In this document: positions 1-64,000 of the stretch, one piece after another
Numbering within the stretch: the first letter of the stretch is position 1
How the letters are laid out: each line of letters opens with the position of its first letter
From: Flavobacteriales bacterium
GTDB taxonomy: Bacteria; Bacteroidota; Bacteroidia; Flavobacteriales; UBA7312
Direction of reading: 5' to 3'
Assembly (NCBI GenBank): GCA_016779995.1
Contig: JADHMO010000001.1
Coordinates: forward strand, 74,638-138,637
Length of the DNA: 64,000 nucleotides
Made by a program: the position numbers and the translations under genes
The notes under the pieces: model-generated
Told to the model about the DNA's origin: nothing
Databases searched by the model: none
What the model saw: only the letters and a program-made list of their open reading frames with translations

Positions 1-1
1 T

Positions 2-64
2 ATTGCCATTGAAGAAGGAAGTAATATGATTAGAATTGGCTCATCTATATTTGGTAACCGATAA
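2..64 (+). CDS. 3' end of a YggS/PLPBP-family PLP-binding protein (gene begins upstream of window)
   Basis: Frame 2 reads IAIEEGSNMIRIGSSIFGNR* with TAA at 62-64. This resembles the conserved C-terminal ...RIGxxIFGxR tail of YggS-type proteins. Only 20 codons are visible. Confidence 0.45.
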   Translation: MAIEEGSNMIRIGSSIFGNR

Positions 65-253
65 TTACTTTTGCTTACTAATTAATTCCCACATTTTGCC
101 AACTTCTTTATTTTCAGAACCCCTATAAACCTGACCAGTTTCTTCATCAATTAATATCCATTTAGTTGGACATTTTGTAATTACTTTAAGCTCTACAGCT
201 TTATCTAAATCCTCAACTTCTACTTTATTTATAATTCTAGTTTTTTTCGTCAT
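65..253 (-). CDS. small hypothetical protein (62 aa), co-transcribed downstream of marR-like gene
   Basis: Intact ORF starting 1 nt after the MarR stop. No recognisable motif. Its stop codon abuts the stop of the convergent yggS-like gene. Confidence 0.4.
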   Translation of the reverse strand: MTKKTRIINKVEVEDLDKAVELKVITKCPTKWILIDEETGQVYRGSENKEVGKMWELISKQK

Positions 254-254
254 A

Positions 255-722
255 TCAATAGTATTGTGCTATTTCTCTTAATTGGTCTAAAATACGATTT
301 GTTTGTTTAGCATTTTCATCAGAAATTATGGTTTTTATCTTGGAATTCATATCAGCTAAAATCACATCTATTTCTTTTAAAACAGATAGGCCTCTTGAGG
401 TGATAATAATTGCAATTCTTCTACGGTCTTTAGTAGATACACTTCTGTTCACTAAATCTTTAGAAATTAACTTATCTACTAATCTAGATACATTAGAAGA
501 CTTATCTAACATTCGATGCTCTATATCCATTAAAGCAATAGATTTGCCCTTCTGCCCTCTTAAAATTCGTAACACGTTATACTGTTGAGGTGATAAGTCA
601 TAAGGTTTAAACAAACGACTAGTTATTAAATTCAACAGATTTGCTGAATAGATAACATTTATTGTAAGTTTTTCTTGCTCTGAATCAAACTTTGATTGGG
701 AAATGGATTGTTCTAAACTCAT
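255..722 (-). CDS. MarR-family transcriptional regulator
   Basis: Winged-helix MarR pattern: QQYNVLRILRG...IALMDIEHRMLDKSSNVSRLVDKLISKDLVNRSVSTKDRRRIAIIITSRG. Start moved to ATG 720-722 (MSLEQS...) because the longer track ORF would run through its own -7 box. Confidence 0.85.
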   Translation of the reverse strand: MSLEQSISQSKFDSEQEKLTINVIYSANLLNLITSRLFKPYDLSPQQYNVLRILRGQKGKSIALMDIEHRMLDKSSNVSRLVDKLISKDLVNRSVSTKDRRRIAIIITSRGLSVLKEIDVILADMNSKIKTIISDENAKQTNRILDQLREIAQYY

Positions 723-727
723 AAATA

Positions 728-735
728 CAAATATA
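728..735 (-). promoter_or_regulatory. Bacteroidota -7 box (TATATTTG) for marR, 5 nt from ATG
   Basis: The reverse complement of 728-735 is TATATTTG, matching TAnnTTTG. The spacer to the ATG at 722 is 5 nt. Confidence 0.5.
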
Positions 736-760
736 TGTATAAACATTATATGTATATACA
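732..760. promoter_or_regulatory. candidate MarR operator: 10-bp direct repeat plus palindrome between divergent promoters
   Basis: TATATGTATA occurs at 732-741 and again at 747-756. TGTATATACA at 751-760 is a perfect palindrome. The elements lie between the marR and pirin -7 boxes, where the -33 regions should be. Confidence 0.35.
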
Positions 761-762
761 AT

Positions 763-770
763 TAATTTTG
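763..770 (+). promoter_or_regulatory. -7 box (TAATTTTG) for pirin gene
   Basis: Exact TAnnTTTG match, 12 nt upstream of the ATG at 783. Confidence 0.45.
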
Positions 771-782
771 TATATTTAGACT

Positions 783-1502
783 ATGATTAAACATTACAAC
801 ATTAGTAATCAAGCATACGGTGAATTTAATGGTGGTGACATCATTGAAAATAAACCAATTGGCTTTCCACAAGACGGTGGAAAACTAAAACCCTATTCAA
901 ATTTATTCTACTGGGCACACGCAAGTGCTAAAAAAGACAGTGTTATAGGTTTGCATCCACATCGAGGATTTGAAATTATGTCAATTGTATTAAAGGGCAA
1001 TATACAGCATTATGACACCCTACTTAAAGAATGGATACCGTTAGAAAAAGGCGATGTTCAGTTAATTCAGTCAGGCTCGGGCATTTCTCATGCTGAGGCA
1101 ATGCAAAGTGAGTCAGAAATATTTCAGATTTGGTTTAATCCCGACTTAAGAAAAACATTAAGTCATCCAGCTAAATATCTAGACATTAAGGGCAAAGATT
1201 TGCCACAAACTAATAATATTACTACAATAGTTGGTAAAGACTCCCCTGTTCAATTAGAAAGTGAAAAGATTGAAATCACCGAAATAGCATTACAAGTCGG
1301 TAAGTTTCAAATGGAAATTGAAAAAGAATTTTACTACTCTTTCTATCTTATAGAAGGCGAATTAATGATACACCAAGTCCATGTTTCTGAAAATGGTTTT
1401 TTTATCGTTGAAGATGAAGAATCATTGAATTATGAAGTTTTGGTTAATGGAAGAATGCTCTGTATAAAGTCTCCAGTAACCCTATCCTATCCTGTTTATT
1501 AA
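783..1502 (+). CDS. pirin-family (cupin) protein
   Basis: HPHRGFEIMSIVLKGNIQHYD...GDVQLIQSGSGISHAE matches the pirin metal-binding N-terminal cupin signature. Confidence 0.85.
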   Translation: MIKHYNISNQAYGEFNGGDIIENKPIGFPQDGGKLKPYSNLFYWAHASAKKDSVIGLHPHRGFEIMSIVLKGNIQHYDTLLKEWIPLEKGDVQLIQSGSGISHAEAMQSESEIFQIWFNPDLRKTLSHPAKYLDIKGKDLPQTNNITTIVGKDSPVQLESEKIEITEIALQVGKFQMEIEKEFYYSFYLIEGELMIHQVHVSENGFFIVEDEESLNYEVLVNGRMLCIKSPVTLSYPVY

Positions 1503-1530
1503 AAAAGGCCCCGTTCTGGGGCCTTTGATT
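1501..1530. terminator. bidirectional intrinsic terminator between pirin and purC
   Basis: AAAAAA-GGCCCC-gttct-GGGGCC-TTTGATTT: a GC stem flanked by an A-run and a T-run, lying between convergent genes. Confidence 0.7.
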
Positions 1531-2480
1531 TATTTGCTTAAATAGTTAGAAATGTTTTGTTCTACTCTATTGAGAACATCTGAGACGTCTTCTTTGACAA
1601 ATTTCTCACCAGTGATATGCTCAAAAAGCTCTATGTATCTTTCCGAAACAGATTCACAAAACTCTTTACTCATCTCAGGAATACTTTGACCATCTTTACC
1701 TTGAAAACCATTTTCTATGAGCCATTGTCTAACAAACTCTTTAGATAATTGCTTTTGTGAATTTCCTGCTTTTAGATTTTCTTCATAGCCTTCTATGTAA
1801 AAATAACGTGATGAATCTGGAGTGTGAATTTCATCAATAAGAGTAATCTCACCATTAGCATCTTTACCGAATTCATATTTAGTATCGACAAGAATAAGCC
1901 CTTTGTCTGCTGCTAACTCTGTTCCTCTCTGAAAAAGTTCTCTAGTATATTTCTCTAATAAGATATAATCTTCCTCTGAAACTAAACCTTGAGCAAGTAT
2001 TTCTTCTCTAGAAATATCTTCGTCATGCCCTACTTCTGCTTTGGTAGTAGGTGTAATTAGCGGTTGTTCAAACTTTTGATTCTCAACCATACCATCTGGC
2101 ATAGGTACACCGCATAACATGCGTTTGCCGTCTCTATACTCTCTCCAAGCATGTCCTGTAAGGTATCCTCTTATTACCATTTCTACTAGAAAAGGCTCAC
2201 ATCTTTTACCAATGGTTACCGATGGATCTGGTGTAGATTCTTTCCAGTTTTGGACAATGTCAGAAGTAGCGTCCAAAAACTTAGAAGCTATTTGATTTAG
2301 TACTTGCCCTTTGTATGGAATTCCCTCGGGAAGAACATGGTCAAATGCTGATATTCTATCCGATGCAATCATCACCAATTGCTCATCTCCAATACTATAT
2401 ACGTCCCTTACTTTTCCTTTGTAAAGGTTTTTTTGGTTTGGAAAATTAAAATCCGTTTTAATAATTACATTGTTACTCAT
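1530..2480 (-). CDS. purC: phosphoribosylaminoimidazole-succinocarboxamide (SAICAR) synthase
   Basis: [10 protein letters not shown]...ASDRISAFD...LVDTKYEFG are typical of long-form PurC. Confidence 0.93.
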
Positions 2481-3417
2481 TTTTGTCTTGTTTTGATTTG
2501 TATGCTTTAATAATTTTTTTCACTAATTCATGGCGAATAACATCTTTGTCGTCTAGTTTGACAACACTGATACCTTTCACGCCTTTTAACACCTTCAAAG
2601 CCTCTAACAGACCAGAAGGTTGTTTAGATGGTAAGTCTATCTGTGTTTCATCTCCTGTAATAACAAACTTAGCCGATTTACCCATTCTTGTAAGAAACAT
2701 TTTCATTTGTTGACGAGTAGAATTTTGAGCTTCGTCTAATATTACGAATGCATTATCTAAAGTTCTACCTCTCATAAAAGCTAATGGTGCTATTTCTATG
2801 ATTCTATGTTCTATATATTCATTTAACTTCTCTGCCGGAATCATGTCCCTTAGAGCGTCATAAAGTGGTTGTAAGTATGGATCTAACTTTTCTTTTAAAT
2901 CACCTGGCAAAAACCCTAAATTCTCTCCTGCTTCTACGGCAGGTCTTGATAAAATTATTCGTCTGACCTCTTTATTTTTTAAAGCTCTAACAGCAATAGC
3001 AACGGCGGTATATGTTTTTCCTGTTCCTGCTGGTCCTACAGCAAAAAGCATATCGTTTTTTTGAGATTCTTTAACTATCTTACGCTGGTTAACGGTTTTA
3101 GCTTTAATTATTTTTCCGTGAGGACCATGAACCAAAGTATCGTTATCTCCTTCTAACACAGCACTATCCTCTAATATTATACGTTCTATATTGCTATGCG
3201 TAAGACGTTGATATTTACTAAAATGCTCAAGCATCAAAGTAAATTTTTGAACAAATGCTTGTATGGATTCATCGTCACCTATAAGTTTTAGTGTATTGCC
3301 TCGAGCTACACATTTTATCTTTGGAAAGAAATCTAGAATGAAAGACAAAGTCTTGTTATTTGAACCATAAATATCTAGAGGGTTAATACCTCCTAAATCT
3401 ATAATTTTTTCACCCAT
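2473..3417 (-). CDS. phoH: PhoH-family ATPase
   Basis: Walker [10 protein letters not shown], then [32 protein letters not shown] and ILDEAQN. Overlaps purC by 8 nt. Confidence 0.93.
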
Positions 3418-3526
3418 GTATTATGCTCAATTATATTAATGACGAATCAGCAAAAATTATACTTACTTTTGATGGCACAAAATAACAACTTTTTAAGACA
3501 TTTAATTGGATTAATTGCTCAATATT

Positions 3527-4312
3527 ATGCCAATAATTACACTAACCACAGACTTAGGCACAGTTGACCATTACGTGAGCGCAGTAAAAGCGACTATTTT
3601 AAGGCAGTTAGACAATGCTAATATTGTAGATATTAGCCACGACATACCCCCTTTTAATATCATACATGCTGCATTTGTTCTTAAAAATGTTTATCAAGAA
3701 TTTCCTCCTGGAAGCATACATATTATTGGTGTAAATGCTGAAACTAACGAGGATAATAGTCACCTTGCGGTTTATGCTAACGGACATTATTTTGTAGGTA
3801 CTGACAACGGAATTTTCTCTTTACTTTTAGATTTAAAACCTGATAAAATTGTTGAAATAACTACCACTAGGGATTCTGATAATGAAAACTTTCCTGTGAA
3901 AGATGTTTTTGCCAAGGCAGCTTGTCATATTGCTAGAGGAGGTACATTAGAGATTATAGGAACTGAAATCAAACAATTTTCTAAAGAATTTGCTAAACTA
4001 GAGGCTTTACACGATAAAAATTCTATTAGAGGCTCAATCATTCATATCGATCATTATGGCAATGCTATAACCAACATTAGCCAACGTCTTTTTAAAGATA
4101 TTGCTAAAGGTAGAGCCTATACCATAAATTTGGGTAGTAAAGAACACTACTCATTAAACACCATCAAAAGAAAGTACAATGAAGTACAAGCTGGAGACGC
4201 TGTTGCACTTTTTATATCAACAGATTTCCTGACCATATCCATTAATAATGGCTCTGCATCTTCTTTAATGGGACTACATATTAACGATACCGTTAGAATT
4301 GAATTTAAATGA
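3527..4312 (+). CDS. SAM hydrolase / SAM-dependent halogenase family (DUF62) protein
   Basis: N-terminal MPIITLTTDLG...DHYV and HIDHYGNAITNI motifs of the S-adenosyl-L-methionine hydroxide adenosyltransferase family. ATG 3527 chosen over the track's TTG at 3515. Confidence 0.8.
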   Translation: MPIITLTTDLGTVDHYVSAVKATILRQLDNANIVDISHDIPPFNIIHAAFVLKNVYQEFPPGSIHIIGVNAETNEDNSHLAVYANGHYFVGTDNGIFSLLLDLKPDKIVEITTTRDSDNENFPVKDVFAKAACHIARGGTLEIIGTEIKQFSKEFAKLEALHDKNSIRGSIIHIDHYGNAITNISQRLFKDIAKGRAYTINLGSKEHYSLNTIKRKYNEVQAGDAVALFISTDFLTISINNGSASSLMGLHINDTVRIEFK

Positions 4313-4593
4313 TAAAGCGCATAGTAAAAATGGAGTTTGAGCCAGAGAATGTAAGTGCTTTTGTAAATATTTTTAAGACAAATAAAGATAAAATCACAAC
4401 TTTTGATGGCTGCCATTCTGTAGAGTTATTAAAAGATATTAATACTCAAAATATCTTTTTCACCTACAGTATATGGGATTCTGAAAACTCTCTTAATAGA
4501 TATAGAGAGTCTAACACATTCAAAGAGATTTGGTCTAAAACAAAACCTCTATTTTCCAATAAAGCTAAGGCTTGGAGCCTTGAAGAGATTTAA
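4309..4593 (+). CDS. small ABM-like (antibiotic biosynthesis monooxygenase fold) protein
   Basis: 94 aa with a ferredoxin-like ABM pattern (...FFTYSIWDSENSLNRYRESNTF...). 4-nt overlap with the upstream gene. Confidence 0.5.
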   Translation: MIKRIVKMEFEPENVSAFVNIFKTNKDKITTFDGCHSVELLKDINTQNIFFTYSIWDSENSLNRYRESNTFKEIWSKTKPLFSNKAKAWSLEEI

Positions 4594-4606
4594 TATTTTT
4601 GCAAAT

Positions 4607-5335
4607 ATGTATGCACTATTTAAAAAAGAGATAAACACATTCTTCAGCCATAACTCAGGCGTTATTATTATTTTGAGTTATCTGCTCACAAATGGTGCTT
4701 TTTTATGGCTCATATCTAGTGATTTTAACATTCTTGACTCTGGATTTACACAGATGAATGGTTTGTTTTCTCTATCCCCTTTTTTATTTTTAGTCTTTAT
4801 ACCGGCTTTGACCATGCGCTTGTTTGCAGATGAATATAAAGAAGGTACTATTGAGGTTCTTCAAACCTCACCTATTTCTAATACCAAACTTGTTTTGTCC
4901 AAGTATTTTTCAGGATTAACCCTTGTTTTCTTAGCTATACTTCCTACTGTAGTTTATTATTTTAGCTTATCTAAGCTATCCGAAACAGAAGGAAACATCG
5001 ATACTGCTGGAATTATTGGCTCATACATTGGACTACTGCTTTTATCAAGTGTATTTGTTGCCATAGGAGTCTATGCCTCTTCTACTACCAAAAACCAAAT
5101 CACATCTTTCGTCACAGCTATTTTTATCAGTGCATTCTTCTATTTAGGTTGGGATTTAATTGCTAGTGAAATAGCTAACGGAAAAATCCAAATTGCTATC
5201 TCATATCTTGGAATGGATTCGCATTACAACAGTTTGAGCAGAGGTGTTATTGATAGTAGAGATATTATTTATTTTCTGAGTTTAAATGTCATTTTTATAC
5301 AACTTACTAGCCACTCAATCAGCAGAAAAAAATGA
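4607..5335 (+). CDS. gldF: gliding-motility ABC transporter permease GldF
   Basis: MYALFKKEINTFFSH... N-terminus and a 6-TM ABC-2 permease pattern, immediately upstream of gldG. Start set at ATG 4607. Confidence 0.8.
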   Translation: MYALFKKEINTFFSHNSGVIIILSYLLTNGAFLWLISSDFNILDSGFTQMNGLFSLSPFLFLVFIPALTMRLFADEYKEGTIEVLQTSPISNTKLVLSKYFSGLTLVFLAILPTVVYYFSLSKLSETEGNIDTAGIIGSYIGLLLLSSVFVAIGVYASSTTKNQITSFVTAIFISAFFYLGWDLIASEIANGKIQIAISYLGMDSHYNSLSRGVIDSRDIIYFLSLNVIFIQLTSHSISRKK

Positions 5336-7059
5336 TAGCAATTAAACGACATAAATCTCTTTTCATTAACCTAATTGTACTGATAGCAATTAATGTTTTA
5401 GCTAGTAAACTGTACTTTAGGCTAGACCTGACTGAAGAAAAAAAATATTCATTAAACGATGCCACTAAGGAAACCTTAAACTCAATTGATGACATTGTTT
5501 ATGTAAAGGTTTATTTGAATGGCAACCTCCCTGCTGGATTCGTTAGGCTTAGAAACTCTTGTCAAGAGACATTAGACGAATTCAGATACCACAATACTTT
5601 AATAGAATATCAGTTTATTGACCCTAATGAAGCCGATAGCCCAGAGGATAGAAAGAAAATTTATAAAGAATTATCAGAAAATGGTCTAGAACCAACTAAT
5701 CTTCAAGTCCAAGCAAATAACAGTAATAGTGAGCAGATTATATTCCCAGGAGCTATAATCTACTACAAAGGTAGAAGTCAATCTTTAAACCTCTTACAAA
5801 ATCAAATTGGCACCAATCCTGAAAATGTACTTAATAATTCTGTTGAAAGTATCGAGTATGAACTAACCAATGCTATCCACAAACTCATTACTAACTATAA
5901 ACCAAAGATTGCATTTTTAGATGGGCATAATGAATTAGACGAATTAGAAACTGCCGACATAAATCATTCTTTAGGTCTTGTAAAAGGCTCATTGTCAGAG
6001 TACTTTAGCATCGATAGAATTGATATTAAAGAATATGAACTAGACCAAAACAACTCGCCAAGTCTTGGTAATCAAATAAAACGACTACTACAATACAAGG
6101 CTCTAATCATTGCTAAACCTACTAAAGCCTTTACTGAAGTTGATAAATTTTTGATTGACCAATACATTATGAATGGTGGAAAAACCATGTGGTTTCTGGA
6201 CGGCGTAGCTATGGATATGGATAGTTTAAAAGGAAATGCACCTTTTTCAATGGCAGTTCCTTTAGATTTAAATCTCACAGACTTACTTTTCAAATATGGT
6301 GTTAGAGTAAATTACGATTTGGTGATGGATTTTCAAGCCGACCAAATACCTATAATTGTTGGATATCAAGGAAATGTACCACAACAACAATTACTCCCAT
6401 GGTTCTACCACCCTATTATTATTCCTAAAAACAAACAATCTATTGTCAAAAACTTAGATGGAATTAAGAGTGCTTTTGTAAGTACATTAGATACCGTCAA
6501 GGCAATCAACATCAAAAAAACACCTTTGTTGTTCTCCTCGCCTTATTCAAAAATAGTTAGAGCTCCACATCGAGTTAGTCTATCAATACTAGAGAAAGAA
6601 CCACAAATAGAACAATTTAATGCTGGTGAAAAACCAATCGCATATTTGTTAGAAGGAGAATTTCAATCCGCATTTCAAAACCGTATTGCACCTAATAACG
6701 AAAGCTTAAAACCGAAGCTAACAAGCCCTTCAAATAAAATGATAGTATTCGGAGATGGAGATATTATAAAAAATCACGTTTCCTCTTCTGGAAATGCATT
6801 TCCACTCGGTTACAATCAATTTAGCAAATCTCAATTTAATGGCAACAAGCAAATAATTGTTAATGCTTTGAACTATTTAATGGATAATGAAAATCTAATC
6901 AATATAAGGGCAAAAGAAGTCAACCTCAGATTATTAAATAAATCGGAAATCAAAAATAATCGATTAAAATGGCAGTTGATTAATACTTTATCACCTCTAG
7001 CTATCATCTCTCTAATAATCGTTATTTTTGGTGTAGTGAGAAAAAGACAATACAGATGA
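5332..7059 (+). CDS. gldG: gliding-motility ABC transporter auxiliary component GldG
   Basis: 575 aa with N- and C-terminal TM anchors flanking a large periplasmic domain. ATGA overlap with gldF. Classic gldF-gldG pair. Confidence 0.8.
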   Translation: MIAIKRHKSLFINLIVLIAINVLASKLYFRLDLTEEKKYSLNDATKETLNSIDDIVYVKVYLNGNLPAGFVRLRNSCQETLDEFRYHNTLIEYQFIDPNEADSPEDRKKIYKELSENGLEPTNLQVQANNSNSEQIIFPGAIIYYKGRSQSLNLLQNQIGTNPENVLNNSVESIEYELTNAIHKLITNYKPKIAFLDGHNELDELETADINHSLGLVKGSLSEYFSIDRIDIKEYELDQNNSPSLGNQIKRLLQYKALIIAKPTKAFTEVDKFLIDQYIMNGGKTMWFLDGVAMDMDSLKGNAPFSMAVPLDLNLTDLLFKYGVRVNYDLVMDFQADQIPIIVGYQGNVPQQQLLPWFYHPIIIPKNKQSIVKNLDGIKSAFVSTLDTVKAINIKKTPLLFSSPYSKIVRAPHRVSLSILEKEPQIEQFNAGEKPIAYLLEGEFQSAFQNRIAPNNESLKPKLTSPSNKMIVFGDGDIIKNHVSSSGNAFPLGYNQFSKSQFNGNKQIIVNALNYLMDNENLINIRAKEVNLRLLNKSEIKNNRLKWQLINTLSPLAIISLIIVIFGVVRKRQYR

Positions 7060-8054
7060 AAAAAATATTTTTATTAGCACTACTGATTATAGCATCACTA
7101 ATACTATTTTTCCTTAATAAGAATGATACGACCTTAAGCGAAGAATTAAGTGATTTTGCTGTTGAAGACACGGCTAGTATTCAAAAGGTATTTTTTGCTG
7201 ACAAACACGGCAATTCAGTTACTGTGAGTAGAGATAGTGGCACATGGCTAGTAGACGATAAATTTGAAGTTCGCCCAGAAGCCATAGAATACTTACTTAA
7301 AACAATTAAAGATATTGAAGTCAAGCACCCTGTTAGCAACAGCTTACATGATAAGGTTATAAAAAACCTTGCCAGTTCAGCCGTTAAAGTTGAAATATTT
7401 ACTAATAATTTAGATCTAGCACACAAAACCTACTATGTTGGCGGAGAAGCTAAGGATTTAATAGGTAGCTTTATGCTTCTGGAAAATTCAAGCCGTGCTT
7501 TTGTGGTTTATATACCTGGATTTAATGGTTTTTTAGCTCCTAGATATACTATAGATGGTACTACAGTTGCTAGTGACTTGTGGAGAGATAGAACTATTTT
7601 TTCTTACAATAGCAATGATATAAAGACAATAAGTGTAATCAATCACGAAGACGACAACAAATCCTTTAAAATGCATCGTCAGGAAAAGTTTTACAGTTTC
7701 ACCAAAAACAACACTACTAAAATAATACCAGACAGTCAAGGTCAAGAATATTTTAATCTGTTCAAGTCCGTTAAATGCGAAGGTTTTATGAATGACTTTT
7801 CAAAAAAAGACTCTATTTTCAATAGCACACCCTTTTATACTATACGTATAACCGATACAAATGGGAAAATGGATTCTATAATAGCTTATCACAAAGAACC
7901 AAAGAGAGAAGATTATATGCAGGAAAACTGTCAAAAGCTAGAGTATGATGTAGATAGAATGTACGCTAAACTCAACTCTGACTTAATACTTATACAGTTT
8001 TATGTATTCGATAAAATACTTTTAAGAACACCTCAATTTTCTGTTGAAAAATAG
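7056..8054 (+). CDS. DUF4340-like protein that commonly follows gldG
   Basis: N-terminal TM anchor, 332 aa, 4-nt overlap with gldG. Call is based on position and architecture only. Confidence 0.5.
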   Translation: MKKIFLLALLIIASLILFFLNKNDTTLSEELSDFAVEDTASIQKVFFADKHGNSVTVSRDSGTWLVDDKFEVRPEAIEYLLKTIKDIEVKHPVSNSLHDKVIKNLASSAVKVEIFTNNLDLAHKTYYVGGEAKDLIGSFMLLENSSRAFVVYIPGFNGFLAPRYTIDGTTVASDLWRDRTIFSYNSNDIKTISVINHEDDNKSFKMHRQEKFYSFTKNNTTKIIPDSQGQEYFNLFKSVKCEGFMNDFSKKDSIFNSTPFYTIRITDTNGKMDSIIAYHKEPKREDYMQENCQKLEYDVDRMYAKLNSDLILIQFYVFDKILLRTPQFSVEK

Positions 8055-8090
8055 TTGAAAAGTATATCATACTAAGAAATGTAATTCTTA

Positions 8091-8098
8091 TATATTTG
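8091..8098 (+). promoter_or_regulatory. -7 box (TATATTTG) for dnaN
   Basis: Exact TAnnTTTG. It ends 2 nt before the track's TTG start (8100), which argues for ATG 8127 as the real dnaN start. Confidence 0.45.
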
Positions 8099-8126
8099 TT
8101 TGTTAACAGATATAGAAAAAACGAAT

Positions 8127-9248
8127 ATGAAATTTATAGTTTCTAGTGCTCAATTACTAAAGCAACTCCAAACCATTAGTGGTGTTTTAAACTCAAGTAA
8201 CACCCTCCCTATTTTAGATAACTTCCTGTTTGAAATATCAGATAATACACTTTCCATTTCTGCCTCTGACCTAGAGACAACAATGAAAACTACGGTAAAA
8301 AATGCAGATGCAGATGAAGACGGAAATATCGCTATTCCTGCCAAATTATTATTGGATACGCTTAAAACATTTTCAGATCAACCTCTTACATTTTTAATCG
8401 ATAAAGATACATACGGTATAGAAATAGGTTCTGAAAATGGTAAGTTCAAACTGGCTGGACAAAATGGTGATGAATTTCCAAAAACACCATCAATGGATTC
8501 TGCTTCTAAAACAACTATGCCTTCAGAAGTATTAGCATCAGCAATTAATAAAACGCTTTTCGCTACAGGCAACGATGAATTAAGACCTATTATGTCTGGT
8601 GTTTTTTGTGAATTATCATCTGATGGTTGCATATTTGTTGCTACGGATGCCCACAAACTTGTTAAATACAGAAGAACTGATGCCACAGCTGATAGTATAG
8701 TTTCATTTATTTTACCAAAAAAGCCGCTTACACTCTTAAAAAATTCATTGATTAATGATAGTGATGTGTCAATAGAATACAATGAAACCAATGCCTTTTT
8801 CGTATTTGATGAAATCGAGCTAATTTGCCGACTCATAGATGGAAAGTATCCTAATTACGAGGCTGTAATACCTAAAGAAAATCCTAATGTGTTAACTATT
8901 GATAGACTAGAATTTTATAATTCCATTCGTAGAGTTGCTATTTTTGCTAGTAAATCTACTCATCAAATACGTCTTAAAATTGCAGGCTCTGAGTTACACA
9001 TTTCATCTGAAGATTTAGATTTTTCAAATGAAGCTTTTGAAAGATTAAGCTGTAACTATTCTGGCGAAGACATCGAAATTGGCTTCAATTCACGTTACTT
9101 GTTGGAAATGATTAATAATCTTTCATCAGAACAAATTAACCTAGAAATGAGTGCTCCCAATCGAGCTGGAATAATAATTCCTCAAGATGGAATATCAGAA
9201 AATGAAGAGGTTTTGATGTTAGTAATGCCAGTAATGTTAAATCAATGA
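8127..9248 (+). CDS. dnaN: DNA polymerase III beta sliding clamp
   Basis: MKFIVSSAQLLKQLQTISGVL...LPILDNFLFE...LTIDRLEFYNSIRRVAIFA...MLVMPVMLN: typical three-domain DnaN. Confidence 0.95.
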   Translation: MKFIVSSAQLLKQLQTISGVLNSSNTLPILDNFLFEISDNTLSISASDLETTMKTTVKNADADEDGNIAIPAKLLLDTLKTFSDQPLTFLIDKDTYGIEIGSENGKFKLAGQNGDEFPKTPSMDSASKTTMPSEVLASAINKTLFATGNDELRPIMSGVFCELSSDGCIFVATDAHKLVKYRRTDATADSIVSFILPKKPLTLLKNSLINDSDVSIEYNETNAFFVFDEIELICRLIDGKYPNYEAVIPKENPNVLTIDRLEFYNSIRRVAIFASKSTHQIRLKIAGSELHISSEDLDFSNEAFERLSCNYSGEDIEIGFNSRYLLEMINNLSSEQINLEMSAPNRAGIIIPQDGISENEEVLMLVMPVMLNQ

Positions 9249-9298
9249 TGCAAATAGCTTATATTAGCAAACAATTAAAACAACAATAAACCACTATT

Positions 9299-10183
9299 AT
9301 GAAAAATATACTTCTAATCATATTAGTTATCGCTACTACTCAAGTAAATGCCCAATTTGAAAAAGGAAATTGGTTTCTTGGTGCTTCAAGTAGTAATATT
9401 AATTTCAGCTCAACTACTAACTCAGAAAACACTATCGATGTCACTTTTACGGGTTTTAGAGATACTTTAGTTAATGCTACAGACAGTTTGAACTTGGACT
9501 TTTTATTCCCCTATTCTTATAAATTAGACCAGGATAAACAAAGTGAGTTTAATGTCAATCTAAAAATGGGATATTTTATTGCTAATAAGCTAATGCTTGG
9601 TGTAGGCTTTGGATATGACACTGAAACAAGTCTTTTCAAAACAAATCCTGATTCTGAGATTTCTAATGCTAGTTTAGCAGATAGTATGATAAATGTTTGG
9701 TTTACAGGTCTTCCAGATGTAACCACTAATGGTACAACTTATGCTAATCACTATTTAGAACTTTATAGCTTGGTGGCCGCATCGGTTGATAATGACTTAA
9801 CATATTCTAAAACTTTAATGACGATTTCTCCTTTTGTCAGATACAACTTTCAACTAAGAAAAGGTAACTCCATCTTCGTTGATGGTTCCTACAGAATGGC
9901 CTCTGGAAAAGAAGAAGTTAAAGATGCTATCAGTTCAGTTAGCCAAACAACAGAACTAGCCTCTTCTACAATTAATTTAGGCTTAGGTTTTTCTGCCTTT
10001 TTATCTAATAAATTTAGTATTGAACCGCAATTCAATTACTATATGTACAACTCTACAGCTACTATGAAAGAAGATGCTATACATCCAATTTTAAGTGTTG
10101 CTGATATGGGAGAAAAAACCACAGAGAGAACAATTGCTGGATCTGGAATAAACTTTTCAGTAGGTTTATCTTTCTACTTCTAA
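9299..10183 (+). CDS. outer-membrane beta-barrel protein (uncharacterised)
   Basis: Signal peptide ...TQVNAQ, alternating beta-strand pattern, C-terminal ...GLSFYF aromatic OMP signature. Confidence 0.5.
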   Translation: MKNILLIILVIATTQVNAQFEKGNWFLGASSSNINFSSTTNSENTIDVTFTGFRDTLVNATDSLNLDFLFPYSYKLDQDKQSEFNVNLKMGYFIANKLMLGVGFGYDTETSLFKTNPDSEISNASLADSMINVWFTGLPDVTTNGTTYANHYLELYSLVAASVDNDLTYSKTLMTISPFVRYNFQLRKGNSIFVDGSYRMASGKEEVKDAISSVSQTTELASSTINLGLGFSAFLSNKFSIEPQFNYYMYNSTATMKEDAIHPILSVADMGEKTTERTIAGSGINFSVGLSFYF

Positions 10184-10204
10184 AATATTTTAAAAAAATC
10201 ATAT

Positions 10205-10238
10205 AAAGACTTTGCCTTATCGCAAAGTCTTTTTTTTA
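10205..10238 (+). terminator. intrinsic terminator
   Basis: AAAGACTTTGC-cttatc-GCAAAGTCTTT followed by a T-run. It overlaps the stop of the convergent minus-strand gene. Confidence 0.7.
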
Positions 10239-11129
10239 TTCATTTTCTTGATATTGCCATTCATCCATATTGGGCTGGCCAGCATCTACCCAAGCTGAAT
10301 ACCAAATACAACCTATGGCTAAGATAGATTTTCGCATTTGCCTTTCAACCATTCCATCTAACATTAGATGATAGGCTTTTGAATAGTCTTCAGAGTACAC
10401 TTTTTTATCGCCCTGCCCCTTTTGTTCAATACTAAATTTTAAATCACTACTATAGCTTTTATTTAATTTAGCCTCAAACGCTAAAACAGAATCTTTAGCT
10501 GAATAACTAGATTCTACAATTGACCAAACGTAAGATAATATATCGTCTTGATAGCTGACTTTAGGTAAATAAAAATCATAATTTTCGGCAAATAGCTCTG
10601 GTAAGCGTGACTCCCAAAAAGCATGAATTCCTTTTTGATTACTTAATTGCCCATCATAATTAAGCGTCGTATGCAGAGGAACGTGAGCATCTGCTACATA
10701 ATGCCCTAAGTCCGATAAAAGATTAATAGAACGCTCTATTTTATGCTCCTTTAAGGCTTTTACTAAAATGTGGTACTGCTTGTTGATGTGCCAAGGTAAT
10801 ATACCATACTTAATAAGGGTATCTTCTGAATACTTTGCAACAGCATCGTCCCATTTTTTTGGCATTACGGCAAAAGGTGAATCAACACTGTAAGCATCAA
10901 TATCAATAAAATGTCTTGGTGCCTCATCCTTTACGGTGAATTTTCGCTTATCAGCATTTACAGCCTTATCTTCTAAAAGATGAATGTGATTTAAAAAAAA
11001 TGTATTCATACTCTCAGGAAGAGTATAAACTGCCATCTTATTAATTTTATAATGAGAAAAAAAGCCCCAAGTCAATACTGTATTATTAAATAAAAAGATA
11101 GCAATGAAACTTAGTATTAGCTTTTTCAT
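10236..11129 (-). CDS. zinc-dependent phospholipase C / S1-P1 nuclease superfamily protein
   Basis: Signal peptide, then WGFFSH...PRHFIDID...LGHYVADAHVPLHTT, histidine/aspartate metal-ligand motifs of that fold. Confidence 0.6.
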   Translation of the reverse strand: MKKLILSFIAIFLFNNTVLTWGFFSHYKINKMAVYTLPESMNTFFLNHIHLLEDKAVNADKRKFTVKDEAPRHFIDIDAYSVDSPFAVMPKKWDDAVAKYSEDTLIKYGILPWHINKQYHILVKALKEHKIERSINLLSDLGHYVADAHVPLHTTLNYDGQLSNQKGIHAFWESRLPELFAENYDFYLPKVSYQDDILSYVWSIVESSYSAKDSVLAFEAKLNKSYSSDLKFSIEQKGQGDKKVYSEDYSKAYHLMLDGMVERQMRKSILAIGCIWYSAWVDAGQPNMDEWQYQENE

Positions 11130-11842
11130 GAATGAGAAATCAATACGTTGTCTTTTAAAATAGGAATTACTTCAGATTTATTCAATTCTAAGCAATAACG
11201 GACATCGTTTTCTATTCCTAAATGCGCTAAACGTTTTCTATGCTGAGAATCTTTTAAAAACTCAAATAAGTTGTCTTTAGCCTTTTCATAGAGTATTAAA
11301 CTACTGGCAGTAGAATCGTTATCATAGTAAAACTTATCATTTTTAATTAATTCCTTGGTTAATGCACCTGCAAATAGCGTGTCCTCTAGACAGTAGTCGT
11401 TTTTCCAACCAGCACATAAAATAATAATACCCTTGTCCATCTCTACCAAAAATGAAGTCAAGGCTTTTAAGTTTAAAAATGAACCCGTCACAACAAAATG
11501 ATCTTGTTTAGCAATATTTATGGCTTTTGTCCCATTAGTAGTGGTCAACACCATCTTTTTACCTTGAAGAAAATGATTGGAATAATCTGTCGGAGAGTTT
11601 CCTAAATCAAAACCTCTAACAATTTTGCCATTTCTCTCAGCTGCTATTACATACTCATTACTATCCTTATAATCTAGAGCATCTTCTAATGTAGAAACAG
11701 GCATAATAGACTCAACTCCAAGCTCTAAAGCAGTACATATTGCTGAAGTAGCTCTTAACACGTCAACAACAACGACAACACTTGTTCTATCCGAATATAT
11801 CGGAAAAAGAGATGGGGTTAAGCAAACTTTAATATTGTTCAT
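11126..11842 (-). CDS. comB: 2-phosphosulfolactate phosphatase (ComB) family protein
   Basis: VVVDVLRATSAICTAL...LTTTNGT pattern of the ComB family. Confidence 0.75.
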   Translation of the reverse strand: MNNIKVCLTPSLFPIYSDRTSVVVVVDVLRATSAICTALELGVESIMPVSTLEDALDYKDSNEYVIAAERNGKIVRGFDLGNSPTDYSNHFLQGKKMVLTTTNGTKAINIAKQDHFVVTGSFLNLKALTSFLVEMDKGIIILCAGWKNDYCLEDTLFAGALTKELIKNDKFYYDNDSTASSLILYEKAKDNLFEFLKDSQHRKRLAHLGIENDVRYCLELNKSEVIPILKDNVLISHS

Positions 11843-11847
11843 AGAAA

Positions 11848-12930
11848 CTATGATTTGTAAAATGGTAATTTAACGACTTGGGCCTTGAGTTTCTTATTTC
11901 TTATCTGAACATACAGCTTAGTATCGCTTTTAGCATATTCTGAATTCACATAACCCATTCCAATAGATTTTTGTAGTGATGGTGACATAGTACCTGAAGT
12001 AACAAAGCCAATTTCTTCATCTTTTTCATTAAGGATTGTATATCCATTTCTAGCAATACCTTTGTCTAGCATTTCAAAACCTACTCTTTTACGCTGAACA
12101 CCATTTTCTTTTTGTAATTGTAATTCTTTAGAATAGTTAAAGTTGTTATTAAACTTAGTAATCCATGATAATCCAGCTTCAATAGGTGATGTATCATCAT
12201 TAATATCATTACCATAAAGGCAAAAACCCATTTCTAAACGCAAAGTATCTCTAGCAGCTAAACCTATGGGCTGTATGCCGTAAGATTTACCAGATTCTAA
12301 AATTGATTCCCATATCGATTCGGCAATGTCGTTTGGAAAATATATTTCAAAGCCACCAGCACCTGTATATCCAGTAGCAGAAATGATGATATCATTAAAT
12401 CCACAAAAATCAGCTAAAGCAAAAGTATAATACTTCATAGCTGATAAATCTAGCGAAGTAAGCGATTGAAGTGCTTGTGATGCCATAGGGCCTTGCACAG
12501 CTAGTAAAGAGTAATCATCGGATAAGTTTGAGATAATAGCTTTATTTGTGTTGAATTGACTTATCCAATTCCAATCCTTTTCAATATTTGAGGCATTAAC
12601 TACCAACATATATTTTTCAGCATTGAATCTGTAAACTAGTAAATCATCAACTATCCCTCCTTCTAAATTAGGCATGCAAGAATACTGAACTTGACCATCA
12701 ACTAAAGCAGAAACATCATTAGAGCTTACTCTTTGTATTAAATCCAAAGCATGAGGTCCCTCAACAAAAAACTCTCCCATATGAGAAACGTCAAAAACCC
12801 CTACCTTATATCTAACATTTAAGTGTTCAACTGTTACGCCTTGGTACTGAACTGGCATGTTGTATCCTGCGAAGGGCACCATTTTAGCACCTAAATCAAT
12901 ATGTTTTTGTGTAAGAGCAGTAGTTTTCAT
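11848..12930 (-). CDS. gcvT: glycine cleavage system aminomethyltransferase T
   Basis: MKTTALTQKHIDLGAKMVPFAGYNMPVQY...VFDVSHMGEF. Start set at ATG 12930. Confidence 0.95.
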   Translation of the reverse strand: MKTTALTQKHIDLGAKMVPFAGYNMPVQYQGVTVEHLNVRYKVGVFDVSHMGEFFVEGPHALDLIQRVSSNDVSALVDGQVQYSCMPNLEGGIVDDLLVYRFNAEKYMLVVNASNIEKDWNWISQFNTNKAIISNLSDDYSLLAVQGPMASQALQSLTSLDLSAMKYYTFALADFCGFNDIIISATGYTGAGGFEIYFPNDIAESIWESILESGKSYGIQPIGLAARDTLRLEMGFCLYGNDINDDTSPIEAGLSWITKFNNNFNYSKELQLQKENGVQRKRVGFEMLDKGIARNGYTILNEKDEEIGFVTSGTMSPSLQKSIGMGYVNSEYAKSDTKLYVQIRNKKLKAQVVKLPFYKS

Positions 12931-12948
12931 TGAGTTAATTTTAGGGCG

Positions 12949-12956
12949 CAAATATA
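12949..12956 (-). promoter_or_regulatory. -7 box (TATATTTG) for gcvT
   Basis: The reverse complement is TATATTTG, 18 nt upstream of the gcvT ATG and just after the antiporter stop. Confidence 0.45.
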
Positions 12957-12957
12957 A

Positions 12958-14775
12958 CTAAATTAACTCCCCAATATAGGCTAGAACATCTCCTTCTACG
13001 AATTGATATTCAAAATCAACAGTAATGAATTGAATGGTGTCATTTCTTCTAAGAAGTATAGGCAGATATGACTCCTTATCACTTTTAAAAAGAGATTTTA
13101 AATGGTCTTCTGAGGTTATTTTTATTTCCTGAACTTCAGGATATTTTCTTACCAATTCTATTAGTTTAATATAATCTGAGTCATCTGAAAACAAAATATT
13201 ATTAGGTCTAGATAAAGCATCAAATTTTATCTCATTAACAGTAATAAGACGATAAACATTAGATTCTCCAAAGGTTGACTTGAGTTTTCTACAAGCAAAA
13301 ATATTGACATCATTACTAGAAGTAAGTGCTAATAAATGTCCAACATCATCAAATTCTAAATCATCGTCATTAGAAAGGATGTTTTTTTCGAGGACATTTA
13401 AATTTGCTGCTCTTGCTTGACGAATATTTTCTTTCGATAAATCAACTAGAGTGTTTGAAATATGGAGTTTTTCAAGGTACTTAGCTATACTAATAGAACC
13501 CTCGTTTGCCCCTACAATAACTACTCCATTTTTCACGTCCTGAACCAATCCCAACAACCTTGCCACAAATTTGGCTGATAAGCCATTTAAAGTTACTGTT
13601 CCTAGAATTATCATAAAGGTCAAAGGAACTAATAACTCCACATCTTCTTTTAATGATGGAGGCAGTGAAATTTTATCCGACATTAAATACAAAGAAAATA
13701 AAGAAGCAACAGCAGCAGCAACAATACCTTTAGGTCCAATCCAAGCTACAAAGGCTTTTTCTCTCCAATTCAAATCAGACTTCCATGAACTTATCCATAC
13801 TACTATAGGGCGAAGTACAAACACAACAATTAAAAAAATGTATAAAGAATTAATTTCTAACAATCTTAAATCCTCCATAGATATTTTAGTGGAAAGAATG
13901 ATAAAGAGTACGGATATTAAAATAACAGTTAGACTTTCTTTAAAATCTAGAATCTTATCTAGATTTGGAGTTTTTATATTAGCTAATAAAATCCCCATGA
14001 CAGTAACAGATAATAAACCCGATTCTGCTTGTAGAGTATCAGCACCAGCAAAAGCAAAAATGACAAAACCTAAAGAAAGAACATTGATTAAAAAATGAGG
14101 AATCAAATTTCTTTTAAGTAATGTATGTAAAGTCCAGCCTGAAAGTAATCCAAAAAAAGTTCCCACACATAAGGTTAAAAAGAAGGTTTTTAAGGCTACT
14201 TGTGTTAGTCCCATAGAATGATCTCCACCAACCCCCATAGTAGAAACAAATAATAACTCATAAACCAAAACAGCTACCAAGGCACCGATAGGGTCAATGG
14301 CTATACCCTCCCACTTTAGAATAGTGCTAATATTTTTCTTAGGACGAACACTTCTAAGAATAGGAGCAATTACTGTTGGACCAGTAACTATAATTAACGA
14401 ACCAAATAATAAACCTACTCTATAATCCATATCTAGGAAATAATGAGCTGCTAATGCCCCACCTATACCCATAACTATTGGGCCAACAATAAGTAAGTTT
14501 CTAACTACACCTGCTAACTGTCTAACTTCTTTAAATTTTAAGGTAAGCCCCCCTTCAAATAAGATAACCCCAACAGAAAGTGAAACAAAATAATACATGG
14601 TTTTACCAGCAAAAATATTTTCTGGATCAATCCATTTTTGGTCTAAAAATAAAGTTGAAAGAGGCCCCATCACAAGACCTAGTATGATTAAAGGGAAAAT
14701 AGCTGGTATTTTCATTCTCCATGCTATCCATTGAGCCAATAAACCAATAACTATAATTGCAGCGAGTTCTAACAT
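12958..14775 (-). CDS. cation:proton (Na+/H+) antiporter, CPA1/NhaP-like, with C-terminal cytoplasmic domain
   Basis: About 12 TM segments with Na_H_exchanger-type motifs (GGLTLKF, GPTVIAPIL) plus a ~180-aa soluble tail. Confidence 0.8.
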   Translation of the reverse strand: MLELAAIIVIGLLAQWIAWRMKIPAIFPLIILGLVMGPLSTLFLDQKWIDPENIFAGKTMYYFVSLSVGVILFEGGLTLKFKEVRQLAGVVRNLLIVGPIVMGIGGALAAHYFLDMDYRVGLLFGSLIIVTGPTVIAPILRSVRPKKNISTILKWEGIAIDPIGALVAVLVYELLFVSTMGVGGDHSMGLTQVALKTFFLTLCVGTFFGLLSGWTLHTLLKRNLIPHFLINVLSLGFVIFAFAGADTLQAESGLLSVTVMGILLANIKTPNLDKILDFKESLTVILISVLFIILSTKISMEDLRLLEINSLYIFLIVVFVLRPIVVWISSWKSDLNWREKAFVAWIGPKGIVAAAVASLFSLYLMSDKISLPPSLKEDVELLVPLTFMIILGTVTLNGLSAKFVARLLGLVQDVKNGVVIVGANEGSISIAKYLEKLHISNTLVDLSKENIRQARAANLNVLEKNILSNDDDLEFDDVGHLLALTSSNDVNIFACRKLKSTFGESNVYRLITVNEIKFDALSRPNNILFSDDSDYIKLIELVRKYPEVQEIKITSEDHLKSLFKSDKESYLPILLRRNDTIQFITVDFEYQFVEGDVLAYIGELI

Positions 14776-14796
14776 AATTTTTCAATTTTGATAAAT

Positions 14797-14830
14797 ATAA
14801 AAAAATAAAAAAAGGAGCCGAAGCTCCTTT
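14797..14830 (-). terminator. strong intrinsic terminator ending the riboswitch-controlled gene
   Basis: The minus strand reads AAAGGAGC-UUCG-GCUCCUUU followed by UUUUUAUUUUUU. It sits 20 nt after the stop at 14851. Confidence 0.8.
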
Positions 14831-14850
14831 GATAAATTTTTTTAAAAAAA

Positions 14851-16017
14851 TTATTGTCTGAAAATCTTTTTGCCTGAACGGATATAAACACCCTTTGGTT
14901 GATTTTCAATTTGATTGATTTTTCTTCCAAACAAATCGAAAAAGACATCGTCTTGAGTTTGATTGATAGAGTAATCTTCTATTGAAGTTGTACTTCTCAC
15001 ATCAAAAACAATGGTTCCTGGTGATACACCACAATCAAATTCAGAAACTAAATTGTTGTCTGCATCATAAATGTGTACTTTTCCATACGTAGAATAGTCC
15101 GTTTCGGAAGCGTATAGATAATTATTGACTTCATCGTAAGCTAACTCATAAAAGTTTTGATTGATTCCCAAAGGATTACCCGAAGATAATAGCGTTGCTG
15201 GATCCCATTCTAACAAAACAGAATCCATTGATATTTGAAAGTTGATTTTATCCCCTCGTAAACAAGATGTACCACAACCTGTACTCACATCAGAAACATT
15301 AATAGTAGTTGAAGAATGTGTACTTAAATCTACTTTTGAAAAGGATGCACCAGACCAGTTTTTATTATTAACAGTATAAATATAGTTGTCTGTAATCATC
15401 ATATTATCGGTATTAGTAGCATCCGAGCCCAAATCTATTTCCTCCAAATAACTCAAGGTATTTAAATCCAATACGCCAATTAGTGATTTTTCATTGCCCC
15501 ATTCGAAACCATTATTAATTGCCACATAAAGTTTATTATCGGTATGTACCATATTCTGAGTAGTCCATTTAGGGCCTTCAGTAGTATCTAATTCTGAAAT
15601 AAAAGTTAAATCAGATTTTGAATAAATTTGAAAGTATGAATCAAAACTTACTCCATACTCTCCTCTTGAAACAAATAAATTGTCATTGACAATTAGTATA
15701 TTTCTTACTCCAGTAACTGATTGACTAGCTAACAACTCATATGTATTCAAATCATACTTGAGAAGTTGTGTATCAGCAGCTATATAGAAATAATCACCAT
15801 TAATAATCATATCTGAAGCAAAACGAGCTCCCTCTATTGTGTCTACTATTGAGTAATTGTTAGTGACAGGATCATAGCTTCCAATAGTAACAGGAGTTTC
15901 TATTTCTCCAGTTGTGTAATTGTAACGACCTTCATTAAGTATCAATACTTGATTAACTACATTTTGTGCTACAACACCTTGATAAATAAGGTATAACACT
16001 AATACTACTTTTTTCAT
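14851..16017 (-). CDS. secreted YncE/DUF5074-like beta-propeller protein with short T9SS-like C-terminal tail; cobalamin-riboswitch controlled
   Basis: Sec signal peptide MKKVVLVLYLIYQGVVAQ with no lipobox Cys. LILNEGRYN... start and repeated ~45-aa blade-like segments. C-terminus ...VFFDLFGRKINQIENQPKGVYIRSGKKIFRQ resembles the last strands of a type-A T9SS CTD. An RF00174-like leader lies directly upstream. Confidence 0.7.
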   Translation of the reverse strand: MKKVVLVLYLIYQGVVAQNVVNQVLILNEGRYNYTTGEIETPVTIGSYDPVTNNYSIVDTIEGARFASDMIINGDYFYIAADTQLLKYDLNTYELLASQSVTGVRNILIVNDNLFVSRGEYGVSFDSYFQIYSKSDLTFISELDTTEGPKWTTQNMVHTDNKLYVAINNGFEWGNEKSLIGVLDLNTLSYLEEIDLGSDATNTDNMMITDNYIYTVNNKNWSGASFSKVDLSTHSSTTINVSDVSTGCGTSCLRGDKINFQISMDSVLLEWDPATLLSSGNPLGINQNFYELAYDEVNNYLYASETDYSTYGKVHIYDADNNLVSEFDCGVSPGTIVFDVRSTTSIEDYSINQTQDDVFFDLFGRKINQIENQPKGVYIRSGKKIFRQ

Positions 16018-16044
16018 TCTATTTTTTTAAGTTTATAGACAAAT

Positions 16045-16232
16045 ACTAAGACCACCTTATCCCGAGGTTTTCCGTTCGTTTGTTATGGCAGGTCTTCTGA
16101 CTTGCTCTCCTAAGTGGCCTTCCCATTCTTACAGAACAGTGGACTGTGGATCTTAGGTTCTTTATGAGCTTACAGCTGCGGGAACAGTTGAGGACTTACA
16201 CCTCCTTCCCTATTAATTCTTTTCAGAAACCG
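16045..16232 (-). promoter_or_regulatory. cobalamin (B12) riboswitch
   Basis: The minus strand reads AAUAGGGAAGGAGGUGUAAGUCCUCAACUGUUCCCGCAGCUGUAAGC...AGUCCACUG...GGGAAGGCCA...AAGUCAGAAGACCUGCC. All conserved aptamer blocks are present, including the B12 box (plus-strand 16087-16102). It lies between a consensus promoter and the ATG at 16017. Confidence 0.9.
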
Positions 16233-16240
16233 TAACGCCA

Positions 16241-16273
16241 CAAAGTTAGCCCTATTTCTTAATAAAAATCAAA
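16241..16273 (-). promoter_or_regulatory. promoter of the riboswitch transcript (TTTG-N21-TAACTTTG)
   Basis: The -7 box is the reverse complement of 16241-16248 and the -33 TTTG is the reverse complement of 16270-16273. This places +1 a few nt upstream of the aptamer. Confidence 0.55.
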
Positions 16274-16282
16274 AAAATGCCC

Positions 16283-16290
16283 TATATTTG
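16283..16290 (+). promoter_or_regulatory. -7 box (TATATTTG) for T9SS type-B gene copy 1
   Basis: Exact TAnnTTTG, 31 nt upstream of ATG 16322. Conserved in the duplicated copy at 18755-18762. Confidence 0.5.
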
Positions 16291-16321
16291 TTATTTACTT
16301 ACTTAAAGCCGATAAATTGTG

Positions 16322-18433
16322 ATGAAACGCTTACTTATTTACTCTTTTACTATTCTTTCTTTTTTATCATTTTCACAACAAATTGCTGTATATGACTTTG
16401 AAAATTTGTCTGAGGGTGATATTAATGGTCAAGATGGATGGCAATATAGCTCATCGTTGTCATCATTAGATAATGGATACAATTGCCCAGTAATTGGGAA
16501 TCCGTTAGTCACTGAGGTTAGTGTGCTTGGTAACTCAGGAAACTATCTAGCTGGTAAGGCTATACGTACTGGAAGTGGTTATGATAATCAAATTGTATTA
16601 ATAAGCAGAAAAAATAACGCTGATTGGTCATTCCCCTCTTTACAAAATAAACAATTTTTGATGTTTGAATTCGTAATGGGTTTGGGCTGTATGAATAGAT
16701 CTGTAAAATTAGGATTCGATGAAAACATGGATGGAAACTATGGTGAAAATTGTGGATTAGAAGATATAAATGAAGCGAGTTTTGGGTTAAGTTGGTCTGT
16801 ATGTGATACACCAACTTATTTAAAGCTTTTCGACGCCTCATCAAATGTAATTGCAACAGATAACCAAGTTAACTGGGGGTTTGTTAGGTATTTAATGGTT
16901 ATAGATTTTTATGCTAATGATTATCAAGGTGAGGTTTGTGTTTTAACTAAACATCTGACCGGACAGACCAACTGGTCTCCAGTAGTATCAATGCAAAATT
17001 TAAATATGGGATTTGATTTTTTATCTGCTGAAAAAAATAATCCAATTAACCTTGACGGAATTATTCTTCAAGAAGGAGGTGATGCTGCATATTTTGACGA
17101 TATAAAGTTTACTGTTTTTGATTTATTTCCTAATGATACCACTATTTGTTTAGGCAAGTCTTTAACTTTAGGAAAACCAATAAATGGAGTTTCGTATGTA
17201 TGGAGCACAGCAGAAACTACACCAACTATAGAAATAACTTCAGAAGGTAGCTATTCTGTTGATCTTTACATTAATAATAATAAAATTTTGTCCGATAGTA
17301 CTTATGTCAGATTTAGGGAATTAGATAATGTAATCAATGACACTTCATTTTGTCAGAATGAATCTATAACATTATTTGCAGAACAAAACTTGGACTTTTA
17401 TTTATGGAACGATAGTAGTACGTATAATCAATTACAAATCGATTCACCTGGAGAATACTCATTATATTTCGAGAAAAATGGTTGCATAGGATTCGATACA
17501 ATAGAAGTAATCGAAATTTTAGCTCCAAATATAGACTTAGGTCAAGATATTATAGCTTGTCCTGATGAAGAAGTCATTTTGCAAGCCAACACGAATGGTA
17601 CAGCTTTCAAATGGTCTGATGGTAGTACGCGGCCTACTTTAGAAGTTAAACAATCTGGAGATTATCATTTGACCACCTCTATTGAGCAATGCACAGCTTC
17701 AGATACTATTAACGTAACTTTTATACCTTCAATAAATTTAGGAAATGATACCACCATTTGTGAGGGTGATTTCTTTACCATTGATTTAGATAAAGATTAT
17801 GAAGATTATTCATGGCACGATGGAGATAAAAGCAGTAGTAAAGATATTCATTATGATGGAGAGTATTTTGTAACCGTAAAAAAACTGAATTGTGTTATAC
17901 AATCAGACACTCTCAAAGTAAATAGAGTATTACTTCCTCGCATTTTAGAAACTACTGACGATACTCTCATGTGTGAAAACTTCCCCTTATTACTTAAAGT
18001 AAAAGCTGAATTATACGATAATTTATTATGGTTCGACGGTCATACTGATACTGTAACATTGGTAAGAACTTCAGGAGTGTATTGGGTAAGCACTAGTAAT
18101 GAATGTGGAGTTATTACGGACAGTATTAAAGTAACAACAGAAAATTGTTTATGTAAAGAGTTTTTGCCTGATGTCTTTACACCAAATGGAGATAGATTAA
18201 ATGACTTTTTTGGATATGAATCTAATTGTATTCCTTCAAAATATTATAGTCTTCAGATTTTTAATAGATGGGGAGAACAAATATTTGAGAGTAATGATTA
18301 TAAACAAAAATGGGACGGAACATTCAAAGGCTCAATATGCCCTACTGATATTTATTCGTTTTTGTTAATTGTTCAATACAAAAATGATATGGGGAAAAGA
18401 ACCATCAAAAGAAAATTTAGTTTAATACAGTAA
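16322..18433 (+). CDS. T9SS type-B (gliding-motility-associated C-terminal domain) cargo protein, paralog 1
   Basis: Signal peptide, a ~250-aa N-terminal jelly-roll-like domain, five ~65-aa Cys-containing Ig-like repeats (NDTxxC...YxW..G.t...i.v...G.Y...), and C-terminal FTPNGDRLNDFF...IFNRWGEQIFES...WDGTFKG (type-B CTD). Confidence 0.85.
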   Translation: MKRLLIYSFTILSFLSFSQQIAVYDFENLSEGDINGQDGWQYSSSLSSLDNGYNCPVIGNPLVTEVSVLGNSGNYLAGKAIRTGSGYDNQIVLISRKNNADWSFPSLQNKQFLMFEFVMGLGCMNRSVKLGFDENMDGNYGENCGLEDINEASFGLSWSVCDTPTYLKLFDASSNVIATDNQVNWGFVRYLMVIDFYANDYQGEVCVLTKHLTGQTNWSPVVSMQNLNMGFDFLSAEKNNPINLDGIILQEGGDAAYFDDIKFTVFDLFPNDTTICLGKSLTLGKPINGVSYVWSTAETTPTIEITSEGSYSVDLYINNNKILSDSTYVRFRELDNVINDTSFCQNESITLFAEQNLDFYLWNDSSTYNQLQIDSPGEYSLYFEKNGCIGFDTIEVIEILAPNIDLGQDIIACPDEEVILQANTNGTAFKWSDGSTRPTLEVKQSGDYHLTTSIEQCTASDTINVTFIPSINLGNDTTICEGDFFTIDLDKDYEDYSWHDGDKSSSKDIHYDGEYFVTVKKLNCVIQSDTLKVNRVLLPRILETTDDTLMCENFPLLLKVKAELYDNLLWFDGHTDTVTLVRTSGVYWVSTSNECGVITDSIKVTTENCLCKEFLPDVFTPNGDRLNDFFGYESNCIPSKYYSLQIFNRWGEQIFESNDYKQKWDGTFKGSICPTDIYSFLLIVQYKNDMGKRTIKRKFSLIQ
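17540..18051 (+). repeat. near-identical tract shared with 20011-20522 (putative gene-conversion tract)
   Basis: Perfectly identical runs at 17675-17811 (137 nt), 17864-17970 (107 nt) and 17972-18051 (80 nt). Flanking coding sequence is far more diverged. Confidence 0.85.
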
Positions 18434-18443
18434 ATTACAGGAT

Positions 18444-18581
18444 ATGAAATCATTAATTCTATTTACTCTAGTTATTTTTATAAATATTACTCTTTATGCT
18501 CAGTGCGACTGGTCGGTTGTTTTTTATGACGATTTTGAGCACAACAACGTTGATCCTGGCTATGTTCAAGGTACTGCTTAA
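18444..18581 (+). pseudogene. truncated 5' fragment (45 codons) of a Big_2/T9SS gene: duplication scar
   Basis: It encodes MKSLILFTLVIFINITLYAQCDWSVVFYDDFEHNNVDPGYVQGTA*. The signal peptide plus ...(V/I)(F/I)Y(D/T)D(F/I)E...(V/L)DP aligns with the N-terminus of the 20909 gene (...SQIIYTDIEPDASTTLDP). The ORF stops where homology to the riboswitch copy begins. Confidence 0.55.
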
Positions 18582-18592
18582 GTAAGTGGCTT

Positions 18593-18690
18593 TCCCATTC
18601 TTGTAGAATAATGGACTAAATCTTAAGTTGTTTTTGAGCTTACAGCTGCAGGAACATTTGAAGACTTACACCTCCTTCCCTATTAATTCT
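18593..18690 (-). other. fossil 5' half of a cobalamin riboswitch (truncated, lacks B12 box)
   Basis: The minus strand reads AAUAGGGAAGGAGGUGUAAGUCUUCAAAUGUUCCUGCAGCUGUAAGC...AGUCCAUUA...GGGAAAGCCACUUA and then ends. Invariant positions are mutated and the B12 box and P1 3' strand are absent. Confidence 0.8.
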
Positions 18691-18754
18691 TATATGAACC
18701 CGTAACGATACGAAGTTAGCCCTAATTCTTAAAAAAAATCTCAAAAAATTACCC

Positions 18755-18762
18755 TATATTTG
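18755..18762 (+). promoter_or_regulatory. -7 box (TATATTTG) for T9SS type-B gene copy 2
   Basis: Exact TAnnTTTG. It overlaps the track's TTG start (18760), so ATG 18790 is the likely start. Confidence 0.5.
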
Positions 18763-18789
18763 TTTTCTTACTTAAAGTCAATTAATGTG

Positions 18790-20904
18790 ATGAAATGTTT
18801 ACTTGTTTACTCCTTCACCTTTCTTACTTTTTTATCATTTTCACAACAAGTTGCTATTTACGACTTTGAAAATTTGTCTAATGGAGATATTACTAATCAA
18901 GATGGGTGGCATTACAGTACTTCTATGTCATCTATGAACAATGGATATAATTGTCCAGTTGTTGGAACACCATTGATACCTCAAATTACTGATATGCCGA
19001 CAGATGGCGATTATATAGCTAGTAAAACTATAATGTCTAATAGTGGCTGGGGCAATCAACATGTTGTGATAAGTAGAGTTAATAATAACGATTGGTCATT
19101 TCCATCATTTCAAAACAAACAATTTCTAATTCTTGAATTTGAAATGTCAGGTGGATGTTGGGGTAAGGATTTTAGGTTAGCATTTGATCAAAATAATGAC
19201 GGTAATTTTGGTCAAAACTGTGGACAATCAGACCCAAATGAAGGAAGTTTTGGCATACAATGGTTTGGCTGTAATCAAAACGCAAATCTTAAACTTTTTG
19301 ATGCTAATTCAGAAATGGTAGCGGTGGAAATGGTACTTGAACCTAGCTGGGTAAAATATGTTATGGTTATTGATTTTTATGCAAACAACTATCAAGGTAG
19401 TGCTAGTGTATTTAGAAAGAATTTAACGAACCAAGCTGATTGGGTTACAATAAACACAATGCAAAATATAAATCTAAATTTTGACACAGCCTCAACCGGT
19501 AACAACAACCCATATAACCTAAATGGAATCAAGATAGATCAAGAAGCTGGTGTACAGGCTTATTTTGACAACATCAAATTCACAGTTATGGATTTCAATC
19601 ATAAAGATACCACAGTATGTGAAGGGGAAACCATAACTATAGGCAATCCCATAAGCGGCAGTCAGTATTTATGGAATACTGGAGATACATCATCTACAAT
19701 AGATGTGAATACTGAAGGTATATATTTTGTAGACTTATATAAGGATGGTTTAAAAGTACTTAGAGATAGTATAACTGTTAATCTAATAGAATTACCAAGA
19801 ACTTTTAACGATACTAGCTACTGTGAAGACGAAAATTTTTTACTATTTGCAGGTAGTAATTTGGACTATCATTTTTGGAATGATAGTATATCAGATAATG
19901 AAATAAACATTAATAGTGCTGGAGAATATACCATTCATTATTCAAAAGATGGATGTGTACGTACTGACACCTTTCAAGTAGTAGAAATTGTACCTCCATA
20001 TATGGATTTAGGTCAAGATTTTACAGCTTGCCCTGATGAAGAAGTCATTTTGCAAGCCAACACGAATGGTACAGCTTTCAAATGGTCTGATGGTAGCACA
20101 CAATCTTCTTTAGAAATAAAACAATCTGGAGAATACCATTTGACTACCTCTATTGAGCAATGCACAGCTTCAGATACTATTAACGTAACTTTTATACCTT
20201 CAATAAATTTAGGAAATGATACCACCATTTGTGAGGGTGATTTCTTTACCATTGATTTAGATAAAGATTATGAAGATTATTCTTGGCATGACGGAGATAA
20301 GAGCACTTCAAAAGACATTCATTATGATGGAGAATATTTTGTAACCGTAAAAAAACTGAATTGTGTTATACAATCAGACACTCTCAAAGTAAATAGAGTA
20401 TTACTTCCTCGCATTTTAGAAACTACTGACGATACTCTCATATGTGAAAACTTCCCCTTATTACTTAAAGTAAAAGCTGAATTATACGATAATTTATTAT
20501 GGTTCGACGGTCATACTGATACAGCGACGATAGTTAGAGAATCAGGCGTTTATTGGGTAAGCGCCTCTAATACATGTGGAGTTGAAACAGATAGCATTAA
20601 AGTAAATGCTGAAAATTGTCTATGTGAAGAGTTTTTACCTAATGTATTTACCCCTAATGAAGATAGACTAAACGACTTTTTTGGCTATCAATCGAATTGT
20701 ATCCCTTCAAAATATTACAGCCTACAAATTTTTAATCGCTGGGGAGAACAGATTTTCGAAAGTCGTGATTATAACGAAAAATGGGATGGCACCTACAGAG
20801 GCAAAATTTGTCCTACTGGTGTCTATTCATATTTATTGGTAGTTCAATATAAAAATGATATGGGAAAAAGAACCATCAAAAGAAAATTTAGTTTAAATCA
20901 ATAA
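18790..20904 (+). CDS. T9SS type-B cargo protein, paralog 2
   Basis: Same architecture as 16322-18433. The N-terminal domain is diverged, the central repeats are near-identical, and the type-B CTD reads FTPNEDRLNDFF...IFNRWGEQIFES...WDGTYRG. Confidence 0.85.
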   Translation: MKCLLVYSFTFLTFLSFSQQVAIYDFENLSNGDITNQDGWHYSTSMSSMNNGYNCPVVGTPLIPQITDMPTDGDYIASKTIMSNSGWGNQHVVISRVNNNDWSFPSFQNKQFLILEFEMSGGCWGKDFRLAFDQNNDGNFGQNCGQSDPNEGSFGIQWFGCNQNANLKLFDANSEMVAVEMVLEPSWVKYVMVIDFYANNYQGSASVFRKNLTNQADWVTINTMQNINLNFDTASTGNNNPYNLNGIKIDQEAGVQAYFDNIKFTVMDFNHKDTTVCEGETITIGNPISGSQYLWNTGDTSSTIDVNTEGIYFVDLYKDGLKVLRDSITVNLIELPRTFNDTSYCEDENFLLFAGSNLDYHFWNDSISDNEININSAGEYTIHYSKDGCVRTDTFQVVEIVPPYMDLGQDFTACPDEEVILQANTNGTAFKWSDGSTQSSLEIKQSGEYHLTTSIEQCTASDTINVTFIPSINLGNDTTICEGDFFTIDLDKDYEDYSWHDGDKSTSKDIHYDGEYFVTVKKLNCVIQSDTLKVNRVLLPRILETTDDTLICENFPLLLKVKAELYDNLLWFDGHTDTATIVRESGVYWVSASNTCGVETDSIKVNAENCLCEEFLPNVFTPNEDRLNDFFGYQSNCIPSKYYSLQIFNRWGEQIFESRDYNEKWDGTYRGKICPTGVYSYLLVVQYKNDMGKRTIKRKFSLNQ
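20011..20522 (+). repeat. near-identical tract shared with 17540-18051
   Basis: See the 17540-18051 entry; offset is 2471 nt. Confidence 0.85.
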
Positions 20905-20908
20905 ACTT

Positions 20909-23068
20909 ATGATTATGAAAAAACAAAATGTAATACTGACAAGTATAATTTTATTATTCGCCAAGAGTCTATTTTCTCAAATAATATACACAGATATTGA
21001 GCCAGATGCAAGTACTACTCTAGACCCAATAATTATGTCAGTCAATGGGGTTGTTGAAATAGATTTTAATAACGATGGGAATGCAGAATTTGATTTTAGA
21101 TGGGATGATTATTCATTTATTGGATACGGTTATTTTTCTCACATTACCAACCCTAATAATAATAGTCATACAATGTGGTTAAGTGGAAGCAACAACAGTT
21201 ATAATGCGGGGTATTTGCAAGTCGTTAATGAAAATGAACTTATTGGACCTAATCTTCAAAGTGGTCTGTGGGGAATGACTATACCTGACCCAATAATAGC
21301 AGACTCTGAAAACAATACATTTCAAGAACTTGGGGATAAATACATCGGAGTTCAAATCAACTTAAATGGTATTCTTCATTATGGTTGGATAAGAGTATCA
21401 TTTGATGAGAATAAGACTTTAACTATCAAAGATTATGCCTATCAAAGTTTACCAAATACCGCAATTCTAGCCGGTGCTTCTCAAGATATTTTACCAGAGT
21501 CTCTAGAAATTGAAGGAGAAAATGGAGTTACAACTATATTAAATAGTCAAAGTTTACAAATGATTAGCAATGTACTTCCAAGCAATGCTAGTAATCAAAA
21601 CGTAATTTGGAGTGTAAGTAACGTTAGTGGTTCTGCTACTATAAATAATACTGGATTACTTACGGCCACTTCTTCTGGAACAGTACTTGTTGAAGGAACT
21701 ATTTTAGGTACTACAATTACTGATACAATCTCAATCATAATTAATCCCAATTTGATAACATCTTTGGTGATTTTTGGAGAAAATAATAACTCTACTGTTT
21801 TGATTGGGCAAACACTACAGATGTATTCCACAATTGTACCCGGTAATGCAGATAATACAAATTTGACCTGGACAGTAAGCGATCAGGGAGGTAGTGCTAC
21901 TATTGCCGACAATGGACTATTAACTGGTGTAACAGAAGGTCAAGTTTTGGTAACAGCCAGCACCAATGATGGTTCAAATTTAAGTGATACAAAATACATT
22001 ACAGTATTACCTGTCAATTTAGATTCCATTTCAATATATTCAGATGGCTTTGTCACAGAAATTGATTTCAATGAAAGCGTTCAAATGAGTGTCATATTTT
22101 ATCCAGAAAATGCCACCTACCAAGAAGTAAGTTGGGATATAGTTGAACTAGAAGCTAATGCAAGCATAAATCAAAACGGTATGGTTTATGGACAAAGTGG
22201 TTCTCAAGGAATTGTTCAAGTTGTTGCTACTTCTACTATTTCTAATTCAGTATCAGATACGTTTGACTTATTCATTAACTACATACCTATCACTACTATC
22301 ATTGTTCAGGGAGAAAACGGTTTAATGTCTGTAGATGAAGAAAATGACTTGCAGATGGAGGCTATTGTTAGCCCTTCTAATGCTACATCTTCTAATGTAA
22401 CATGGAGCGTTGAGAATTTAACTGGAGAAGCTACAATTGCATTCGATACAGGCATATTAACAGGTGTTAGTCAAGGAACAGTTAAAGTTATAGCAAATGC
22501 TGCTGATGGCAGTGGTACAATTGGAGATACTATCGTTACTATCAATGAATTGTATCGTTATATAACCTCAATAGAAGTACAAGGAGAAAATGGGGCTACA
22601 TCAATCAATTTGAATGGTTATTTACAAATGAATGCTACAATTTTACCTCAAAATGCTACTAATCCATTGATTGCTTGGACAGTAGTCAACAATACAGGCT
22701 CTGCCTTTATAAATGATGAGGGATTACTTTCACCTACTTCATTAGGTGATGTCATTGTAAAAGCTGTCGCACAAGATGGTTCAAATTTAATCGGACAAGA
22801 AACAATAAACATAACTCAAGCAGTTGGGTTAACTTTTGATAATAATGAAATCACAAAAATATTCCCCAACCCTACTAGTTCGAGTATTTATGTACAGTCT
22901 TCAAAAGATATAGAACATATCAGTTTGTTTTCAATCGATGGAAAATTGATTATGGAGGAAAAGCAGTCGAATTTATTAAATCTGAATAGACTAAGCAATG
23001 GTAGTTATTTAGTAAAAGTAAACTACTTAGACAAAACCTCAGACATTCAACTCATTATGAAACAATAG
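20909..23068 (+). CDS. T9SS type-A cargo protein with five Big_2 (bacterial Ig-like group 2) repeats and an uncharacterised N-terminal domain
   Basis: Five repeats of the pattern LQMxxxVxPxNAxNxxVxWxVxNxxGxATIxxxGLLTxxxxGxVxV. C-terminal IFPNPTSSSIYVQ...NGSYLVKV... type-A CTD. Starts 4 nt after the upstream gene. Confidence 0.85.
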   Translation: MIMKKQNVILTSIILLFAKSLFSQIIYTDIEPDASTTLDPIIMSVNGVVEIDFNNDGNAEFDFRWDDYSFIGYGYFSHITNPNNNSHTMWLSGSNNSYNAGYLQVVNENELIGPNLQSGLWGMTIPDPIIADSENNTFQELGDKYIGVQINLNGILHYGWIRVSFDENKTLTIKDYAYQSLPNTAILAGASQDILPESLEIEGENGVTTILNSQSLQMISNVLPSNASNQNVIWSVSNVSGSATINNTGLLTATSSGTVLVEGTILGTTITDTISIIINPNLITSLVIFGENNNSTVLIGQTLQMYSTIVPGNADNTNLTWTVSDQGGSATIADNGLLTGVTEGQVLVTASTNDGSNLSDTKYITVLPVNLDSISIYSDGFVTEIDFNESVQMSVIFYPENATYQEVSWDIVELEANASINQNGMVYGQSGSQGIVQVVATSTISNSVSDTFDLFINYIPITTIIVQGENGLMSVDEENDLQMEAIVSPSNATSSNVTWSVENLTGEATIAFDTGILTGVSQGTVKVIANAADGSGTIGDTIVTINELYRYITSIEVQGENGATSINLNGYLQMNATILPQNATNPLIAWTVVNNTGSAFINDEGLLSPTSLGDVIVKAVAQDGSNLIGQETINITQAVGLTFDNNEITKIFPNPTSSSIYVQSSKDIEHISLFSIDGKLIMEEKQSNLLNLNRLSNGSYLVKVNYLDKTSDIQLIMKQ

Positions 23069-23072
23069 TGAG

Positions 23073-23909
23073 CTAAAAAGTATCAATAGCTTTGTTGTAG
23101 GCACTTTCAAAAGCTAGTGTATTAATACCTGTTTCTATTTTCTTCTCTTGAGTAAAAGAAAGTAATTTTTCTGTTGGCATATTACCCACTAAATCATCTT
23201 TTGCCATAGGGCAACCGCCATACCCTTTGATAGCTCCATCAAAACGTTTACAACCTGAATTGTATGCTGCTTCAACTTTTTCTCGCCAACTTTCCAAGTG
23301 AGTATGTAGGTGTGCACCCCACTCTATTTGTGGATATTCTTCGATTAGCAAAGAAAATAAAGGCTTGATATTATCTGGATTAGAAACCCCTATTGTATCA
23401 GATAAGGCTAAAGTTTTAACACCCAAATCGGATAGCTTTTCACCCCATTTAGCGACAATATCTTCGTGCCAGTATTCCCCATAAGGATTACCAAATGCCA
23501 TAGATACATATACTACTAGGGATTTATGATGTTTTATACAAGTATTTTGTAATTGCTCAACTAAAGACAGAGATTGGTCAATACTTTTATTAGTATTACG
23601 TTTCTGAAAGTTCTCTGATACTGAAAAAGGATATCCTAAATAATCAATACGGTCAAAAGAACAAGCCTCATCAGCTCCTCTTTGATTGGCAACAATAGCC
23701 AAAAGTCGAGTGTTAGAATCGTCCAACTGAGAGAGGACATTTGCTGTATCTCTCATCTGAGGAATAGCCTTAGGAGACACAAAACTACCAAAGTCTAATG
23801 TATCAAAACCAACTTTCAATAATGAATTGAGATAAGCCACTTTTTGAGCAGTAGGAATAAAGTCTGTAATCCCCTGCATAGCATCTCTAGGACATTCTAT
23901 GATTTTCAT
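23073..23909 (-). CDS. hydroxymethylglutaryl-CoA lyase
   Basis: [13 protein letters not shown]...DTIGV...HLHTH motifs of the HMGL-like TIM-barrel family. Confidence 0.88.
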
Positions 23910-24943
23910 AAGTGCTTCAGAATTCCTTGGTTAATCTTTTTGACAATACTTGGGCCTTCGTATACAAACCCCGTATATATCTGAACTAAACTCGCTCCTG
24001 CCCTTAACTTTTCAATAGCATCTTCTGCACAATGAATTCCTCCTACTCCAATAATTGGAAAGCTTTTATTCGATTTTTCAGAGATGTAACGAATCACCTC
24101 TGTCGAACGCTTTTTGACCGCTCGACCACTTAGCCCCCCATTTCCAATAGCTTTAAGCCTCTTTTCAGACGTTTTAAGACCATTTCTATCAATTGTCGTG
24201 TTAGTTGCTATCAAGCCGTCTAATTTGGTCTCTACAACTATGCTAACAATATCATCCAATTGTTCGTTGGTTAAATCTGGTGCAATTTTTAATAACAAAG
24301 GCTTCCTTTCAGTTTTAGCATTGTTCAATTCTTGCAAACGAAGTAATAGCTTAGTGAGTGGCTCTTTCTCTTGAAGTTCTCTTAAACCAGGGGTATTAGG
24401 TGAGCTTACATTGACTACAAAATAATCTACATAATCGAAAAGTGCCTCAAAAGTAATTTCATAATCCTTAACAGCTTCATCATTAGGAGTTACTTTATTT
24501 TTACCAATATTACCTCCGATAATAATTTTTGTTTTACGCTTTTTAAGACGTTTTACAGCATCTTCTACACCATCATTATTAAAGCCCATTCTATTGACAA
24601 GTGAATGATCCTCAGGCAACCTAAACAATCGTGGCTTAGGGTTACCAGCTTGAGCTAAAGGTGTTAGTGTTCCTATCTCTATAAAGCCAAAGCCAAAAGC
24701 AGCTAATTCATCAAATAGCTTAGCATCCTTATCAAAACCAGCGGCTAAACCCACTGGATTATCAAATGTCAAGCCAAATAACTCTCTTTTAAGTTTTTCA
24801 TCATTTACTCTGTAAATCTTATTCCAGACAGTTAATTTAAATGGAATATAGGAAGCTAATTTTATAATTCTGAAAATGAGATGATGTATAAATTCAGGAT
24901 TGAATAAGAATAAGATTGGTTTAACAAGAATTTTATACATCAT
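23906..24943 (-). CDS. pyrD: dihydroorotate dehydrogenase (quinone), class 2
   Basis: [12 protein letters not shown]...GFIEIGT...[11 protein letters not shown]...GGLSG...IGVGGI. First ATG used as start; the track started at an upstream TTG. Confidence 0.93.
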
Positions 24944-24974
24944 AAGTGGCAATTATGAAGCAAAAATAAAAAGT

Positions 24975-25307
24975 TTATTTGTTCGGCTTGTATTCTTCAA
25001 AACTATTATCAGAATAAAATACGACTATCTTATCGATTGACTTGACTGTTTCAATAGTATTTTCTTTTGGCACTTGAGAGGAAGAAGGAGCTAAGTTAGT
25101 ATCATCTATAGCTCCTTGACCCAACAACAACCAATTAGCTGAAACGTCAGGAAAACGTCTAAGTATCTTTTGCAGAACCTCAATACTAGGCTTATTTCGA
25201 CCAGACAAAATATGTGATATAGTAGACCTATTTACATCTATTTCTTGTGCAAAAGTATTAGAACTTAATCCATACTTTTCTATGATATTTTGAATACGAT
25301 TTTCCAT
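24975..25307 (-). CDS. XRE-family helix-turn-helix transcriptional regulator
   Basis: SSNTFAQEIDVNRSTISHILSGRNKPSIEVLQKILRRFP is a classic HTH_3-type motif. ATG 25307 is preferred over GTG 25316. Confidence 0.75.
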   Translation of the reverse strand: MENRIQNIIEKYGLSSNTFAQEIDVNRSTISHILSGRNKPSIEVLQKILRRFPDVSANWLLLGQGAIDDTNLAPSSSQVPKENTIETVKSIDKIVVFYSDNSFEEYKPNK

Positions 25308-25322
25308 TTTTTTCACCTGTTA

Positions 25323-25330
25323 CAAATGTA
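25323..25330 (-). promoter_or_regulatory. -7 box (TACATTTG) for the HTH gene
   Basis: The reverse complement is TACATTTG, 15 nt upstream of ATG 25307. Confidence 0.4.
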
Positions 25331-25637
25331 AACATTATTTATGTAGTATTATACTTTAAATGGTATAAAATTCATCTAAAAAAAGCTTAAATACACCTAT
25401 TTACATTACTTTATTTATTCATATAAAACTTATAACTTGCTGAAAATATGTGTTTTATAAAAATTATATATAAAATGTTTACTTTTGTAGTAAAATTGCA
25501 CTTAAAAGTCGCATTAAAACGTTTACATCGGTATAAATCAAATGATTTTACACAAGTGTTAGTAAACATTATGTAAGGTAAAAAAGACATCAAAAAACCT
25601 CCATTCTACCACCCTACTCTATTGCATAAGAATTATG

Positions 25638-25645
25638 TATTTTTG
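25638..25645 (+). promoter_or_regulatory. -7 box (TATTTTTG), 4 nt from ATG of the small ORF heading the mutL operon
   Basis: Exact TAnnTTTG. The ATG at 25650 follows after taat. The track's longer ORF (25635) would include the box itself. Confidence 0.5.
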
Positions 25646-25649
25646 TAAT

Positions 25650-25907
25650 ATGCAAGCACCCAAACTACCAAGCTTTTTTAAAACATCAAGGCATCGTCAA
25701 TTTGATTTCAAGACGAGGTACTACGATGCTCAAAAGGAAGATTTAGACAACAGGGTGAAATCTGCTGAAAGCGGAAAAACAACTTTGAGATTTAGTAAAG
25801 ATTGGCAACATTCTAAACGCTCTAAAGAAAATAGCACCTCAAATAAACGCATAATTCTTATCGTTATAATTTTAGTATTACTTAGCTTTGCCCTATTGAA
25901 AATCTAA
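25650..25907 (+). CDS. small basic protein with C-terminal transmembrane tail (85 aa), unknown function
   Basis: MQAPKLPSFFKTSRHRQFDFKTRYYDAQKEDL...KRIILIVIILVLLSFALLKI. Its stop is 1 nt before the mutL ATG. Confidence 0.5.
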   Translation: MQAPKLPSFFKTSRHRQFDFKTRYYDAQKEDLDNRVKSAESGKTTLRFSKDWQHSKRSKENSTSNKRIILIVIILVLLSFALLKI

Positions 25908-25908
25908 T

Positions 25909-27711
25909 ATGTCAGACCTAATTCAACTTTTACCAGACCATGTAGCTAATCAGATAGCCGCAGGTGAAGTCATACAAAGACCGTCCTCTGCAGTTAAAGA
26001 ATTGATTGAAAATGCTATTGATGCAGGAGCTACTGATATCAAGCTTATAGTAAAAGATGCTGGTAGAACACTTATCCAAGTAGTAGATAACGGCTCAGGA
26101 ATGAGTGATACAGATGCAAGAATGTCACTAGAAAGACACGCTACTTCTAAAATCAAAAAAGCTGACGATTTATTTTCCATTCGTACTATGGGATTTAGAG
26201 GGGAAGCTATGGCATCTATGGCAGCAATTTCTCACTTAGAATTAAAAACCAAACTTCACGACAAGGAACTTGGCACAAAACTTATCGTTGAAGGTAGTGA
26301 ATTGAAATCACAAGAAAATTGTGCTACTAACAATGGCACATCTATATCCATTAAGAATTTATTTTTCAATGTTCCAGCTAGAAGGAATTTCTTAAAATCA
26401 GATCACATTGAACTCAAACATATCATCGATGAATTTCAACGCATGGCCCTAGCACACCCCCAATGTGCTATGAGTTTTTTTCACAATGATAAAGAAATAT
26501 TTATGCTATCATCTTCGACACTCAAACAACGAATTGTTGGCATATTTGGAAATAGATACAACGAAAAATTAGTCCCTGTAAAAGAAGAAACATCTCTAGT
26601 TGTAGTCAATGGTTTTGTAGGAAAACCAGAATTTTCAAAAAAAACACGAGGTGAACAGTTTTTCTTTGTCAATCAACGATTTATCAAAAGCGGTTATTTA
26701 CACCATGCTATAAGCAACGCCTTTCAAGACCTTATCCCAGAAAAGAACCACCCCTCTTATTTTTTATTTTTTGAGATAGACCCAAAGTTTATTGATGTCA
26801 ATATTCATCCCACTAAAACAGAGATTAAATTTGAGGATGAAAAATCCATTTACGCTATCGTTCGCTCCTGTGTAAAAAGAGCCTTAGGAGTACATAACAT
26901 TGTGCCTTCGTTAGATTTTGAAAAAGACCCCGCTTTTGAGAATATTCCGACTTCTAATAAGTCAGAACTCAAACAACCCAGCATAAAAGTGGATTCTAGC
27001 TATAATCCATTTGAAGAAAAGAAAAAACCTGATAATAATTATAATCCACCTCCTAAAGTAAAAACAGAAAATTGGGAGCATTTATTTGAGAATATTCCTG
27101 CCCCACAATCCAACACTACAACTGAGGTATTAGAAAAAAGATGGAATGAAGACTCAGAAGAAACCGATAAAACTATTTTTCAATTAAATAATCAATATAT
27201 CGTTTCTAGTATAAAATCGGGATTAATGGTTATACACCAACAAAGAGCCCACGAAAGAATATTGTACGAGTACTACCTTAAAATGCAAAACAAAGAAGGT
27301 CCGTCACAACAATTGCTTTTTCCTAAAACTGTTGAGCTGACTCCTTCTGATATGGCAATAGTAAAAACCATAAGTAATGAGCTTTTGAATATGGGCTTTA
27401 GATTTGACTATCTAAACAAAAACAGTATTGTCGTATTGGGAACTCCTACAGATGTAGAAATGGAAAAGCTAGAGAGTGTTATGGAAGAATTGGTAGAGCA
27501 ATTTAAGAATGAATCTTCTGTAGAAAAGCACGACAATTTATCCCGTTCATTAGCAAAAACTATGTCAATCAAATCTGGACGTAAACTAAACCCAGAGGAA
27601 ATGCGTTCTATCATAGATAATTTATTTGCTTGTCAAATACCCAATACCACAGCTCAAGGAAAACCAACACTTATTACCTTAACTTTAGAAGAATTAGCTA
27701 AAAAGTTTTAA
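25909..27711 (+). CDS. mutL: DNA mismatch repair protein MutL
   Basis: IAAGEVIQRPSSAVKELIENAIDAGAT...VVDNGSGM...GFRGEAL-type GHKL ATPase N-terminus plus the MutL C-terminal dimerisation domain. Confidence 0.95.
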   Translation: MSDLIQLLPDHVANQIAAGEVIQRPSSAVKELIENAIDAGATDIKLIVKDAGRTLIQVVDNGSGMSDTDARMSLERHATSKIKKADDLFSIRTMGFRGEAMASMAAISHLELKTKLHDKELGTKLIVEGSELKSQENCATNNGTSISIKNLFFNVPARRNFLKSDHIELKHIIDEFQRMALAHPQCAMSFFHNDKEIFMLSSSTLKQRIVGIFGNRYNEKLVPVKEETSLVVVNGFVGKPEFSKKTRGEQFFFVNQRFIKSGYLHHAISNAFQDLIPEKNHPSYFLFFEIDPKFIDVNIHPTKTEIKFEDEKSIYAIVRSCVKRALGVHNIVPSLDFEKDPAFENIPTSNKSELKQPSIKVDSSYNPFEEKKKPDNNYNPPPKVKTENWEHLFENIPAPQSNTTTEVLEKRWNEDSEETDKTIFQLNNQYIVSSIKSGLMVIHQQRAHERILYEYYLKMQNKEGPSQQLLFPKTVELTPSDMAIVKTISNELLNMGFRFDYLNKNSIVVLGTPTDVEMEKLESVMEELVEQFKNESSVEKHDNLSRSLAKTMSIKSGRKLNPEEMRSIIDNLFACQIPNTTAQGKPTLITLTLEELAKKF

Positions 27712-27713
27712 TT

Positions 27714-28457
27714 ATGAACATTGGTCCTGCTAGATTTAGTTATTTACCTGAGGTCGTTAAAAACCTACTCATTATCAACGCCTTGTTTTTTCTTGGAAAA
27801 ATTGTTCTTGGAAGTAGCTTTGGTATAGACCTAGATAAATTATTTGGTTTACATAATTGGCAATCACCTGATTTTAGACCACATCAGTTGGTGACACACC
27901 TCTTTATGCACGGTAATTTTTCTCATATTCTCTTTAATATGTTTGCCTTATGGATGTTTGGTAATCAACTAGAGAATATTTGGGGTGGAAAGCGTTTTTT
28001 AATTTACTATATGCTAACTGGATTTGGAGCAGCACTTTTACATTTAGGAGTCAATCAATTTCAGATTTCAATGGTAGAAGCTCAAATGTCAGTAGAGCAA
28101 ATAAATATGGTATTGGCAGACGGTTATAATGCAATACAGAATGGACAAAACTTTGTAAATCCTCTTATGGGTAAATTGAATGTATTATATCACACACCTA
28201 CTGTTGGAGCATCTGGTGCTGTATTTGGTTTACTATTAGCATTTGGAATGCTTTTCCCAAATACCCTTATCTACCTTTACTTTGCAATCCCTATCAAAGC
28301 TAAGTACTTTGTTGCCGCTTATGGCGCATTAGAACTTTATTTAGGTTTACAAAATAATCCAGGAGATAACGTAGCTCACTTTGCACATCTTGGAGGTATG
28401 TTATTTGGATACTTGCTTATCAAATATTGGAGAAAGAATAGTCAACATTTTTATTAA
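27714..28457 (+). CDS. rhomboid-family intramembrane serine protease
   Basis: HLFMHGNFSHILFNM...GASGAVFGLL...AHLGGMLFG gives the rhomboid Ser/His catalytic pair in TM segments. Confidence 0.88.
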   Translation: MNIGPARFSYLPEVVKNLLIINALFFLGKIVLGSSFGIDLDKLFGLHNWQSPDFRPHQLVTHLFMHGNFSHILFNMFALWMFGNQLENIWGGKRFLIYYMLTGFGAALLHLGVNQFQISMVEAQMSVEQINMVLADGYNAIQNGQNFVNPLMGKLNVLYHTPTVGASGAVFGLLLAFGMLFPNTLIYLYFAIPIKAKYFVAAYGALELYLGLQNNPGDNVAHFAHLGGMLFGYLLIKYWRKNSQHFY

Positions 28458-28459
28458 AC

Positions 28460-29332
28460 ATGATAATAAACGACTTAAAAAACAGCTTCAAACAAGGCAA
28501 CCTACTTAGTCGCCTCATTTACATCAACCTCGGTGTTTTTGTACTTATTAAAATTCTCGGTGTTTTCTTCTTCCTATTCAATTTAACTAGCTATGAAATA
28601 ATTGAAATATTAGCACTTCCTGCTGAAAGCAAAAAATTACTTTCTAAGCCTTGGACAATTATTACCTACATGTTTGTTCACAACGGCTTTATTCATCTGA
28701 TTTTCAATCTCTTATGGCTATATTTCGGAGGTGCTATTTTCTTAAAATACTTGAGTAACAAACAAATAGTTAGCACCTACATTTTAGGAGGTCTAACGGG
28801 GGGGGTATTTTATATTCTTGCTTTTAATTATTTTCCTGTTTTTGAGTCAGTACTTGAGCAATCTATAGCCGTAGGTTCATCGGCATCTGTCTTAGCTATA
28901 CTTATTGCTATCGCTACTTATGTACCCAATTATATTGTAAATCTCACTTTTATCGGTAGAGTAAAATTAAAACACATAGCTATCGTTTCAATTGTATTGG
29001 ATTTAATTTTAATACCTCAAGGAAATGCAGGAGGTCATATTGCTCATTTGGGTGGTGCTTTTTATGGATTCTACTTCAGTCGCCAATTGTTAAAAGGAAA
29101 AGATACTAGCCGATGGTTTAATCATCTAATGGATTATTTGGTTAATCTATTCAAGCCAACAAAGCCATTAAAAACAGCTTATAAAAGACCCATGACTGAT
29201 GACCAGTGGAGAGAGAATAAAGTCAATGACCAAGATAAAATCAATAAAATACTAGATAAAATTGCAAAATCTGGATACGAGAGCTTAAACAAAGAAGAAA
29301 AAGAAACCCTATTTAAAGCCAGTAAAAAATAA
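28460..29332 (+). CDS. second rhomboid-family protein with ~70-aa charged C-terminal extension
   Basis: FVHNGFIHLIFNL...GSSASVLAIL...AHLGGAFYG, then a tail ...DKINKILDKIAKSGYESLNKEEKETLFKASKK. Confidence 0.8.
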   Translation: MIINDLKNSFKQGNLLSRLIYINLGVFVLIKILGVFFFLFNLTSYEIIEILALPAESKKLLSKPWTIITYMFVHNGFIHLIFNLLWLYFGGAIFLKYLSNKQIVSTYILGGLTGGVFYILAFNYFPVFESVLEQSIAVGSSASVLAILIAIATYVPNYIVNLTFIGRVKLKHIAIVSIVLDLILIPQGNAGGHIAHLGGAFYGFYFSRQLLKGKDTSRWFNHLMDYLVNLFKPTKPLKTAYKRPMTDDQWRENKVNDQDKINKILDKIAKSGYESLNKEEKETLFKASKK

Positions 29333-29336
29333 AGAT

Positions 29337-30356
29337 ATGCTAAACGGCATCTTGTACATACTAAATATGTTGTTGCTTTTCGCACTTTTTTTGTCCTATG
29401 CCTCATCATATATAAGCCCCGACACTTTCTTATGGCCTATCGCCTTACTAGGTTTAATCTATCCTTTTTTATTACTCATCAATCTTTTATTTACTATCTA
29501 TTGGATTATACGTTTCAAAAAACATTTTTGGGCTAATATTATTGTCATATTACTAGGCTATGGGCATATTCAAAACCTCATAAACATACAAGATAAAGGA
29601 ATTGAGACAGAAGCAAAATTTTCGGTAATGAGTTTCAATGTACGTTTATTCAATGCCTACGATTGGATTAAGAAAGACGATGTGAAGCAAGAAATTATAG
29701 AATATCTAAATAAGGAATCCGTAAATATTCTTTGCCTACAAGAATTTTACGCTCCAGAAGAACTACCAAAACTTAACTATCCCCACAGTCATATTGGACT
29801 ACAGAGTGAACGAAAAAGTTGGCGAATGGCAACCTATTCCAACTTCCCTATATTCAAAAAAGGAACAGTTAGTATTTCTGGAGAAAGAACCAATAACGTT
29901 TGTATATATAGTGATATAGCCATAGGAGACGATAGTATTAGGGTGTATAATGTTCATCTAGCATCGAATTGGTTTGAAAAAGAGGATTATGAGTTTTTAG
30001 ACAGACCTTCCGTAGAAGGTGCTGAAAGCATCATCCAGCGACTTAAAACATCTTTTTTCAAAAGAGCAAAACAGGTCAAAGCCATAAAAGCACATATGAA
30101 TACCTCACCATACCCAATCATTCTGTGTGGTGATTTCAACGACACACCCACTTCTTTTAGCTATAAGCAACTCTCAGAAGGTTTAAATGATAGCTTTACT
30201 AATGCTGGAACGGGATTAGGACAGACTTACAATGGAAAATTTCCTACGCTTAGAATAGATTATATTTTACACAGCCCAGAATTTAAGATAAATAGTTTCA
30301 AAACAACAGAGGTCAATTTATCTGACCACTTCCCTATTGTCAGCACTTTCAACTAG
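29337..30356 (+). CDS. membrane-anchored endonuclease/exonuclease/phosphatase (EEP) family protein
   Basis: N-terminal TM segments, then VMSFNV...LCLQE...GDFN...SDHFPI EEP motifs. Confidence 0.82.
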   Translation: MLNGILYILNMLLLFALFLSYASSYISPDTFLWPIALLGLIYPFLLLINLLFTIYWIIRFKKHFWANIIVILLGYGHIQNLINIQDKGIETEAKFSVMSFNVRLFNAYDWIKKDDVKQEIIEYLNKESVNILCLQEFYAPEELPKLNYPHSHIGLQSERKSWRMATYSNFPIFKKGTVSISGERTNNVCIYSDIAIGDDSIRVYNVHLASNWFEKEDYEFLDRPSVEGAESIIQRLKTSFFKRAKQVKAIKAHMNTSPYPIILCGDFNDTPTSFSYKQLSEGLNDSFTNAGTGLGQTYNGKFPTLRIDYILHSPEFKINSFKTTEVNLSDHFPIVSTFN

Positions 30357-31939
30357 GGATTAAGCTTTTGAACACTTTTCAATTCCAATAAATTCATGGC
30401 ATTAGATTCAAAACCAACAATATCATTTTGCACAAATCGTATTACTTGATCGTAATATAAAGGAACAATTGCCGCCTCATCTAAAATCATTTGATCCATC
30501 AAATGGTAATAAAAACGTCTTTTTTCTAGATTAACTTCTTTTAGAGCCAATTCATAATAGTTATCGTAGGTTGGATTTGAAAAATGCGTGTAATTCGGTC
30601 CGTTCGGACAAAAATTCTTTGAATAAAATAATGCTAAATAATTTTCAGCATCGGCATAATCTGCTATCCACGAACCTCTAAAAAAATCTAATTTTGAAGT
30701 CGCAACCATTTGTCTATGTGTGGAGGGTGGATTAATATTTATTTCTAGTTGAATGCCCACTTCAGCCAATTGATTTTGAATAAATTCACACAAATCTAAG
30801 TAGGAACTGGTAGTATTGAGCTCTATTGAAATAGGGGTTGATATATCCGAATCGGCTAATAATTGCCTTGCCACTTCTGGATTGTAATCGTAACCTCGCA
30901 AACTATCTGTAAATGATGGTAAACCCTTCGGCACAAAACCTTCATTTGCAGGACTTCCAATGTTATTACGCAAATAAGTAATCATTTTTTGTCTGTCAAA
31001 GCCATAATTAATAGCCTTTCTTACCGCCAAATGTTGTGATGCTGACAAATTATTTTCATCCATCAAAAAGCCTAAATATTCGGTATTGAGATAGGGTAAG
31101 GTCTGTAGTTGTATTCTTCCAATATAATTCTCTTGCAGTTGACCCTGTGGCGTAAGTACTTCATCTTTGTAAGAAGCATCTAGCCCAGAGATAAAGTCCA
31201 AATTACCCTTGATAAATTCTAAAAAGGCTGTTTGCTTATCTTTTATAAACGTAATTGCAATTGCATCTAGTAATGGCAATCCATTTTCATAGAAATCCTC
31301 ATTTTTTCTTAGTACGAGTTTTACATTTTCTTTCCAATATTGAAAATGAAAAGGTCCTGTGCCAATTGGCGCATCTCGAAAGCTAGTATTTTCAACAATT
31401 TCTTGAGGAACAACAGAGCAATACGGCATACTCAGTAAGCCTAAAAAAGGAGGAAAAGGAGTTTTCAAACGAATAAAAAAAGTGCTATCGTTAATAGCCT
31501 CATAATAGTCAACATTGTTCATTACCCAAGCACCTGGAGAAGATACCGCTTTGTCAGTCAAACGATTAAAACTATACACAAAATCGTCTGCTTTGACCAC
31601 CCTATCTTGATAATCTTCAAACAATGAATGCTGGTGAAAAAGCACATCATTTCTTAGGTGAAAGGTATAACTTTGAGCATCTTCTGAAATAGTCCAAGAG
31701 TGAGCAATAGATGGCATAACATTAAGTTGAGAATCGACCTGCACTAAACCGTCAAAAATTTGATTAGCCACCCATATACTAGCTTGGTCTTTGGAAAAAG
31801 CAGGGTCTAAACTATTTATTCCTGCCGATTCATTATATCTGAAAATGGATAAATTCTCATCAGAATGTTTTTCCTGGCACGAGAAGAACACTAGAACAAC
31901 TAAAAAGAAAATAAATTGTCGAAATGAAGAAGCTGTCAT
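30353..31939 (-). CDS. ABC transporter substrate-binding lipoprotein, family 5 (peptide/nickel type)
   Basis: Lipobox ...VFFSC, then a family-5 SBP pattern (LDPA...; ...RKAINYGFDR...). Confidence 0.82.
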   Translation of the reverse strand: MTASSFRQFIFFLVVLVFFSCQEKHSDENLSIFRYNESAGINSLDPAFSKDQASIWVANQIFDGLVQVDSQLNVMPSIAHSWTISEDAQSYTFHLRNDVLFHQHSLFEDYQDRVVKADDFVYSFNRLTDKAVSSPGAWVMNNVDYYEAINDSTFFIRLKTPFPPFLGLLSMPYCSVVPQEIVENTSFRDAPIGTGPFHFQYWKENVKLVLRKNEDFYENGLPLLDAIAITFIKDKQTAFLEFIKGNLDFISGLDASYKDEVLTPQGQLQENYIGRIQLQTLPYLNTEYLGFLMDENNLSASQHLAVRKAINYGFDRQKMITYLRNNIGSPANEGFVPKGLPSFTDSLRGYDYNPEVARQLLADSDISTPISIELNTTSSYLDLCEFIQNQLAEVGIQLEININPPSTHRQMVATSKLDFFRGSWIADYADAENYLALFYSKNFCPNGPNYTHFSNPTYDNYYELALKEVNLEKRRFYYHLMDQMILDEAAIVPLYYDQVIRFVQNDIVGFESNAMNLLELKSVQKLNP

Positions 31940-32111
31940 TGGTGCTAAAAATACACAAATAAAAAATTCAAAATCCAGTCTGTCGGAATATAAATCGAAA
32001 TGTCGGCTATCGGATTTATTGAACTACATCTTTTTGGTTAGCTTCATTGCGTGATAAACGTTTTGCTATTTTTGCATTTGTCAAGATGTAGTCTTCTAAC
32101 AAGACTGGAAA

Positions 32112-32246
32112 ATGAATTTTCAAAAAACTAAAAAAACTATAAAAAAACGACACATTGCTTTTGACAGCACTTCATTTTACGTACAGGATATTGTAAAGGT
32201 TACACTAATTATATTTTTTTTGTATTCTATTGAAACATTAACCTAA
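32112..32246 (+). CDS. candidate small ORF (44 aa), basic N-terminus plus hydrophobic C-terminal segment
   Basis: It encodes MNFQKTKKTIKKRHIAFDSTSFYVQDIVKVTLIIFFLYSIETLT*. It is preceded by a TATTTTTG box (32067-32074) and a 6-bp hairpin (AGTCTT-ctaac-AAGACT). No homology evidence, so it could be a chance ORF. Confidence 0.2.
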   Translation: MNFQKTKKTIKKRHIAFDSTSFYVQDIVKVTLIIFFLYSIETLT

Positions 32247-32263
32247 TAAACAATAGAAAAAGT

Positions 32264-32271
32264 TAATTTTG
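32264..32271 (+). promoter_or_regulatory. -7 box (TAATTTTG), 6 nt from mtaB ATG
   Basis: Exact TAnnTTTG. It overlaps the track's TTG start (32269), so ATG 32278 is the likely start. Confidence 0.5.
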
Positions 32272-32277
32272 CAACCG

Positions 32278-33594
32278 ATGGAAAATCAATCTACTGTTGC
32301 ATATTACACCCAAGGTTGTAAACTTAACTTTTCAGAAACCTCTACCATTTCAAGACAATTGACTAAAGAGGGCTATCAAAAAGTTGATTTTAAGGAAGTT
32401 GCTGATATTTATGTTATCAATACATGCTCAGTAACTGAAAATGCCGACAAAGAGTGTAAGCGTTTAGTAGCTTCAGCCTTAAAGACCTCACCAGATGCTT
32501 TTATAGTGGTGGTTGGTTGTTATGCACAGTTAAAGCCAGAACAAATTTCACAGATTGATGGAGTTGATTTGGTGCTTGGTGCAACAGAAAAGTTTAAACT
32601 CAATCATTACCTCAATGACTTGAGTAAAAAAGAGCATACAGAAATTCATTCTTGTGAAATAGATGATGCTAATTTTTTTGTTGATGCCTACTCTATTGGC
32701 GACAGAACCCGAGCTTTTTTGAAAGTACAAGACGGTTGTGATTATAAATGCACCTATTGTACTATCCCTTTAGCACGTGGTATTAGTAGAAGTGACAAAC
32801 TAGAAAATGTGCTTAATAATGCAAAAGCCATTTCCGAAAAAGGCATACAAGAAATCGTTTTAACTGGTGTTAATATTGGCGATTATGGCAAAGGAGAGTT
32901 TGGCAATAAAAAACACCAACACACCTTTTTAGACTTAGTCAAAGGGCTAGATAAAGTAGAGGGTATCAATCGATTACGAATATCTTCAATTGAGCCCAAC
33001 CTTTTAAAGAACGAAACCATAGAATATGTAGCTAATTCTAAAGCCTTTGTCCCCCACTTTCATATTCCTTTACAGTCTGGTTCTGACCATATTTTGAAAA
33101 AAATGAAAAGACGTTACTTGACCGACTTATATGTCGATAGAGTAAACACCATAAAATCTTTAATGCCACATTGTTGTATTGGCGTAGATGTTATTGTAGG
33201 TTTTCCGGGAGAAACAGAAGATCACTTTTTAAAAACCTATAATTTCCTCAACGAACTAGACATTTCCTATTTACACGTTTTCAGCTATTCTGAACGAGCC
33301 AACACCGAGGCTGCTGAGATGGCTAATGTAGTCGATAAAGGCCTACGACATAAAAGGAGTAAAATGTTGAGAGTACTTTCAGCTAAGAAGAAAAGACACT
33401 TTTACGAACAACAACAAGGCAGTGTACGTACCGTTTTGTTTGAAGGCGAAAATAAAGACGGATTTATGTATGGTTTTACTGAAAATTACCTTCGTGTAAA
33501 AGCTCCTTTTAATAGCGAGTGGATAAACCAACTTATGCCAACAAAACTTAACACTATTGATGAAGATGGAATTTATATCTTTGAATCACATTAA
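32278..33594 (+). CDS. mtaB: tRNA threonylcarbamoyladenosine methylthiotransferase MtaB (radical SAM)
   Basis: An N-terminal UPF0004 domain (TQGCKLNFSE...NTCSVT), a radical-SAM CDYKCTYC cluster and a C-terminal TRAM-like region. The GCKxN pattern favours MtaB over MiaB. Confidence 0.82.
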   Translation: MENQSTVAYYTQGCKLNFSETSTISRQLTKEGYQKVDFKEVADIYVINTCSVTENADKECKRLVASALKTSPDAFIVVVGCYAQLKPEQISQIDGVDLVLGATEKFKLNHYLNDLSKKEHTEIHSCEIDDANFFVDAYSIGDRTRAFLKVQDGCDYKCTYCTIPLARGISRSDKLENVLNNAKAISEKGIQEIVLTGVNIGDYGKGEFGNKKHQHTFLDLVKGLDKVEGINRLRISSIEPNLLKNETIEYVANSKAFVPHFHIPLQSGSDHILKKMKRRYLTDLYVDRVNTIKSLMPHCCIGVDVIVGFPGETEDHFLKTYNFLNELDISYLHVFSYSERANTEAAEMANVVDKGLRHKRSKMLRVLSAKKKRHFYEQQQGSVRTVLFEGENKDGFMYGFTENYLRVKAPFNSEWINQLMPTKLNTIDEDGIYIFESH

Positions 33595-33604
33595 ATAAGC
33601 TCTT

Positions 33605-34762
33605 ATGTATCCAAACATTAGTTACTTACTCAACGACCTTTTTGGTGTCTATATACCATTACCGATACAAACTTTTGGTTTTTTTGTGGCATTAGCCTTT
33701 ATTTTCTCTAGCTGGACTTTGGCTTTAGAACTGAAACGCAAAGAAAAAATTGGCTTAATAAAAGCGGTAAAACGTCCCAAGTTGGTAGGTCAAAAAATAA
33801 GTACTACTCAATTAATTTCTGCTGCTGCCTTAGGCTTTATTTTAGGTTACAAATTACTTTATGCTGCTCTTAACTACTCAGAATTTGTAGGCAATCCACA
33901 AGCAGTTATCTTATCTACTGAAGGTCATTTAATAGGGGGGCTTTTAGGGGCTATACTAAACGCCTTTTTAAAACACAGAGAGTATAAAAAACAAGAATTG
34001 GATCAACCCAAAACAGTCAATGAAACGGTTCACCCCTACCAATTAGTTGGTAACATTACTATGATAGCTGCTGTTGCAGGTATTTTAGGAGCTAAAATCT
34101 TTCACAACCTAGAAAACATGAATGACTTTTTGGCTGACCCTATTGGGCAATTGCTATCCTTTAGTGGACTTACCTTTTATGGAGGCTTAATTTGTGGAGC
34201 AATAGCCGTTATCTACTACGCTAAAAAGTACGGCATACACTACAAAATCATTAGTGATGCTGCTGCACCCGGACTGATGTTAGCTTACGGAATAGGACGT
34301 ATGGGTTGTCACTTTTCTGGCGATGGCGATTGGGGAATAACCAACCTAGCACCTAAACCCGAATGGTTGAGCTTTTTACCCGATTGGGCGTGGGCTTACA
34401 CCTACCCTCACAACGTCATCAATGCTGGTGTTCCAATAGAAGGTTGTGTTGGCCCGTATTGCAACGAATTGCTATACCCTGTCTTCCCTACTCCTATCTA
34501 TGAAATTATAATGGCATTAGGATTATTTGCTCTCTTGTGGTACTTACGCAAACGCATAAACATCGCTGGTATGTTATTCGGTATATATATGGTAGTTAAT
34601 GGTCTAGAACGTTTCTTCATTGAGAAAATAAGAGTGAATACCAACTACATCTTGTTTGGACAAGAGATTACTCAGGCAGAACTCATTTCCTTGGCTATGA
34701 TTATAAGTGGTCTAGCCATAGTGTACAGGCTAAATACACAACATAAAAAAACGGCAACTTAA
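33605..34762 (+). CDS. lgt: prolipoprotein diacylglyceryl transferase (long form)
   Basis: A polytopic membrane protein with ...FHNLEN...GLTFYGGL...GRMGCHFSGDG... Lgt signature blocks. Confidence 0.8.
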   Translation: MYPNISYLLNDLFGVYIPLPIQTFGFFVALAFIFSSWTLALELKRKEKIGLIKAVKRPKLVGQKISTTQLISAAALGFILGYKLLYAALNYSEFVGNPQAVILSTEGHLIGGLLGAILNAFLKHREYKKQELDQPKTVNETVHPYQLVGNITMIAAVAGILGAKIFHNLENMNDFLADPIGQLLSFSGLTFYGGLICGAIAVIYYAKKYGIHYKIISDAAAPGLMLAYGIGRMGCHFSGDGDWGITNLAPKPEWLSFLPDWAWAYTYPHNVINAGVPIEGCVGPYCNELLYPVFPTPIYEIIMALGLFALLWYLRKRINIAGMLFGIYMVVNGLERFFIEKIRVNTNYILFGQEITQAELISLAMIISGLAIVYRLNTQHKKTAT

Positions 34763-34776
34763 AAATTAGTTTTGCC

Positions 34777-35766
34777 ATGAAAAACATCTTATTAATTCTT
34801 CTTTTTTGTCAGCAACTGTATGCACAAAACACCATTAAAAATTTAGTTTTTGAAGGTGCAGGAGTACGTGGTATAGCTTATGCAGGAGCTATTAAGGAAT
34901 TGGAAAACAACAAGCTAATTAGTCAAATAGAAAAAGTAGGTGGCACTTCGGCAGGAGCTATTACGGCTATGATGTTAGCCATAGGGTATTCTTCAGATGA
35001 AATCGGTGAAATTATATCACAAACTAAATTGAATAAATTTAATAATGGTAAATACTTATTTTTTGGAGGTATATATAGAATGAAAAAACAATTTGGCTGG
35101 TATAAAGCCAAACGATTTGATAAATGGCTAACAACAATTATAGAGAACAAAACCGCCAATCCGAACATTACTTTTTCAGAACTTAACCAAGAAGGTTACA
35201 TCGATTTATACGTAACGGCAACTTGTCTCAACAAACAACAGTCTATAATTCTGAGTAAAGAAAGCTACCCAAGCATGAAAATAAAAGATGCAGTACGTAT
35301 TTCTATGTCTATACCTCTTTATTTTGAAGCGGTATTTATAGATAGTCTAGGCAATGTTTACGAGAAACCAAAAGAAAACCAAGAACTAGATATTATGGTC
35401 GATGGAGGAATAGTCTTAAACTACCCCATTACACTATTCGATAGCATCTCTGAGGGTAAACGAATTATTAACCCACATACCCTAGGGTTCAAAATAGAAA
35501 GAGCCGAACAAATACAATACAACAAGCACCAACTACTTGCTCCAATGGCAATACATCAACTCGATGATTATGTATCAGCTCTGTATAACTATGTCATTGA
35601 AAACCTAAATAACAAAGGGCTCAAGCAAGAAGATTGGAATCGTACTGTATTTATATCTTCTGAAGGTATTTCGCCCAAGATTAAAAAACTTAAAAAAGAA
35701 GAAAAACAAAAACTAATAGACAGCGGCAGACATTATAGCCAAAACTATTTGAATAGTTTTCATTAA
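34777..35766 (+). CDS. patatin-like phospholipase
   Basis: FEGAGVRGIAYAGA (oxyanion GGxR/K-like), GTSAGAI (GxSxG) and DGG motifs, with a signal peptide. Confidence 0.88.
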   Translation: MKNILLILLFCQQLYAQNTIKNLVFEGAGVRGIAYAGAIKELENNKLISQIEKVGGTSAGAITAMMLAIGYSSDEIGEIISQTKLNKFNNGKYLFFGGIYRMKKQFGWYKAKRFDKWLTTIIENKTANPNITFSELNQEGYIDLYVTATCLNKQQSIILSKESYPSMKIKDAVRISMSIPLYFEAVFIDSLGNVYEKPKENQELDIMVDGGIVLNYPITLFDSISEGKRIINPHTLGFKIERAEQIQYNKHQLLAPMAIHQLDDYVSALYNYVIENLNNKGLKQEDWNRTVFISSEGISPKIKKLKKEEKQKLIDSGRHYSQNYLNSFH

Positions 35767-35770
35767 GCTC

Positions 35771-35778
35771 TATATTTG
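35771..35778 (+). promoter_or_regulatory. -7 box (TATATTTG) for the small beta-barrel gene pair
   Basis: Exact TAnnTTTG, 22 nt upstream of ATG 35801. Confidence 0.4.
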
Positions 35779-35800
35779 AATCTTCTTTAAGCAAACTACT

Positions 35801-36355
35801 ATGAAAAAACTATTCCTAATCGTCCTTTTATTTTCTACTATTATATGCTTCGCTCAACAGAAAAAAGAGGCTAAAAATGAAGTTACTATAAGTCCTGCGT
35901 CTATTTTTTTTGTGAAACCTACAATAACTTATGAAAGGCTTTTTAAAGATGGTGTTCATTCTGTTGGAATAGATTTAGGAATGCATTTTGGAGAAAACAC
36001 TGATGAGAATAGAATAAATATTTTGGATCATGATTTTTTTGAAAAAAATATAATTAGACCATTTTACCGCTTGTATTTTGGCGAGAATTACAACAAAATT
36101 TATTTTGAAAGTCATCTCAATTTTGATAAGATTTACTACTACCCTTATAATGATTATCCAGTAAGTGAGGTATTCAATAAAATCGGATTAGGGTTTAATA
36201 TTGGATACAAAAAAGTTTCTGCTAAAAACTTTGTTTTTCAATTGAAAGCCGGAGTTTCAAAAGATTTTAAAAATGAATATTCATCTGGAAATGATTCAGA
36301 TATTAACGTAAGCTTTCGATACACAGCATTACTTTCTATAGGAAAACGTTTCTAA
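35801..36355 (+). CDS. small outer-membrane beta-barrel-like protein, tandem paralog A
   Basis: Signal peptide, ...ISPASIFFVKPTITYERLF..., C-terminal ...SIGKRF. Paralogous to the next gene. Confidence 0.5.
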   Translation: MKKLFLIVLLFSTIICFAQQKKEAKNEVTISPASIFFVKPTITYERLFKDGVHSVGIDLGMHFGENTDENRINILDHDFFEKNIIRPFYRLYFGENYNKIYFESHLNFDKIYYYPYNDYPVSEVFNKIGLGFNIGYKKVSAKNFVFQLKAGVSKDFKNEYSSGNDSDINVSFRYTALLSIGKRF

Positions 36356-36380
36356 ACCAATAACATTAAGCCATTTGATT

Positions 36381-36932
36381 ATGAAAAAAGTATTATTAAT
36401 TAGCCTTATATTATCTAGTATTTCGGCATACTCTCAAAAAAATGAGATTTCAATAAACCCACTTAATATACTATATAAAAGACCTGTTATAAGCTACGAA
36501 AGGCTTTTAAATAAGAGTCATTCTGTTGGTATAAATATTGGTAATTATTTTGGAAATGAAAAATATGAAATTACTCTTGTAGGTTCAATGTACTATTATA
36601 AACAAATTATTCGACCTTATCATAGAATGTATTTTGAAAAAAACCATTCAACCTTTTATATTGAAACTCATCTAAATTTCGACCTTTTTTTTATGAACGA
36701 ATATGAAGATTATTATCTACCTCATGAATTAGATAAAAAATTTCGTAAAACAGGATTGGGCATAGCCTTTGGCTATAAATATCTAAACAGTAAAAACTAT
36801 TTTATCCAAATTATGAGTGGTCTATCAAAAGATTTTAACAATAAAGATGTTTATGAAAATTTGCAAGGTAATTTAAGCTATCCTATAAGTATCGACTTCA
36901 TTGGAGGTATTACTATCGGCAAACGCTTTTAA
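36381..36932 (+). CDS. small outer-membrane beta-barrel-like protein, tandem paralog B
   Basis: ...ISINPLNILYKRPVISYERLL..., IRPYHRMYF..., C-terminal ...TIGKRF. Same length and motifs as 35801-36355. Confidence 0.5.
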   Translation: MKKVLLISLILSSISAYSQKNEISINPLNILYKRPVISYERLLNKSHSVGINIGNYFGNEKYEITLVGSMYYYKQIIRPYHRMYFEKNHSTFYIETHLNFDLFFMNEYEDYYLPHELDKKFRKTGLGIAFGYKYLNSKNYFIQIMSGLSKDFNNKDVYENLQGNLSYPISIDFIGGITIGKRF

Positions 36933-38341
36933 GCTCTTTTAATTAATAGACACAATCCTAAGAATGTAATCCCTCCATTGACCATAAGTAATTCGAAACC
37001 AAAAGGAATATAAAGCTGTAAGATATAGGCTATTACAGGAGATAAAACTGCCACTATGGGTACTGCCCTATCTTTAATATTCCATTTCGTAAAAATACCA
37101 AAAGCAAACAGTCCCAACAAAGGACCATAGGTATAACCTGCTACCTTAAAGAGTGCCGATATAACACTGTCGTCATTGATGGCTTTAAAAATAAGAATAG
37201 CCAAGACCAAAACCACCGAAAAGCCCACATGCACCCATTTTCTAGTTTGTACTTGTTGTCGCTCTGCTTTCTGCTCTATATTCAGAAAATCTACACAGAA
37301 AGAAGTCGTTAGTGAGGTAAGTGCCGAATCGGCACTAGAATAGGCTGCCGCTATCAAACCCAAAATAAAGAAGATGCCTACACCCAAACCCAAATCGGCT
37401 TTTAAAGCCACTAGGGGAAACAAATCATCGCCTTTATTAATGTCCATACCTATTTGCTCGGCATAGAGGTATAACATAGCCCCTAGAGCTAGAAAAAAGA
37501 TATTGACTACAATAAGCACCACACTGAAGGAATACATATTCTTTTTGGCATCTGACAGACTTCTGCAAGAAAGGTTCTTTTGCATCATGTCTTGGTCTAA
37601 TCCTGTCATTACAATGGCTAAGAAAGCACCCGAAAGGAATTGCTTCAAAAAGTGTTGTTTGCCTTCCCAAAAGAATACCTGAGAATACTGACTCTCTCTG
37701 ATAGTATGACTCAATTCCACCAAACCTAAACCCATTTTATCCGAAATGAGCCATATACTCACACCCACTGCCAAAAGCATAAATAAGGTTTGTAAGGTAT
37801 CTGTCCAGATAATAGTTTTGATGCCACTTCTAAAAGTGTATATCCAAATGAGTATAATGGTGAGGGATACCGTTAGCCAAAAAGGAACATTCCAAGCGTC
37901 AAAAATGGCAATCTGCATTACATTGGCTACTAGGTATAATCGGAAAGACGCCCCTATTGTTCTTGATAGTAAGAAGAAAAAAGCACCCGTTTGGTGCGTG
38001 GACTCGCCAAACCTATCGCCCAAATAGGCATAAATAGACGTTAAATTCATGCGATAATAAATGGGCATTAAAACGTTAGCAATAACAACATATCCAGCCG
38101 TCATACCCAATATCATCTGCAAATAACTGAACTGACTATCTGCCACCCAACCGGGTACAGAAATGAAAGTTACTCCAGATAGTGTTGCTCCTATCATACC
38201 AAAGGAAACAATGTACCAAGGCGACTGTTTGTTGCCTAAGAAAAAGGCATCGTTGCTATCGCTTTTTCCAGTAAAATAGGAAATGAGAATAAGAACAAGA
38301 AAATAAATGGCAATAATGGACAGTATAAGAGTTGGCGACAT
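36929..38341 (-). CDS. sodium:solute symporter (SSS) family transporter
   Basis: About 13 TM segments, with an N-terminal ...FFLGNKQSPWYIV... pattern typical of the SSS family. Confidence 0.8.
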   Translation of the reverse strand: MSPTLILSIIAIYFLVLILISYFTGKSDSNDAFFLGNKQSPWYIVSFGMIGATLSGVTFISVPGWVADSQFSYLQMILGMTAGYVVIANVLMPIYYRMNLTSIYAYLGDRFGESTHQTGAFFFLLSRTIGASFRLYLVANVMQIAIFDAWNVPFWLTVSLTIILIWIYTFRSGIKTIIWTDTLQTLFMLLAVGVSIWLISDKMGLGLVELSHTIRESQYSQVFFWEGKQHFLKQFLSGAFLAIVMTGLDQDMMQKNLSCRSLSDAKKNMYSFSVVLIVVNIFFLALGAMLYLYAEQIGMDINKGDDLFPLVALKADLGLGVGIFFILGLIAAAYSSADSALTSLTTSFCVDFLNIEQKAERQQVQTRKWVHVGFSVVLVLAILIFKAINDDSVISALFKVAGYTYGPLLGLFAFGIFTKWNIKDRAVPIVAVLSPVIAYILQLYIPFGFELLMVNGGITFLGLCLLIKRA

Positions 38342-38345
38342 GGTG

Positions 38346-38960
38346 CTAAGCTAAAGAGTTTTCATAAGGTGTTCTATTGACTATGGAACGACCTAAAGTG
38401 ACTTCATCGGCATATTCGAGCTCATCACCTACCGAAATACCACGAGCAATAACACTCATTTTAACACCGTATTCTTTCAATCGTTTAAAGATGTAGAAGT
38501 TGGTAGTATCCCCTTCCATAGTCGTACTCAATGCCATTATGATTTCTTTGATATTTCCTTGAGCAACCTTAGCCACTAGACTTTCTATGTTAAGGTCTGC
38601 TGGACCTATACCGTCCATAGGAGAAATGATACCACCTAAGACGTGGTATTTGCCCTTAAACTGATGGGTATTTTCTATAGCAATAACATCTCTTATGTCT
38701 TCTACTACACAAAGTAATGAGGATTCTCTATTGGGGTTAGAACACAATTCACATATATCTATATCGGAAATGTTGTGACATTCTTGACAATAGTTAATCT
38801 TATCCCTCAAATCGATAAAGGCTTCGCCAAAGCTGCGCACTTCATCTTTATCCATTTTTAACAGATGCAAAGCCAAACGCATAGCCGATTTACGACCTAT
38901 ACCCGGTAATTTAGCAAACTGTTCAACGGCGTCTTGTATCAGTTTTGAGGAAAAGTTCAT
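38346..38960 (-). CDS. recR: recombination protein RecR
   Basis: [17 protein letters not shown] (HhH), [16 protein letters not shown] (zinc ribbon) and a Toprim domain. Start moved to ATG 38960; the 41 extra codons of the track ORF contain the promoter. Confidence 0.93.
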
Positions 38961-38964
38961 ATCA

Positions 38965-38972
38965 CAAAAATA
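38965..38972 (-). promoter_or_regulatory. -7 box (TATTTTTG), 4 nt from recR ATG
   Basis: The reverse complement is TATTTTTG; the spacer tgat precedes the ATG at 38960. Confidence 0.5.
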
Positions 38973-39050
38973 AAAGAAACCATCTAAATAATAATGATAT
39001 TGATAGAGAGTTATTGACAAAGATAAACCTAAGCAATTCAACTTAAATTC

Positions 39051-39058
39051 TATCTTTG
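39051..39058 (+). promoter_or_regulatory. -7 box (TATCTTTG), 5 nt from glycosyltransferase ATG
   Basis: Exact TAnnTTTG. It overlaps the track's GTG start (39058); an ATG follows at 39064. Confidence 0.5.
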
Positions 39059-39063
39059 TGTCT

Positions 39064-39930
39064 ATGCAACTGTCGGTTATCATTGTTAATTATAATGTCA
39101 AAAATCTTCTGAGAGATTGTCTATTGAGTGTGCAGAAGGCAGCGCATAGCATAGATACCGAAATCATTGTGGTTGACAACGCCTCTAGCGACGGTTCTGT
39201 ACAAATGTTACAATCTGAATTTAAAGAGCTTAAACTCATTGCCAACACTCAAAACCTTGGTTTTTCAAAGGCCAACAACCAAGGTATAGCACAAGCACAA
39301 GGACAGTATATTTTACTGCTCAACCCTGACACGCTAGTCTATGAAAATACCTTTGAGGACTGTTTAAACTTCAGTACACAAACCAACAACTGCGGTGGTA
39401 TTGGTGTACAAATGCTAGATGCTAACAATCAATTTTTAAAAGAATCTAAGCGGGGCTTTCCAACGCCCTGGGCATCTTTATGCAGACTGAGTTTTCTAAA
39501 TAAACTATTTCCCAATTCTGCTCTATTCAACGGCTATTATTTAGGTCATTTGAGCAAAGATGAAAACCACCAAGTAGAAGTCTTAGCAGGTGCTTTTATT
39601 TGGCTTAAAAAAAGTATAATCGATGAAGTTGGTGGTTTAGACGAAGCCTATTTTATGTATGGCGAGGACATCGACTTTTCATACCGTATCCAACACGCTG
39701 GATATCGCAATTACTATCTAGGAACAGTACCTATCTTACATTATAAAGGAGAAAGTACCGATAAATACAGTTTCAAATACATTGAACGTTTTTATGGTGC
39801 GATGAAGATTTTTTCAAAAAAGCATTACCCTAAAACATACCCCCTTTATCATTTGGGAATTCAGCTCGTAATGATTTTACATTCTACATACCAATTTTTT
39901 AGACGATTATTTGTTAAAAAAAAGCCATAG
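39064..39930 (+). CDS. family 2 glycosyltransferase
   Basis: LSVIIVNYN...[10 protein letters not shown]...LLLNPDT...[10 protein letters not shown] are typical GT2 motifs. Confidence 0.85.
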
Positions 39931-39981
39931 ACTAAGTAATATATTTTACTAATTTAGCCACACAAACTAACACACTTTTAG

Positions 39982-41307
39982 ATGGCTAAAATCGAGTTAA
40001 TAATGCCAAAAATGGGCGAAAGTGTAGCTGAGGCTACCATCATCAATTGGCATAAGGAAGTGGGCGACTCCGTAGAAATGGACGAAACCATAGTAGAGAT
40101 TGCAACAGATAAAGTAGATTCAGAAGTGCCATCTTCTCTAGAAGGCGTGTTAGTTGAAAAGCTTTTTGATGTAGATGCGGTAGTAAAAGTTGGCGAAGCA
40201 TTTGCCATTATAGAAACTTCTGCCGAAGATAGCCAATCGTCAAGCCCACAGCCTCAAAAAGAAGAGAAAGTAGCTACTCCCCAACCCCAAGTCGTTGCCG
40301 AAAAAATTGAAGAAGAAATAGCCCAAGTCAAAGAAAGTGTTCAAAAAATAGAAAATAACGGCGAACGCTTTTATTCTCCCCTAGTTCGTTCTATTGCTAC
40401 TGAAGAAGGGTTAAGCATAGAAGAATTGGATAACATACCAGGAAGTGGTAAAGACAGTAGAGTAACTAAAACCGACTTACTCAATTACCTAAACAATAAA
40501 ACACAAGCTACAACAAGCCCTAAACCTTCAGCCAGTCCTACACCAGCACCAGCACCAAAAACAGTTAGTAGCCCTCCTCCAACTGTAAGCATGAGCGGTG
40601 ATAAAGAGATTATTGAAATGGACAGAATGAGAAAACTCATTGCCGACCACATGGTGATGTCCAAACAAACTTCTCCTCACGTGACATCTTTTGTAGAAGC
40701 CGATGTAACGACACTAGTAAATTGGAGAAACAAAATAAAAGGCGACTTTAAAAAACGAGAAGGTCAGAACATTACCTTTACACCTATCTTTATTGAGGCA
40801 GTAGCCAAAGCCATCAAAGATTTCCCTATGATTAACGTATCGGTAGATGGTACTAATATTGTTATTCATAAAGACATTAATATAGGAATGGCAGCCGCAC
40901 TACCATCGGGCAACCTTATTGTTCCTGTAGTAAAAGGTGCAGACCAAATGAATTTGATGGGTATTACTAAAACTGTAAACGATTTGGCCAACAGAGCACG
41001 TAACAATCAGCTTAAACCAGACGAAATACAAGGCGGCACCTTTACACTCACTAATGTAGGTTCTTTCGGTAATGTTATGGGAACACCGATTATCAATCAG
41101 CCTCAAGTAGCTATTATGGCAGTTGGTGCTATCAAGAAAAAACCTGCCGTTATAGAAACACCCCATGGCGACTTAATAGGTATTAGACACATGATGTTCT
41201 TGTCCCTATCTTACGACCACCGAGTAGTTGATGGTGCTTTAGGAGGTAGTTTCTTACGCAAAGTAGCCGATTACCTCGAGCAATTTGACGATAACACAAG
41301 TATATAA
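39982..41307 (+). CDS. 2-oxoacid dehydrogenase E2 (dihydrolipoamide acyltransferase) component
   Basis: A lipoyl domain (...EIATDKVDSEVPS...), a Pro/Ala-rich linker, an E3-binding domain (SPLVRSIA...) and a catalytic domain with LSYDHRVVDGA. Confidence 0.9.
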   Translation: MAKIELIMPKMGESVAEATIINWHKEVGDSVEMDETIVEIATDKVDSEVPSSLEGVLVEKLFDVDAVVKVGEAFAIIETSAEDSQSSSPQPQKEEKVATPQPQVVAEKIEEEIAQVKESVQKIENNGERFYSPLVRSIATEEGLSIEELDNIPGSGKDSRVTKTDLLNYLNNKTQATTSPKPSASPTPAPAPKTVSSPPPTVSMSGDKEIIEMDRMRKLIADHMVMSKQTSPHVTSFVEADVTTLVNWRNKIKGDFKKREGQNITFTPIFIEAVAKAIKDFPMINVSVDGTNIVIHKDINIGMAAALPSGNLIVPVVKGADQMNLMGITKTVNDLANRARNNQLKPDEIQGGTFTLTNVGSFGNVMGTPIINQPQVAIMAVGAIKKKPAVIETPHGDLIGIRHMMFLSLSYDHRVVDGALGGSFLRKVADYLEQFDDNTSI

Positions 41308-41312
41308 ATTAT

Positions 41313-42077
41313 ATGGAATTATCACTAAAAAAGCCTATTGTATTTTTTGATTTGGAAACAACAGGCGTCTCAGTAGCTAAAGACAGAATTGTAGAAATAT
41401 CTGTATTCAAAGTATATCCTAACGGCAACAAAGAAAGTAAAACTTGGCTAGTGAACCCTACTATACCTATACCAGCAGAAACCACTGCAGTACATGGTAT
41501 AGACGATGCTAAAGTGGCTAATGAACCCACTTTTAAAGAATTGGCACACGACATTAAAAATATGATGGAAGGCTGCGATTTAGCAGGATACAATTCTAAC
41601 CGTTTTGATATACCACTACTAGCAGAAGAATTTTTGAGAGCAGATGTAGATTTTGATATGAAAAAACGTAAAGCGGTAGACGTGCAAAATATTTTCCATA
41701 AAATGGAACAACGTACCCTATCGGCAGCCTATAAATTCTATTGTGCTAAAGACTTAGAAAATGCCCACAGTGCAGAAGCCGATACACAAGCTACTTATGA
41801 AATTTTGACCGCTCAACTGGAAAAATACCAAGAATTAGAAAACGATATTGACTTCTTGTCCGAATTTTCACAAAGAGGTAAGCCTTTTGCCGATATGGCT
41901 GGTTTCATCGTCTATAATGAGGACAACGAAGAATGTTTTTCCTTTGGTAAACACAAAGGACAAACCGTTGCCAGTGTTTTACAAACTAACCCGGGCTATT
42001 TTTCTTGGATACAACAAGCCGACTTCCCCCTTTATACCAAGAAAGTTTTAACACAAATCAAGCTGAGGGATTTCTAA
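41313..42077 (+). CDS. DnaQ-like 3'-5' exonuclease with C-terminal extension
   Basis: FFDLETTG (ExoI), GYNSNRFDIPLL (ExoII) and HSAEADT (ExoIII), plus a ~70-aa C-terminal domain. Confidence 0.85.
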   Translation: MELSLKKPIVFFDLETTGVSVAKDRIVEISVFKVYPNGNKESKTWLVNPTIPIPAETTAVHGIDDAKVANEPTFKELAHDIKNMMEGCDLAGYNSNRFDIPLLAEEFLRADVDFDMKKRKAVDVQNIFHKMEQRTLSAAYKFYCAKDLENAHSAEADTQATYEILTAQLEKYQELENDIDFLSEFSQRGKPFADMAGFIVYNEDNEECFSFGKHKGQTVASVLQTNPGYFSWIQQADFPLYTKKVLTQIKLRDF

Positions 42078-42078
42078 G

Positions 42079-42444
42079 ATGGAAGGTTCACCTATTTTTT
42101 TACACCTTTTAATTGGACCGTTAATGTTAGTGATAAGCCTAATATTCTTCTATTTTCCACCTAAGAAAATCAATCATGTTTATGGACATAGAACTACTTT
42201 ATCTATGAAAAACCAAGATACTTGGAACGAAGCTAATAAAAGAAGTACACATATGATGCTTTTAGTTTCTGCTTTAACTTGTATCTTACAACTCATTGGA
42301 ATAGTATTCAATATCGATGTAGATACAACAATACTTTACGCTACTATATTTCTAGTCGCCGGTTTAGTTATTGGAGTATTAGTGATAGAAAAACAATTGA
42401 AAACCATTTTTGATAAAGACGGCAATAGAAAAATGCAGCTATGA
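42079..42444 (+). CDS. SdpI-family small membrane protein
   Basis: Four TM segments with ...KINHVYGHRTTLSMKNQDTWNEANK..., an SdpI-type loop motif. Confidence 0.5.
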   Translation: MEGSPIFLHLLIGPLMLVISLIFFYFPPKKINHVYGHRTTLSMKNQDTWNEANKRSTHMMLLVSALTCILQLIGIVFNIDVDTTILYATIFLVAGLVIGVLVIEKQLKTIFDKDGNRKMQL

Positions 42445-43052
42445 AAATCATTTGTATAGGTAGAAATTATGTCAATCACGCCAAAGAATTAGGTAATGCT
42501 ATTCCTAGTGAACCCGTATTTTTTCTAAAACCCGATACCGCTATTTCACCCAAAGGTCACCCCTTTTTCATACCAGATTTTACTAGCAATGTGCATTATG
42601 AAGTAGAATTGGTCATTAAAATCAATCGACTAGGCAAACACATCGAAGAAGGCTTTGCTCATAAATATTATCAAGATATTGGACTAGGAATAGATTTTAC
42701 TGCTAGAGATGTTCAAGAAGAAGTTAAAGCCAAAGGTTTACCTTGGGAAAAAGCCAAAGGTTTTGACGGTTCGGCAGTAATCAGCCGTAACTTTATTCCT
42801 AAAGAAGAATTAGACCTTAACAACATTGATTTTACACTAGAAAAGAACGGTAATACAGTACAAGTAGGTAATTCTAAAGATATGCTCTTTAATTTCGACA
42901 AAATCATAGCCTACATCTCACAATTTTACACCCTCAAAATTGGCGATCTCATTTATACAGGCACTCCTGCTGGTGTTGGACAAGTGAATAATGGCGATAT
43001 CTTGAAAGGCTTTATTGGTAGGCAAAAGATGTTTGAAATCAAAGTGAGGTAA
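42441..43052 (+). CDS. fumarylacetoacetate hydrolase (FAH) family protein
   Basis: MKIICIGRNYVNHAKE...EVELVIKI...DFTARD...GDLIYTGTPAGVG. Confidence 0.88.
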   Translation: MKIICIGRNYVNHAKELGNAIPSEPVFFLKPDTAISPKGHPFFIPDFTSNVHYEVELVIKINRLGKHIEEGFAHKYYQDIGLGIDFTARDVQEEVKAKGLPWEKAKGFDGSAVISRNFIPKEELDLNNIDFTLEKNGNTVQVGNSKDMLFNFDKIIAYISQFYTLKIGDLIYTGTPAGVGQVNNGDILKGFIGRQKMFEIKVR

Positions 43053-43057
43053 AAATC

Positions 43058-44665
43058 CTAATCCACTATATTCAGTCGCTCTACAACTACCTTATCCCCT
43101 ATGGTAGCCTCAAGGATATAAATTCCTGATGGTAAAGCTGGAATTTCTATTGGAATCAAAGCGTAGGACCAATCGTTTTTCCCTTGTAAAATCTCTTGAC
43201 CTCGTACATCTACTAAACGGTAGGAGATATTTGTATGATTGGCAGTATAAAGGTATGCCTTAGCATTTGAAGACACTGGATTAGGATAAATGTCTAAAGT
43301 CACTTCATCAATAGCTTCAATATCTAGTAACAAGGCGTTAGCTAAGGAATAATTGGGAATACCAAAGCCCATTTGATTGTCAGGTGTTTGGTACAAGTGG
43401 GCACTCTGTGTTATAGCCTCTATAATTTGCATATTACTTTTTTGGTAGTGGGCTTGCCACAAACAAGCCGTCATACCCGCAATAATGGGCGAGGAAAAAG
43501 AAGTCCCATTACTAGTAGCAATAGCATTACTAGAAGTAATTACAGTAGTATTACCCCCTTGTGCTGAAACTGTAGGTTTGACTCTACCATCTGAGGAAGG
43601 ACCATAAGAAGAAAATGAGGAGGATAAACCATCGGCATTGACAGAACCTACACTCAAAATGCTATCGGCATCAGCTGGAGCACCAATATAATACCACGAA
43701 TTATTACCCGAATTACCCGCCGAATTACATACTATCATACCCTTACGACTTGCCATAGTAGCTGCTCTGCTTATGACGGTTGTCTTTCCGTCCATATCGG
43801 CGTAGCTATGATCTTGAGATGCAATATCAAAAGTGGTATATCCTAGAGAAGAATTGATAATATCCACCCCTGCACTATCGGCAAACTCGGCAGCTACTGC
43901 CCAATTGTATTCCTCAATAAGTGTCTCCGAAGATGCATCTTCGGTACGCAACAGCCAATAACTAGCTTTTGGTGCTGTCCCTAAAAATTCATTTTCCAAA
44001 TATCCAGCAATAGTAGATAGTACTGACATGCCGTGATAGTTATCTTCATAAACCGAAGATTCGCCATCGACATAATCCCAAGTGCCTAATACCTGATTAT
44101 TGGCAAATAGATGGGTGAATGCATCTATCTCATCAGTTTTTCTAAAACCAGCGTCTAATACAGCAATGTGTATTCCTTGACCTTGATAGCCTTGTTCGTG
44201 CAGATTATCCCCTGACAACATTTCTATCTGATTTTTGGATTGTCCATAATCGTTTTCAAAAACGATATCATCAAATTTTGAGGCTTTTCTGACATCTGAT
44301 AAATCTATAAATAATTGCAAAGAATCTACTTCTTTAATAAAATCTAAAGTCAATAAAGTATCTACATTAGCACCAGAGTATGAGGCTGTTACACCGTTAA
44401 ACCACTTGCTTTTGTTGAGGATTGTAAATCCCAAATCTTGTAAGGTCAAAAGGTAGTCCGTAGGTATGGGCAAATCCGAATAGTGCAAAGGGATATTTTG
44501 TTTTGCTCTACGCTCAATAGCTCGAGGCGATAACAATTCTGAAGGGGTAAAATCACTGACCGTATAACTGCCTTTATCTTCAAAAGCAATCCACAATTTT
44601 AAAGATATACTATCTTGTGAAAAACTGAATAAAGGAAGAAATATAAGTAGCGTTAATAGTCTCAT
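43058..44665 (-). CDS. S8 (subtilisin-like) serine peptidase with T9SS type-A C-terminal domain
   Basis: Catalytic triad motifs AVLDAGF, HGMSVLS and GTSFSSPIIAG. C-terminal LDIYPNPVSS...GIYILEA... is a type-A CTD. Confidence 0.9.
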   Translation of the reverse strand: MRLLTLLIFLPLFSFSQDSISLKLWIAFEDKGSYTVSDFTPSELLSPRAIERRAKQNIPLHYSDLPIPTDYLLTLQDLGFTILNKSKWFNGVTASYSGANVDTLLTLDFIKEVDSLQLFIDLSDVRKASKFDDIVFENDYGQSKNQIEMLSGDNLHEQGYQGQGIHIAVLDAGFRKTDEIDAFTHLFANNQVLGTWDYVDGESSVYEDNYHGMSVLSTIAGYLENEFLGTAPKASYWLLRTEDASSETLIEEYNWAVAAEFADSAGVDIINSSLGYTTFDIASQDHSYADMDGKTTVISRAATMASRKGMIVCNSAGNSGNNSWYYIGAPADADSILSVGSVNADGLSSSFSSYGPSSDGRVKPTVSAQGGNTTVITSSNAIATSNGTSFSSPIIAGMTACLWQAHYQKSNMQIIEAITQSAHLYQTPDNQMGFGIPNYSLANALLLDIEAIDEVTLDIYPNPVSSNAKAYLYTANHTNISYRLVDVRGQEILQGKNDWSYALIPIEIPALPSGIYILEATIGDKVVVERLNIVD

Positions 44666-45753
44666 TGTTTAGCAATAAAGCCGCCTCCTAATACATCATT
44701 ACCTTCGTAAAAAACGGCAGACTGACCAGGAGCAATTCCTTCTACCTTTTTATGAAACAAGACTTTTATTTCGTTATCTATATTATTTAAGGTCGATTGT
44801 TCCCCTTGATGCTTGTAGCGTACTTTGGTTAAACTTTCAAAATTATCTGGTATACTATCGTACTTGATGTAATTCAAACCCTTAACAACCATTTCTTGTT
44901 TATTGAGGTCTTCTTTAGTACCCACTACCACCTCGTTGGTTTCTGGCTTAATCTCAATAACATAAGAGGCATCTAAACCGAAGGAAACCCCCAATTTACG
45001 CTGACCAATGGTATAAAAAGGATAACCGTCATGAGTGCCTATGACTTCCCCTTTGGTATTGATGAAGTTACCCCCTTTGACTTGCTCTTCCAATCCTTCG
45101 ACTTTACGCTTTAAAAAGCCTCTGTAATCGTTGTCTGGTATAAAGCATATTTCGTAACTCTCAGGCTTTTTGGCTAATTCCTCATAACCCCTATCAATAG
45201 CCATTTGCTTGATATCGTCTTTGTGGTATTGTCCCATAGGGAAAATGGTTCTACTCAAACACTCTTGAGAAAGCCCCCATAACACATAAGATTGGTCTTT
45301 CCATTCGTCTATGCCTTTGGATACTACATAACGCCCATTTTCTTCTCTGACTTGGGCATAATGACCTGTGGCGATGTACTCACAACCCAATTGATCGGCA
45401 CGTTTTAATAAGGCTTCCCACTTAATGTGTGTATTGCACAAAACACAAGGGTTAGGCGTTCTTCCAGCAATGTATTCGTCCACAAAGTTATCAATGATGT
45501 AATCGCCAAACTCATCACGTATATCGAGTATGATATGAGGAAAACCGCAATCTACTGCCAACTGACGGGCATCGTTAATGGAATCCAAACTGCAACAGCC
45601 CGTTTCTTTGTTAGAGCCTCCAGAATTGGCATAATCCCAAGTCTTCATAGTAATACCTACCACCTCATAGCCTTGCTCGTGCAACAACAAAGCCGTAACG
45701 GTGCTATCAATACCACCACTCATCGCTACTAATACTTTTCCTTTCTTATCCAT
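44662..45753 (-). CDS. mnmA: tRNA 2-thiouridine(34) synthase
   Basis: VLVAMSGGIDSTV (PP-loop), ...NPCVLCN..., ...DQSYVLW.... Confidence 0.95.
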   Translation of the reverse strand: MDKKGKVLVAMSGGIDSTVTALLLHEQGYEVVGITMKTWDYANSGGSNKETGCCSLDSINDARQLAVDCGFPHIILDIRDEFGDYIIDNFVDEYIAGRTPNPCVLCNTHIKWEALLKRADQLGCEYIATGHYAQVREENGRYVVSKGIDEWKDQSYVLWGLSQECLSRTIFPMGQYHKDDIKQMAIDRGYEELAKKPESYEICFIPDNDYRGFLKRKVEGLEEQVKGGNFINTKGEVIGTHDGYPFYTIGQRKLGVSFGLDASYVIEIKPETNEVVVGTKEDLNKQEMVVKGLNYIKYDSIPDNFESLTKVRYKHQGEQSTLNNIDNEIKVLFHKKVEGIAPGQSAVFYEGNDVLGGGFIAKQ

Positions 45754-46420
45754 CTTGTCTACCTTGTGATATGCCGTTGATGTATTCTATCTGATAGTCA
45801 AAAGATTTATCGTCTTTGTAATACTTCCAAATGCCGTCTTTGATGTCGTTTAAGTATTTACCACTGTATTTTTTGACACCTGCCGAATTGTAAAGGGTGT
45901 AACTGCCCTCCAATTTGTCAGCTTTATAGTTTGCACTTAACTTTAATTGTCCGTTTCTATAGTATTGCAAACTCTTGCCATCTTTTTTATCTGCTACATA
46001 GGTACTCTTTTCTAATACATTTCCATCAGGATAGTATAAGATAGTCTGACCTTCCAACTTACCATTTTTATAATTTTCCTCTCTTATGAGCTTTTCTCTA
46101 TTGTCATAGTACTTCCACAATTGTTCTTTCAGCTCATTTTGGTAAAGTCCTACCGCTTGTACTTTACCATTGGCATGATACAAACGTGCCGAAGCCGATT
46201 CACCTTCATTAAAATATTCCAAATTGGCCTTGAGAACACCTCGTTCTGTATAGTACAAAAATATACCTGAAGGATTATCATCTACAAAGCTACCTTCATA
46301 GCGCAATTGTCCGTTGTCGTGATTTTGTGACCACTTGCCCTGCTTTCTACCCTGCTCATCGGTCACATTTTGCGCCAATGCTACTGCAGAAATAAACAAA
46401 CACATTATAATTTTATACAT
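45746..46420 (-). CDS. MORN-variant repeat protein (family usually annotated YwqK-like)
   Basis: Signal peptide plus about 7 repeats of the pattern G.W..Y..nG.l..eg.y..... Confidence 0.7.
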   Translation of the reverse strand: MYKIIMCLFISAVALAQNVTDEQGRKQGKWSQNHDNGQLRYEGSFVDDNPSGIFLYYTERGVLKANLEYFNEGESASARLYHANGKVQAVGLYQNELKEQLWKYYDNREKLIREENYKNGKLEGQTILYYPDGNVLEKSTYVADKKDGKSLQYYRNGQLKLSANYKADKLEGSYTLYNSAGVKKYSGKYLNDIKDGIWKYYKDDKSFDYQIEYINGISQGRQDG

Positions 46421-46424
46421 AGTG

Positions 46425-46432
46425 CAAAACTA
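46425..46432 (-). promoter_or_regulatory. -7 box (TAGTTTTG), 4 nt from ATG of the MORN-mnmA-S8 operon
   Basis: The reverse complement is TAGTTTTG; the spacer cact precedes the ATG at 46420. Confidence 0.5.
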
Positions 46433-46539
46433 CTAAGAATATGGGTATTCTAAAACAACTTCTTAAAGATGATAAAATTGTATGAAAAGAGAAAAGAGTT
46501 AGATGGTAAACTGTTAGTTCTAGTTTAGACTAAGTAAGT

Positions 46540-46572
46540 AATATATTATAGCACGAGCAAGATGCTCGCGCT
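46540..46572 (-). terminator. possible terminator hairpin (GC-rich stem in AT-rich spacer)
   Basis: The minus strand reads AGCGCGAGC-aucuu-GCUCGUGCU, a 9-bp stem with one G-U pair, 18 nt after the stop at 46590. The trailing sequence is AU-rich rather than a clean U-tract. Confidence 0.4.
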
Positions 46573-46589
46573 AGCGGGGCTTTTTTCTT

Positions 46590-47123
46590 TTACCAACTTA
46601 GTCTTTTTACAATTATCGTTTCATTGTCCGTCAAGAAACCGACGTAATAGTACACTCCGCCACCTTCTTCCATTGTGAACTCCTTTTTAATTTCCAAGTT
46701 GTCTGTGTACTCTAATGCTTTATCATATTCTGTTGTATAGGTTTTTTGTCCATTTTCTTTAAATCCTTTTTCGGTTAAAGTCTTAGTTAAATTCTTGTAA
46801 AAGTCATTCCCGACATTAATAATCGAAATTGAAGTATAGTCTCCAAATTGGTCGGGATAGGTAGCAGACTTGTACTTAAATTCAACATGCTTTGGTAATT
46901 CAATTCCTGTTACTTCGGTAAAGTCTATTCGATAAAAGTCTTCGCTTGGATAAAGTGCTGAATAAATCAAGTATGACATTAATAGTGTTGGTATCAGAGC
47001 AATCAGTCTTAGTCGCTTGTCGTAATTCCTCTTGGTTATGAAACGATAAATTAAATAGGAAAGTCCAATCGGGATTCCGATTATCAGTAGAAAGGCTAAT
47101 ATGATAAAAAGAAGAAGAAACAT
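46590..47123 (-). CDS. hypothetical membrane-anchored protein (177 aa)
   Basis: Two N-terminal TM segments and a soluble C-terminal domain. No recognisable motif. Confidence 0.5.
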   Translation of the reverse strand: MFLLLFIILAFLLIIGIPIGLSYLIYRFITKRNYDKRLRLIALIPTLLMSYLIYSALYPSEDFYRIDFTEVTGIELPKHVEFKYKSATYPDQFGDYTSISIINVGNDFYKNLTKTLTEKGFKENGQKTYTTEYDKALEYTDNLEIKKEFTMEEGGGVYYYVGFLTDNETIIVKRLSW

Positions 47124-47263
47124 TAATTCTTAGTCAACGGTGTTTTTGTTTTGCATGAACACTGGGATTCACGCATGGCGTAAATCCAATCTTTAAGTGG
47201 TGTTATTTATTAGTCTTTTTTTAATCACTTCTGCTCTCTTTTTCAGTACGCACCACAAGGAAA

Positions 47264-47310
47264 CGCATAAAAAAAATCCCCAAGAACAGAAATTGTCAAG
47301 GGGATTTTTA
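47264..47310 (-). terminator. terminator-like hairpin downstream of tRNA-Arg
   Basis: The minus strand reads AAAAAUCCCC-(18-nt loop)-GGGGAUUUUU followed by a U-run. Confidence 0.5.
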
Positions 47311-47317
47311 AAATGTG

Positions 47318-47391
47318 TGAACTCGGAGGGAGTCGAACCCCCAACCTCTAGAGCCGTAATCTAGTGCACTATCCAGTTATGCTACGAGTCC
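47318..47391 (-). tRNA. tRNA-Arg (anticodon ACG)
   Basis: The reverse complement folds as a cloverleaf: acceptor GGACUCG/CGAGUUC, anticodon arm CUAGA-UUACGGC-UCUAG, T-arm GGGGG-UUCGACU-CCCUC. 74 nt, with no encoded CCA. Confidence 0.9.
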
Positions 47392-47401
47392 AAAACGTCT
47401 G

Positions 47402-47409
47402 CAAATATA
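47402..47409 (-). promoter_or_regulatory. -7 box (TATATTTG) for tRNA-Arg
   Basis: The reverse complement is TATATTTG, 10 nt upstream of the mature tRNA 5' end. Confidence 0.55.
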
Positions 47410-47444
47410 AATAGCTAATTGAATATGAAGGCAAAAAAATGAAA

Positions 47445-48074
47445 TTATTTCTTCTTCTTTAAACTGACCTTATTTTCATCGCCTCGCACCAAGCGTTCTA
47501 TATTTCTTTGATGGGTAGCTATGAGTAGTATTGGCACAAATACCGCAAAAATCATCATAGTAGGCACTAAAGTTACTGAAAGATAATACACTCCAAACGG
47601 AAAGAATAAACCCGCAAAAATAGAACTCAAAGAAACGTATTTTGAAAAGAGTAATGTCAATACAAATACAACGATGGATATGAGTGCTGCCTCTGGAAAT
47701 ACAGCGAGCATAAAGCCTAAAAGTGTAGCTACTCCCTTACCTCCTCTAAAGCCCACATAAACAGGAAAAACATGCCCCAAAACTGCCGCTATACCAAAAG
47801 TAAGTTGTAAGTTGATGTATATCTCGGTAGATGGCACATAGGAAGTGTACCACACCAAATTGACGGCTAGATAGCCTTTGAGAATATCAAGTAGTAAAAC
47901 TGGTATTCCAGCAGTTTTTCCAAGTACCCTAAAGGTATTGGTTGCTCCAGCATTACCACTACCGTATTCTCTGACATCAATACCCTTCAATAGCTTACCT
48001 GCTATAATGCTAAAAGGCACTGAACCTATTAGATAGGAAAGTATTAGAAAAACAATATTTGAGCCTGTAAGCAT
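47445..48074 (-). CDS. plsY: glycerol-3-phosphate acyltransferase PlsY
   Basis: GSGNAGATN, ...GHVFPV..GFRGGKGVAT... signature motifs in a 5-6 TM protein. Confidence 0.93.
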   Translation of the reverse strand: MLTGSNIVFLILSYLIGSVPFSIIAGKLLKGIDVREYGSGNAGATNTFRVLGKTAGIPVLLLDILKGYLAVNLVWYTSYVPSTEIYINLQLTFGIAAVLGHVFPVYVGFRGGKGVATLLGFMLAVFPEAALISIVVFVLTLLFSKYVSLSSIFAGLFFPFGVYYLSVTLVPTMMIFAVFVPILLIATHQRNIERLVRGDENKVSLKKKK

Positions 48075-48101
48075 GGTCGCTAAAAATACAAAGTTTGAAT
48101 A

Positions 48102-51100
48102 CTATCTAAAAAATCGTTTTTTGAAGTTATCAACATCCGTTTCTGAAGACAAATCGTATTGGTATTGAGCTTGTCCCTTAGAGGCTGGTAGCTTCTTTTG
48201 TTGGGATTTCACTTCCAAAATACCAATGTTGTAATCTTCTATTGAAGAACGACTGAGTAATACCTCATTAGAATAGGTAAAGAAATACCACTCGCCAATA
48301 TCTGTTTCTAAATAGACATTAAAGATGTCACCAGAATAATCTTTATTGAGCTCCAGTCGTCCTTTGTACAGCTTATTGATTTGGAAGTCATTAACGTTAC
48401 CCAAGCCTAACATCTTTTTAGACATAATGCTTGAATTTTCTTGATCCCACTCTAGATTAACATCGTAGAAATAAAGGGTTTTCTTTAGTTTAGATGGTAA
48501 CTTTTGAAACTGTCCATACATCTCGTATTCAAAAGATAAATCCTCATCCTTCAAGATTCTTTTAAAATTAGGAATATAAAAACTCTCTTTCATCTCTAAC
48601 TCATCTGCCATTGGGTCGTTAAACAAGTCTTGCCCCATAAATTCCATAGCGTTATTGCTCATGTAAAAATCTAAGGATAACATACACTTAGTTTTAAAGG
48701 TATTCTCTACAGCATTGTAGTTGAAATTACCAATAGTAGAAAGTTCTACTCGTCCTAAATCAAGTCCTAAATTAAACTCTCCCTCTCCTTTCATTATACA
48801 ACCCTCGTTGGTCATCGTAAATTTACTTGCCAAAGAATCAGTTTTATCTTGTACAATAAACATAGAAAGCCCTGTATTATAAGATAAATAACCATTAATA
48901 GGCATCATAACCAAATCCGTTTCTTGCTCTAGTACAGAAAGGAAAGCTGGATAGATTCTATCTTCTGACATGATAGGGCCTACATACAAGTTCTTGCCAT
49001 TTTCGTCAAGTACTTCACCACCTATCGGCAATTGTATGTCTTCTACCCCAACGTAATCGCTGAACTTAACCCAACCGTCTTTGACTAAGTAACATTCGTG
49101 TTGTACTTGAAAAGCACCGTCGTAATAAAACTCTTTCATAGAGCCTTCCATCTTAACAGACCCTTTGTAAGAGAATTGAGGGTTAAACTTAAACCCTCTT
49201 TCTGAGCTAATAGTTCCTATACCCACCGATTGATAAATGCTATCGACATACAAGGAATCAAAGCGAATCAATTGTTCTTCAACACCTCTACCCTTGTAGT
49301 TTACCGAAGCACGACCCGCATAACTTTTACCACCATGAATCGTCACATCAGCATCAAATAATTCGTGGTAGCGTTTATCTCTATTAACTAAAATAGAAGC
49401 GCCTTTAAAACTTCTCATTCTTGCTCCTGTCTCCACCGTAACAGAACCATCAGCAGGATAAATAGCTGCATCGGCAACTAGTATCTCATCCACTTCTTCA
49501 GCATCTATAATGTAATTCTTTAAACTATATGAGGCTTTTCTAGAAACAAAAGACAAGGAATCTTGCTCGGGGTGAGTAGAAACAAACCTAGAGCCACTTC
49601 CGCCCTCAGACACACCCAATTCTATCAAACTTCTATCCATGAACCATTTTAGCTCATCGATAAAACAGATGTATTGGTTTTCAGGAAATGCCACAAATGA
49701 ATTGTTACCGTTAGATTGGAATTTACCTGTTCTTTCTAATAAATTAATCTCCGTACGCAAGTTTACAGACTCAAAGGCAATGGCTTTGAAATCATCAGAG
49801 CGGTGCAAGACAAAATCGGCTGTATCGGCATTAAATTCATTGTGATTGAAGTAGTATAAATTAGAACTTAATTCGGAATCTTCTAGATAAACATTACCTG
49901 CTCCCGTAAGTCCACTAGGGCGAAGATAAAAACGACCATCAAGGGTTGCTTTAGCAGAATACAATACCAAATCTTCGGTCTTTTTTTCTACCATTAGAAC
50001 GTCATCATAAGGTCGCCAATGCTCATATATAGTTTTACCACTAGCCTGAGGAAATTCAGCAATATTGGCTGTTCTTTCGAGGTCAAATGTGTTAGCATGG
50101 GTATTCATAGAATCTGGGAAGAATATATAATCGTCAGACTGTGTAGTCGAAGATAAATAGTCAAACCCTCCTTTACCTCTTAATCCAGATTTGTCTAATG
50201 ATAATCTATTGTTGGCATGAAATTGACCTTTATCGCCATACAAAGGATAGCCCGTTTCTGGAATATCAATCTTGAACCCTAAAGCATTATCTTCTTGCAC
50301 TCTTAATTCTTCTCTAAAACTTGGGAAAATGTTTGCCGAATTCAGCTCACCAGGAAAACTAAGCGAAGAACGGTTGTATGAATCTAAAGAATCTATTTCG
50401 AAAGGGTCTATATCGAAGTAAAAACGCTCTCTATCATATACTCCAGAAAATATTTCTTCTTGGTCGTAATATACCTTAGAACGGTCATAACTTCTGATGA
50501 TTGGGTATTGGGGATAATCTTCTTTCCATATTCCCGATTTATTGATGGTTGTATCGACCAACAATTCGCCATTGGCAATAGTAATTTCATTCTCTAAAGG
50601 TTCTAATACCAACTCCCCTTTTTCATTGTATTTCTCCTGATTGTTAGGAATCCAAACCTCTGTTGAAGCGTCTTTAAAATAAAGTCTAAAATCTTCGTAG
50701 TTAAAGGTTATATCTTCTGAATTTATTCTAAAACGTCCTCCTGCTCCTGCTATTAATCGTCCACCCATAGTGAAATTACGTCCTTCTTTAACAACAATTT
50801 CTTGCTTAGTAGGTAAAGCTATGACATCTCTTACTTCACTCAACTGAACCCGCTTAACGTTAAAAACTTTTAAGTCCATAGTGTTTAAGTCCAGAATAGC
50901 ATTCGCATTGTCTTGTGGTGCACTAGATTTAAAACGAATAACATCGTGGTCTTCCTTTTCTGATTTGGCCATAATATAACGAAGAACGTTATCTTTTACT
51001 CCTACTGTCCCCAATCCAGAATTGTAGGTGATAAAACCTTGCTTAGCCAAATTCATCAAAAAACGAATGTCCTGATCATCGGAATAGCCCGAAAGCCTAA

Positions 51101-52538
51101 CAAAATCATCAATCAAGAATATATTATTGATACCATACTGCTTGTTAAAATTGTTAATCCTAACTAAAGGATGCTGAGCATCTATTCCTAACAATGCATC
51201 AAAATGTTTTTCAGTATAATACCTATTGGACTCAAAAAAGGCTGGCTGACTAGTATTTTCTGGTAAGGTTCCAAAAATGATTTCATCGTCATCGATGTTC
51301 CAACCTAACTTCTGAAAACGCATATCTAAATCGTGATACGAATTGATATAAGGAGCAGAAGATATACCATCTTCATCAGAAATTAAATCCAAACGTCTAT
51401 CTTCTTGGTCATATATAAAATTTAAACCAGGGTGGGTAATAGAGTCATTAGCTAAAATGATTTTTACAGATGCATTAGAGGCTAAAACCCGCTTTCCAGT
51501 AATTGCAATTCTTTCCGAAGAAATACGAACAAATTGCTGACCTTTACGATAGAATATCAAACTTGCTAATTGACCATCTCCTCCCTTGGATACAAAACGG
51601 TTGCCGTACAAAGAATACCCTCCTATAAAATCTACATCTTCAATTAAATCAGAAAGAGTAATTTTCTTATCGTAAGAATCGAATTTAGGATAAGCTACCT
51701 TGCTATCATTCTTGTTCCTTTCAACCAGTTTATTCTCAAGACTTCCTAGTATGGGCTTGTCGTCAAAAACCATTAAATTATAAAAACGCACGGAGTCTGC
51801 TGAAAAGCTAGGTTGCTTTAAAGCAATAGAATACTTTGAAAGTTCGGCATATACTTCGGCAAAACTAAAACCTGCCTTACGCCAATCTATTAAACCTTCA
51901 TTTCCTCGCCATAAACCTTCAATAGGATAAAATGTACCACTAGTTTGGGCTATTTTCATAGTGTCTTGTCTAGCAATACACATCATATCTATGGGCTGAT
52001 TGAACTTTATCACTGGCACACTATCTTCTATAGCAAATTGATAGTTTAAGTTAGAAGTGTACCAACTCAAAGAACGGTTTCTAAAAAGTGTTTTTAGAGT
52101 AAATAAATCGTCGGAAAGGGTGTAAAATTTCAGTAATCTAGAAGTTGGAGAAGTTTCAATCAATAAACTAACTATAGCTGACCAATTATTAAACTGAGTG
52201 TCAAAGGATTCGGCATCTGTAAATGATACTATGGCTTTTAACAAAGACTCAAAATGAGTTGGTCTTTTTCTGTCTTTCAACATTTTGTTGGATAAATCAA
52301 TGATAGAAGATTTTTTATCCGAAGAAAAAGTATTGCCTTCCCACATCTTAGAAAAATCTTTCATCATTTTCTTAGTTTCTTCAGAGGCAGAACCCGTTAG
52401 CATAAAGGTATTGATTTCCTCTAAAAAGACCTTATTGTCATCAGTAAACGCCCTTAACCTCTTGTTTGATTGTGCATAGACAGAGGATGCTAAAATGAAA
52501 AAAGATAATAGAAAAGTTAGTTTTTTAATAGCTTTCAT
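48102..52538 (-). CDS. very large (1478 aa) secreted protein of unknown function
   Basis: Uninterrupted ORF with signal peptide MKAIKKLTFLLSFFILASSVYAQ. I recognise no domain or repeat, and it has no T9SS CTD. The ATG at 52538 overlaps the prmA stop (ATGA). Confidence 0.8.
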   Translation of the reverse strand: MKAIKKLTFLLSFFILASSVYAQSNKRLRAFTDDNKVFLEEINTFMLTGSASEETKKMMKDFSKMWEGNTFSSDKKSSIIDLSNKMLKDRKRPTHFESLLKAIVSFTDAESFDTQFNNWSAIVSLLIETSPTSRLLKFYTLSDDLFTLKTLFRNRSLSWYTSNLNYQFAIEDSVPVIKFNQPIDMMCIARQDTMKIAQTSGTFYPIEGLWRGNEGLIDWRKAGFSFAEVYAELSKYSIALKQPSFSADSVRFYNLMVFDDKPILGSLENKLVERNKNDSKVAYPKFDSYDKKITLSDLIEDVDFIGGYSLYGNRFVSKGGDGQLASLIFYRKGQQFVRISSERIAITGKRVLASNASVKIILANDSITHPGLNFIYDQEDRRLDLISDEDGISSAPYINSYHDLDMRFQKLGWNIDDDEIIFGTLPENTSQPAFFESNRYYTEKHFDALLGIDAQHPLVRINNFNKQYGINNIFLIDDFVRLSGYSDDQDIRFLMNLAKQGFITYNSGLGTVGVKDNVLRYIMAKSEKEDHDVIRFKSSAPQDNANAILDLNTMDLKVFNVKRVQLSEVRDVIALPTKQEIVVKEGRNFTMGGRLIAGAGGRFRINSEDITFNYEDFRLYFKDASTEVWIPNNQEKYNEKGELVLEPLENEITIANGELLVDTTINKSGIWKEDYPQYPIIRSYDRSKVYYDQEEIFSGVYDRERFYFDIDPFEIDSLDSYNRSSLSFPGELNSANIFPSFREELRVQEDNALGFKIDIPETGYPLYGDKGQFHANNRLSLDKSGLRGKGGFDYLSSTTQSDDYIFFPDSMNTHANTFDLERTANIAEFPQASGKTIYEHWRPYDDVLMVEKKTEDLVLYSAKATLDGRFYLRPSGLTGAGNVYLEDSELSSNLYYFNHNEFNADTADFVLHRSDDFKAIAFESVNLRTEINLLERTGKFQSNGNNSFVAFPENQYICFIDELKWFMDRSLIELGVSEGGSGSRFVSTHPEQDSLSFVSRKASYSLKNYIIDAEEVDEILVADAAIYPADGSVTVETGARMRSFKGASILVNRDKRYHELFDADVTIHGGKSYAGRASVNYKGRGVEEQLIRFDSLYVDSIYQSVGIGTISSERGFKFNPQFSYKGSVKMEGSMKEFYYDGAFQVQHECYLVKDGWVKFSDYVGVEDIQLPIGGEVLDENGKNLYVGPIMSEDRIYPAFLSVLEQETDLVMMPINGYLSYNTGLSMFIVQDKTDSLASKFTMTNEGCIMKGEGEFNLGLDLGRVELSTIGNFNYNAVENTFKTKCMLSLDFYMSNNAMEFMGQDLFNDPMADELEMKESFYIPNFKRILKDEDLSFEYEMYGQFQKLPSKLKKTLYFYDVNLEWDQENSSIMSKKMLGLGNVNDFQINKLYKGRLELNKDYSGDIFNVYLETDIGEWYFFTYSNEVLLSRSSIEDYNIGILEVKSQQKKLPASKGQAQYQYDLSSETDVDNFKKRFFR

Positions 52539-53356
52539 AGTTTTTGAAATTTTGCTGTTACCCAATTATTTTTGGAATTATGACTGATGTATTTTAATCC
52601 TTGTCTTTTAGCTTCTTGCTTTATCAAGTCTAAATCTTGCTCGTAAAAACCACTAAACAAAATCAATCCATTTTGAAGCAAATGGCTAGAGTATGCATAC
52701 ATATCTTGAATCAAGATATTTCTATTGATATTGGCTAAAATTATATCAAACTCTCCTTCAATTTTTTCTTTACCACCTTTATGCACTACTATGTTTGAAC
52801 TTCCATTCATACTAATATTTTCTAGTGCATTATTGTAAGCCCATTCTTCAATGTCAATAGCATCAACCTTATTAGAACCTAATTTGTAAGCTAATATTGC
52901 CAATACTGCTGTGCCACAGCCCATATCTAACACTTTCTTATCTTGAAAATCTAAGCTTAGCATAGCCTCCATCATACCATAAGTTGTTGCGTGATGCCCT
53001 GTTCCAAAGGACATTTTTGGGGTAATAATAATTTCATACTCTACTTCTAGTGGTTTATGAAAATCCGCTCGAATACCACACTTACTCCCTATGGTTATGG
53101 GTTGAAAATCAGATTCCCATTTGGCATTCCAATTTTCTTGCTTTATAACTTTATGATTGATGTCAATCTTACAATCCAATTGACTACAAATGCTTTCTAT
53201 ATCAGAAAAGTTAAAATCATCTTCTTTAATGTAGGCTCTTACTCCTTCGTTGATATCCTCAAAGCTTTCAAAATCTAGGTCAGACAGATAGGCTACAAGA
53301 ATTTCACTCCACGGTTGCAGAGGCTGAAATGAAAATATAACTTCTTTATAGTTCAT
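52535..53356 (-). CDS. prmA: ribosomal protein L11 methyltransferase
   Basis: ...FGTGHHATT...VLDMGCGTAVLAI... SAM-binding motifs in a PrmA layout. Confidence 0.88.
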   Translation of the reverse strand: MNYKEVIFSFQPLQPWSEILVAYLSDLDFESFEDINEGVRAYIKEDDFNFSDIESICSQLDCKIDINHKVIKQENWNAKWESDFQPITIGSKCGIRADFHKPLEVEYEIIITPKMSFGTGHHATTYGMMEAMLSLDFQDKKVLDMGCGTAVLAILAYKLGSNKVDAIDIEEWAYNNALENISMNGSSNIVVHKGGKEKIEGEFDIILANINRNILIQDMYAYSSHLLQNGLILFSGFYEQDLDLIKQEAKRQGLKYISHNSKNNWVTAKFQKL

Positions 53357-54105
53357 TAAAATGCGTTTATAATTTGACTAAAGTCATTAGCATTTAAAGA
53401 TGCACCACCAATCAAACCTCCATCAACATCTTCTTTAGAAAAAATTTCTTGAGCATTGCTAGGCTTACAACTCCCACCATATAAAATGGATAGATCTTGA
53501 GCTACATCTACACCATATTTATCCGTAAATATTGAACGAATATAGGCGTGCATCTCTTGGGCTTGATCTGAACTAGCTGTAACGCCAGTTCCAATAGCCC
53601 AAACCGGTTCGTAAGCTATCACTACTCTAGACATCTGTTCGGCTGACAAATGAAACAAAGCTTCTTCAATCTGTGATTTGACTACCGCAAAATGATTGCC
53701 AAACTCTCTTTCAGAAAGTAATTCTCCACAACAGTAGATAACCTTCAAATTGTCCGACAAACATAAATCTACTTTTTTAGCTAAATCGGCATTATTTTCT
53801 TGATGATATGCCCTTCTTTCAGAATGCCCTAGAATAACGTATTTTGCCCCTGTAGATAGTATCATTTTAGTAGATACTTCTCCTGTAAAAGCACCGCTTT
53901 CTTGAGCACTGCAATTTTGAGCACTTACACTAAACTTATCAGAAATAGAGGCTATCTTATCAAGGTGTGTAAATGGCACTCCCAATATTACTTCCACATT
54001 GCTCGAAGATAACGTCAGTATTTCTGACAATTCGTTAGCCAAATCAGCACCTTCATTCAAATCTTTATTCATTTTCCAGTTTCCTGCTACAATTTTCTTT
54101 CTCAT
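53356..54105 (-). CDS. tpiA: triose-phosphate isomerase
   Basis: VAGNWKMN...GHSERR...[11 protein letters not shown]...GGASL. Confidence 0.95.
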
Positions 54106-54106
54106 T

Positions 54107-55183
54107 TTAACTCATTCTAATTCTAGGGTCTAACCATCCATAAATAAGATCAACCACAATATTAATAATTACAAACATTAGCGCAATAGTCAATACACTT
54201 CCCATTACTAGTGGTAAGTCCAATTGATTTAATGCATCGACAATTTCTTTGCCTAAACCATTCCATGCGAAAATGTATTCTACAAAAACAGCCCCTGCTA
54301 ATAAACTAGCAAACCAACCCGATACGGCTGTAACAACCGGATTTAGTGAATTTTTCAAAACATGCTTTCTCAACACTTTAACAAAACTTAAACCTTTGGC
54401 AAAAGCCGTACGCACATAATCTTGTGTCAAAGTTTCTAAAAAAGATGACCTTGTCAATTGTATAATAACCGCTAAAGGTCTTACGCCTAGGATTATAGCG
54501 GGTAGAATAAGGTTAGATAAACTAAGGAACTCTCCCCTTCCATAATCATCTACCGAATACAAGCTGCCAGTCATGTTTAAACCTGTAAGATGGTTTAACA
54601 CAAAACCAAACAACCAAGCAATGAGTATCGCTGAAAAAAAGGATGGAACTGACATTCCTAAGACTCCAAAAAATAGAGCCAACTTGTCAATCCAACTGTC
54701 TTTGAAGATAGCGGCCAATATCCCAATGAAAATACCAACTACAATAGCAATAAGTATTGAAGAAAGTGCTAAGACAACCGTATTGGGCAATGTGTCTGAA
54801 ATAATATGACTAACTAATTTGCCAGACTTTTTAAAAGATGTCCTTAGATAAGGGAACTTAATTACGATATCTGTATGTTTGATAGAAACTATTTTAAAGT
54901 AGCTATATGCTTTGGATTCAAGGTTAGAATAATCATTAAGCCCTTGTGAGTGCAAGGATATTGGAGATAAATCATTGAGATATAAAGCATATTGAGAAGA
55001 AAGTGGCTTGTCAAAGCCATATTTGGCTCTTATATTTTTCAACTGCTCAGCATCTTCCCTTTGATCTAACATCATTCTTGCTGGGTCACCAGGCAAAACA
55101 TTAAAGAGTATAAATACTACAGTTACTACTCCCCACATTACTAGGAAACCATAACTCAAACGCTTGATGACAAATGCTAACAA
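54107..55183 (-). CDS. ABC transporter permease (DppB/OppB-like)
   Basis: N-terminal ...[29 protein letters not shown]... and the EAA-loop region ...[12 protein letters not shown]. Confidence 0.82.
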
Positions 55184-55189
55184 AACTAA

Positions 55190-56317
55190 TTATTGAACTT
55201 CTATATCACTTAAAGATGGGAAATCATTATGATGCCATTTTCCCATAATTGTTCCTTTTTGCAGATACATTAACCCTGGATTTGAACGAATCATCGTTTT
55301 TAAAGTGGTTTCATCTGTAAAATAAAATGGATATTCTATGTTGTTTTCTTCTGCAAAAGCTAAAATATTATCATCGCTAGAGGCACACAAAGCATAGAAA
55401 GAAATTCCTGCCGTTTGACAATCGGCATAAAAAGCATTGATTTCTTCTTGAGAAGAAGCAGAAGTTTTGTCAATATTATAACAAACCAATAGAAATGCGT
55501 TATCTTCATCTAGCACCGAATAGGTATAATCAACACCATCTTTAGTAATGGAAAAATCATGAATTGGTGGTTCGTAACCCTCTTGCAATACAATGGTTTT
55601 TTCTGTTGCTTCGACAAAATCATAGTCTTCCCACTTATCTTGATAATCTGTAGAAAGCATCTCTGAAACCTCTCCAGTTGCTTTGTTTTTTACGACATAA
55701 TAATAGGCTTCTTCGGTACAAGGTAATTCTAACTCATCACAGGTTTTCATGCCCTCTGTTATGTTATTCCCTATAGCATAAGGTCTAAAATCTTTTACTG
55801 GTAAGTGTCTGTAGGTATGGACAACAAAAGCAAAACAGAAAAAAGTAACGATGGCTAAAAACATATTTTCCATTTTACGACTCAATAAGGATTTGATGTG
55901 TTTCTCCCCTAAGAATAAAATGGAAATGAAAAATAATAGAATGAGGTCTTTTCTAAATGACCCCCAAGGTGTGAGTTTAATAGCATCACCAAAACAGCCG
56001 CAGTCAGTTACTTTGTTATAATATGCTGAATAAAACGTTAGGAAAGTAAAAAATACAATCATCAACATTAAAGACCAATTGGCTAGTTTAGGACGTGCAC
56101 CAATAAGCACCATAATACCAACTACCACTTCGAAAATACAAATACCTGCAGCCATAACAAAAGCTAGTGGTATCAAAAATTCTAAATTGAGTACATCGGC
56201 AGAAAAGTATTCTTCCAATTTGTATGAAAAGCCAAGAGCATCATTGGCTTTAATAAGTCCTGAAATGATAAAAAGAACTCCTACAATTAATCGAGACAAA
56301 TAAGTTAAAAATTTCAT
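55190..56317 (-). CDS. DoxX/MauE-type membrane domain fused to a thioredoxin-fold-like domain lacking CxxC
   Basis: The N-terminal 4-5 TM region (LSRLIVGVLFIISGLIKAND...DCGCFGD) is MauE/DoxX-like. The C-terminal ~190 aa has a TlpA-like layout (PIHDFSI...FLLVCYNIDKTS...) with no redox CxxC. Confidence 0.55.
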   Translation of the reverse strand: MKFLTYLSRLIVGVLFIISGLIKANDALGFSYKLEEYFSADVLNLEFLIPLAFVMAAGICIFEVVVGIMVLIGARPKLANWSLMLMIVFFTFLTFYSAYYNKVTDCGCFGDAIKLTPWGSFRKDLILLFFISILFLGEKHIKSLLSRKMENMFLAIVTFFCFAFVVHTYRHLPVKDFRPYAIGNNITEGMKTCDELELPCTEEAYYYVVKNKATGEVSEMLSTDYQDKWEDYDFVEATEKTIVLQEGYEPPIHDFSITKDGVDYTYSVLDEDNAFLLVCYNIDKTSASSQEEINAFYADCQTAGISFYALCASSDDNILAFAEENNIEYPFYFTDETTLKTMIRSNPGLMYLQKGTIMGKWHHNDFPSLSDIEVQ

Positions 56318-56318
56318 A

Positions 56319-56852
56319 TTATTTAAGTTTAATTAGTGCAAAAATAGAATAGTTAATCATATCAAAATAATTGGCATCAATCCCTTCAGAAATCAAGGTT
56401 TTACCTTGGTTGTCTTCTATTTGCTTAACTCTTAGAAGTTTCTGAAGTATCAAATCGGTCAAAGAACTGACTCGCATATCTCTCCAAGCCTCTCCATAAT
56501 CGTGATTCTTAGATTTCATCAGTTCTTTGGATTCAGTGTAGTATTTTTCATACAGTTCTTGTACTTCATGATTTTCCATATCAGGCTGTTCTGCAATACC
56601 CTTCTCTAACTGAATAAGTGCAATGATGGAATAATTGACAATACCAATAAATTCATTTCTTATATCTTCACCAACCTTTTGAGAACCCTTCATCTCAATA
56701 CTACGTATTCTTTGGGCTTTTATGAAAATCTGGTCCGTAAGTGACGATAGTCTTAGAATACGCCAAGCACAACCATAATCTTTCATTTTTTTGATAAAAA
56801 TATCCTTACATTTGGCTGATGCCACATCATATTCACGAATGGTTTGTTCCAT
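56319..56852 (-). CDS. DUF1599-like protein (internally duplicated all-alpha domain), divergent from folP
   Basis: Two homologous halves: KMKDYGCAWRILRLSSLTDQIFIKAQRIRSIE and SKNHDYGEAWRDMRVSSLTDLILQKLLRVKQIE. Confidence 0.65.
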   Translation of the reverse strand: MEQTIREYDVASAKCKDIFIKKMKDYGCAWRILRLSSLTDQIFIKAQRIRSIEMKGSQKVGEDIRNEFIGIVNYSIIALIQLEKGIAEQPDMENHEVQELYEKYYTESKELMKSKNHDYGEAWRDMRVSSLTDLILQKLLRVKQIEDNQGKTLISEGIDANYFDMINYSIFALIKLK

Positions 56853-56873
56853 ATTTCAATTTCGATTTGAAGA

Positions 56874-57734
56874 ATGACTAAAAATAAAAATTTAAACACT
56901 CCTATAACGATAGATTGTAATTCAAAATTGCTCGATTTATCAACACCAGCAATAATGGGTATTTTAAACCTTACTGACGATTCTTTTTATGATGGCGGAC
57001 AACACAATTCCATAAAAAAAGCACTTCTTCAAACTGAAAAAATGCTCGATGATGGAGCTAAAATCATTGATATAGGAGCCTATTCTTCTCGACCTAATGC
57101 TAAACACATTAGTCTTGATGAAGAGTGGCAAAGATTAGAAAAAACACTACAAATTATTAACAAAGAATTTCCTAAAGCTATACTTTCTGTAGATACCTTT
57201 CGTTCAGAAATTGCTTGGCGAAGTGTCGATAATGGTGCAGATATAATCAATGATATTTCTGCTGGAAATTTAGACCTAGAAATGTTTGATGTTGTTGCAG
57301 ATTTAAATGTTCCTTACATTATGATGCATATGCAAGGCACTCCACAAACTATGCAAGACAATCCACATTACGATTGCATAGAAAAAGAAGTGGCGAACTA
57401 TTTTTTAAACAAAGTGAAAACACTACAACAAAAAGGTCTAAGTAAAATCATTATTGACCCTGGCTTTGGATTTGGCAAAACACTTGAACACAACTACCAA
57501 TTGTTAAATAATCTAGAAGAACTTCATACTCTAGAACTTCCCCTATTAGTAGGAGTTTCAAGAAAGTCAATGGTATATAAAGTATTGGAAACAGATGCTA
57601 AAAATTCACTCAACGGAACAACCGCTATTCATGCTTTGTGTTTAAGCAAGGGAGCATCAATTCTGAGGGTGCACGATGTAAAAGAAGCTGTTGAGTGTGT
57701 AAAATTAATTAACTTCGCCAAAAACCAATTATAA
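56874..57734 (+). CDS. folP: dihydropteroate synthase
   Basis: IMGILNLTDDSFYDGG...IIDIGAYSSRP...DPGFGFGK...GVSRKS. Confidence 0.95.
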   Translation: MTKNKNLNTPITIDCNSKLLDLSTPAIMGILNLTDDSFYDGGQHNSIKKALLQTEKMLDDGAKIIDIGAYSSRPNAKHISLDEEWQRLEKTLQIINKEFPKAILSVDTFRSEIAWRSVDNGADIINDISAGNLDLEMFDVVADLNVPYIMMHMQGTPQTMQDNPHYDCIEKEVANYFLNKVKTLQQKGLSKIIIDPGFGFGKTLEHNYQLLNNLEELHTLELPLLVGVSRKSMVYKVLETDAKNSLNGTTAIHALCLSKGASILRVHDVKEAVECVKLINFAKNQL

Positions 57735-58508
57735 ATGGGTTTCTTAGAATTTAACATATTAGACATTTTAGACATCTTACTGGTAGCATTTCTGCTATTT
57801 CAATTGTACAAATTGATAAAAGGTACTGTAGCCATTCGTATTTTTATTGGTATTGCAGCTATATATTTACTTTGGAAGTTGGTAGAAGCCTTACAAATGG
57901 AACTTTTAAGTGAAATTTTAGGGCAATTTATTGGTGTTGGTGTGTTAGCAGTCATTATTGTTTTTCAGCAAGAATTAAGACGCTTTTTATTGATGATAGG
58001 AAATACTAAATTTTTCTCTAAAGATGGAGTTTTAAAATTTAATTGGATAAATGACGAAACTGCTGCAGAGGTGAAAATTTCAGACATCGTACAGGCATGT
58101 GATGAAATGGCAAAAACTAAAACTGGTGCAATCATCGTTATCACTAGAGAAAATGGCTTACCCAATTACATTGAAACTGGCGAAATAATCAACGCCAAAA
58201 CATCTAATATCTTTTTACAGAGTATCTTTTTCAAAAACAGCCCTTTACACGATGGTGCGGTCATTATCACTGGCGATACCATTAAAGCAGCTAGATGCGT
58301 TCTTCCTACTATAGAAAACGATAGTTTTCCTTCAAATTTAGGTATGCGACACAGAGCAGCGGCTGGTATTACCGAAAATACGGATTCTATTGCTGTTGTT
58401 GTTTCAGAAGAAAGGGGTAAAATTTCGGTTGCATACAAAGGCAAATTAGAGATTAGCCTATCTGCCGATCAACTCAAAGAATTCTTACAAAGGGAATTGC
58501 ACCAATAA
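57735..58508 (+). CDS. cdaA: diadenylate cyclase (c-di-AMP synthase) CdaA
   Basis: Three N-terminal TM segments plus DAC domain motifs ...GAIIVI..., ...LHDGAVII..., ...GMRHRAAAGITE.... The ATG immediately follows the folP stop. Confidence 0.9.
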   Translation: MGFLEFNILDILDILLVAFLLFQLYKLIKGTVAIRIFIGIAAIYLLWKLVEALQMELLSEILGQFIGVGVLAVIIVFQQELRRFLLMIGNTKFFSKDGVLKFNWINDETAAEVKISDIVQACDEMAKTKTGAIIVITRENGLPNYIETGEIINAKTSNIFLQSIFFKNSPLHDGAVIITGDTIKAARCVLPTIENDSFPSNLGMRHRAAAGITENTDSIAVVVSEERGKISVAYKGKLEISLSADQLKEFLQRELHQ

Positions 58509-59831
58509 TTAGCTTTTCAATCTAGGATCAAGTGCATCTCTTAGCCCCTCACCTATCAAATTATAGATAGTAATAGTTAAGAATATTGCAAATCCTGGGA
58601 ACATAACCAACCACCACGCTTCAAATTCTTGACGTCCTAAATTAAGTAAAGACCCCCACGTTACTACATCATCTGGAACACCAATTCCTAGAAAAGATAA
58701 AGAACTTTCTATAAGGATTGCTGATGCTACACCAAAGGCAATTGACACAAATACAGGTGCTAATGCATTAGGAAGTGCATGTTTAGCAATGGCTCTAAAA
58801 TTAGAATAACCCAGAGATTTAGCCGCTTGAACGTACTCTAACTCTCTGATACGTAAAAATTCAGCACGAGTAAAACGTGCTATACCAGTCCATGAAGTAA
58901 GACCAATAATTACCATAATTAACCATATACTTCTTACGAAAATGGCCGATATAGTAATGATTAGAATTAGTCTAGGAATTGAGTTTAAAATCTCAATACC
59001 TCTAGAAACAAAAGTATCAATTGGTACACTAACCTCTTTGGCTAACCAGCCAAATTTGAACACTCTAGATAAAAGACGCATTCCTACTATGATAGCAGCA
59101 ATTAAAATTAAAGAGATGACAAGTTCCCAAATTCCATTGCCTGAAGTAAAAGCATTTGCTAAAGTGTATTTTCTAACACCAAAACCATAAAAGAAAGCTA
59201 AGAAAACTCCCAATAGTGTAAAGTAATATTTAGATCGAGGCATTAATAAATTTCTATCACCAAAGAAACCAGCCAAAGCCCCTAAAAAGACCCCAATAAT
59301 ACTTGCTATACCCATAGCTAATACTCCTACCAAAAGTGATATTCGAGTACCATGAATTAGTCCTGACGCCAAATCTCTACCTATGTTGTCAGTTCCCATA
59401 ATGTGCCTTAAGCGGTTAGGAATGGCGACAATTTCATTGTCACTATTTTTATACCGTTGTTCATCGAATGGCGATACGTATTCTCTGTTATATCTGTCAC
59501 CCTTGTCTGGAGAATAAGGTATAGGTGCCCAGACTACCTTTTCTAAATCTAGCTTCCTCCAATCTGTAATATCAAACTGAAGGATTTCAATAAGACCTGT
59601 TTCAGAGTTGATGACAGAATCTAACTTAGATGGATTAACCAAAGTGGAAAATGCAGGATAAAAAGTTTCTCCTTTATACTTACAATACAAAGGTTGGTCA
59701 TTAGCTATAACAGGCGCAAATAAGGCTACAAAAACCAATGCTATCAGAATATATAATGATATTAGGGCTGGTTTGTTTTTCTTAAACTGCTGCCAAGCGT
59801 ATTTTTTAAATGAAAAATCTCTCTGTTCCAT
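58509..59831 (-). CDS. ABC transporter permease (DppC/OppC-like) with enlarged N-terminal periplasmic region
   Basis: 440 aa; the C-terminal core has ...YVQAAKSLGYS... (EAA loop). About 130 aa lie between TM1 and the core. Confidence 0.82.
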   Translation of the reverse strand: MEQRDFSFKKYAWQQFKKNKPALISLYILIALVFVALFAPVIANDQPLYCKYKGETFYPAFSTLVNPSKLDSVINSETGLIEILQFDITDWRKLDLEKVVWAPIPYSPDKGDRYNREYVSPFDEQRYKNSDNEIVAIPNRLRHIMGTDNIGRDLASGLIHGTRISLLVGVLAMGIASIIGVFLGALAGFFGDRNLLMPRSKYYFTLLGVFLAFFYGFGVRKYTLANAFTSGNGIWELVISLILIAAIIVGMRLLSRVFKFGWLAKEVSVPIDTFVSRGIEILNSIPRLILIITISAIFVRSIWLIMVIIGLTSWTGIARFTRAEFLRIRELEYVQAAKSLGYSNFRAIAKHALPNALAPVFVSIAFGVASAILIESSLSFLGIGVPDDVVTWGSLLNLGRQEFEAWWLVMFPGFAIFLTITIYNLIGEGLRDALDPRLKS

Positions 59832-59835
59832 AGTT

Positions 59836-61332
59836 TTATTTGTAAGAAATTCTAGGGTCTACTACTGCATAAAGTATATCGGCTACTAAATAACCGATCA
59901 TAGTTAAAAAACCAATAATCGTAAATACGGCAACTATCATAGGATAGTCTGAATTGAGTATTGAACTATAAATCTCAAATCCCATACCTGGGATAGTGAA
60001 AATGGTTTCAATGATTACCGACCCTCCAATTGCTAAAGGGAAAATATTAGCAAAAACTGTAATTATTGGTAATAAAGAGTTTCTTAATGCGTGTTTCATC
60101 ACTACTTTACCTTCACCAAGTCCTTTAGCTCGTGCTGTACGGATATAATCTTGTCCAAATACATCTATTACACCAACACGCATAATTCTACTTAAAAATG
60201 CAAAAGAACTATAAGTATAGGTTATCAATGGAAGTATAAAATAAGGTGCTCTGTGTGCTGCTTTTTCTAAGAAAGACCAGCTAGGGTCGTATAATGTAGG
60301 GTCTTGTATTCCTGAAACAGGAAACCACCTTAATGTGTCTGGATTGGCAAAGGTGTACAATAACAATACACCAATAAAAAAACCAGGCATTGAATACAAA
60401 ACAAATACTACAATAGACGTAATCCTATCAAATTTTGTGTCCTTTTTGTAAGCTGAATAAATTCCTAGTGGAATACTGACTAAATAAGCAAAGATTACCG
60501 ATAACAATGAAAAGGAAAAAGAAATCCATACCTTACTCCATATTTTAGTATTGATAGGCTGACTATCGATGTAAGAAAAACCAAAGTCACCCCTTACAAC
60601 TCCTTTACGTTGTTCACCATCACCAAACAACCAAAAATGATATTGATTTTTAGAACCGTACCATATAATTTTAGGAATATAGCTTTTCCAAGAAGATTGC
60701 TTACTTAGCATATCATTGTATAACAACTTGGATTGTTCAAACTCCTTTTTTACGGGAGATAAAAAGGCATAATTACTATAAAGTGTATCTAAAGAATTAA
60801 ATTTTGATGCTATCACATTAGGGTTGGCTGTTTCTAACATTGAATTGATTTCAAAATTAGATTCAGTAATTACATCATTGATTTCATTTTTAGAATAGTT
60901 AGGTCGCCCCTCAGCATCTTTATTCATCTCAAAGATATCATCTAAAATAAGCTTACTATGACTAAGCTGAGCTACATTTAGCTGATGAAAATAACTAGAA
61001 ACATCTTCCCAATTGCCATAATAATGAGATAACTCAGCTAGACATGCTGAGTGGTCTTTATCTGCAACTCTGTAGAGTGTATCACAATCACTTATTGACC
61101 CAAAACTGAAGTAGAAAACTGGTAAATCAAGACCTAGTTTTTTTCGTAATTCTTGCTTAGTTTTTTTAGTCGCATTAGATTGCTGATTGGCTGCCCCTTC
61201 CTTGTCGGCAGAGCTAGATAATTTTTCTACAGGATCGGCTGGTGCACTTATACTAATAATGAAAGCTAATAATGAAATGGCTAACAATGTTGGTATAAAA
61301 ATGAGTATCCTTTTCGCTAAGTATTTTAACAT
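59836..61332 (-). CDS. ABC transporter permease (DppB/OppB-like) with ~220-aa periplasmic insertion
   Basis: 498 aa; TM1 is followed by a long soluble segment, then the core with ...DYIRTARAKGL... (EAA loop). Confidence 0.82.
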   Translation of the reverse strand: MLKYLAKRILIFIPTLLAISLLAFIISISAPADPVEKLSSSADKEGAANQQSNATKKTKQELRKKLGLDLPVFYFSFGSISDCDTLYRVADKDHSACLAELSHYYGNWEDVSSYFHQLNVAQLSHSKLILDDIFEMNKDAEGRPNYSKNEINDVITESNFEINSMLETANPNVIASKFNSLDTLYSNYAFLSPVKKEFEQSKLLYNDMLSKQSSWKSYIPKIIWYGSKNQYHFWLFGDGEQRKGVVRGDFGFSYIDSQPINTKIWSKVWISFSFSLLSVIFAYLVSIPLGIYSAYKKDTKFDRITSIVVFVLYSMPGFFIGVLLLYTFANPDTLRWFPVSGIQDPTLYDPSWSFLEKAAHRAPYFILPLITYTYSSFAFLSRIMRVGVIDVFGQDYIRTARAKGLGEGKVVMKHALRNSLLPIITVFANIFPLAIGGSVIIETIFTIPGMGFEIYSSILNSDYPMIVAVFTIIGFLTMIGYLVADILYAVVDPRISYK

Positions 61333-61344
61333 ATTATTAAATTT

Positions 61345-63099
61345 TTAGGGTATTGGGACTTTAGTCTTATAACTTTCTTTGAGATTAAAATTATGTAAAA
61401 CAAAACCGGGTTTTTCATAATACATATCGGCATTATCGAAACGCTTATGAATGACTATTTTACGCTTAGGACTATACATAAACACATAAGGCTGGTCTTC
61501 ATATATCTTGGCTTGTAATTGCCATATGGCATTTCTATGTTCTTCAGGGTCAATGGCAGCATTAGCAGCGTCAATCAAAGAATCGCTATAAGCATCGCCA
61601 AAACCACAGAAATTAGAACCTTTGTTTGCCCAAGAAGAAGTGTGCCACAATTGGTAAGGATTGGAATAAGAGGCAGAACCACCCCAACCTCCAAGCATCA
61701 TATCAAAATCATGCTCTTGAGCATTTTTATAAAACAAGGTAAAGTCCATTGGGTTTGGCTTAACTTCCACACCAGCTCTCCACATACTCTCTTTAATCAT
61801 TAAGGCCGTCTCTTTAGAGGCAGCACCACTCATATAACTCAATTCAAAACTCAATTGTAGTTTCTCGCCATTGACAATTTTATCTCTAATGTTATTGTCG
61901 TCTGTATCTATCCATCCTGCTTCGTCTAATAATTGTTTGGCTTTTTCTAAATCCAATTTAATCAACTCTAAAGTATCGTTGTAGTTCTTTTTAAGATTGG
62001 ATAACTGAGCGACTTGCCTAGAACCTTCTCCATGAAGTAATACTTCTACAATTTCATCGACAGGAACTAAATGAGCCATCGCTCTGCGTACTTTTACGTC
62101 AGTAAAAAATTCTTTTCTCTTGATACCGTCAGGACGCATATTCAAACCGGCATAATAGTATGAATATTGGTCTAAAAAGGCAGAATGGTAATTCTCATTA
62201 AAGTAATCGTGCTTCTGTAGTTTGAATAATTTAGAAGTACCTACTCTGTTAGTTGCATCTAACCCCTGACTTTTTAATGATAAAAATACAGAGGCATCAT
62301 CAGTAATAATCTTAAAAATGATTTGTTCAGGATAATTTTGGTTATAAATAAGCGTATCGTTATCACCCCACCAATTGTCTTTTCTACTGGCTATGATGTA
62401 AGAACCAGATTCCCATTCACTAATTTGATAGGGTCCTAAACCTACTAGTCTTTCTGGTTGATAGCGATTGTCTCCATGATTGAAAGCATTAAACCAATCT
62501 GACCATTCTTTTTTTTCTTTAAAATTTTCGCTGTGGATATTTTCAAATGTTAAATCATCCAATATACCTTCTGGGTCCCAATGCGCTTTCTGTTGAATGT
62601 AGACCTCTGAGAAAATATTAGGGTTGGTAACATTTTTTCCAAAAGCTACCATAGTAAATTTCTTTGGCTCATTAGGATAAAGTATTATATCCTTTATTAC
62701 AGAAGAATAATTACCTCTTACATTGGCATTATCAGTAAGTGGACACAGTTGTAATTTAGTCGTAAACTCAATGTCTTTTGCAGTCAATTCACTTCCATCA
62801 TCCCATCTCACGTCATCTCTCAACTCATAGTGATACAAAAGCCCATCATCAGAAATTTCTGGTAAGGATTTAGCTAGAGATGGTATGTATTCTAAAGAAC
62901 TAACATCTAACTTTACTAAAGTTTTTTGTGTATGTTCAAAAATGAAAGAACGCATGACCGAATTGTCATTATAAGGGTGCAAACCATCAGGGTTTGATGA
63001 AATATGAGCAACAACAATGTTCTGAGATAAATCTCTGCTATCAACACAGGCAGATAATGTAATGGCGGCTATTAAAGTAGCAAATATCTTATTCAACAT
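61345..63099 (-). CDS. ABC transporter substrate-binding lipoprotein, family 5
   Basis: Lipobox ...TLSAC, and a family-5 SBP pattern over 584 aa. Confidence 0.82.
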   Translation of the reverse strand: MLNKIFATLIAAITLSACVDSRDLSQNIVVAHISSNPDGLHPYNDNSVMRSFIFEHTQKTLVKLDVSSLEYIPSLAKSLPEISDDGLLYHYELRDDVRWDDGSELTAKDIEFTTKLQLCPLTDNANVRGNYSSVIKDIILYPNEPKKFTMVAFGKNVTNPNIFSEVYIQQKAHWDPEGILDDLTFENIHSENFKEKKEWSDWFNAFNHGDNRYQPERLVGLGPYQISEWESGSYIIASRKDNWWGDNDTLIYNQNYPEQIIFKIITDDASVFLSLKSQGLDATNRVGTSKLFKLQKHDYFNENYHSAFLDQYSYYYAGLNMRPDGIKRKEFFTDVKVRRAMAHLVPVDEIVEVLLHGEGSRQVAQLSNLKKNYNDTLELIKLDLEKAKQLLDEAGWIDTDDNNIRDKIVNGEKLQLSFELSYMSGAASKETALMIKESMWRAGVEVKPNPMDFTLFYKNAQEHDFDMMLGGWGGSASYSNPYQLWHTSSWANKGSNFCGFGDAYSDSLIDAANAAIDPEEHRNAIWQLQAKIYEDQPYVFMYSPKRKIVIHKRFDNADMYYEKPGFVLHNFNLKESYKTKVPIP

Positions 63100-63121
63100 A
63101 ATCGTAGAATTTGAGTTTATG

Positions 63122-63129
63122 CAAATATA
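63122..63129 (-). promoter_or_regulatory. -7 box (TATATTTG) for the SBP-permease operon
   Basis: The reverse complement is TATATTTG, 22 nt upstream of the ATG at 63099. Confidence 0.45.
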
Positions 63130-63199
63130 ACATTCCGAATCATTTATAAGCTATGCAATTATCGAATTTATAGGATAAAAAAATAAAAAATAAAAAAAC

Positions 63200-63230
63200 T
63201 TTGCGAAACAATGTAAATCATATAAATTTG
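63200..63230 (+). promoter_or_regulatory. consensus promoter TTTG-N19-TAAATTTG for tRNA-Ser
   Basis: -33 TTTG at 63200-63203 and -7 TAAATTTG at 63223-63230. The tRNA starts 15 nt later. Confidence 0.6.
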
Positions 63231-63245
63231 CGCCCTTGTTCTTTT

Positions 63246-63332
63246 GGAGAGGTGGCTGAGTGGCTGAAAGCGGCACCCTGCTAAGGTGTTATACCGGTAA
63301 CGGTATCGGGGGTTCGAATCCCCCTCTCTCCG
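63246..63332 (+). tRNA. tRNA-Ser (anticodon GCT)
   Basis: Class II cloverleaf: acceptor GGAGAGG/UCUCUCC, anticodon loop CUGCUAA, long variable arm, T-arm GGGGG-UUCGAAU-CCCCC. Confidence 0.92.
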
Positions 63333-63347
63333 CAGTATTGAAATTAA

Positions 63348-63378
63348 TTTGGCTGTCTTGATTATTTGTTTAGATTTG
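63348..63378 (+). promoter_or_regulatory. consensus promoter TTTG-N19-TAGATTTG for tRNA-Pro
   Basis: -33 TTTG at 63348-63351 and -7 TAGATTTG at 63371-63378. The tRNA starts 11 nt later. Confidence 0.6.
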
Positions 63379-63389
63379 CAGCCTTATTT

Positions 63390-63464
63390 CGGGGTGTAGC
63401 GTAGCCCGGTTATCGCGCCTCGTTTGGGACGAGGAGGTCGCAGGTTCGAATCCTGCCACCCCGA
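63390..63464 (+). tRNA. tRNA-Pro (anticodon TGG)
   Basis: Acceptor CGGGGUG/CACCCCG, anticodon arm CCUCG-UUUGGGA-CGAGG, T-arm GCAGG-UUCGAAU-CCUGC. Confidence 0.92.
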
Positions 63465-63484
63465 CACACAATAATAACCGGAAT

Positions 63485-63521
63485 AAAAAAAAGGGTTTGA
63501 TAATTATCAAACCCTTTTTTA
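63485..63521. terminator. bidirectional intrinsic terminator
   Basis: A-run, then the perfect 22-nt palindrome GGGTTTGATAATTATCAAACCC, then a T-run. It lies between the tRNAs and the convergent T9SS gene. Confidence 0.75.
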
Positions 63522-63542
63522 TTTGTCATATTTATCCTCTTA

Positions 63543-64000
63543 CTATTGTAAAATTAACTTTTCACTAGAGGTTCTATTATTTGTATTAATGAATAGGTTA
63601 TAGATACCTTTGGGATATGTAGATAAATCCAAAATTATAGTATGATTTCCATTTGTATTTAACTTATAACTTAAAATTTTCTCACCAAGTAGATTAGTAA
63701 CATTAATATCAATAATACCATTGGAAATAAATTCTAATGTAAAGCTATCATAAGACGGATTAGGGAATATACTTAGATTAAATTCTTCTTCCAATATAGA
63801 AGAAATATCTTGACATTGTTTTTCACACTCTTCTAAGCTAGAATATTCTCCTGTTCCATCGTTTAGAACCCCACAAACACCATTATCGCATCTCCAACTT
63901 TCATTTGTTGACGAACAGTTTTGCAAACAATCGTTGATAGTAGAGAATTCACCACTACCATCACTAGGGTCAATACAAACATTATTAACACAATTAAAAC
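63543..64000 (-). CDS. T9SS type-A cargo protein with repeated 4-Cys modules (5' end beyond window)
   Basis: The frame stays open to position 64000; the track's 'M' at 63926 is an internal TTG/Leu. The C-terminal LSIFPNPSYDSFTLEF...GIYNLFINT... is a type-A CTD. Upstream are two copies of C-x3-C-x5-G-x-G-E-[FY]-S-[ST]-x2-[DE]-C-x3-C. Confidence 0.75.
   Translation of the reverse strand, partial: FNCVNNVCIDPSDGSGEFSTINDCLQNCSSTNESWRCDNGVCGVLNDGTGEYSSLEECEKQCQDISSILEEEFNLSIFPNPSYDSFTLEFISNGIIDINVTNLLGEKILSYKLNTNGNHTIILDLSTYPKGIYNLFINTNNRTSSEKLILQ

What the first reader, a model, noticed from the sequence alone, without database searches (positions are those of the whole stretch)
14797..16273. 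Cobalamin riboswitch controlling a stand-alone secreted beta-propeller, with no btuB or cobalamin-metabolism gene in the unit
The minus strand from 16232 to 16045 contains every conserved block of the cobalamin aptamer: AAUAGGGAA, GGUGUAAGUCC, CUGUUCCCGCAGCUGUAAGC, AGUCCACUG, GGGAAGGC and the B12 box AAGUCAGAAGACCUGCC (plus-strand 16087-16102). It sits between a TTTG-N21-TAACTTTG promoter and the ATG at 16017. The controlled unit is a single gene, closed by a strong UUCG-loop terminator at 14797-14830. That gene encodes a 388-aa protein with an SPI-type signal peptide and no lipobox Cys. It has a YncE/DUF5074-like propeller pattern (LILNEG..., blade-like repeats) and a short tail resembling the last strands of a T9SS CTD. 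In Bacteroidota, B12 riboswitches normally head btuB loci, where the surface lipoprotein BtuG (a beta-propeller) captures corrinoids. Here there is no TonB-dependent receptor in the transcript, and the propeller looks secreted or T9SS-routed rather than lipidated. This suggests a corrinoid-scavenging protein working at a distance from its transporter, analogous to a hemophore, which I do not know to be described. I see no terminator or SD-sequestering helix in the expression platform. GGUGGUCUU (plus-strand 16048-16056) can pair with the B12 box AAGACC(U)GCC, so the switching mechanism in this SD-less lineage is itself an open question.
Basis: partly seen in the sequence, partly recalled or inferred. 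Interest (0 to 1): 0.8.

Follow-up and report, generated by a model that had tools for sequence, protein, structure and literature searches.

The report
B12-switched, unanchored BtuG-like corrinoid binder
A vitamin-B12-sensing RNA switch in a marine Flavobacteriales genome controls a single gene for a distant, non-lipidated relative of BtuG, the B12-capturing surface protein of gut Bacteroides, encoded away from any outer-membrane B12 transporter; this points to an undescribed way in which ocean bacteria scavenge B12.

Summary
Window 16249-16070 (-) is a cobalamin riboswitch (RF00174, 97 bits). It has its own Bacteroidota-type promoter and controls one gene (16017-14851), closed by a strong terminator.

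The 388-aa product has a signal-peptidase-I signal and no lipobox. Its modelled seven-bladed propeller matches only BtuG structures closely. Most BtuG corrinoid-contact positions are kept, and these are the family's invariant residues.

The pairing is old and widespread. About three quarters of roughly 95 related loci, at 37-97% protein identity, carry the riboswitch directly upstream. None has a TonB-dependent receptor inside the controlled unit.

Most relatives (58 of 75) end in a type A T9SS sorting domain. Syntenic orthologues at about 80% identity carry a full one. The window protein's 45-aa tail passes no test for that domain.

A P13 hairpin lies 16 nt after the B12 box. Its loop (CGGG) kisses L5 (CCCG), with covariation across six sequence classes.

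The hemophore-like idea stays untested. The rivals are a lid for a BtuB encoded elsewhere and a periplasmic binder.

Verdict: a new variant of a known kind, of moderate to high interest.

The parts
16270..16273 (-). Candidate -33 promoter element, TTTG
   Evidence: Read from the sequence. It lies 21 nt upstream of the -7 box, which fits the Bacteroidota promoter consensus (my own knowledge of that consensus).
16241..16248 (-). Candidate -7 promoter element, TAACTTTG (TAnnTTTG type)
   Evidence: Read from the sequence. A TAnnTTTG box lies at a similar distance (16-46 nt) upstream of the aptamer's GGGAA block in 36 of 59 non-redundant related leaders.
16070..16249 (-). Cobalamin riboswitch aptamer (RF00174, classical type with the P6 extension)
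   Evidence: 97.2 bits, E 5e-23, full-length match. It is conserved upstream of orthologues and paralogous clades.
16179..16184 (-). L5 loop UUCCCG, the kissing-loop partner
   Evidence: Rfam alignment. It covaries with L13.
16087..16103 (-). B12 box AAGUCAGAAGACCUGCC
16054..16068 (-). P13 hairpin ACCU-CGGGAUA-AGGU of the expression platform. The L13 core CGGG (16064..16061) is complementary to the L5 core CCCG.
   Evidence: L5/L13 pairs seen across loci are CCCG/CGGG, UCUG/CAGA, CCAG/CUGG, UCCG/CGGA, CCCA/UGGG and CUCG/CGAG. A sequence's own complement is present in 29 of 32 cases; a foreign complement is present in 30 of 192.
16042..16051 (-). Conserved platform box UCUUAGUAUU, role unresolved. 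It could pair with the L13 nucleotides GGGA(U). It could also pair with the aptamer strand CCUAAGAUCC at 16157..16148.
   Evidence: The box is conserved in the window clade at 65-100% protein identity. The minimum-free-energy fold pairs it with 16157..16148. RNAalifold finds a weak GGGAU/AUCUU helix with one covarying pair.
14851..16017 (-). Coding sequence for the 388-aa BtuG-like propeller protein, stop codon included
   Evidence: A 100% identical protein, P0001, comes from a marine Flavobacteriales metagenome-assembled genome.
15967..16017 (-). Signal peptide, residues 1-17, with predicted cleavage A|Q and no lipobox Cys
   Evidence: Read from the sequence. Family N-termini consistently end in A-Q. 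The Bacteroidota Q-rule is my own knowledge.
14992..15963 (-). Seven-bladed beta-propeller, residues 19-342, BtuG fold
   Evidence: AlphaFold2 pLDDT is above 90 over most of this range. The top 13 Foldseek PDB hits are all BtuG2, BtuG3 or BACUNI_02894, at E 4e-17 to 2e-14 and target-normalised TM 0.76-0.84. The family profile matches BtuG chains at E 5e-16. hhalign gives E 4e-6.
14854..14991 (-). C-terminal tail, residues 343-388, with a D-x-x-G-R motif and GVYI..GKKIF; possibly the remnant of a T9SS sorting domain
   Evidence: The tail is conserved across short-tailed members, with D-x-x-G-R invariant. It gives no Por_Secre_tail hit at E<=10. hhalign against true sorting domains gives 12.8% probability. 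Model confidence is below 50.
14799..14830 (-). Intrinsic terminator: AAAGGAGC-UUCG-GCUCCUUU followed by a U-tract
   Evidence: 8 pairs, 4 of them G-C; sequence.

Best explanation
This is an autonomous single-gene unit that is switched off by B12.

The RNA part. A Bacteroidota-type promoter starts a transcript that begins with a classical cobalamin aptamer. When a corrinoid is bound, loop L5 (CCCG) kisses loop L13 (CGGG) of the P13 hairpin, which lies 16 nt after the B12 box. This locks the short, AU-rich, terminator-less leader into a state that lowers expression. The AUG lies 36 nt after P13, so the most likely mechanism is interference with SD-independent translation initiation.

The protein part. 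The gene encodes a divergent member of the BtuG/DUF5074 family. It is a seven-bladed propeller whose central cavity keeps the BtuG corrinoid-contact residues. It leaves the cytoplasm through Sec and signal peptidase I and carries no lipid anchor. Most family members, and syntenic orthologues, are T9SS cargo. Its job is high-affinity capture of corrinoids outside the cytoplasm when B12 is scarce. It would hand them to an uptake route encoded elsewhere in the genome.

What is shown: the aptamer, the kissing-loop covariation, the single-gene architecture, the BtuG fold and homology, the conserved contact residues, and the family-wide association with the riboswitch.

What is inferred: corrinoid binding, the direction and mechanism of regulation, the final location of the protein, and the existence of a partner transporter.
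For: RNA:
- RF00174 scores 97 bits.
- The same aptamer lies directly upstream in L001-L004, L008, L010 and L011, L013 and L015, 56 of 80 metagenome loci and L097/L098. These loci span 37-97% protein identity.
- L5 and L13 covary in six classes.
- A conserved -7 box lies just before the aptamer, and a terminator follows the gene.

Protein:
- The family profile matches BtuG2, BtuG3 and BtuG1 chains at E 5e-16 over the full length. The PDB codes were checked against PMC10404256 and bioRxiv 10.1101/2024.02.16.580637.
- The AlphaFold2 model has mean pLDDT 85. Its top 13 Foldseek hits are all BtuG; the next hit, BamB, is about 10^4-fold weaker than the weakest BtuG hit, with TM 0.52.
- BtuG2 contact residues, taken, map as follows: E55, G56, F58, Q93, R133, W194, Q219, Y316 and Y335 onto E29, G30, Y32, S68, R105, F171, N202, Y290 and Y308. 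Of these, E29, G30, R105, N202 and Y290 are invariant in the 36-sequence core family.

Context:
- One relative is followed by BtuFCD-like genes (L015).
- About 25 sister-clade loci have a lipidated BtuG-like gene directly downstream.
- The window and its relatives are rich in T9SS cargo.
Against: - No binding or expression experiment exists.
- The window protein alone gives no Pfam or NCBIfam hit. Single-sequence hits to BtuG are insignificant, at E 0.3-3.
- Two defining BtuG features are absent: the lipobox with its export signal, and linkage to btuB.
- About a quarter of related loci have no riboswitch.
- No structure that sequesters the start codon is supported by covariation in the window clade. 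The step from kissing loop to repression is therefore not demonstrated.
- Whether the genome encodes BtuB, or uses B12 at all, could not be checked from 64 kb.
Confidence: 0.72

Rival explanations
1. Hemophore-like scavenger. T9SS exports the propeller and releases it, or tethers it loosely. It captures corrinoids at a distance and passes them to a surface receptor, either a lipidated BtuG-like protein or a BtuB encoded elsewhere.
For: - There is no lipid anchor.
- 58 of 75 relatives carry a type A sorting domain.
- Syntenic orthologues at about 80% identity, with the same riboswitch and the same neighbours, carry a complete Cys-rich linker plus sorting cassette. That cassette is 40% identical to the one on another cargo gene in this window.
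- No receptor lies in the unit in about 95 loci.
- In the sister clade a lipidated BtuG-like gene follows directly, which would fit a two-step relay.
Against: - The window protein's own tail fails the sorting-domain model and is only weakly alignable to it.
- Type A sorting-domain cargo is often anchored covalently to the cell surface rather than released (my own knowledge).
- Release, diffusion and hand-over are all untested.
- The lipoprotein gene in L035 has its own TAnnTTTG box, so co-regulation is uncertain.
Confidence: 0.3
2. An ordinary BtuG lid with an unusual anchor. The protein sits on a BtuB encoded at another locus, exactly as BtuG does. It is held there by protein-protein contacts or by T9SS-mediated attachment to lipopolysaccharide instead of a lipid.
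For: - The fold and the ligand face are those of BtuG.
- BtuG forms stable complexes with BtuB (PMC10404256).
- Four loci (L076, L077, L085, L092) have a TonB-dependent receptor that ends just before the aptamer.
Against: - In gut Bacteroides, 106 of 112 btuG homologues lie in btuB operons (PMC6143338). Here, none of about 95 loci has a receptor inside the controlled unit.
- The neighbouring receptors score best against heme/hemoglobin-receptor models, all far below cut-off, and lie outside riboswitch control.
- The BtuB-contacting surface could not be assessed.
Confidence: 0.3
3. Periplasmic corrinoid binder. In the short-tailed clade the sorting domain has decayed. The protein stays in the periplasm after signal-peptidase-I cleavage and acts as a BtuF-like shuttle or store.
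For: - The signal peptide is of the signal-peptidase-I type and no sorting domain is detectable.
- Partner genes in other clades are inner-membrane components: BtuFCD-like in L015, and the membrane protein DUF6580 in 11 loci.
Against: - The tail is conserved with an invariant D-x-x-G-R motif across members down to about 28% identity. That argues for a function rather than decay.
- Orthologues at the same locus are clear T9SS cargo.
- L015 already encodes a BtuF-type binding protein next to the propeller.
Confidence: 0.2
4. The propeller is not a corrinoid binder. It has another B12-related or unrelated role, for example an enzyme or an adhesin, and the riboswitch merely couples it to B12 status.
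For: - Sequence identity to BtuG is only 16-18%.
- Beta-propellers are functionally diverse.
- A quarter of related loci lack the riboswitch.
Against: - The positions that are invariant in the family are the BtuG ligand contacts.
- The best structural matches are exclusively BtuG.
- The riboswitch association persists across deep divergence.
Confidence: 0.08

Closest known systems
BtuG (BT1954/BtuG2, BT2095/BtuG3, BT1490/BtuG1; Pfam DUF5074), the surface B12-capturing lipoprotein of gut Bacteroides
   Same: - It has the same seven-bladed propeller: TM about 0.8 and rmsd 2.1-2.8 A.
- Homology is detectable by profile.
- The corrinoid-contact residues at the start of each blade's inner strand are conserved.
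- It is controlled by a cobalamin riboswitch.
- It is found in Bacteroidota.
   Different: - It has no lipobox Cys and no lipoprotein export signal. Instead it has a signal-peptidase-I signal ending A|Q.
- It is never co-transcribed with btuB.
- It carries a C-terminal T9SS sorting domain, or a 45-aa tail in this clade.
- The mobile Trp272 of BtuG2 is replaced by a G-C-G motif with an invariant, unpaired Cys.
- The window protein itself does not reach the DUF5074 threshold.
Accessory extracellular B12 binders of Bacteroides (BtuH, BtuJ and DUF4465 proteins), described as an 'extracellular relay'
   Same: They are additional high-affinity corrinoid binders outside the cell. They feed the BtuBG core and are regulated by B12 riboswitches (PMC13616437, PMC8941943).
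   Different: - They have different folds.
- They are lipoproteins.
- They are encoded inside btuB operons.
Hemophores (HasA type; HmuY of Porphyromonas)
   Same: This is a functional analogy only. A ligand-capturing protein outside the cell serves a TonB-dependent transporter.
   Different: They have an unrelated fold and ligand. Release of the protein and hand-over of the ligand are not shown here.
Classical cobalamin riboswitches with an L5-L13 kissing loop (RF00174)
   Same: All aptamer blocks are present. The P6 extension is present. The L5-L13 loop-loop pairing covaries.
   Different: In this clade the platform is only about 50 nt long. It has no terminator and no Shine-Dalgarno sequence to sequester, because the lineage does not rely on one. 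The step from kissing loop to repression is unclear.

Membership tests
Cobalamin riboswitch (RF00174) | The covariance-model score exceeds the curated gathering score over the full model | tested here: met
   97.2 bits against 31.5, model positions 1-189
Cobalamin riboswitch (RF00174) | B12 box and conserved core blocks | tested here: met
   AAGUCAGAAGACCUGCC at 16103..16087; the GGGAA, GGUG..CC and CCACUG blocks are aligned
Cobalamin riboswitch (RF00174) | A regulatory kissing loop between L5 and a downstream hairpin loop (L13) | tested here: met
   Six covarying L5/L13 classes. The sequence's own complement is present in 29 of 32 cases, a foreign one in 30 of 192
Cobalamin riboswitch (RF00174) | Binds a corrinoid and represses the downstream gene | not testable with these tools
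   Needs in-line probing or ITC, and reporter assays
BtuG / DUF5074 | Seven-bladed beta-propeller of the BtuG type | tested here: met
   Model pLDDT 85. The top 13 PDB fold hits are all BtuG, at E down to 4e-17
BtuG / DUF5074 | Sequence membership (Pfam PF16819 model) | tested here: not met
   The window protein has no Pfam hit at E<=0.01. 4 of 75 relatives hit DUF5074 weakly. BtuG2 hits it at 1.7e-20. Homology appears only by profile: E 5e-16 and hhalign E 4e-6
BtuG / DUF5074 | Lipobox Cys followed by a surface lipoprotein export signal | tested here: not met
   The N-terminus MKKVVLVLYLIYQGVVAQN has no Cys. Family N-termini end in A|Q. The BtuG criteria come from PMC6143338
BtuG / DUF5074 | Encoded next to btuB in a riboswitch-controlled operon | tested here: not met
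   The riboswitch is present. No TonB-dependent receptor lies in the unit in the window or in about 95 related loci. One lies directly upstream, outside the unit, in only 4 loci
BtuG / DUF5074 | Conserved corrinoid-contact residues | tested here: met
   E29, G30, Y32, S68, R105, F171, N202, Y290 and Y308 correspond to BtuG2 E55, G56, F58, Q93, R133, W194, Q219, Y316 and Y335. Trp272 is not conserved, which is also true of BtuG3. The mapping rests on sequence alignments, which disagree by a few residues in two loops
BtuG / DUF5074 | Binds cobalamin and cobinamide tightly and associates with BtuB | not testable with these tools
   Biochemistry is required
T9SS type A C-terminal sorting domain (PF18962 / TIGR04183) | Match to the sorting-domain model | tested here: not met
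   The window protein gives no hit. Ten short tails, scanned alone at E<=10, give no hit. 58 of 75 relatives, and the syntenic orthologues P0089 and P0091, do match
T9SS type A C-terminal sorting domain (PF18962 / TIGR04183) | Homology of the tail to the C-terminal strands of the sorting domain | tested here: inconclusive
   hhalign places D-x-x-G-R on the middle strand of the sorting domain, but at 12.8% probability. The tail is modelled with pLDDT below 50
Hemophore-like secreted scavenger | Released from the cell and delivers its ligand to an outer-membrane receptor | not testable with these tools
   Needs secretome analysis and transfer assays

The most novel reading that the evidence does not exclude
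Marine and freshwater Bacteroidota make a T9SS-exported, non-lipidated 'cobalaminophore'. It is a BtuG-derived propeller, produced only under B12 starvation, that works away from any dedicated BtuB.

It would use an invariant free cysteine (Cys248, in the motif G-C-G-T/A-S) to ligate the cobalt of aquacobalamin as a thiolate. This cysteine sits at the mouth of the cavity, where BtuG2 has its gating Trp272.

The protein would then pass the corrinoid to a lipidated BtuG-like protein or to inner-membrane importers (BtuFCD, DUF6580).
Probability: 0.15. Interest if true: 0.85.

Novelty: new variant of a known kind. Interest (0 to 1): 0.58.

Why it matters
B12 is a scarce, traded micronutrient in the ocean, and many marine Flavobacteriales are thought to depend on outside supply. 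How they capture it is known only by extrapolation from gut Bacteroides, where lipidated BtuG sits on BtuB.

This locus defines a large, environmentally widespread branch of the BtuG family, with 457 clusters at 50% identity. The branch is switched by B12 but is organised differently. It has no lipid anchor, it uses a T9SS sorting domain or a short tail, and it has no adjacent receptor. Its partners vary: a second, lipidated BtuG-like protein, BtuFCD, or DUF6580.

If binding is confirmed, three things follow:
- It gives a marker gene for B12 limitation in metatranscriptomes.
- It gives a candidate secreted or surface-displayed corrinoid binder.
- It gives a natural system for asking how a riboswitch regulates expression in a lineage that does not use Shine-Dalgarno pairing.

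Tried and rejected
1. Hairpin at the start codon. My first idea for the platform was a hairpin UCUAU/AUAGA abutting the AUG, with its loop ACUUA kissing UAAGU of the GGAGG-UGUAAGU-CCUC stem-loop that I first took for L5. It is not conserved in L001 or L003, so I dropped it.

2. GGUGGUCUU pairing with the B12 box is not conserved in L001, L002 or L017-L019, so I rejected it.

3. Unbiased hairpin picking. Choosing the longest stem after the B12 box usually picked other stems and gave a weak signal. I replaced it with a test of own complement against foreign complement.

4. Start-codon sequestration. RNAalifold on the clade's platform found no covariation-supported helix that hides the start codon. 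It found only a weak GGGAU/AUCUU helix.

5. Terminators in other clades. The simple terminator scan found none in the longer platforms of L084 or L008. I therefore make no claim about termination in those clades.

6. Single-sequence searches. The protein alone found nothing significant in Pfam, NCBIfam or the PDB.

7. DUF6580. Neither a single sequence nor a profile matched any solved structure, and no paper mentions the family. Its role stays open. I ran no further search on it.

8. Adjacent receptors. The TonB-dependent receptors in L076 and L085 are not BtuB by NCBIfam. They score far below every cut-off, and their best matches are heme/hemoglobin-receptor models.

9. Literature. Searches for T9SS together with cobalamin riboswitch, BtuB or BtuG, and for 'cobalaminophore', found no prior description.

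10. BtuB in this genome. I could not locate it.
Full report
**Observation**

Rfam finds one riboswitch in the window. It is RF00174 at 16249..16070 on the minus strand, scoring 97.2 bits (gathering score 31.5, E 5e-23) over the full model.
- TTTG (16273..16270), a 21-nt spacer and TAACTTTG (16248..16241)
- the B12 box at 16103..16087
- the ATG at 16017

The ORF 16017..14851 encodes 388 aa. An 8-bp hairpin with a UUCG loop and a U-tract at 14830..14799 closes the unit, just ahead of the next gene, a Na+/H+ exchanger.

**Organism and synteny**

The protein is 100% identical to a hypothetical protein of a marine Flavobacteriales metagenome-assembled genome, and hundreds of near-identical copies come from ocean metagenomes. 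In relatives the gene keeps the same neighbours: an HTH gene, dihydroorotate dehydrogenase and an HMGL-like gene upstream, and the Na+/H+ exchanger, GcvT and ComB downstream. In the window, three large T9SS-cargo genes (16319-23068) are inserted upstream.

No TonB-dependent receptor, btuFCD gene or B12 enzyme was found among the 30 window ORFs scanned against Pfam, which included every ORF of 440 aa or more. phmmer with three receptor seeds against all window ORFs also found none.

**What the protein is**

Alone, the protein hits no Pfam or NCBIfam model. It gives only insignificant matches to PDB chains, which nevertheless are BtuG chains.

An exhaustive search found 457 cluster representatives at 50% identity. 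A profile of 75 diverse members matches BtuG2, BtuG3 and BtuG1 chains over the whole propeller at E 5e-16 to 5e-13. I verified the PDB codes as BtuG in PMC10404256 and bioRxiv 10.1101/2024.02.16.580637.

An AlphaFold2 model built from 36 homologues has mean pLDDT 85, with most of residues 19-342 above 90. Its 13 best Foldseek matches in the PDB are all BtuG2, BtuG3 or BACUNI_02894, at E 4e-17 to 2e-14, target-normalised TM 0.76-0.84 and rmsd 2.1-3.8 A. The next hit, BamB, has E 2e-10 and TM 0.52.

**Ligand site**

The published BtuG2 contacts align as follows in both the HMMER and the hhalign alignments:

| BtuG2 | Window protein |
|---|---|
| E55, G56 | E29, G30 |
| F58 | Y32 |
| Q93 | S68 |
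| R133 | R105 |
| W194 | F171 |
| Q219 | N202 |
| Y316 | Y290 |
| Y335 | Y308 |

For R133, the preprint prints 135. Of the window residues, E29, G30, R105, N202 and Y290 are invariant in the 36-sequence core family, as are N28, D82 and G103.

In the model these residues fall at the start of the innermost strand of successive blades. At the equivalent place in blade 6, where BtuG2 has the mobile Trp272, the family has G-C-G-(T/A)-S with an invariant Cys248. The other cysteines are not conserved, so this thiol is unpaired. Corrinoid binding is therefore a well-founded inference, but it is not shown.

**Sorting signals**

The N-terminus has no Cys, and family N-termini end in A|Q. That is typical of signal-peptidase-I substrates in Bacteroidota (my own knowledge of the Q-rule). 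The BtuG hallmarks, a lipobox Cys and an export signal (PMC6143338), are absent.

58 of 75 relatives carry Por_Secre_tail. The window clade instead has a conserved tail of about 45 aa..FFDLFGRKINQIENQPKGVYIRSGKKIFRQ. All short-tailed members, down to about 28% identity, keep D-x-x-G-R. The tails match no sorting-domain model even at E<=10. A profile comparison with true sorting domains puts D-x-x-G-R on the middle strand of that domain at only 12.8% probability.

However, orthologues P0089 and P0091 sit at the same locus with the same riboswitch, leader and neighbours, and are 79-82% identical in the propeller. They replace the tail with a Cys-rich linker and a full type A sorting domain. That cassette is 40% identical to the one on another cargo gene at the window's end. 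Export by T9SS is thus established by model match for close orthologues and remains open for the window protein.

**Association with the riboswitch and with other genes**

RF00174 lies directly upstream in these loci:
- L001-L004
- L008
- L010 and L011
- L013 and L015

An nhmmer model of these aptamers finds it in 56 of 80 metagenome loci, and in L016, L097 and L098. Rfam finds none in 18 loci that have enough upstream DNA, nor in L006, L007 or L009. About three quarters of loci therefore carry it, across 37-97% protein identity.

No locus has a TonB-dependent receptor inside the controlled unit. In L076, L077, L085 and L092 a receptor ends just before the aptamer, and L085 keeps a -7 box of its own. 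The two receptors scanned (L076, L085) score best against heme/hemoglobin-receptor models, all far below cut-off.

Recurrent partners are:
- BtuFCD-like genes downstream in L015.
- A DUF6580 membrane protein. It lies downstream in L011 and next to P0280, and directly upstream in nine loci that lack the riboswitch.
- A 355-aa surface lipoprotein directly downstream in about 25 sister-clade loci. It has a lipobox and an acidic export signal, and its profile matches BtuG2 at E 2e-13. The window holds no homologue of it.

**Expression platform**

There is one: ACCU-CGGGAUA-AGGU at 16068..16054. Its loop core CGGG is complementary to the L5 core CCCG (16182..16179).

Across loci the two loops change together: CCCG/CGGG, UCUG/CAGA, CCAG/CUGG, UCCG/CGGA, CCCA/UGGG and CUCG/CGAG. 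Only the ACUG class keeps three pairs. A sequence's own complement occurs in the 40 nt after the B12 box in 29 of 32 sequences. Complements of other classes occur in 30 of 192 comparisons. This is the standard L5-L13 kissing loop.

Downstream of P13 the clade conserves UCUUAGUAUU (16051..16042). It can pair with the L13 nucleotides, as a weak helix with one covarying pair. It can also pair with the aptamer strand CCUAAGAUCC, as in the minimum-free-energy fold.

No helix that hides the start codon is supported, and there is no terminator in the platform. Repression of translation through the kissing-loop state is my best inference. Rho-dependent or decay-based control is not excluded. Other clades have platforms of about 50 to 180 nt. 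I make no claim about their mechanism.

**Comparison with what is known**

The riboswitch is ordinary. The protein works like BtuG in fold and probably in ligand, but it fails two defining features of BtuG: lipidation and linkage to btuB. I therefore describe it as a divergent branch of the BtuG/DUF5074 superfamily rather than as a BtuG.

The literature I could search describes BtuG only as a lipoprotein lid on BtuB, together with other lipidated binders in an 'extracellular relay'. It does not mention T9SS-sorted or stand-alone forms. Public annotation calls family members 'hypothetical', 'YncE family' or 'T9SS type A sorting domain-containing protein'.

**Verdict**

The finding is a new variant of a known kind. 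The hemophore-like reading is possible, at about 0.3. It competes with a lid for a BtuB encoded elsewhere and with a periplasmic binder. The most novel reading still open is a secreted scavenger that ligates cobalt through the invariant cysteine. It is unlikely but easy to test.

Noticed in passing
window 16319-23068 (+): Three tandem genes of 704-719 aa encode T9SS cargo: two with type B CHU_C sorting domains, and one with Big_2 repeats plus a type A sorting domain. They lie between the riboswitch unit and the HMGL-like gene. Close relatives (L001, L003, L004, L017, L019) have no such insertion, while L027 and L031 have one related gene there. This looks like a variable island of secreted proteins.
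   Followed up: partly
window 15276-15274 (Cys248 of the propeller; motif at residues 247-251): Cys248 in G-C-G-(T/A)-S is invariant in the 36-sequence core family and present in 51 of 75 wider members. The other cysteines are not conserved, so this thiol is unpaired. It sits at the start of the inner strand of blade 6, about where BtuG2 has the gating Trp272 over the upper axial ligand. It could be a cobalt ligand.
   Followed up: partly
L032-L073 (e.g. L035 7248-8312 +): In the sister clade (50-57% identity) the propeller gene is followed, on the same strand after about 70 nt, by a 355-aa surface lipoprotein. Its profile matches BtuG2 at E 2e-13, so two BtuG-like proteins, one unanchored and one lipidated, lie side by side. 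The lipoprotein gene also has its own TAnnTTTG box.
   Followed up: partly
L011 11321-11851; L075 1210-1737; also L030, L058, L062, L063, L068, L071, L072, L087: A DUF6580 membrane protein of about 165-176 aa lies next to the propeller gene in 11 loci. Its conserved motifs are RLIPHPPNFTP, TNFQVW and ECY..PF. In nine of these loci it lies directly upstream and no riboswitch is present. No solved structure or paper was found for it. It is a candidate corrinoid importer.
   Followed up: partly
L015 11352-14459: Here the riboswitch-controlled propeller (45% identity, with a full sorting domain) is followed by Peripla_BP_2, FecCD and ABC_tran genes. These form a BtuFCD-like inner-membrane importer, with no receptor gene in the unit.
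   Followed up: no
window 63546-63998 (-), running off the window end: This partial ORF carries repeated Cys-rich modules (W-x-C-x4-C ... DG-G-Y-S ... C-x3-C) and a type A sorting domain. It is 40% identical to the linker-plus-sorting cassette that replaces the short tail in the 466-aa propeller orthologues P0089 and P0091. This suggests that sorting cassettes are exchanged among cargo genes of this lineage.
   Followed up: partly
window 48102-52565 (-): A 1487-aa ORF with no Pfam match at E<=1e-4.
   Followed up: no
L076 3243-5675; L077 968-3430; L085 3134-5695; L092 (partial): In a few freshwater loci a TonB-dependent receptor of 811-854 aa ends immediately before the aptamer. The two receptors scanned score best against heme/hemoglobin-receptor models, far below every cut-off. 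They lie outside riboswitch control, so their link to the propeller is unclear.
   Followed up: partly
L074 2108-3064 (-); also L049: A lipoprotein of the HmuY family lies convergent to the propeller gene in two loci.
   Followed up: no
L010 10001-12295; L069; L070: Syntenic orthologues of 532-765 aa fuse the propeller to fn3 and plastocyanin-like copper-binding domains ahead of the sorting domain. They are still under the riboswitch.
   Followed up: no

Follow-up and report, generated by a model that had tools for sequence, protein, structure and literature searches.

Background

Vitamin B12 is scarce in the ocean, where it is traded as a micronutrient, and most Bacteroidota are auxotrophic for it. 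To our knowledge, all experimental work on BtuG concerns gut Bacteroides, in which the protein is a lipoprotein lid on BtuB. Proteins exported through T9SS include those with a type-A CTD (TIGR04183/PF18962), such as gingipain RgpB and F. johnsoniae ChiA, and those with a type-B CTD (TIGR04131/CHU_C), such as SprB; type-B cargo often, but not always, has a PorP/SprF-like partner gene next to it. By the "Q-rule", the signal peptides of Bacteroidota SPI substrates usually end in a small residue followed by Gln. BtuG1, BtuG2 and BtuG3 of Bacteroides thetaiotaomicron are surface B12-binding lipoproteins (PDB 3DSM, 8BMX, 8OKV, 8P97 and 8PTD; PMC10404256), and 106 of the 112 btuG homologues identified in gut strains belong to btuB-containing operons, being present in 106 of 109 (PMC6143338).

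The DNA analysed here, a 64-kb stretch referred to below as the window, carries at 14851–23068 a set of genes that the original prediction had described as four consecutive T9SS cargo genes around a cobalamin riboswitch, possibly forming a corrinoid-linked capture apparatus. The interval does lack any enzyme, transporter or regulator, as that prediction had it. The region nevertheless probably consists of two independent units whose common intergenic region is inherited, namely a riboswitch–BtuG-like unit and a dispensable cargo block. The features are as follows.

14811–14830, minus strand: intrinsic terminator closing the riboswitch–btuG-like unit; 8-bp stem with 4 GC pairs, TTCG loop, then TTTTATTTTT
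14851–16017, minus strand: BtuG-like seven-bladed beta-propeller, 388 aa (profile search, AF2, Foldseek), signal peptide of SPI type (…VVAQ), no lipobox
14854–14988, minus strand: 45-aa propeller tail, putative reduced type-A CTD with the last two motifs only (D.FGRK… / KGVYI.SGKKIFRQ)
16070–16249, minus strand: cobalamin riboswitch aptamer RF00174 (cmscan 97.2 bits against an Rfam gathering threshold of 31.5 bits, E 5e-23, full model 1–189)
16241–16248, minus strand: putative riboswitch promoter, -7 box TAACTTTG (read from the sequence as reverse complement), inferred TSS ~16236
16283–16290, plus strand: putative gene2 promoter, -7 box TATATTTG (read from the sequence), inferred TSS ~16295
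16319–18433, plus strand: gene2, T9SS type-B cargo, 704 aa (PF13585, 5.5e-15; TIGR04131, 8e-14)
18444–18581, plus strand: orphan 45-aa ORF with a signal-peptide-like N-terminus, cut at the duplication junction (read from the sequence)
18583–18730, minus strand: truncated, decayed riboswitch copy lacking the 3' part of the aptamer (27.1 bits, below the 31.5-bit Rfam threshold)
18787–20904 (alternative start 18760), plus strand: gene3, tandem paralogue of gene2 (CHU_C, 2.6e-17)
20909–23068, plus strand: gene4, T9SS type-A cargo, 719 aa (PF02368 in 5 stretches, 9e-33; PF18962, 6e-9; TIGR04183, 3.6e-8)

The riboswitch and the propeller

The riboswitch lies directly upstream of the propeller gene, 52 nt 5' of its ATG, and its sequence is conserved in the alignment of relatives. 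Members of the same RNA family precede propeller homologues in 70 of 80 species-level loci searched with nhmmer and in all seven loci tested with Rfam. The terminator lies 20 nt past the propeller stop codon; with so strong a terminator behind the propeller, the riboswitch unit comprises one gene and is monocistronic. Neither btuB nor any other TonB-dependent transporter gene was found within the 64-kb window, and such a transporter gene stands upstream of the propeller homologue in only 7 of the 80 related loci.

A profile built from 84 propeller homologues matches the BtuG1/2/3 PDB chains over the full length (E 1e-16 to 6e-14), the identity of these entries as BtuG proteins being confirmed in PMC10404256. 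The AF2 model of the window propeller has about 28 strands and a pLDDT of 90.3, and its best 14 Foldseek matches are all BtuG1/2/3 (E 2e-17 to 3e-14, TMt 0.73–0.82, rmsd 2.5–3.7); the matches below these are 1e4 to 1e7 weaker, with rmsd >5. Sequence identity to BtuG2 is only ~16–17%, and Pfam PF16819 (DUF5074), which scores 70.9 bits with BtuG2, does not match the window propeller alone even at E<=10; five of its 84 relatives do match this model. On the basis of published corrinoid-contact residues (10.1101/2024.02.16.580637; PMC10404256), the BtuG2 contacts E55, G56, F58, W194, Y316 and Y335 align with E29, G30, Y32, F171, Y290 and Y308 of the propeller, while Q93, N107 and Q219 correspond to S, D and N, and W149, W272 and S131 to Gly. 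About half of the B12 contact residues are thus retained; W272 is missing from BtuG3 too, and the E/G/aromatic pocket residues are conserved throughout the propeller family. Judged by profile homology and modelled fold, the riboswitch-controlled gene encodes a remote BtuG homologue.

The mature protein does not appear to be lipidated. The N-terminus, MKKVVLVLYLIYQGVVAQN, contains no Cys and hence no lipobox, and a lipobox-like motif occurs in only 6 of the 84 family members. At the other end, the 45-aa tail aligns with the end of the Por_Secre_tail domain of full-length homologues and is recognisable as a remnant only by such alignment: none of the CTD HMMs, TIGR04183 and PF18962 included, matched it, and its AF2 pLDDT is 50–60. 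Among relatives with a short tail, conservation of this segment extends down to 56% identity. A full type-A CTD is present in 66 of the 84 family members and in 57 of 78 complete species-level homologues, and an allele of 82% identity from this very locus has one too; the full domain is the ancestral and majority state of the family. The predicted protein would most likely be handed to T9SS for surface display or release. The suggestion of a riboswitch-controlled propeller binder with a minimal type-A-like tail can be kept in a sharper form, with a putative BtuG-type corrinoid binder in place of an unspecified one, but its tail qualifies as a CTD remnant by alignment and not by any model match.

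Instead of a secreted corrinoid binder, the protein might be a YncE-like propeller that binds some other ligand in the periplasm or at the outer membrane, with a short tail unrelated to T9SS. The tail's low-confidence prediction and lack of a CTD model match would fit such a protein, as would the two missing BtuG2 pocket tryptophans, the missing DUF5074 match and the lack of an adjacent btuB. We consider this quite improbable in view of the conservation of the upstream cobalamin riboswitch and of the pocket residues across the family, the fact that the sole good structural matches are B12-bound BtuG proteins, and the alignment of the tail with terminal CTD motifs in a family whose other members, including the allele at this very locus, mostly carry the full domain.

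For a BtuG-like protein the following sequence of events can be envisaged. Low intracellular cobamide would lead the riboswitch, in the unit running from 16249 to 14811 on the minus strand (promoter, cobalamin riboswitch, btuG-like gene, terminator), to permit propeller expression, as fold, homology and the riboswitch itself suggest. The product, which has no lipobox Cys, would be exported by Sec and signal peptidase I and not as a lipoprotein; T9SS may then display it on the surface or release it, and the displayed or released propeller could bind corrinoids on behalf of a BtuB-type transporter whose gene lies elsewhere.

At E<=1e-3 the propeller family comprises 457 clusters at 50% identity, from aquatic Flavobacteriales, Crocinitomicaceae, Chitinophagales and Saprospiraceae MAGs. 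A broader proposal, which in our estimation has an even chance of being correct, is that these widespread aquatic BtuG homologues are T9SS cargo and not lipoproteins, that they are typically encoded by stand-alone genes under a cobalamin riboswitch, and that they scavenge picomolar B12 as "corrinophores", either attached to the surface or released, and are not tied to a neighbouring BtuB, the marine clade of the window having shrunk its sorting signal to ~45 aa. If still functional, the 45-aa tail would rank with the shortest type-A CTDs in nature.

The plus-strand genes and the shared control region

The two strands diverge from a compact control region shared by two transcription units, as had been proposed. 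Both -7 boxes are found exactly where they had been placed, and they match the consensus TAnnTTTG located at -12 to -5 (PMC9723704), a motif present in the window at chance frequency (101 found against 96 expected). The spacing had been given as 45–50 bp from the riboswitch promoter; it is 34 bp from box to box and ~59 bp between the inferred TSSs. The putative box of the riboswitch is kept in all aligned relatives, and that of gene2 is degenerate in relatives without gene2.

The domain assignments of the plus-strand genes are borne out by curated models. gene2 and gene3 are type-B CTD proteins, scoring 51.5 and 52.4 bits with TIGR04131 (cut-off 35) and 55.7 and 63.1 bits with PF13585 (cut-off 27). 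gene2 is made up of an orphan N-terminal domain of ~270 aa, Cys-containing repeats of ~65 aa and the CHU_C CTD. Only 3 clusters among 5.8e9 contain homologues of the N-terminal domain, all at the same slot opposite the riboswitch, and the domain is conserved among orthologues. gene4 has an N-terminal domain of unknown type, five Big_2 domains and a type-A CTD (33.3 bits, cut-off 23, and 36.5 bits, cut-off 27, for TIGR04183/PF18962). The only ORFs of 16319–23068 are gene2, a 45-aa fragment, gene3 and gene4, with no PorP/SprF-like partner beside gene2 or gene3, and searches with Pfam, NCBIfam and PDB profiles linked no domain of gene2–4 to a B12-binding family.

gene3 arose by duplication on the spot. 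By blastn, 16111–18434 aligns with 18583–20905, and the two genes share 75% DNA identity overall and ~60% in their N-terminal halves; ~17546 to 18045 of gene2 is 90–99% identical to ~20018–20516 of gene3, which indicates gene conversion. The last three genes had been described as nearly contiguous, and gene4 does start 4 nt past the gene3 stop; between gene2 and gene3, however, lies a gap of ~350 nt that contains the 45-aa ORF, for which no homologue was found in the fetched loci, the truncated riboswitch remnant, and another copy of the promoter with TATATTTG at 18755–18762. By its sequence, the riboswitch copy is a dead one, carried along by the tandem duplication of gene2. The adhesin-like T9SS cargo genes gene2, gene3 and gene4 would thus derive from an ancestral gene2+gene4 pair, gene2 having been duplicated together with its promoter and part of the riboswitch, and the copies later partly homogenised by gene conversion.

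The locus in related genomes

The backbone of the locus is collinear among relatives, and the content of the plus-strand slot varies. The slot measures 7055 bp in the window, 4383 bp in lineage L018 (a gene2-like gene followed by a gene4 orthologue) and 2496 bp in L017 (a gene2-like gene); full-length gene2 orthologues are 51% identical in L017 and 35% in L018. In at least 7 lineages it is occupied by fusions or scars of 531–1371 bp, and in at least 9 it is empty (302–484 bp). Altogether ~16 of 19 related lineages, among them strains with a 92–96%-identical propeller, have a truncated or scarred plus-strand block or none at all, and wherever it has eroded among the 19 the riboswitch and the propeller are retained. 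Some breakpoints can be read directly: in L007, L014 and L094 gene2 breaks off at codon ~53 and continues, across a CCATT microhomology, into the final 77 nt of gene4, and the remnants of the block in L096 contain stop codons. As judged from these sequences, the block is an ancestral gene2+gene4 pair, intact in two other species and enlarged in the window by the tandem duplication of gene2, and its three large genes are old but dispensable neighbours of the propeller.

These comparisons bear on the proposal that all four genes form one cell-surface corrinoid-capture apparatus, in which Ig-repeat stalks would accompany the propeller binder and the shared divergent region would co-regulate them. 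The divergent layout, with 69–81 nt of control region, is conserved in L017 and L018, persisting down to 58% propeller identity in L018; the orphan N-terminal domain of gene2 is seen only opposite this riboswitch; and accessory surface binders (BtuH/DUF4465) occur in gut Bacteroides B12 loci (PMC8941943, PMC13398666). All the same, an apparatus of this kind is highly improbable. Its supposed accessory genes have been lost or have decayed in most of the related lineages while the riboswitch and propeller were kept, and outside the clade of the window the family-wide neighbourhood comparison found no CTD gene adjoining the propeller. Across the whole family CTD genes are not enriched beside the propeller (4/150 against 42/897, OR 0.56, p 0.39), and the profile searches tie no gene2–4 domain to B12 binding.

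The arrangement of the DNA also argues against joint control. A riboswitch works in cis, on its own transcript; this one lies on the opposite strand to gene2–4, in a unit closed by a terminator. The plus-strand unit would be transcribed from its own sigma-A promoters, with no route to riboswitch control. Because gene2–4 are old, dispensable neighbours that relatives have mostly deleted, the four genes most probably do not make up one B12-linked machine, and what had been counted as four consecutive cargo genes is better described as two independent units, one of them containing a pair of tandem duplicates within an inherited gene2-like and gene4-like pair. Conserved synteny, which had been proposed as a check, gives a mixed but mostly negative answer: L017 and L018 have their gene2-like or gene2-like and gene4-like genes opposite the riboswitch, and most other lineages do not. 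The fallback suggestion of a coincidental accumulation of adhesin-like cargo comes closer than the apparatus, except that the neighbours are ancestral, not recently accumulated, and gene3 stems from local duplication. CTD-type tails are found on about 6 of the ~55 genes of the window, so that two neighbouring cargo units are within what chance could produce.

Two independent units leave room for different histories of the plus-strand block. Relatives have deleted it repeatedly, with breakpoints within genes. It may be an adaptively variable surface-protein island, whose presence, absence and copy number would reflect pressure from phages or grazers, or adhesion suited to particular niches, and not neutral erosion in streamlined genomes. 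At least 4 deletion alleles coexist, within a population of at least 92% identity, with the full and even a duplicated allele; the gene-conversion tract between the paralogues is recent; the short-read contigs of an identical strain break at the repeat; and Ig-like repeats and Big_2 domains have an adhesin-like make-up. We nonetheless regard adaptive variation as rather unlikely, given that the remnants with stop codons resemble plain pseudogenes and that the deleted genes have not been replaced by alternative cassettes, their slots being simply empty. As regards B12, it would in any case be compatible with two independent units.

Comparison with known systems

Adjacency to a riboswitch, even with back-to-back promoters, is no proof of co-regulation, and the comparison of close strains points to the large cargo genes as expendable passengers. 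In Bacteroides, the accessory B12 binders BtuH/DUF4465 and BtuJ reside on the cell surface, have their genes next to btuG under riboswitch control and fill the role that gene2–4 would need to play in a common apparatus; unlike these proteins, which are co-transcribed behind the riboswitch, gene2–4 lie on the opposite strand, show no detectable similarity to them and are dispensable in relatives. With type-B cargo such as SprB, gene2 and gene3 share scores above the curated cut-offs and the character of large, repeat-rich predicted surface proteins, but they have no adjacent PorP/SprF-like gene and their N-terminal domain has no relatives outside this locus. As in other type-A cargo, the CTD of gene4 and of most homologues of the propeller is canonical, and the signal peptides end in a small residue and Gln, whereas the window propeller retains only ~35–45 aa with the last two conserved motifs.

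The closest relatives of the propeller are BtuG1, BtuG2 and BtuG3, with which it shares profile homology, a predicted seven-bladed fold (TM 0.73–0.82), a position behind a cobalamin riboswitch and six pocket residues kept or conservatively replaced. It differs from them in having an SPI signal peptide and no lipid anchor, in its C-terminal type-A CTD, complete in most family members and reduced to a remnant in the window propeller, and in lacking W149 and W272 and falling below the Pfam DUF5074 threshold. Unlike gut btuG, its gene is a single-gene transcription unit with no adjacent btuB, and the family belongs to aquatic Flavobacteriales, Chitinophagales and Saprospiraceae MAGs instead of gut Bacteroides. 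A riboswitch-controlled BtuG relative that travels through T9SS and is encoded apart from any transporter would suggest that corrinoid capture in aquatic Bacteroidota proceeds differently, by T9SS surface display or release, and the window propeller offers a defined protein on which such capture can be tested.

A one-gene riboswitch unit

The region 14851-23068 lies between a CPA-type cation/proton antiporter gene and gcvT on one side and an HMG-CoA-lyase-like (HMGL) gene and pyrD on the other and, as originally noted, contains no enzyme, transporter or regulator. The features first listed for it are all present: a full riboswitch, two ORFs with type-B C-terminal sorting domains (CTDs) of type IX secretion (T9SS), and a five-Big_2 ORF with a type-A CTD.

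16070-16249 (-): full-length cobalamin riboswitch, 97.2 bits, preceding the 388-aa propeller ORF at 14851-16017 (-)
14830-14811: strong intrinsic terminator, AAAGGAGC-TTCG-GCTCCTTT then a T-run, 20 nt past the propeller stop
Reverse complement of 16241-16248: riboswitch-side -7 box, TAACTTTG, fits TAnnTTTG
16283-16290: gene2-side -7 box, TATATTTG, fits TAnnTTTG

Because the terminator follows so closely upon the propeller stop, the riboswitch controls one gene. Folding of 15995-16105, where an expression platform was sought, revealed no terminator (z-score -0.35). Both boxes conform, as had been proposed, to the Bacteroidota sigma-A -7 consensus TAnnTTTG, located at -12 to -5 (PMC9723704), and their positions place the likely start sites of the two divergent units about 59 bp apart. 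The motif is not enriched in the window (101 found versus 96 expected) and appears uninformative by itself, the promoters being predicted from position and conservation only; the riboswitch-side box is kept in every aligned relative. Control by a riboswitch is in cis, confined to its own transcript; since that transcript here runs in the opposite direction, there is no visible route for B12 control of the three plus-strand genes (gene2, gene3 and gene4).

Homology and fold of the propeller protein

The window is part of a marine Flavobacteriales MAG. NCBI lists a protein, 'ISP71_00440', with 100% identity to the propeller protein, whose relatives derive from Tara and other seawater metagenomes. 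As a single query the propeller protein matched no family in Pfam or NCBIfam and gave only E 0.3-3 matches in the PDB, to BtuG C-termini; it also falls outside Pfam DUF5074, where BtuG2 scores 71 bits. A search of 1.84 billion representatives recovered 457 relatives, and a profile built from 84 of these matched BtuG2 (3DSM, 8BMX, 8BMY, 8BN0, 8BAI, 8BAZ) and BtuG3 (8OKV, 8PUJ, 8P97), entries identified as BtuG proteins in PMC10404256, at E 1e-16 to 6e-14, with alignments spanning the whole propeller. The significance of the homology is thus owed to the profile, single-sequence queries being insufficient. An AF2 model (pLDDT 90.3 overall, >95 through residues 20-340) has BtuG1, BtuG2 or BtuG3 as all of its best 14 PDB structural matches, with TM 0.73-0.82 (normalised to target length) and rmsd 2.5-3.7 Å; Lp49, BamB and Kelch come next, at rmsd >5 Å, and are weaker by factors of 1e4 to 1e7. 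What is shown is a one-gene riboswitch unit whose product has a BtuG-type fold and, at profile level, homology to BtuG.

The published corrinoid contacts of BtuG2 were mapped onto the window protein after both had been aligned to the family HMM. Six are kept or conservatively changed (E55→E29, G56→G30, F58→Y32, W194→F171, Y316→Y290, Y335→Y308), the G56/G30 position being invariant (84/84) and the W194/F171 position aromatic in 83 of 84 sequences. Polar replacements occur at three others (Q93→S, N107→D, Q219→N), and glycine stands at the positions of W149, W272 and S131; BtuG3 naturally has alanine at that of W272. As the pocket residues are partly kept and partly replaced, the protein is, to judge from the alignment, a distant member of the BtuG family with a putative pocket that is recognisable yet remodelled.

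Signal peptide, tail and proposed secretion route

The N-terminus of the propeller protein, MKKVVLVLYLIYQGVVA|QN, is of the signal-peptidase-I type and has no lipobox cysteine; a lipobox-like motif occurs in only 6 of 84 relatives. A full Por_Secre_tail is found in 66 of the 84, and among complete homologues at species level in 57 of 78. In the window's clade, which takes in about 20 species-level lineages, the propeller proteins are 384-404 aa long and end in a 45-aa tail. This tail stays well conserved even where overall identity falls to 56%, and of the conserved CTD motifs it aligns solely with the last two, …FDLFGRK… and …KGVYIRSGKKIFRQ; no CTD HMM picks it up, and its AF2 pLDDT is 50-60.

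One allele at the same chromosomal locus, P0089 (466 aa), has a propeller body 82% identical to that of the window, with a Cys-rich linker and a full type-A CTD in place of the 45-aa tail.

L106 3353-4753 and L107 2963-4363 (loci of related genomes): full-CTD allele, P0089 (also P0091)

This allele argues that the predicted T9SS route is the family norm even inside the window's clade. The same allele suggests that, within the short-tail clade, this C-terminal module was exchanged or was regained. That the propellers form a widespread family of T9SS-exported 'corrinophores' with a naturally minimised CTD is a proposition that we hold to be evenly balanced. Literature searches (BtuG with T9SS; type IX secretion with cobalamin riboswitch) returned no paper linking BtuG with T9SS cargo.

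Roughly 6 of about 55 window genes (about a tenth) bear CTD-type tails, including two further type-A cargo genes.

43058-44665 (-): S8 subtilase (S8 peptidase), type-A CTD
63546-63998 (-): partial ORF with type-A CTD, running off the 3' end of the window

A 1487-aa ORF at 48102-52565 (-) has no Pfam match at E<=1e-4.

Genomic context of the propeller family

The family was surveyed with one genome per GTDB species, by a genome scan with a 12-sequence alignment, which gave 80 loci with propellers 43-95% identical, from Flavobacteriales, Crocinitomicaceae, Cryomorphaceae, Chitinophagales and Saprospiraceae MAGs. A riboswitch copy lies directly upstream of the propeller in 70 of the 80 according to an iterated nhmmer model, two further loci ending before the upstream DNA; Rfam reports RF00174 at 85-102 bits in 7 of 7 loci tested. 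The neighbouring genes are heterogeneous, any one family occurring in at most 15 loci, and thus riboswitch and propeller are a self-contained module, mobile in its context.

No TonB-dependent transporter is encoded within the 64-kb window. Of 112 btuG homologues identified in gut strains, 106 sit in operons that contain btuB, and these make up 106 of the 109 such operons (PMC6143338). Upstream of the propeller unit, a TonB-dependent transporter occurs in 7 of the 80 loci and DUF6580 in 8; these proteins, absent from the window, are candidate partners in B12 uptake. In freshwater Crocinitomicaceae-type lineages an 818-aa TonB-dependent transporter precedes the riboswitch-propeller unit and is itself preceded by a PKD and Por_Secre_tail protein, and in other lineages (L048-L050, L062) a DUF6580 membrane protein precedes the unit. 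Unrelated to these findings, an S15-Flavobacteria ribosomal-protein leader beside pnp lies a few hundred bases upstream of some units.

L036, L037, L039-L041, L047: 818-aa transporter arrangement, about 250-300 nt upstream of the riboswitch
L065 9358-9416 (-) and L052 8551-8608 (-): RF03161 leader

The plus-strand block

16319-18433 (+): gene2, type-B CTD (CHU_C / TIGR04131)
18787-20904 (+): gene3, type-B CTD (CHU_C / TIGR04131)
20909-23068 (+): gene4, five Big_2 domains and type-A CTD
18444-18581 (+): orphan 45-aa ORF, MKSLILFTLVIFINITLYAQCDWSVVFYDDFEHNNVDPGYVQGTA, with a signal-peptide-like start
18583-18730 (-): truncated, decayed riboswitch copy, 27.1 bits, under the Rfam gathering score, 3' part missing
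18755-18762: second TATATTTG box, in the gene2-gene3 spacer

The original description of the last three genes as nearly contiguous holds for gene3 and gene4, which are 4 nt apart and presumably co-transcribed; it fails for gene2 and gene3, whose spacer contains an aptamer copy, a box and an orphan ORF. These two genes are tandem paralogues (16111-18434 versus 18583-20905, 75% DNA identity), and the duplicated unit begins inside the riboswitch, which accounts for the contents of the spacer. The adjoining riboswitch copy is dead and points away from gene3, so that no B12 route to this gene is visible either. Such a decayed copy illustrates how riboswitch pseudo-copies originate and could mislead automated annotation. 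The orphan ORF, for which neither the fetched loci nor the rest of the window offer a relative, resembles a signal peptide and the start of another secreted protein, severed at the duplication junction.

The N-terminal halves of gene2 and gene3 are about 60% identical and the sequence outside one tract 55-85%; within that tract of about 500 bp (17546-18045 versus about 20018-20516) identity rises to 90-99%, which points to recent gene conversion. Misassembly was rejected as the origin of the duplication, given N-terminal halves just ~60% identical; it is also opposed by independent short-read contigs from this strain (L009, L010): they stop precisely where the 99%-identical tract lies, as they would at a real repeat.

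Among 5.8 billion entries, just three homologue clusters match the N-terminal domain of gene2 (about 270 aa), and all three lie in the same chromosomal slot. Nothing was matched at E<=10 in Pfam, or in the PDB by a profile of 7 orthologues, and its AF2 model, from a 5-sequence alignment, has a pLDDT of 41, too low for a fold search. An NCBIfam match of gene4 to CbiD (cobalt-precorrin-5B methyltransferase), easily over-interpreted given the cobalamin theme, was dismissed as chance: it has an E of 0.0025 and 17 bits versus a cut-off of 200, and covers product residues 431-534, within the Big_2 repeats.

One apparatus or two units

In all relatives examined the backbone (mutL, two rhomboid genes, HTH, pyrD and HMGL, then the slot holding the plus-strand block, then riboswitch-propeller, CPA, gcvT and onwards) is collinear, and the slot is its sole variable part.

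Slot contents in the window and in related loci (percentages, propeller identity)
7055 bp, window: gene2, gene3, gene4
4383 bp, L018 (58%): gene2-like and gene4-like, intact
2496 bp, L017 (68%): only gene2-like
1371 bp, L023: gene2 N-terminus in frame with gene4 C-terminus (fusion)
About 1100 bp, L012/13: gene2 N-terminus-gene4 C-terminus fusion
849 bp, L096 (94%): gene2 N-terminus-gene4 C-terminus fusion
802, 715 and 703 bp, L003/4, L001/16 and L005/6 respectively: nothing but CTD remnants
531 bp, L007/L014/L094 (95-96%): scar
302-484 bp, L008 (92%), L097 (93%), L015, L098, L099, L105 (81-85%), L019, L021, L102-104: empty
Deletion fusions: L007 9474-10000; L096 2827-3675; L012 10001-10780; L023 8616-9635

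From the collinear backbone with its variable slot it follows that the clade's ancestor already had the gene2+gene4 pair, which descended together with the neighbourhood. That pair alone in the neighbourhood has been removed in many independent events, some of them distinguishing near-identical strains; every relative examined keeps riboswitch and propeller. Independent deletions repeatedly join a gene2-like 5' end to a gene4-like CTD 3' end, often in frame. In the 531-bp scar, a CCATT microhomology marks the point where the first 158 nt of gene2 meet the last 77 nt of gene4, and the remnants in L096 contain stop codons. Fusion products include P0272 (259 aa) and P0273 (182 aa), some keeping signal peptide and CTD end, others having stop codons. 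For the parts of the block that survive at its two ends, the simplest account would be constraint: at one end on the adjacent riboswitch promoter, at the other on the 3' end of the convergent HMGL gene.

These comparisons bear on the original proposal that the four genes form one corrinoid-capture apparatus, for which conserved synteny had been named as a check. The divergent arrangement is long-lived, being shared by two other species, and a gene2 N-terminal domain of orphan character would also suit such an apparatus; in most relatives, however, the slot is fused, scarred or empty. Nor are adjacent CTD genes enriched family-wide (4/150 next to the propeller versus 42/897 elsewhere in the flanks; odds ratio 0.56, p 0.39), all 4 adjacent ones belonging to the window's own clade. 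With the block so often deleted and this enrichment lacking, a four-gene apparatus is unsupported and, in our estimation, quite improbable. Gene2-4 encode ordinary cargo of an adhesin-like kind, under their own predicted promoters.

For the propeller unit, the following course may be envisaged. When cobamide is scarce, the riboswitch would permit expression of the propeller, which would cross the inner membrane via Sec and signal peptidase I, be exported by T9SS, and then be attached to the surface or released; there it might capture corrinoids and pass them to a transporter encoded elsewhere. The weakest step in this scheme would be the action of the 45-aa tail as a T9SS signal.

In comparison with BtuG, the propeller shares the fold, the profile homology and the riboswitch, and differs in that it is not a lipoprotein, is not adjacent to btuB and lies under the Pfam threshold. 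BtuG is its closest functional analogue and, given these likenesses and differences, the protein is best called a variant of the BtuG kind.

Follow-up and report, generated by a model that had tools for sequence, protein, structure and literature searches.

The locus described here lies in a 64,000-nt window, the whole stretch of DNA that was analysed, from an uncultured marine member of the Flavobacteriales (Table 1). From a cobalamin riboswitch to an HMGL-like gene it forms a hypervariable islet of T9SS cargo genes. Two type-B cargo genes, copy 1 (c1) and copy 2 (c2), stand there head to tail. They are followed by a type-A cargo gene with five Big_2 domains, whose place directly downstream of the type-B gene is ancestral and which has orthologues at the related loci L025-L030, L032, L033 and L035. 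The 388-aa gene on the other side served as the synteny anchor in all locus comparisons. Its product has no family match in Pfam or NCBIfam, and its orthologues (65-95% amino acid identity, 20+ loci) always have the riboswitch upstream.

Table 1. Features of the variable islet and its borders (window coordinates).
Feature	Position	Strand	Basis
388-aa gene under the intact cobalamin riboswitch	14851-16017	-	ORF list
Intact cobalamin riboswitch aptamer (ribo-1)	16070-16249	-	Rfam RF00174, 97.2 bits, model positions 1-189
Putative -7 box of the riboswitch, TAACTTTG	16248-16241	-	sequence
Spacer with two divergent putative Bacteroidetes-type promoters	16250-16321	.	sequence
TTTG of the putative riboswitch promoter	16273-16270	-	sequence
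Putative -7 box of the type-B gene, TATATTTG	16283-16290	+	sequence
Copy 1 (c1), 703-aa type-B T9SS cargo, divergent c1-type head	16322-18433	+	PF13585 / TIGR04131; MBL6662548.1
c1-type N-terminal head cassette, old divergence from c2 and L033	16412-17537	+	change points 16412-16444 and 17513-17537
Gene-conversion tract c1/c2	17537-18052 (c2: 20008-20523)	+	515 bp, 5.4% differences
ORF45, 45-codon stub of a lost beta-type type-B cargo gene	18444-18581	+	matches N-termini of P0014 and P0131
Illegitimate junction GCTTA-AG-TAAGTGGC	18576-18590	.	compared with the two parental types of sequence
Truncated, decaying aptamer (ribo-2 remnant)	18583-18719	-	Rfam 27.1 bits, many broken pairs
Copy of the promoter spacer	18720-18789	.	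sequence
Copy 2 (c2), 704-aa type-B T9SS cargo, "orthodox" head	18790-20904	+	PF13585 / TIGR04131; MBL6662549.1
719-aa Big_2 x5 type-A T9SS cargo	20909-23068	+	Pfam and NCBIfam; type-A CTD
HMGL-like gene, right border of the variable block	23073-23909	-	

The type-B proteins are predicted to be adhesin-like. Their N-terminal head is variable, and a stalk built of Ig-like domains connects it to a type-B sorting domain. This domain is recognized in both copies by PF13585 and TIGR04131 (55.7 and 51.5 bits in c1, 63.2 and 52.4 bits in c2). Both N-termini begin with MK and continue with a hydrophobic stretch that ends in FSQQ. The known type-B CTD cargo includes SprB and the PorP/SprF-associated proteins (PMC9143113), and SprB-type cargo and GhpA of Aureispira have the same C-terminal domain behind a long Ig-like stalk. 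The c1 and c2 proteins fall far short of SprB and GhpA in length. Unlike SprB-type cargo they have no PorP/SprF-like partner gene within 14851-23909, the stretch from the 388-aa gene through the HMGL-like gene, and their secretion is predicted from sequence. Neither head type has a family in Pfam or NCBIfam. In the AlphaFold2 model of c2, residues 1-110 have low confidence and the head is given no fold; a Foldseek search with this model matched only the Ig-like stalk, with GhpA fragments as the best matches. Looking up c1 and c2 by exact sequence yielded no recorded contig.

The riboswitch in front of the 388-aa gene (ribo-1) is intact. It matches the whole RF00174 model at 97 bits, above the gathering score of 31.5 bits, and precedes the same gene in all relatives; the aptamers at 15 related loci score 86-103 bits. 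The copy between c1 and c2 (ribo-2), in contrast, stays below the gathering score at 27.1 bits, and its forced full-length alignment contains many non-canonical pairs. It retains the RNA 5' ~139 of 180 nt and is without the 3' 41 nt and all that follows, so that 3' closing strands, expression platform and downstream gene are absent. The remnant is therefore three quarters of an aptamer rather than half. It differs from ribo-1 at 20 of 137 nt, with 16 of these changes on the c2 branch, and carries 14-15 private substitutions and one deletion. Its private rate is ~0.11 per site (the two H2 states in common with L033 excluded), and the flank dS/2 is 0.12-0.14. At 16132, 16148 and 16164 it holds ancestral states together with L033, L034 and L025. 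The spacer beside ribo-1 contains two divergent boxes, which we take to be Bacteroidetes-type promoters by the established consensus. Both are conserved where loci have intact genes and mutated in deletion scars. The copy-2 spacer has preserved the -7 box of the type-B gene (18755-18762), and the -7 box of the riboswitch is changed to TAACTTCG (18718-18711).

In our alignment, 16111-18449 and 18583-20920 form adjacent, collinear direct repeats of 2.47 kb, with an offset of ~2468-2472 nt and 75% identity overall. The collinearity extends across the upstream non-coding part (~15% different between copies). A repeat of this kind, about 2.48 kb long, had been described in a first-pass annotation of the window, and the alignment bears it out. 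Its left boundary was rightly placed inside the cobalamin aptamer; in our analysis RF00174 scores 97.2 bits for the full and 27.1 bits for the truncated copy. This left edge is sharp and cuts the vitamin-B12 riboswitch at TAAGTGGC (16111), a motif that recurs at 18583 rather than at the 18593 first given. The right edge had been put ~45 codons into the next gene. The homology between units stops at ~18449/20920, just beyond the stop codon and ATGAAA, and the right-end sequence of unit 1 (18450-18582) has no counterpart at 20921-21054, where a tandem duplication would have left one. At the junction itself, a truncated ORF does meet a truncated aptamer of the opposite strand, as had been noted.

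This truncated ORF, ORF45, corresponds to codons 1-45 of a beta-type type-B paralog. At the protein level, 24 of 26 mature residues are identical to P0131. Its DNA aligns with the intact beta genes of L032 (76% over 91 nt, E 9e-15) and L035 (78% over 112 nt, E 4e-21). The homologue P0014 emerged only among the matches of the full-length c1 search; a word-indexed search with ORF45 alone returned only itself, and tblastn with this ORF gave no match in the window or any of the loci. The ORF had earlier been read as a fragment resembling the Big_2 gene at 20909. Local and global DNA alignments of 18450-18582 with the 5' ends of the Big_2 gene and its orthologues at L025 and L029 are nonsignificant (p 0.18-0.69), and the protein similarity to Big_2 proteins is confined to the signal peptide. 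These alignments, together with the beta-type match, exclude such an origin.

The beta homology runs up to GCTTA, and the aptamer homology begins with TAAGTGGC. Between them lies a 2-nt filler, equivalently a TAAG duplication, and the TAA stop codon of ORF45 arises at the junction itself. Beta codon 45 is thus joined to the aptamer by one homology-free junction with no more than filler, as is expected for homology-facilitated illegitimate recombination (HFIR). A chimeric assembly that joined two strains with c1-type and c2-type alleles has to be considered, since the window derives from a metagenome-assembled genome (MAG), both allele types are present in related populations and short-read contigs break at repeated stretches. 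The collapse of two alleles, however, cannot create the diagnostic junction. Furthermore, the whole junction (c1 end, ORF45, truncated aptamer and c2 start) is found at 100% identity in two independent Logan contigs, L011 from run SRR12042686 and L012 from run SRR30352463. The private substitutions and the deletion of the aptamer remnant also mark it as real, ageing sequence. We thus give an assembly artefact only a negligible chance.

The divergence between the two copies changes abruptly along their length. Across codons 26-395 their dS reaches 2.1-2.3; it falls to 0.14-0.20 over codons 396-560 and rises again to 0.7-1.5 over codons 561-703. The middle segment corresponds to a gene-conversion tract with identical runs of 137, 107, 80 and 65 nt. 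Informative sites in this tract group c1 with c2 against L033 and the outgroup by 25 to 4-5, and the tract is ~14% different from the L033 orthologue. Between c2 and L033, dS stays at 0.12-0.31 as far as codon 395 and is 0.6-1.0 beyond it. The breakpoint of this similarity (~20002) and the edge of the conversion tract (20008) coincide. They lie in the shared Ig-stalk region, where a homologous end of an HFIR event would be sought, and also at a generic cassette edge. The coincidence is no proof of a single event, because this natural edge of the head cassette is a crossover site for any allele swap. In the C-terminal 380 nt c1 is nearer to L033 than to c2 (informative sites 14:5:5), and the c2 C-terminus is an outlier with beta affinity. 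A beta origin of the c2 3' end is only weakly supported by this, because 3' modules evolve in concert within lineages and cluster by lineage, not by head type. To be noted, the assignment of the C-terminal segments to c1 and c2 comes from one MAG assembly, as Logan contigs break in the repeated stretches.

These ages bear on the model of the first-pass annotation, in which a 2.48-kb stretch was simply duplicated in place, the right breakpoint fell 45 codons inside the Big_2 gene and the copies then diverged in a clock-like manner. It agrees with the collinear homology at a constant offset. ORF45 also begins at the same post-stop position as the Big_2 gene, and its signal peptide is as long as that of the Big_2 orthologue at L025 (score 48, p ~0.0015 against shuffles, borne by the signal peptide). 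A simple duplication would give one age and copies that are mutual closest relatives. The dS along the unit instead ranges from 0.14 to >2, and when L033 is included, neither the heads nor the C-termini of the copies are mutual closest relatives. ORF45, moreover, is beta-type, without significant similarity to the Big_2 5' ends. The stub identity and the mosaic ages together refute this model, which we regard as hardly credible. A tandem pair of type-B T9SS cargo genes is indeed present, as the proposed in-place expansion of the family implied, but its members are not one diverged in-place duplication. Nor can the non-coding part serve as the proposed internal reference for divergence; the unit is a mosaic of differently aged segments, and a neutral clock for the whole of it is not available from this part.

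Single-copy relatives were found at L025-L030, with riboswitch, type-B gene and Big_2 gene in this order, and at L033. The latter is a close relative (94-97% nucleotide identity in the flanks) with a single c2-type gene beside a riboswitch of 96.8 bits, and the c2 head is orthologous to this gene (dS 0.12-0.31). A c2-type remnant is present at L034. Remnants of the c1 type adjoin the riboswitch at L015 and at L006/L007/L013, and the c1 head is closest to that of L015. Intact haplotypes with riboswitch, beta gene and Big_2 gene occur at L032 and L035. The donor type (L033, L034) and the beta gene beside the riboswitch (L032, L035) are thus seen separately; an intact haplotype with c1 followed by beta was not found among the relatives' loci, and we infer it from the stub alone. 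The amino acid identity to L025, L029 and L031 is 65, 57 and 56% for c2 and 60, 52 and 51% for c1, and at otherwise invariant N-domain sites c1 has 32 singleton changes and c2 has 7. By these comparisons of sequence the c1-type and c2-type heads are old alleles, because close relatives have either type beside an intact riboswitch. Relatives have also repeatedly deleted the whole variable block. We rejected a derivation in which one deletion turned the arrangement of the window into that of L033, as the L033 3' module is unlike those of both c1 and c2 (dS 0.5-1.0). We also rejected the idea that the pair is an ancient tandem whose upstream parts gene conversion has kept alike: the remnant has L033-type and not ribo-1-type states, and the intact riboswitch of L033 could not regenerate from a long-decayed remnant.

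We propose, with a probability of about 0.5, that the tandem pair is a recombinational mosaic of pre-existing, anciently diverged alleles, in which an allele fragment was grafted onto a beta gene. The anatomy of the locus, the identity of the stub, the breakpoints, the distribution of alleles in relatives and the ages of the mosaic segments are direct observations. In the ancestor of the window, riboswitch, c1, a beta-type gene and the Big_2 gene would have stood in this order. A DNA fragment of the alternative allele, which L033-like relatives hold as a single gene, would then have been grafted onto the beta gene. This fragment would have carried the riboswitch from the position equivalent to 16111, both promoters and ~395 codons of the orthodox head. 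Its right end may have entered by a homologous crossover in the shared Ig-stalk region at ~20005, and its left end by an illegitimate join to beta codon 45 (GCTTA-AG-TAAGTGGC), an event of the HFIR type. Such a graft would leave behind the beta stub of 45 codons and a promoter-bearing, truncated and presumably non-functional aptamer. It would yield a second expressed cargo gene, whose promoter arrived with it. Later, gene conversion would have homogenized the 515-bp tract of c1 and c2. What we infer is in which order and with which polarity these events took place, and whether another strain supplied the donor DNA. The riboswitch haplotype signal consists of 3-4 sites only, which weighs against the graft. 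We know of no transformation or other DNA-uptake route for this uncultured lineage, and this weighs against it too.

An in-place tandem duplication followed by secondary events predicts an identical junction anatomy. Here, the ancestor would have had riboswitch, orthodox type-B gene, beta gene and Big_2 gene, and the duplicated stretch would have begun at aptamer position 16111 and ended at beta codon 45. The second, intact beta gene would then have been lost by recombination between similar 3' modules, ordinary homologous recombination would have put a c1-type allele in place of the riboswitch-proximal head (with part of the riboswitch), and gene conversion would have homogenized the tract 17537-18052. 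Swapping of head alleles is demonstrated at this locus by L029 (alpha) and L032 (beta), whose 3' modules are 92% identical; both head types occur beside the riboswitch within one tight clade, and the cassette edges are natural crossover points. This route, however, needs at least three events after a hypothetical starting haplotype, against one for the graft. Alone, it leaves unexplained why c2 loses its likeness to L033 exactly at ~20002 and why the c1 C-terminus is nearer to that of L033 than to that of c2. We consider it unlikely, though a serious candidate. The reverse polarity appears clearly improbable. In that case an L033-like haplotype of riboswitch, c2 and Big_2 gene would have received a foreign segment reaching from the 388-aa gene and riboswitch through c1 to beta codons 1-45, anchored homologously at the left and joined illegitimately within the recipient aptamer at 16111. 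The intact riboswitch by c1, the truncated recipient aptamer with its L033-type states, the beta stub and the ancient divergence of the heads would all be accounted for. But c2 should then resemble L033 throughout, while its dS jumps to 0.6-1.0 past codon 395 and its C-terminus is an outlier, so that extra replacement events are required.

The grafting of an allele fragment would have precedents for HFIR and for orphan fragments (PMC3240628, PMC5361080). In polymorphic toxin loci, such as Rhs, CDI and T6SS effector-immunity clusters, displacement and orphan arrays were proposed to originate by HFIR (PMC5361080; HFIR defined in PMC3240628). As in those loci, a conserved gene part would serve as the homologous anchor, a divergent module would be imported and its other end joined illegitimately. 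A displaced, truncated remnant of the earlier module persists, and closely related strains have alternative modules at one locus. Unlike there, it is the 5' part, with signal peptide and head, that varies, and the stalk and CTD at the 3' end would provide the constant anchor. An incoming graft would therefore have had to carry its own promoter, and three quarters of the riboswitch of the adjoining gene would have come along. The cargo, too, differs, being adhesin-like and without a toxin or immunity partner, and the mechanism is deduced from sequence. With tandem duplication followed by gene conversion (concerted evolution), the locus has in common the head-to-tail paralogs, the 515-bp near-identical tract and the lineage-clustered 3' modules. 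It differs in that the junction is much younger than the heads, the beta stub is single-copy, and either copy is, over parts of its length, more closely related to a sequence from elsewhere than to its partner, namely to one in a different genome.

The locus is a variant of the known dynamics of polymorphic surface-protein loci. It is a long shot that head and promoter form a mobile allelic cassette which is repeatedly exchanged, stacked and deleted beside a B12-regulated gene in a streamlined marine lineage of Flavobacteriales; the conserved divergent riboswitch arrangement would then reflect a functional tie (e.g. adhesins in B12 or prey capture), or else the remnant promoter could give rise to antisense RNA, independent of B12, over the beta stub and the c1 3' end. 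On the proposed reading, the case would show, with breakpoints near base resolution, how a T9SS cargo family gains a member by a graft of promoter and head and not by copy-and-drift. The hitch-hiking riboswitch fragment is a rare internal dating mark. Its ~0.11 private substitutions per site are similar to the split from the nearest relatives, and it exposes the far older heads (dS >2). Tandem paralogs are thus not automatically simple duplications, and allele swapping, gene conversion and recurrent microhomology-mediated deletion meet here in a small hot spot of uncultured marine Flavobacteriales.

The window holds two collinear repeat units (Table) with a start-to-start spacing of 2468–2472 nt and an overall identity of 75% in pairwise alignment. 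The two-unit repeat described in the first-pass annotation thus stands, with its right boundary mis-assigned and one coordinate off. Homology starts sharply at TAAGTGGC, which lies at 16111 in the first unit; in the second it lies at 18583, ten nucleotides away from the 18593 proposed before. This left edge does lie inside the cobalamin aptamer as claimed: it cuts the aptamer placed by Rfam, of which a fragment of 139 nt is repeated. The upstream non-coding part (208 nt) is 85% identical between the units. On the right side, homology between the units stops at ~18449/20920, just past the stop codon and the ATGAAA start, and not about 45 codons into the Big_2-repeat gene. The junction, comprising the c1 end, a 45-codon ORF (the stub), the aptamer fragment and the c2 start, is 100% identical in two Logan contigs from other sequencing runs (L011 and L012), which rules out an assembly artefact as its source. 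Short-read contigs break only within the most similar stretches. The two cargo genes carry consecutive NCBI accessions (c1, MBL6662548.1; c2, MBL6662549.1); therefore the stub and the aptamer fragment, both within 18434–18789, appear to be unannotated as protein-coding genes in the source MAG.

Features of the window and their coordinates
Feature	Position	Strand	Length	Remark
388-aa gene	14851–16017	-	388 aa	secreted protein; synteny anchor
Complete cobalamin aptamer	16070–16249	-		Rfam, 97.2 bits
Repeat unit 1	16111–18449
c1	16322–18433		703 aa	type-B T9SS sorting domain
Stub	18444–18581		45 codons	truncated ORF
Repeat unit 2	18583–20920
c2	18790–20904		704 aa	type-B T9SS sorting domain
Big_2-repeat gene	20909–23068			type-A sorting domain; next after c2
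HMGL-like gene	23073–23909	-		right border of the locus
tRNA gene	47318–47391	-		Rfam; unrelated to repeat
1487-aa ORF	48102–52565	-	1487 aa	largest ORF of the window
tRNA gene	63246–63332	+		Rfam; unrelated to repeat
tRNA gene	63390–63464	+		Rfam; unrelated to repeat

The stub had been read as a truncated relative of the Big_2-repeat gene, an origin that we reject. Positions 18450–18582 (133 nt) show no significant DNA similarity to the 5′ end of that gene and its orthologues (p 0.18–0.69), and the mature stub protein shows none to their products, the resemblance being limited to the signal peptides. Instead, its mature part QCDWSVVFYDDFEHNNVDPGYVQGTA matches the N-terminus of beta, a type-B cargo protein with an unrelated head (the variable N-terminal part). 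Against the beta protein P0014 of the related locus L032, the DNA identity is 76% over 91 nt (E 9e-15); against P0131 of L035, 24 of 26 mature residues are identical and the DNA matches at 78% over 112 nt (E 4e-21). In both loci the beta gene directly adjoins the riboswitch, with the Big_2 gene coming next. At the junction, beta homology extends to GCTTA, followed by AG and then by aptamer homology from TAAGTGGC; the TAA stop codon of the stub is a product of the junction itself. L035 lies on a long-read, pilon-polished contig with many broken ORFs in conserved genes (Na/H exchanger, MutL, HMGL, beta gene), which are most likely sequencing frameshifts and not pseudogenes.

The second aptamer match in Rfam spans the repeated 139 nt and is sub-threshold, scoring 27.1 bits where the gathering score is 31.5. 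It keeps the 5′ three quarters of the RNA without the last 41 nt at the 3′ end, and has neither expression platform nor regulated gene. Of the 20 substitutions that separate the aptamer copies, 16 map to the c2 branch and one to the c1 branch, a skew consistent with one copy being functional and constrained and the other a fragment in decay. Changes private to the fragment amount to 14–15 substitutions and one 2-nt deletion. This is ~0.11 private substitutions per site, close to half of the dS between the flanks and those of the nearest clade, and therefore the fragment was severed roughly at the nearest-clade split, far later than the head divergence. At a few sites (16132, 16148, 16164) the fragment retains states of L033, L034 and L025, and the intact riboswitch beside c1 has, also at few sites, derived states common to L015, L006 and L016. 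Putative promoters were assigned from the established Bacteroidetes consensus. The putative riboswitch promoter in the fragment carries a private −7 box change (TAACTTTG to TAACTTCG, 18711–18718), at a position where the CAAA of the riboswitch −7 box is invariant across all functional loci. The putative −7 box of the type-B gene, TATATTTG, is kept in copy 2.

Along the unit, c1 and c2 differ very unevenly at synonymous sites: dS is 2.1–2.3 (saturated) for codons 26–395, 0.14–0.20 for codons 396–560 and 0.7–1.5 for codons 561–703. The central part is a converted tract (17537–18052 in c1, 20008–20523 in c2) in which 5.4% of positions differ and identical runs reach 137 nt. Amino acid identity to orthologues is 65/57/56% for c2 and 60/52/51% for c1, so that c2 is closer to all of them, and singleton changes at otherwise invariant head positions number 32 in c1 and 7 in c2. 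By these comparisons c2 is the orthodox copy. Its dS to L033 is 0.12–0.31 up to codon 395, equalling the flank divergence between the window and the clade of L033 (0.24–0.28), and 0.6–1.0 beyond. The c2–L033 differences climb from 6.5% to 15.7% at c2 coordinate 20002 and the c1–c2 differences drop from 38% to 5.4% at 20008, the two change points coinciding within 6 nt. Within the converted tract, c1 and c2 have 54 states in common against L033 (informative sites 25 vs 4–5). Over the final 380 nt, c1 clusters with L033; the outlier there is c2, which shows affinity to the beta gene of L035 (informative sites 14:5:5). Across lineages the 3′ modules cluster by lineage and not by head type (L029 alpha and L032 beta, for example, are 92% identical), which indicates concerted evolution together with head swapping on a conserved stalk. 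The clean duplication with clock-like divergence proposed in the first-pass annotation is refuted, contradicted both by the beta identity of the stub and by these mosaic ages; the first-pass interpretation as a whole is partly right.

The locus was recovered from over 25 genomes and metagenome contigs of relatives, using the 388-aa riboswitch-controlled gene and the type-B proteins as anchors. An intact aptamer (86–103 bits) is present in every recovered locus. In divergent lineages (L025–L028, L029/L030) the common order runs from the 388-aa gene through the riboswitch, a single type-B gene and the Big_2 gene to HMGL; L031 lacks the Big_2 type-A gene, its type-B gene directly abutting the HMGL-like gene (8114–8126). 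In the nearest relatives the flanks are 92–97% identical to the window at the nucleotide level and 96–99.9% among themselves, with a heterogeneous locus in between. L033 has a single intact c2-type gene beside a 96.8-bit riboswitch, and in L034 (2425–3313) a c2-type gene is joined out of frame to the last Big_2 domain. In L015 (2830–3376), 138 c1-type codons survive, joined to the final 44 of the Big_2 gene; in L006 (5001–5300), L007 (503–803) and L013 (~3020–3250), 52 survive, joined to its final ~22. The junctions of these four remnants differ and coincide with microhomologies of a few nucleotides (AATGGA, GATGGAAA); in-frame stops are present as well. The block is lost in yet other ways in L016 (2038–2215), the L008 group (L008 9697–9775) and the L009 group (L009 9292–9756). 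Given these differing junctions and modes of loss, there have been at least five or six independent deletions of the T9SS cargo block. The deletion scars are pseudogenes joining a type-B 5′ end to a Big_2 3′ end; in L009 a fusion ORF of 128 aa remains, its type-A CTD truncated. In the L015 remnant, nine consecutive diagnostic sites (equivalent to 16480–16514) are c2-type amid c1-type sequence, which reflects either conversion over ~35 nt or clustered changes in c1 that are specific to the window.

Both head types are found beside an intact riboswitch within one tight clade. L029 (10001–12127) and L032 (2585–4459) carry an alpha (708 aa) and a beta (624 aa) head at the same position, with near-identical upstream regions and 3′ modules 91–92% identical; this is a clean swap of the head cassette.

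The simplest history fitting all observations is a graft. An ancestor would have had the order riboswitch, c1, beta and Big_2. The beta head would then have been replaced by a fragment of an alternative allele, bringing the aptamer from 16111, both promoters and ~395 orthodox-head codons, through one crossover at ~20005, within the stalk that both share, and an illegitimate join at beta codon 45; later gene conversion would have homogenised 515 bp. An alternative in three steps, with in-place duplication in an ancestor carrying a type-B and a beta gene, loss of the second beta and allele replacement of the proximal head, seems rather unlikely to us. The proposed graft matches the logic of homology-facilitated illegitimate recombination (PMC3240628), a logic also put forward to explain orphan arrays of T6SS and Rhs loci (PMC5361080). 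Here the polarity is the opposite, with the variable module at the 5′ end, so that a promoter and part of the riboswitch of the neighbouring gene came along with the graft.

In the AlphaFold2 model of c2 (mean pLDDT 72.5), a poorly modelled all-beta head is followed by four to five confident Ig-like sandwiches (residues 270–610) and the C-terminal sorting domain. In structure it best matches fragments of GhpA, a grappling-hook protein secreted by the T9SS, and Ig-chain adhesion molecules of eukaryotes; the genes thus most likely code for adhesin-like surface proteins whose heads can be exchanged. The sole tie of the type-B cargo genes to B12 is their conserved adjacency. Only the 388-aa gene lies directly behind the cobalamin riboswitch; an NhaP-type antiporter gene follows it, with no btuB-like receptor adjacent. 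Its product belongs to no Pfam or NCBIfam family and has weak PDB matches only (E 0.3–0.6; YncE-family and ‘putative surface layer protein’ chains), and may be a candidate B12-binding beta-propeller.

The most fitting description of the event is a recombinational graft that brought together old alleles and paralogs at a hypervariable cargo locus. The case is instructive and well resolved, and the dynamics of the locus are of a known kind, not categorically new.
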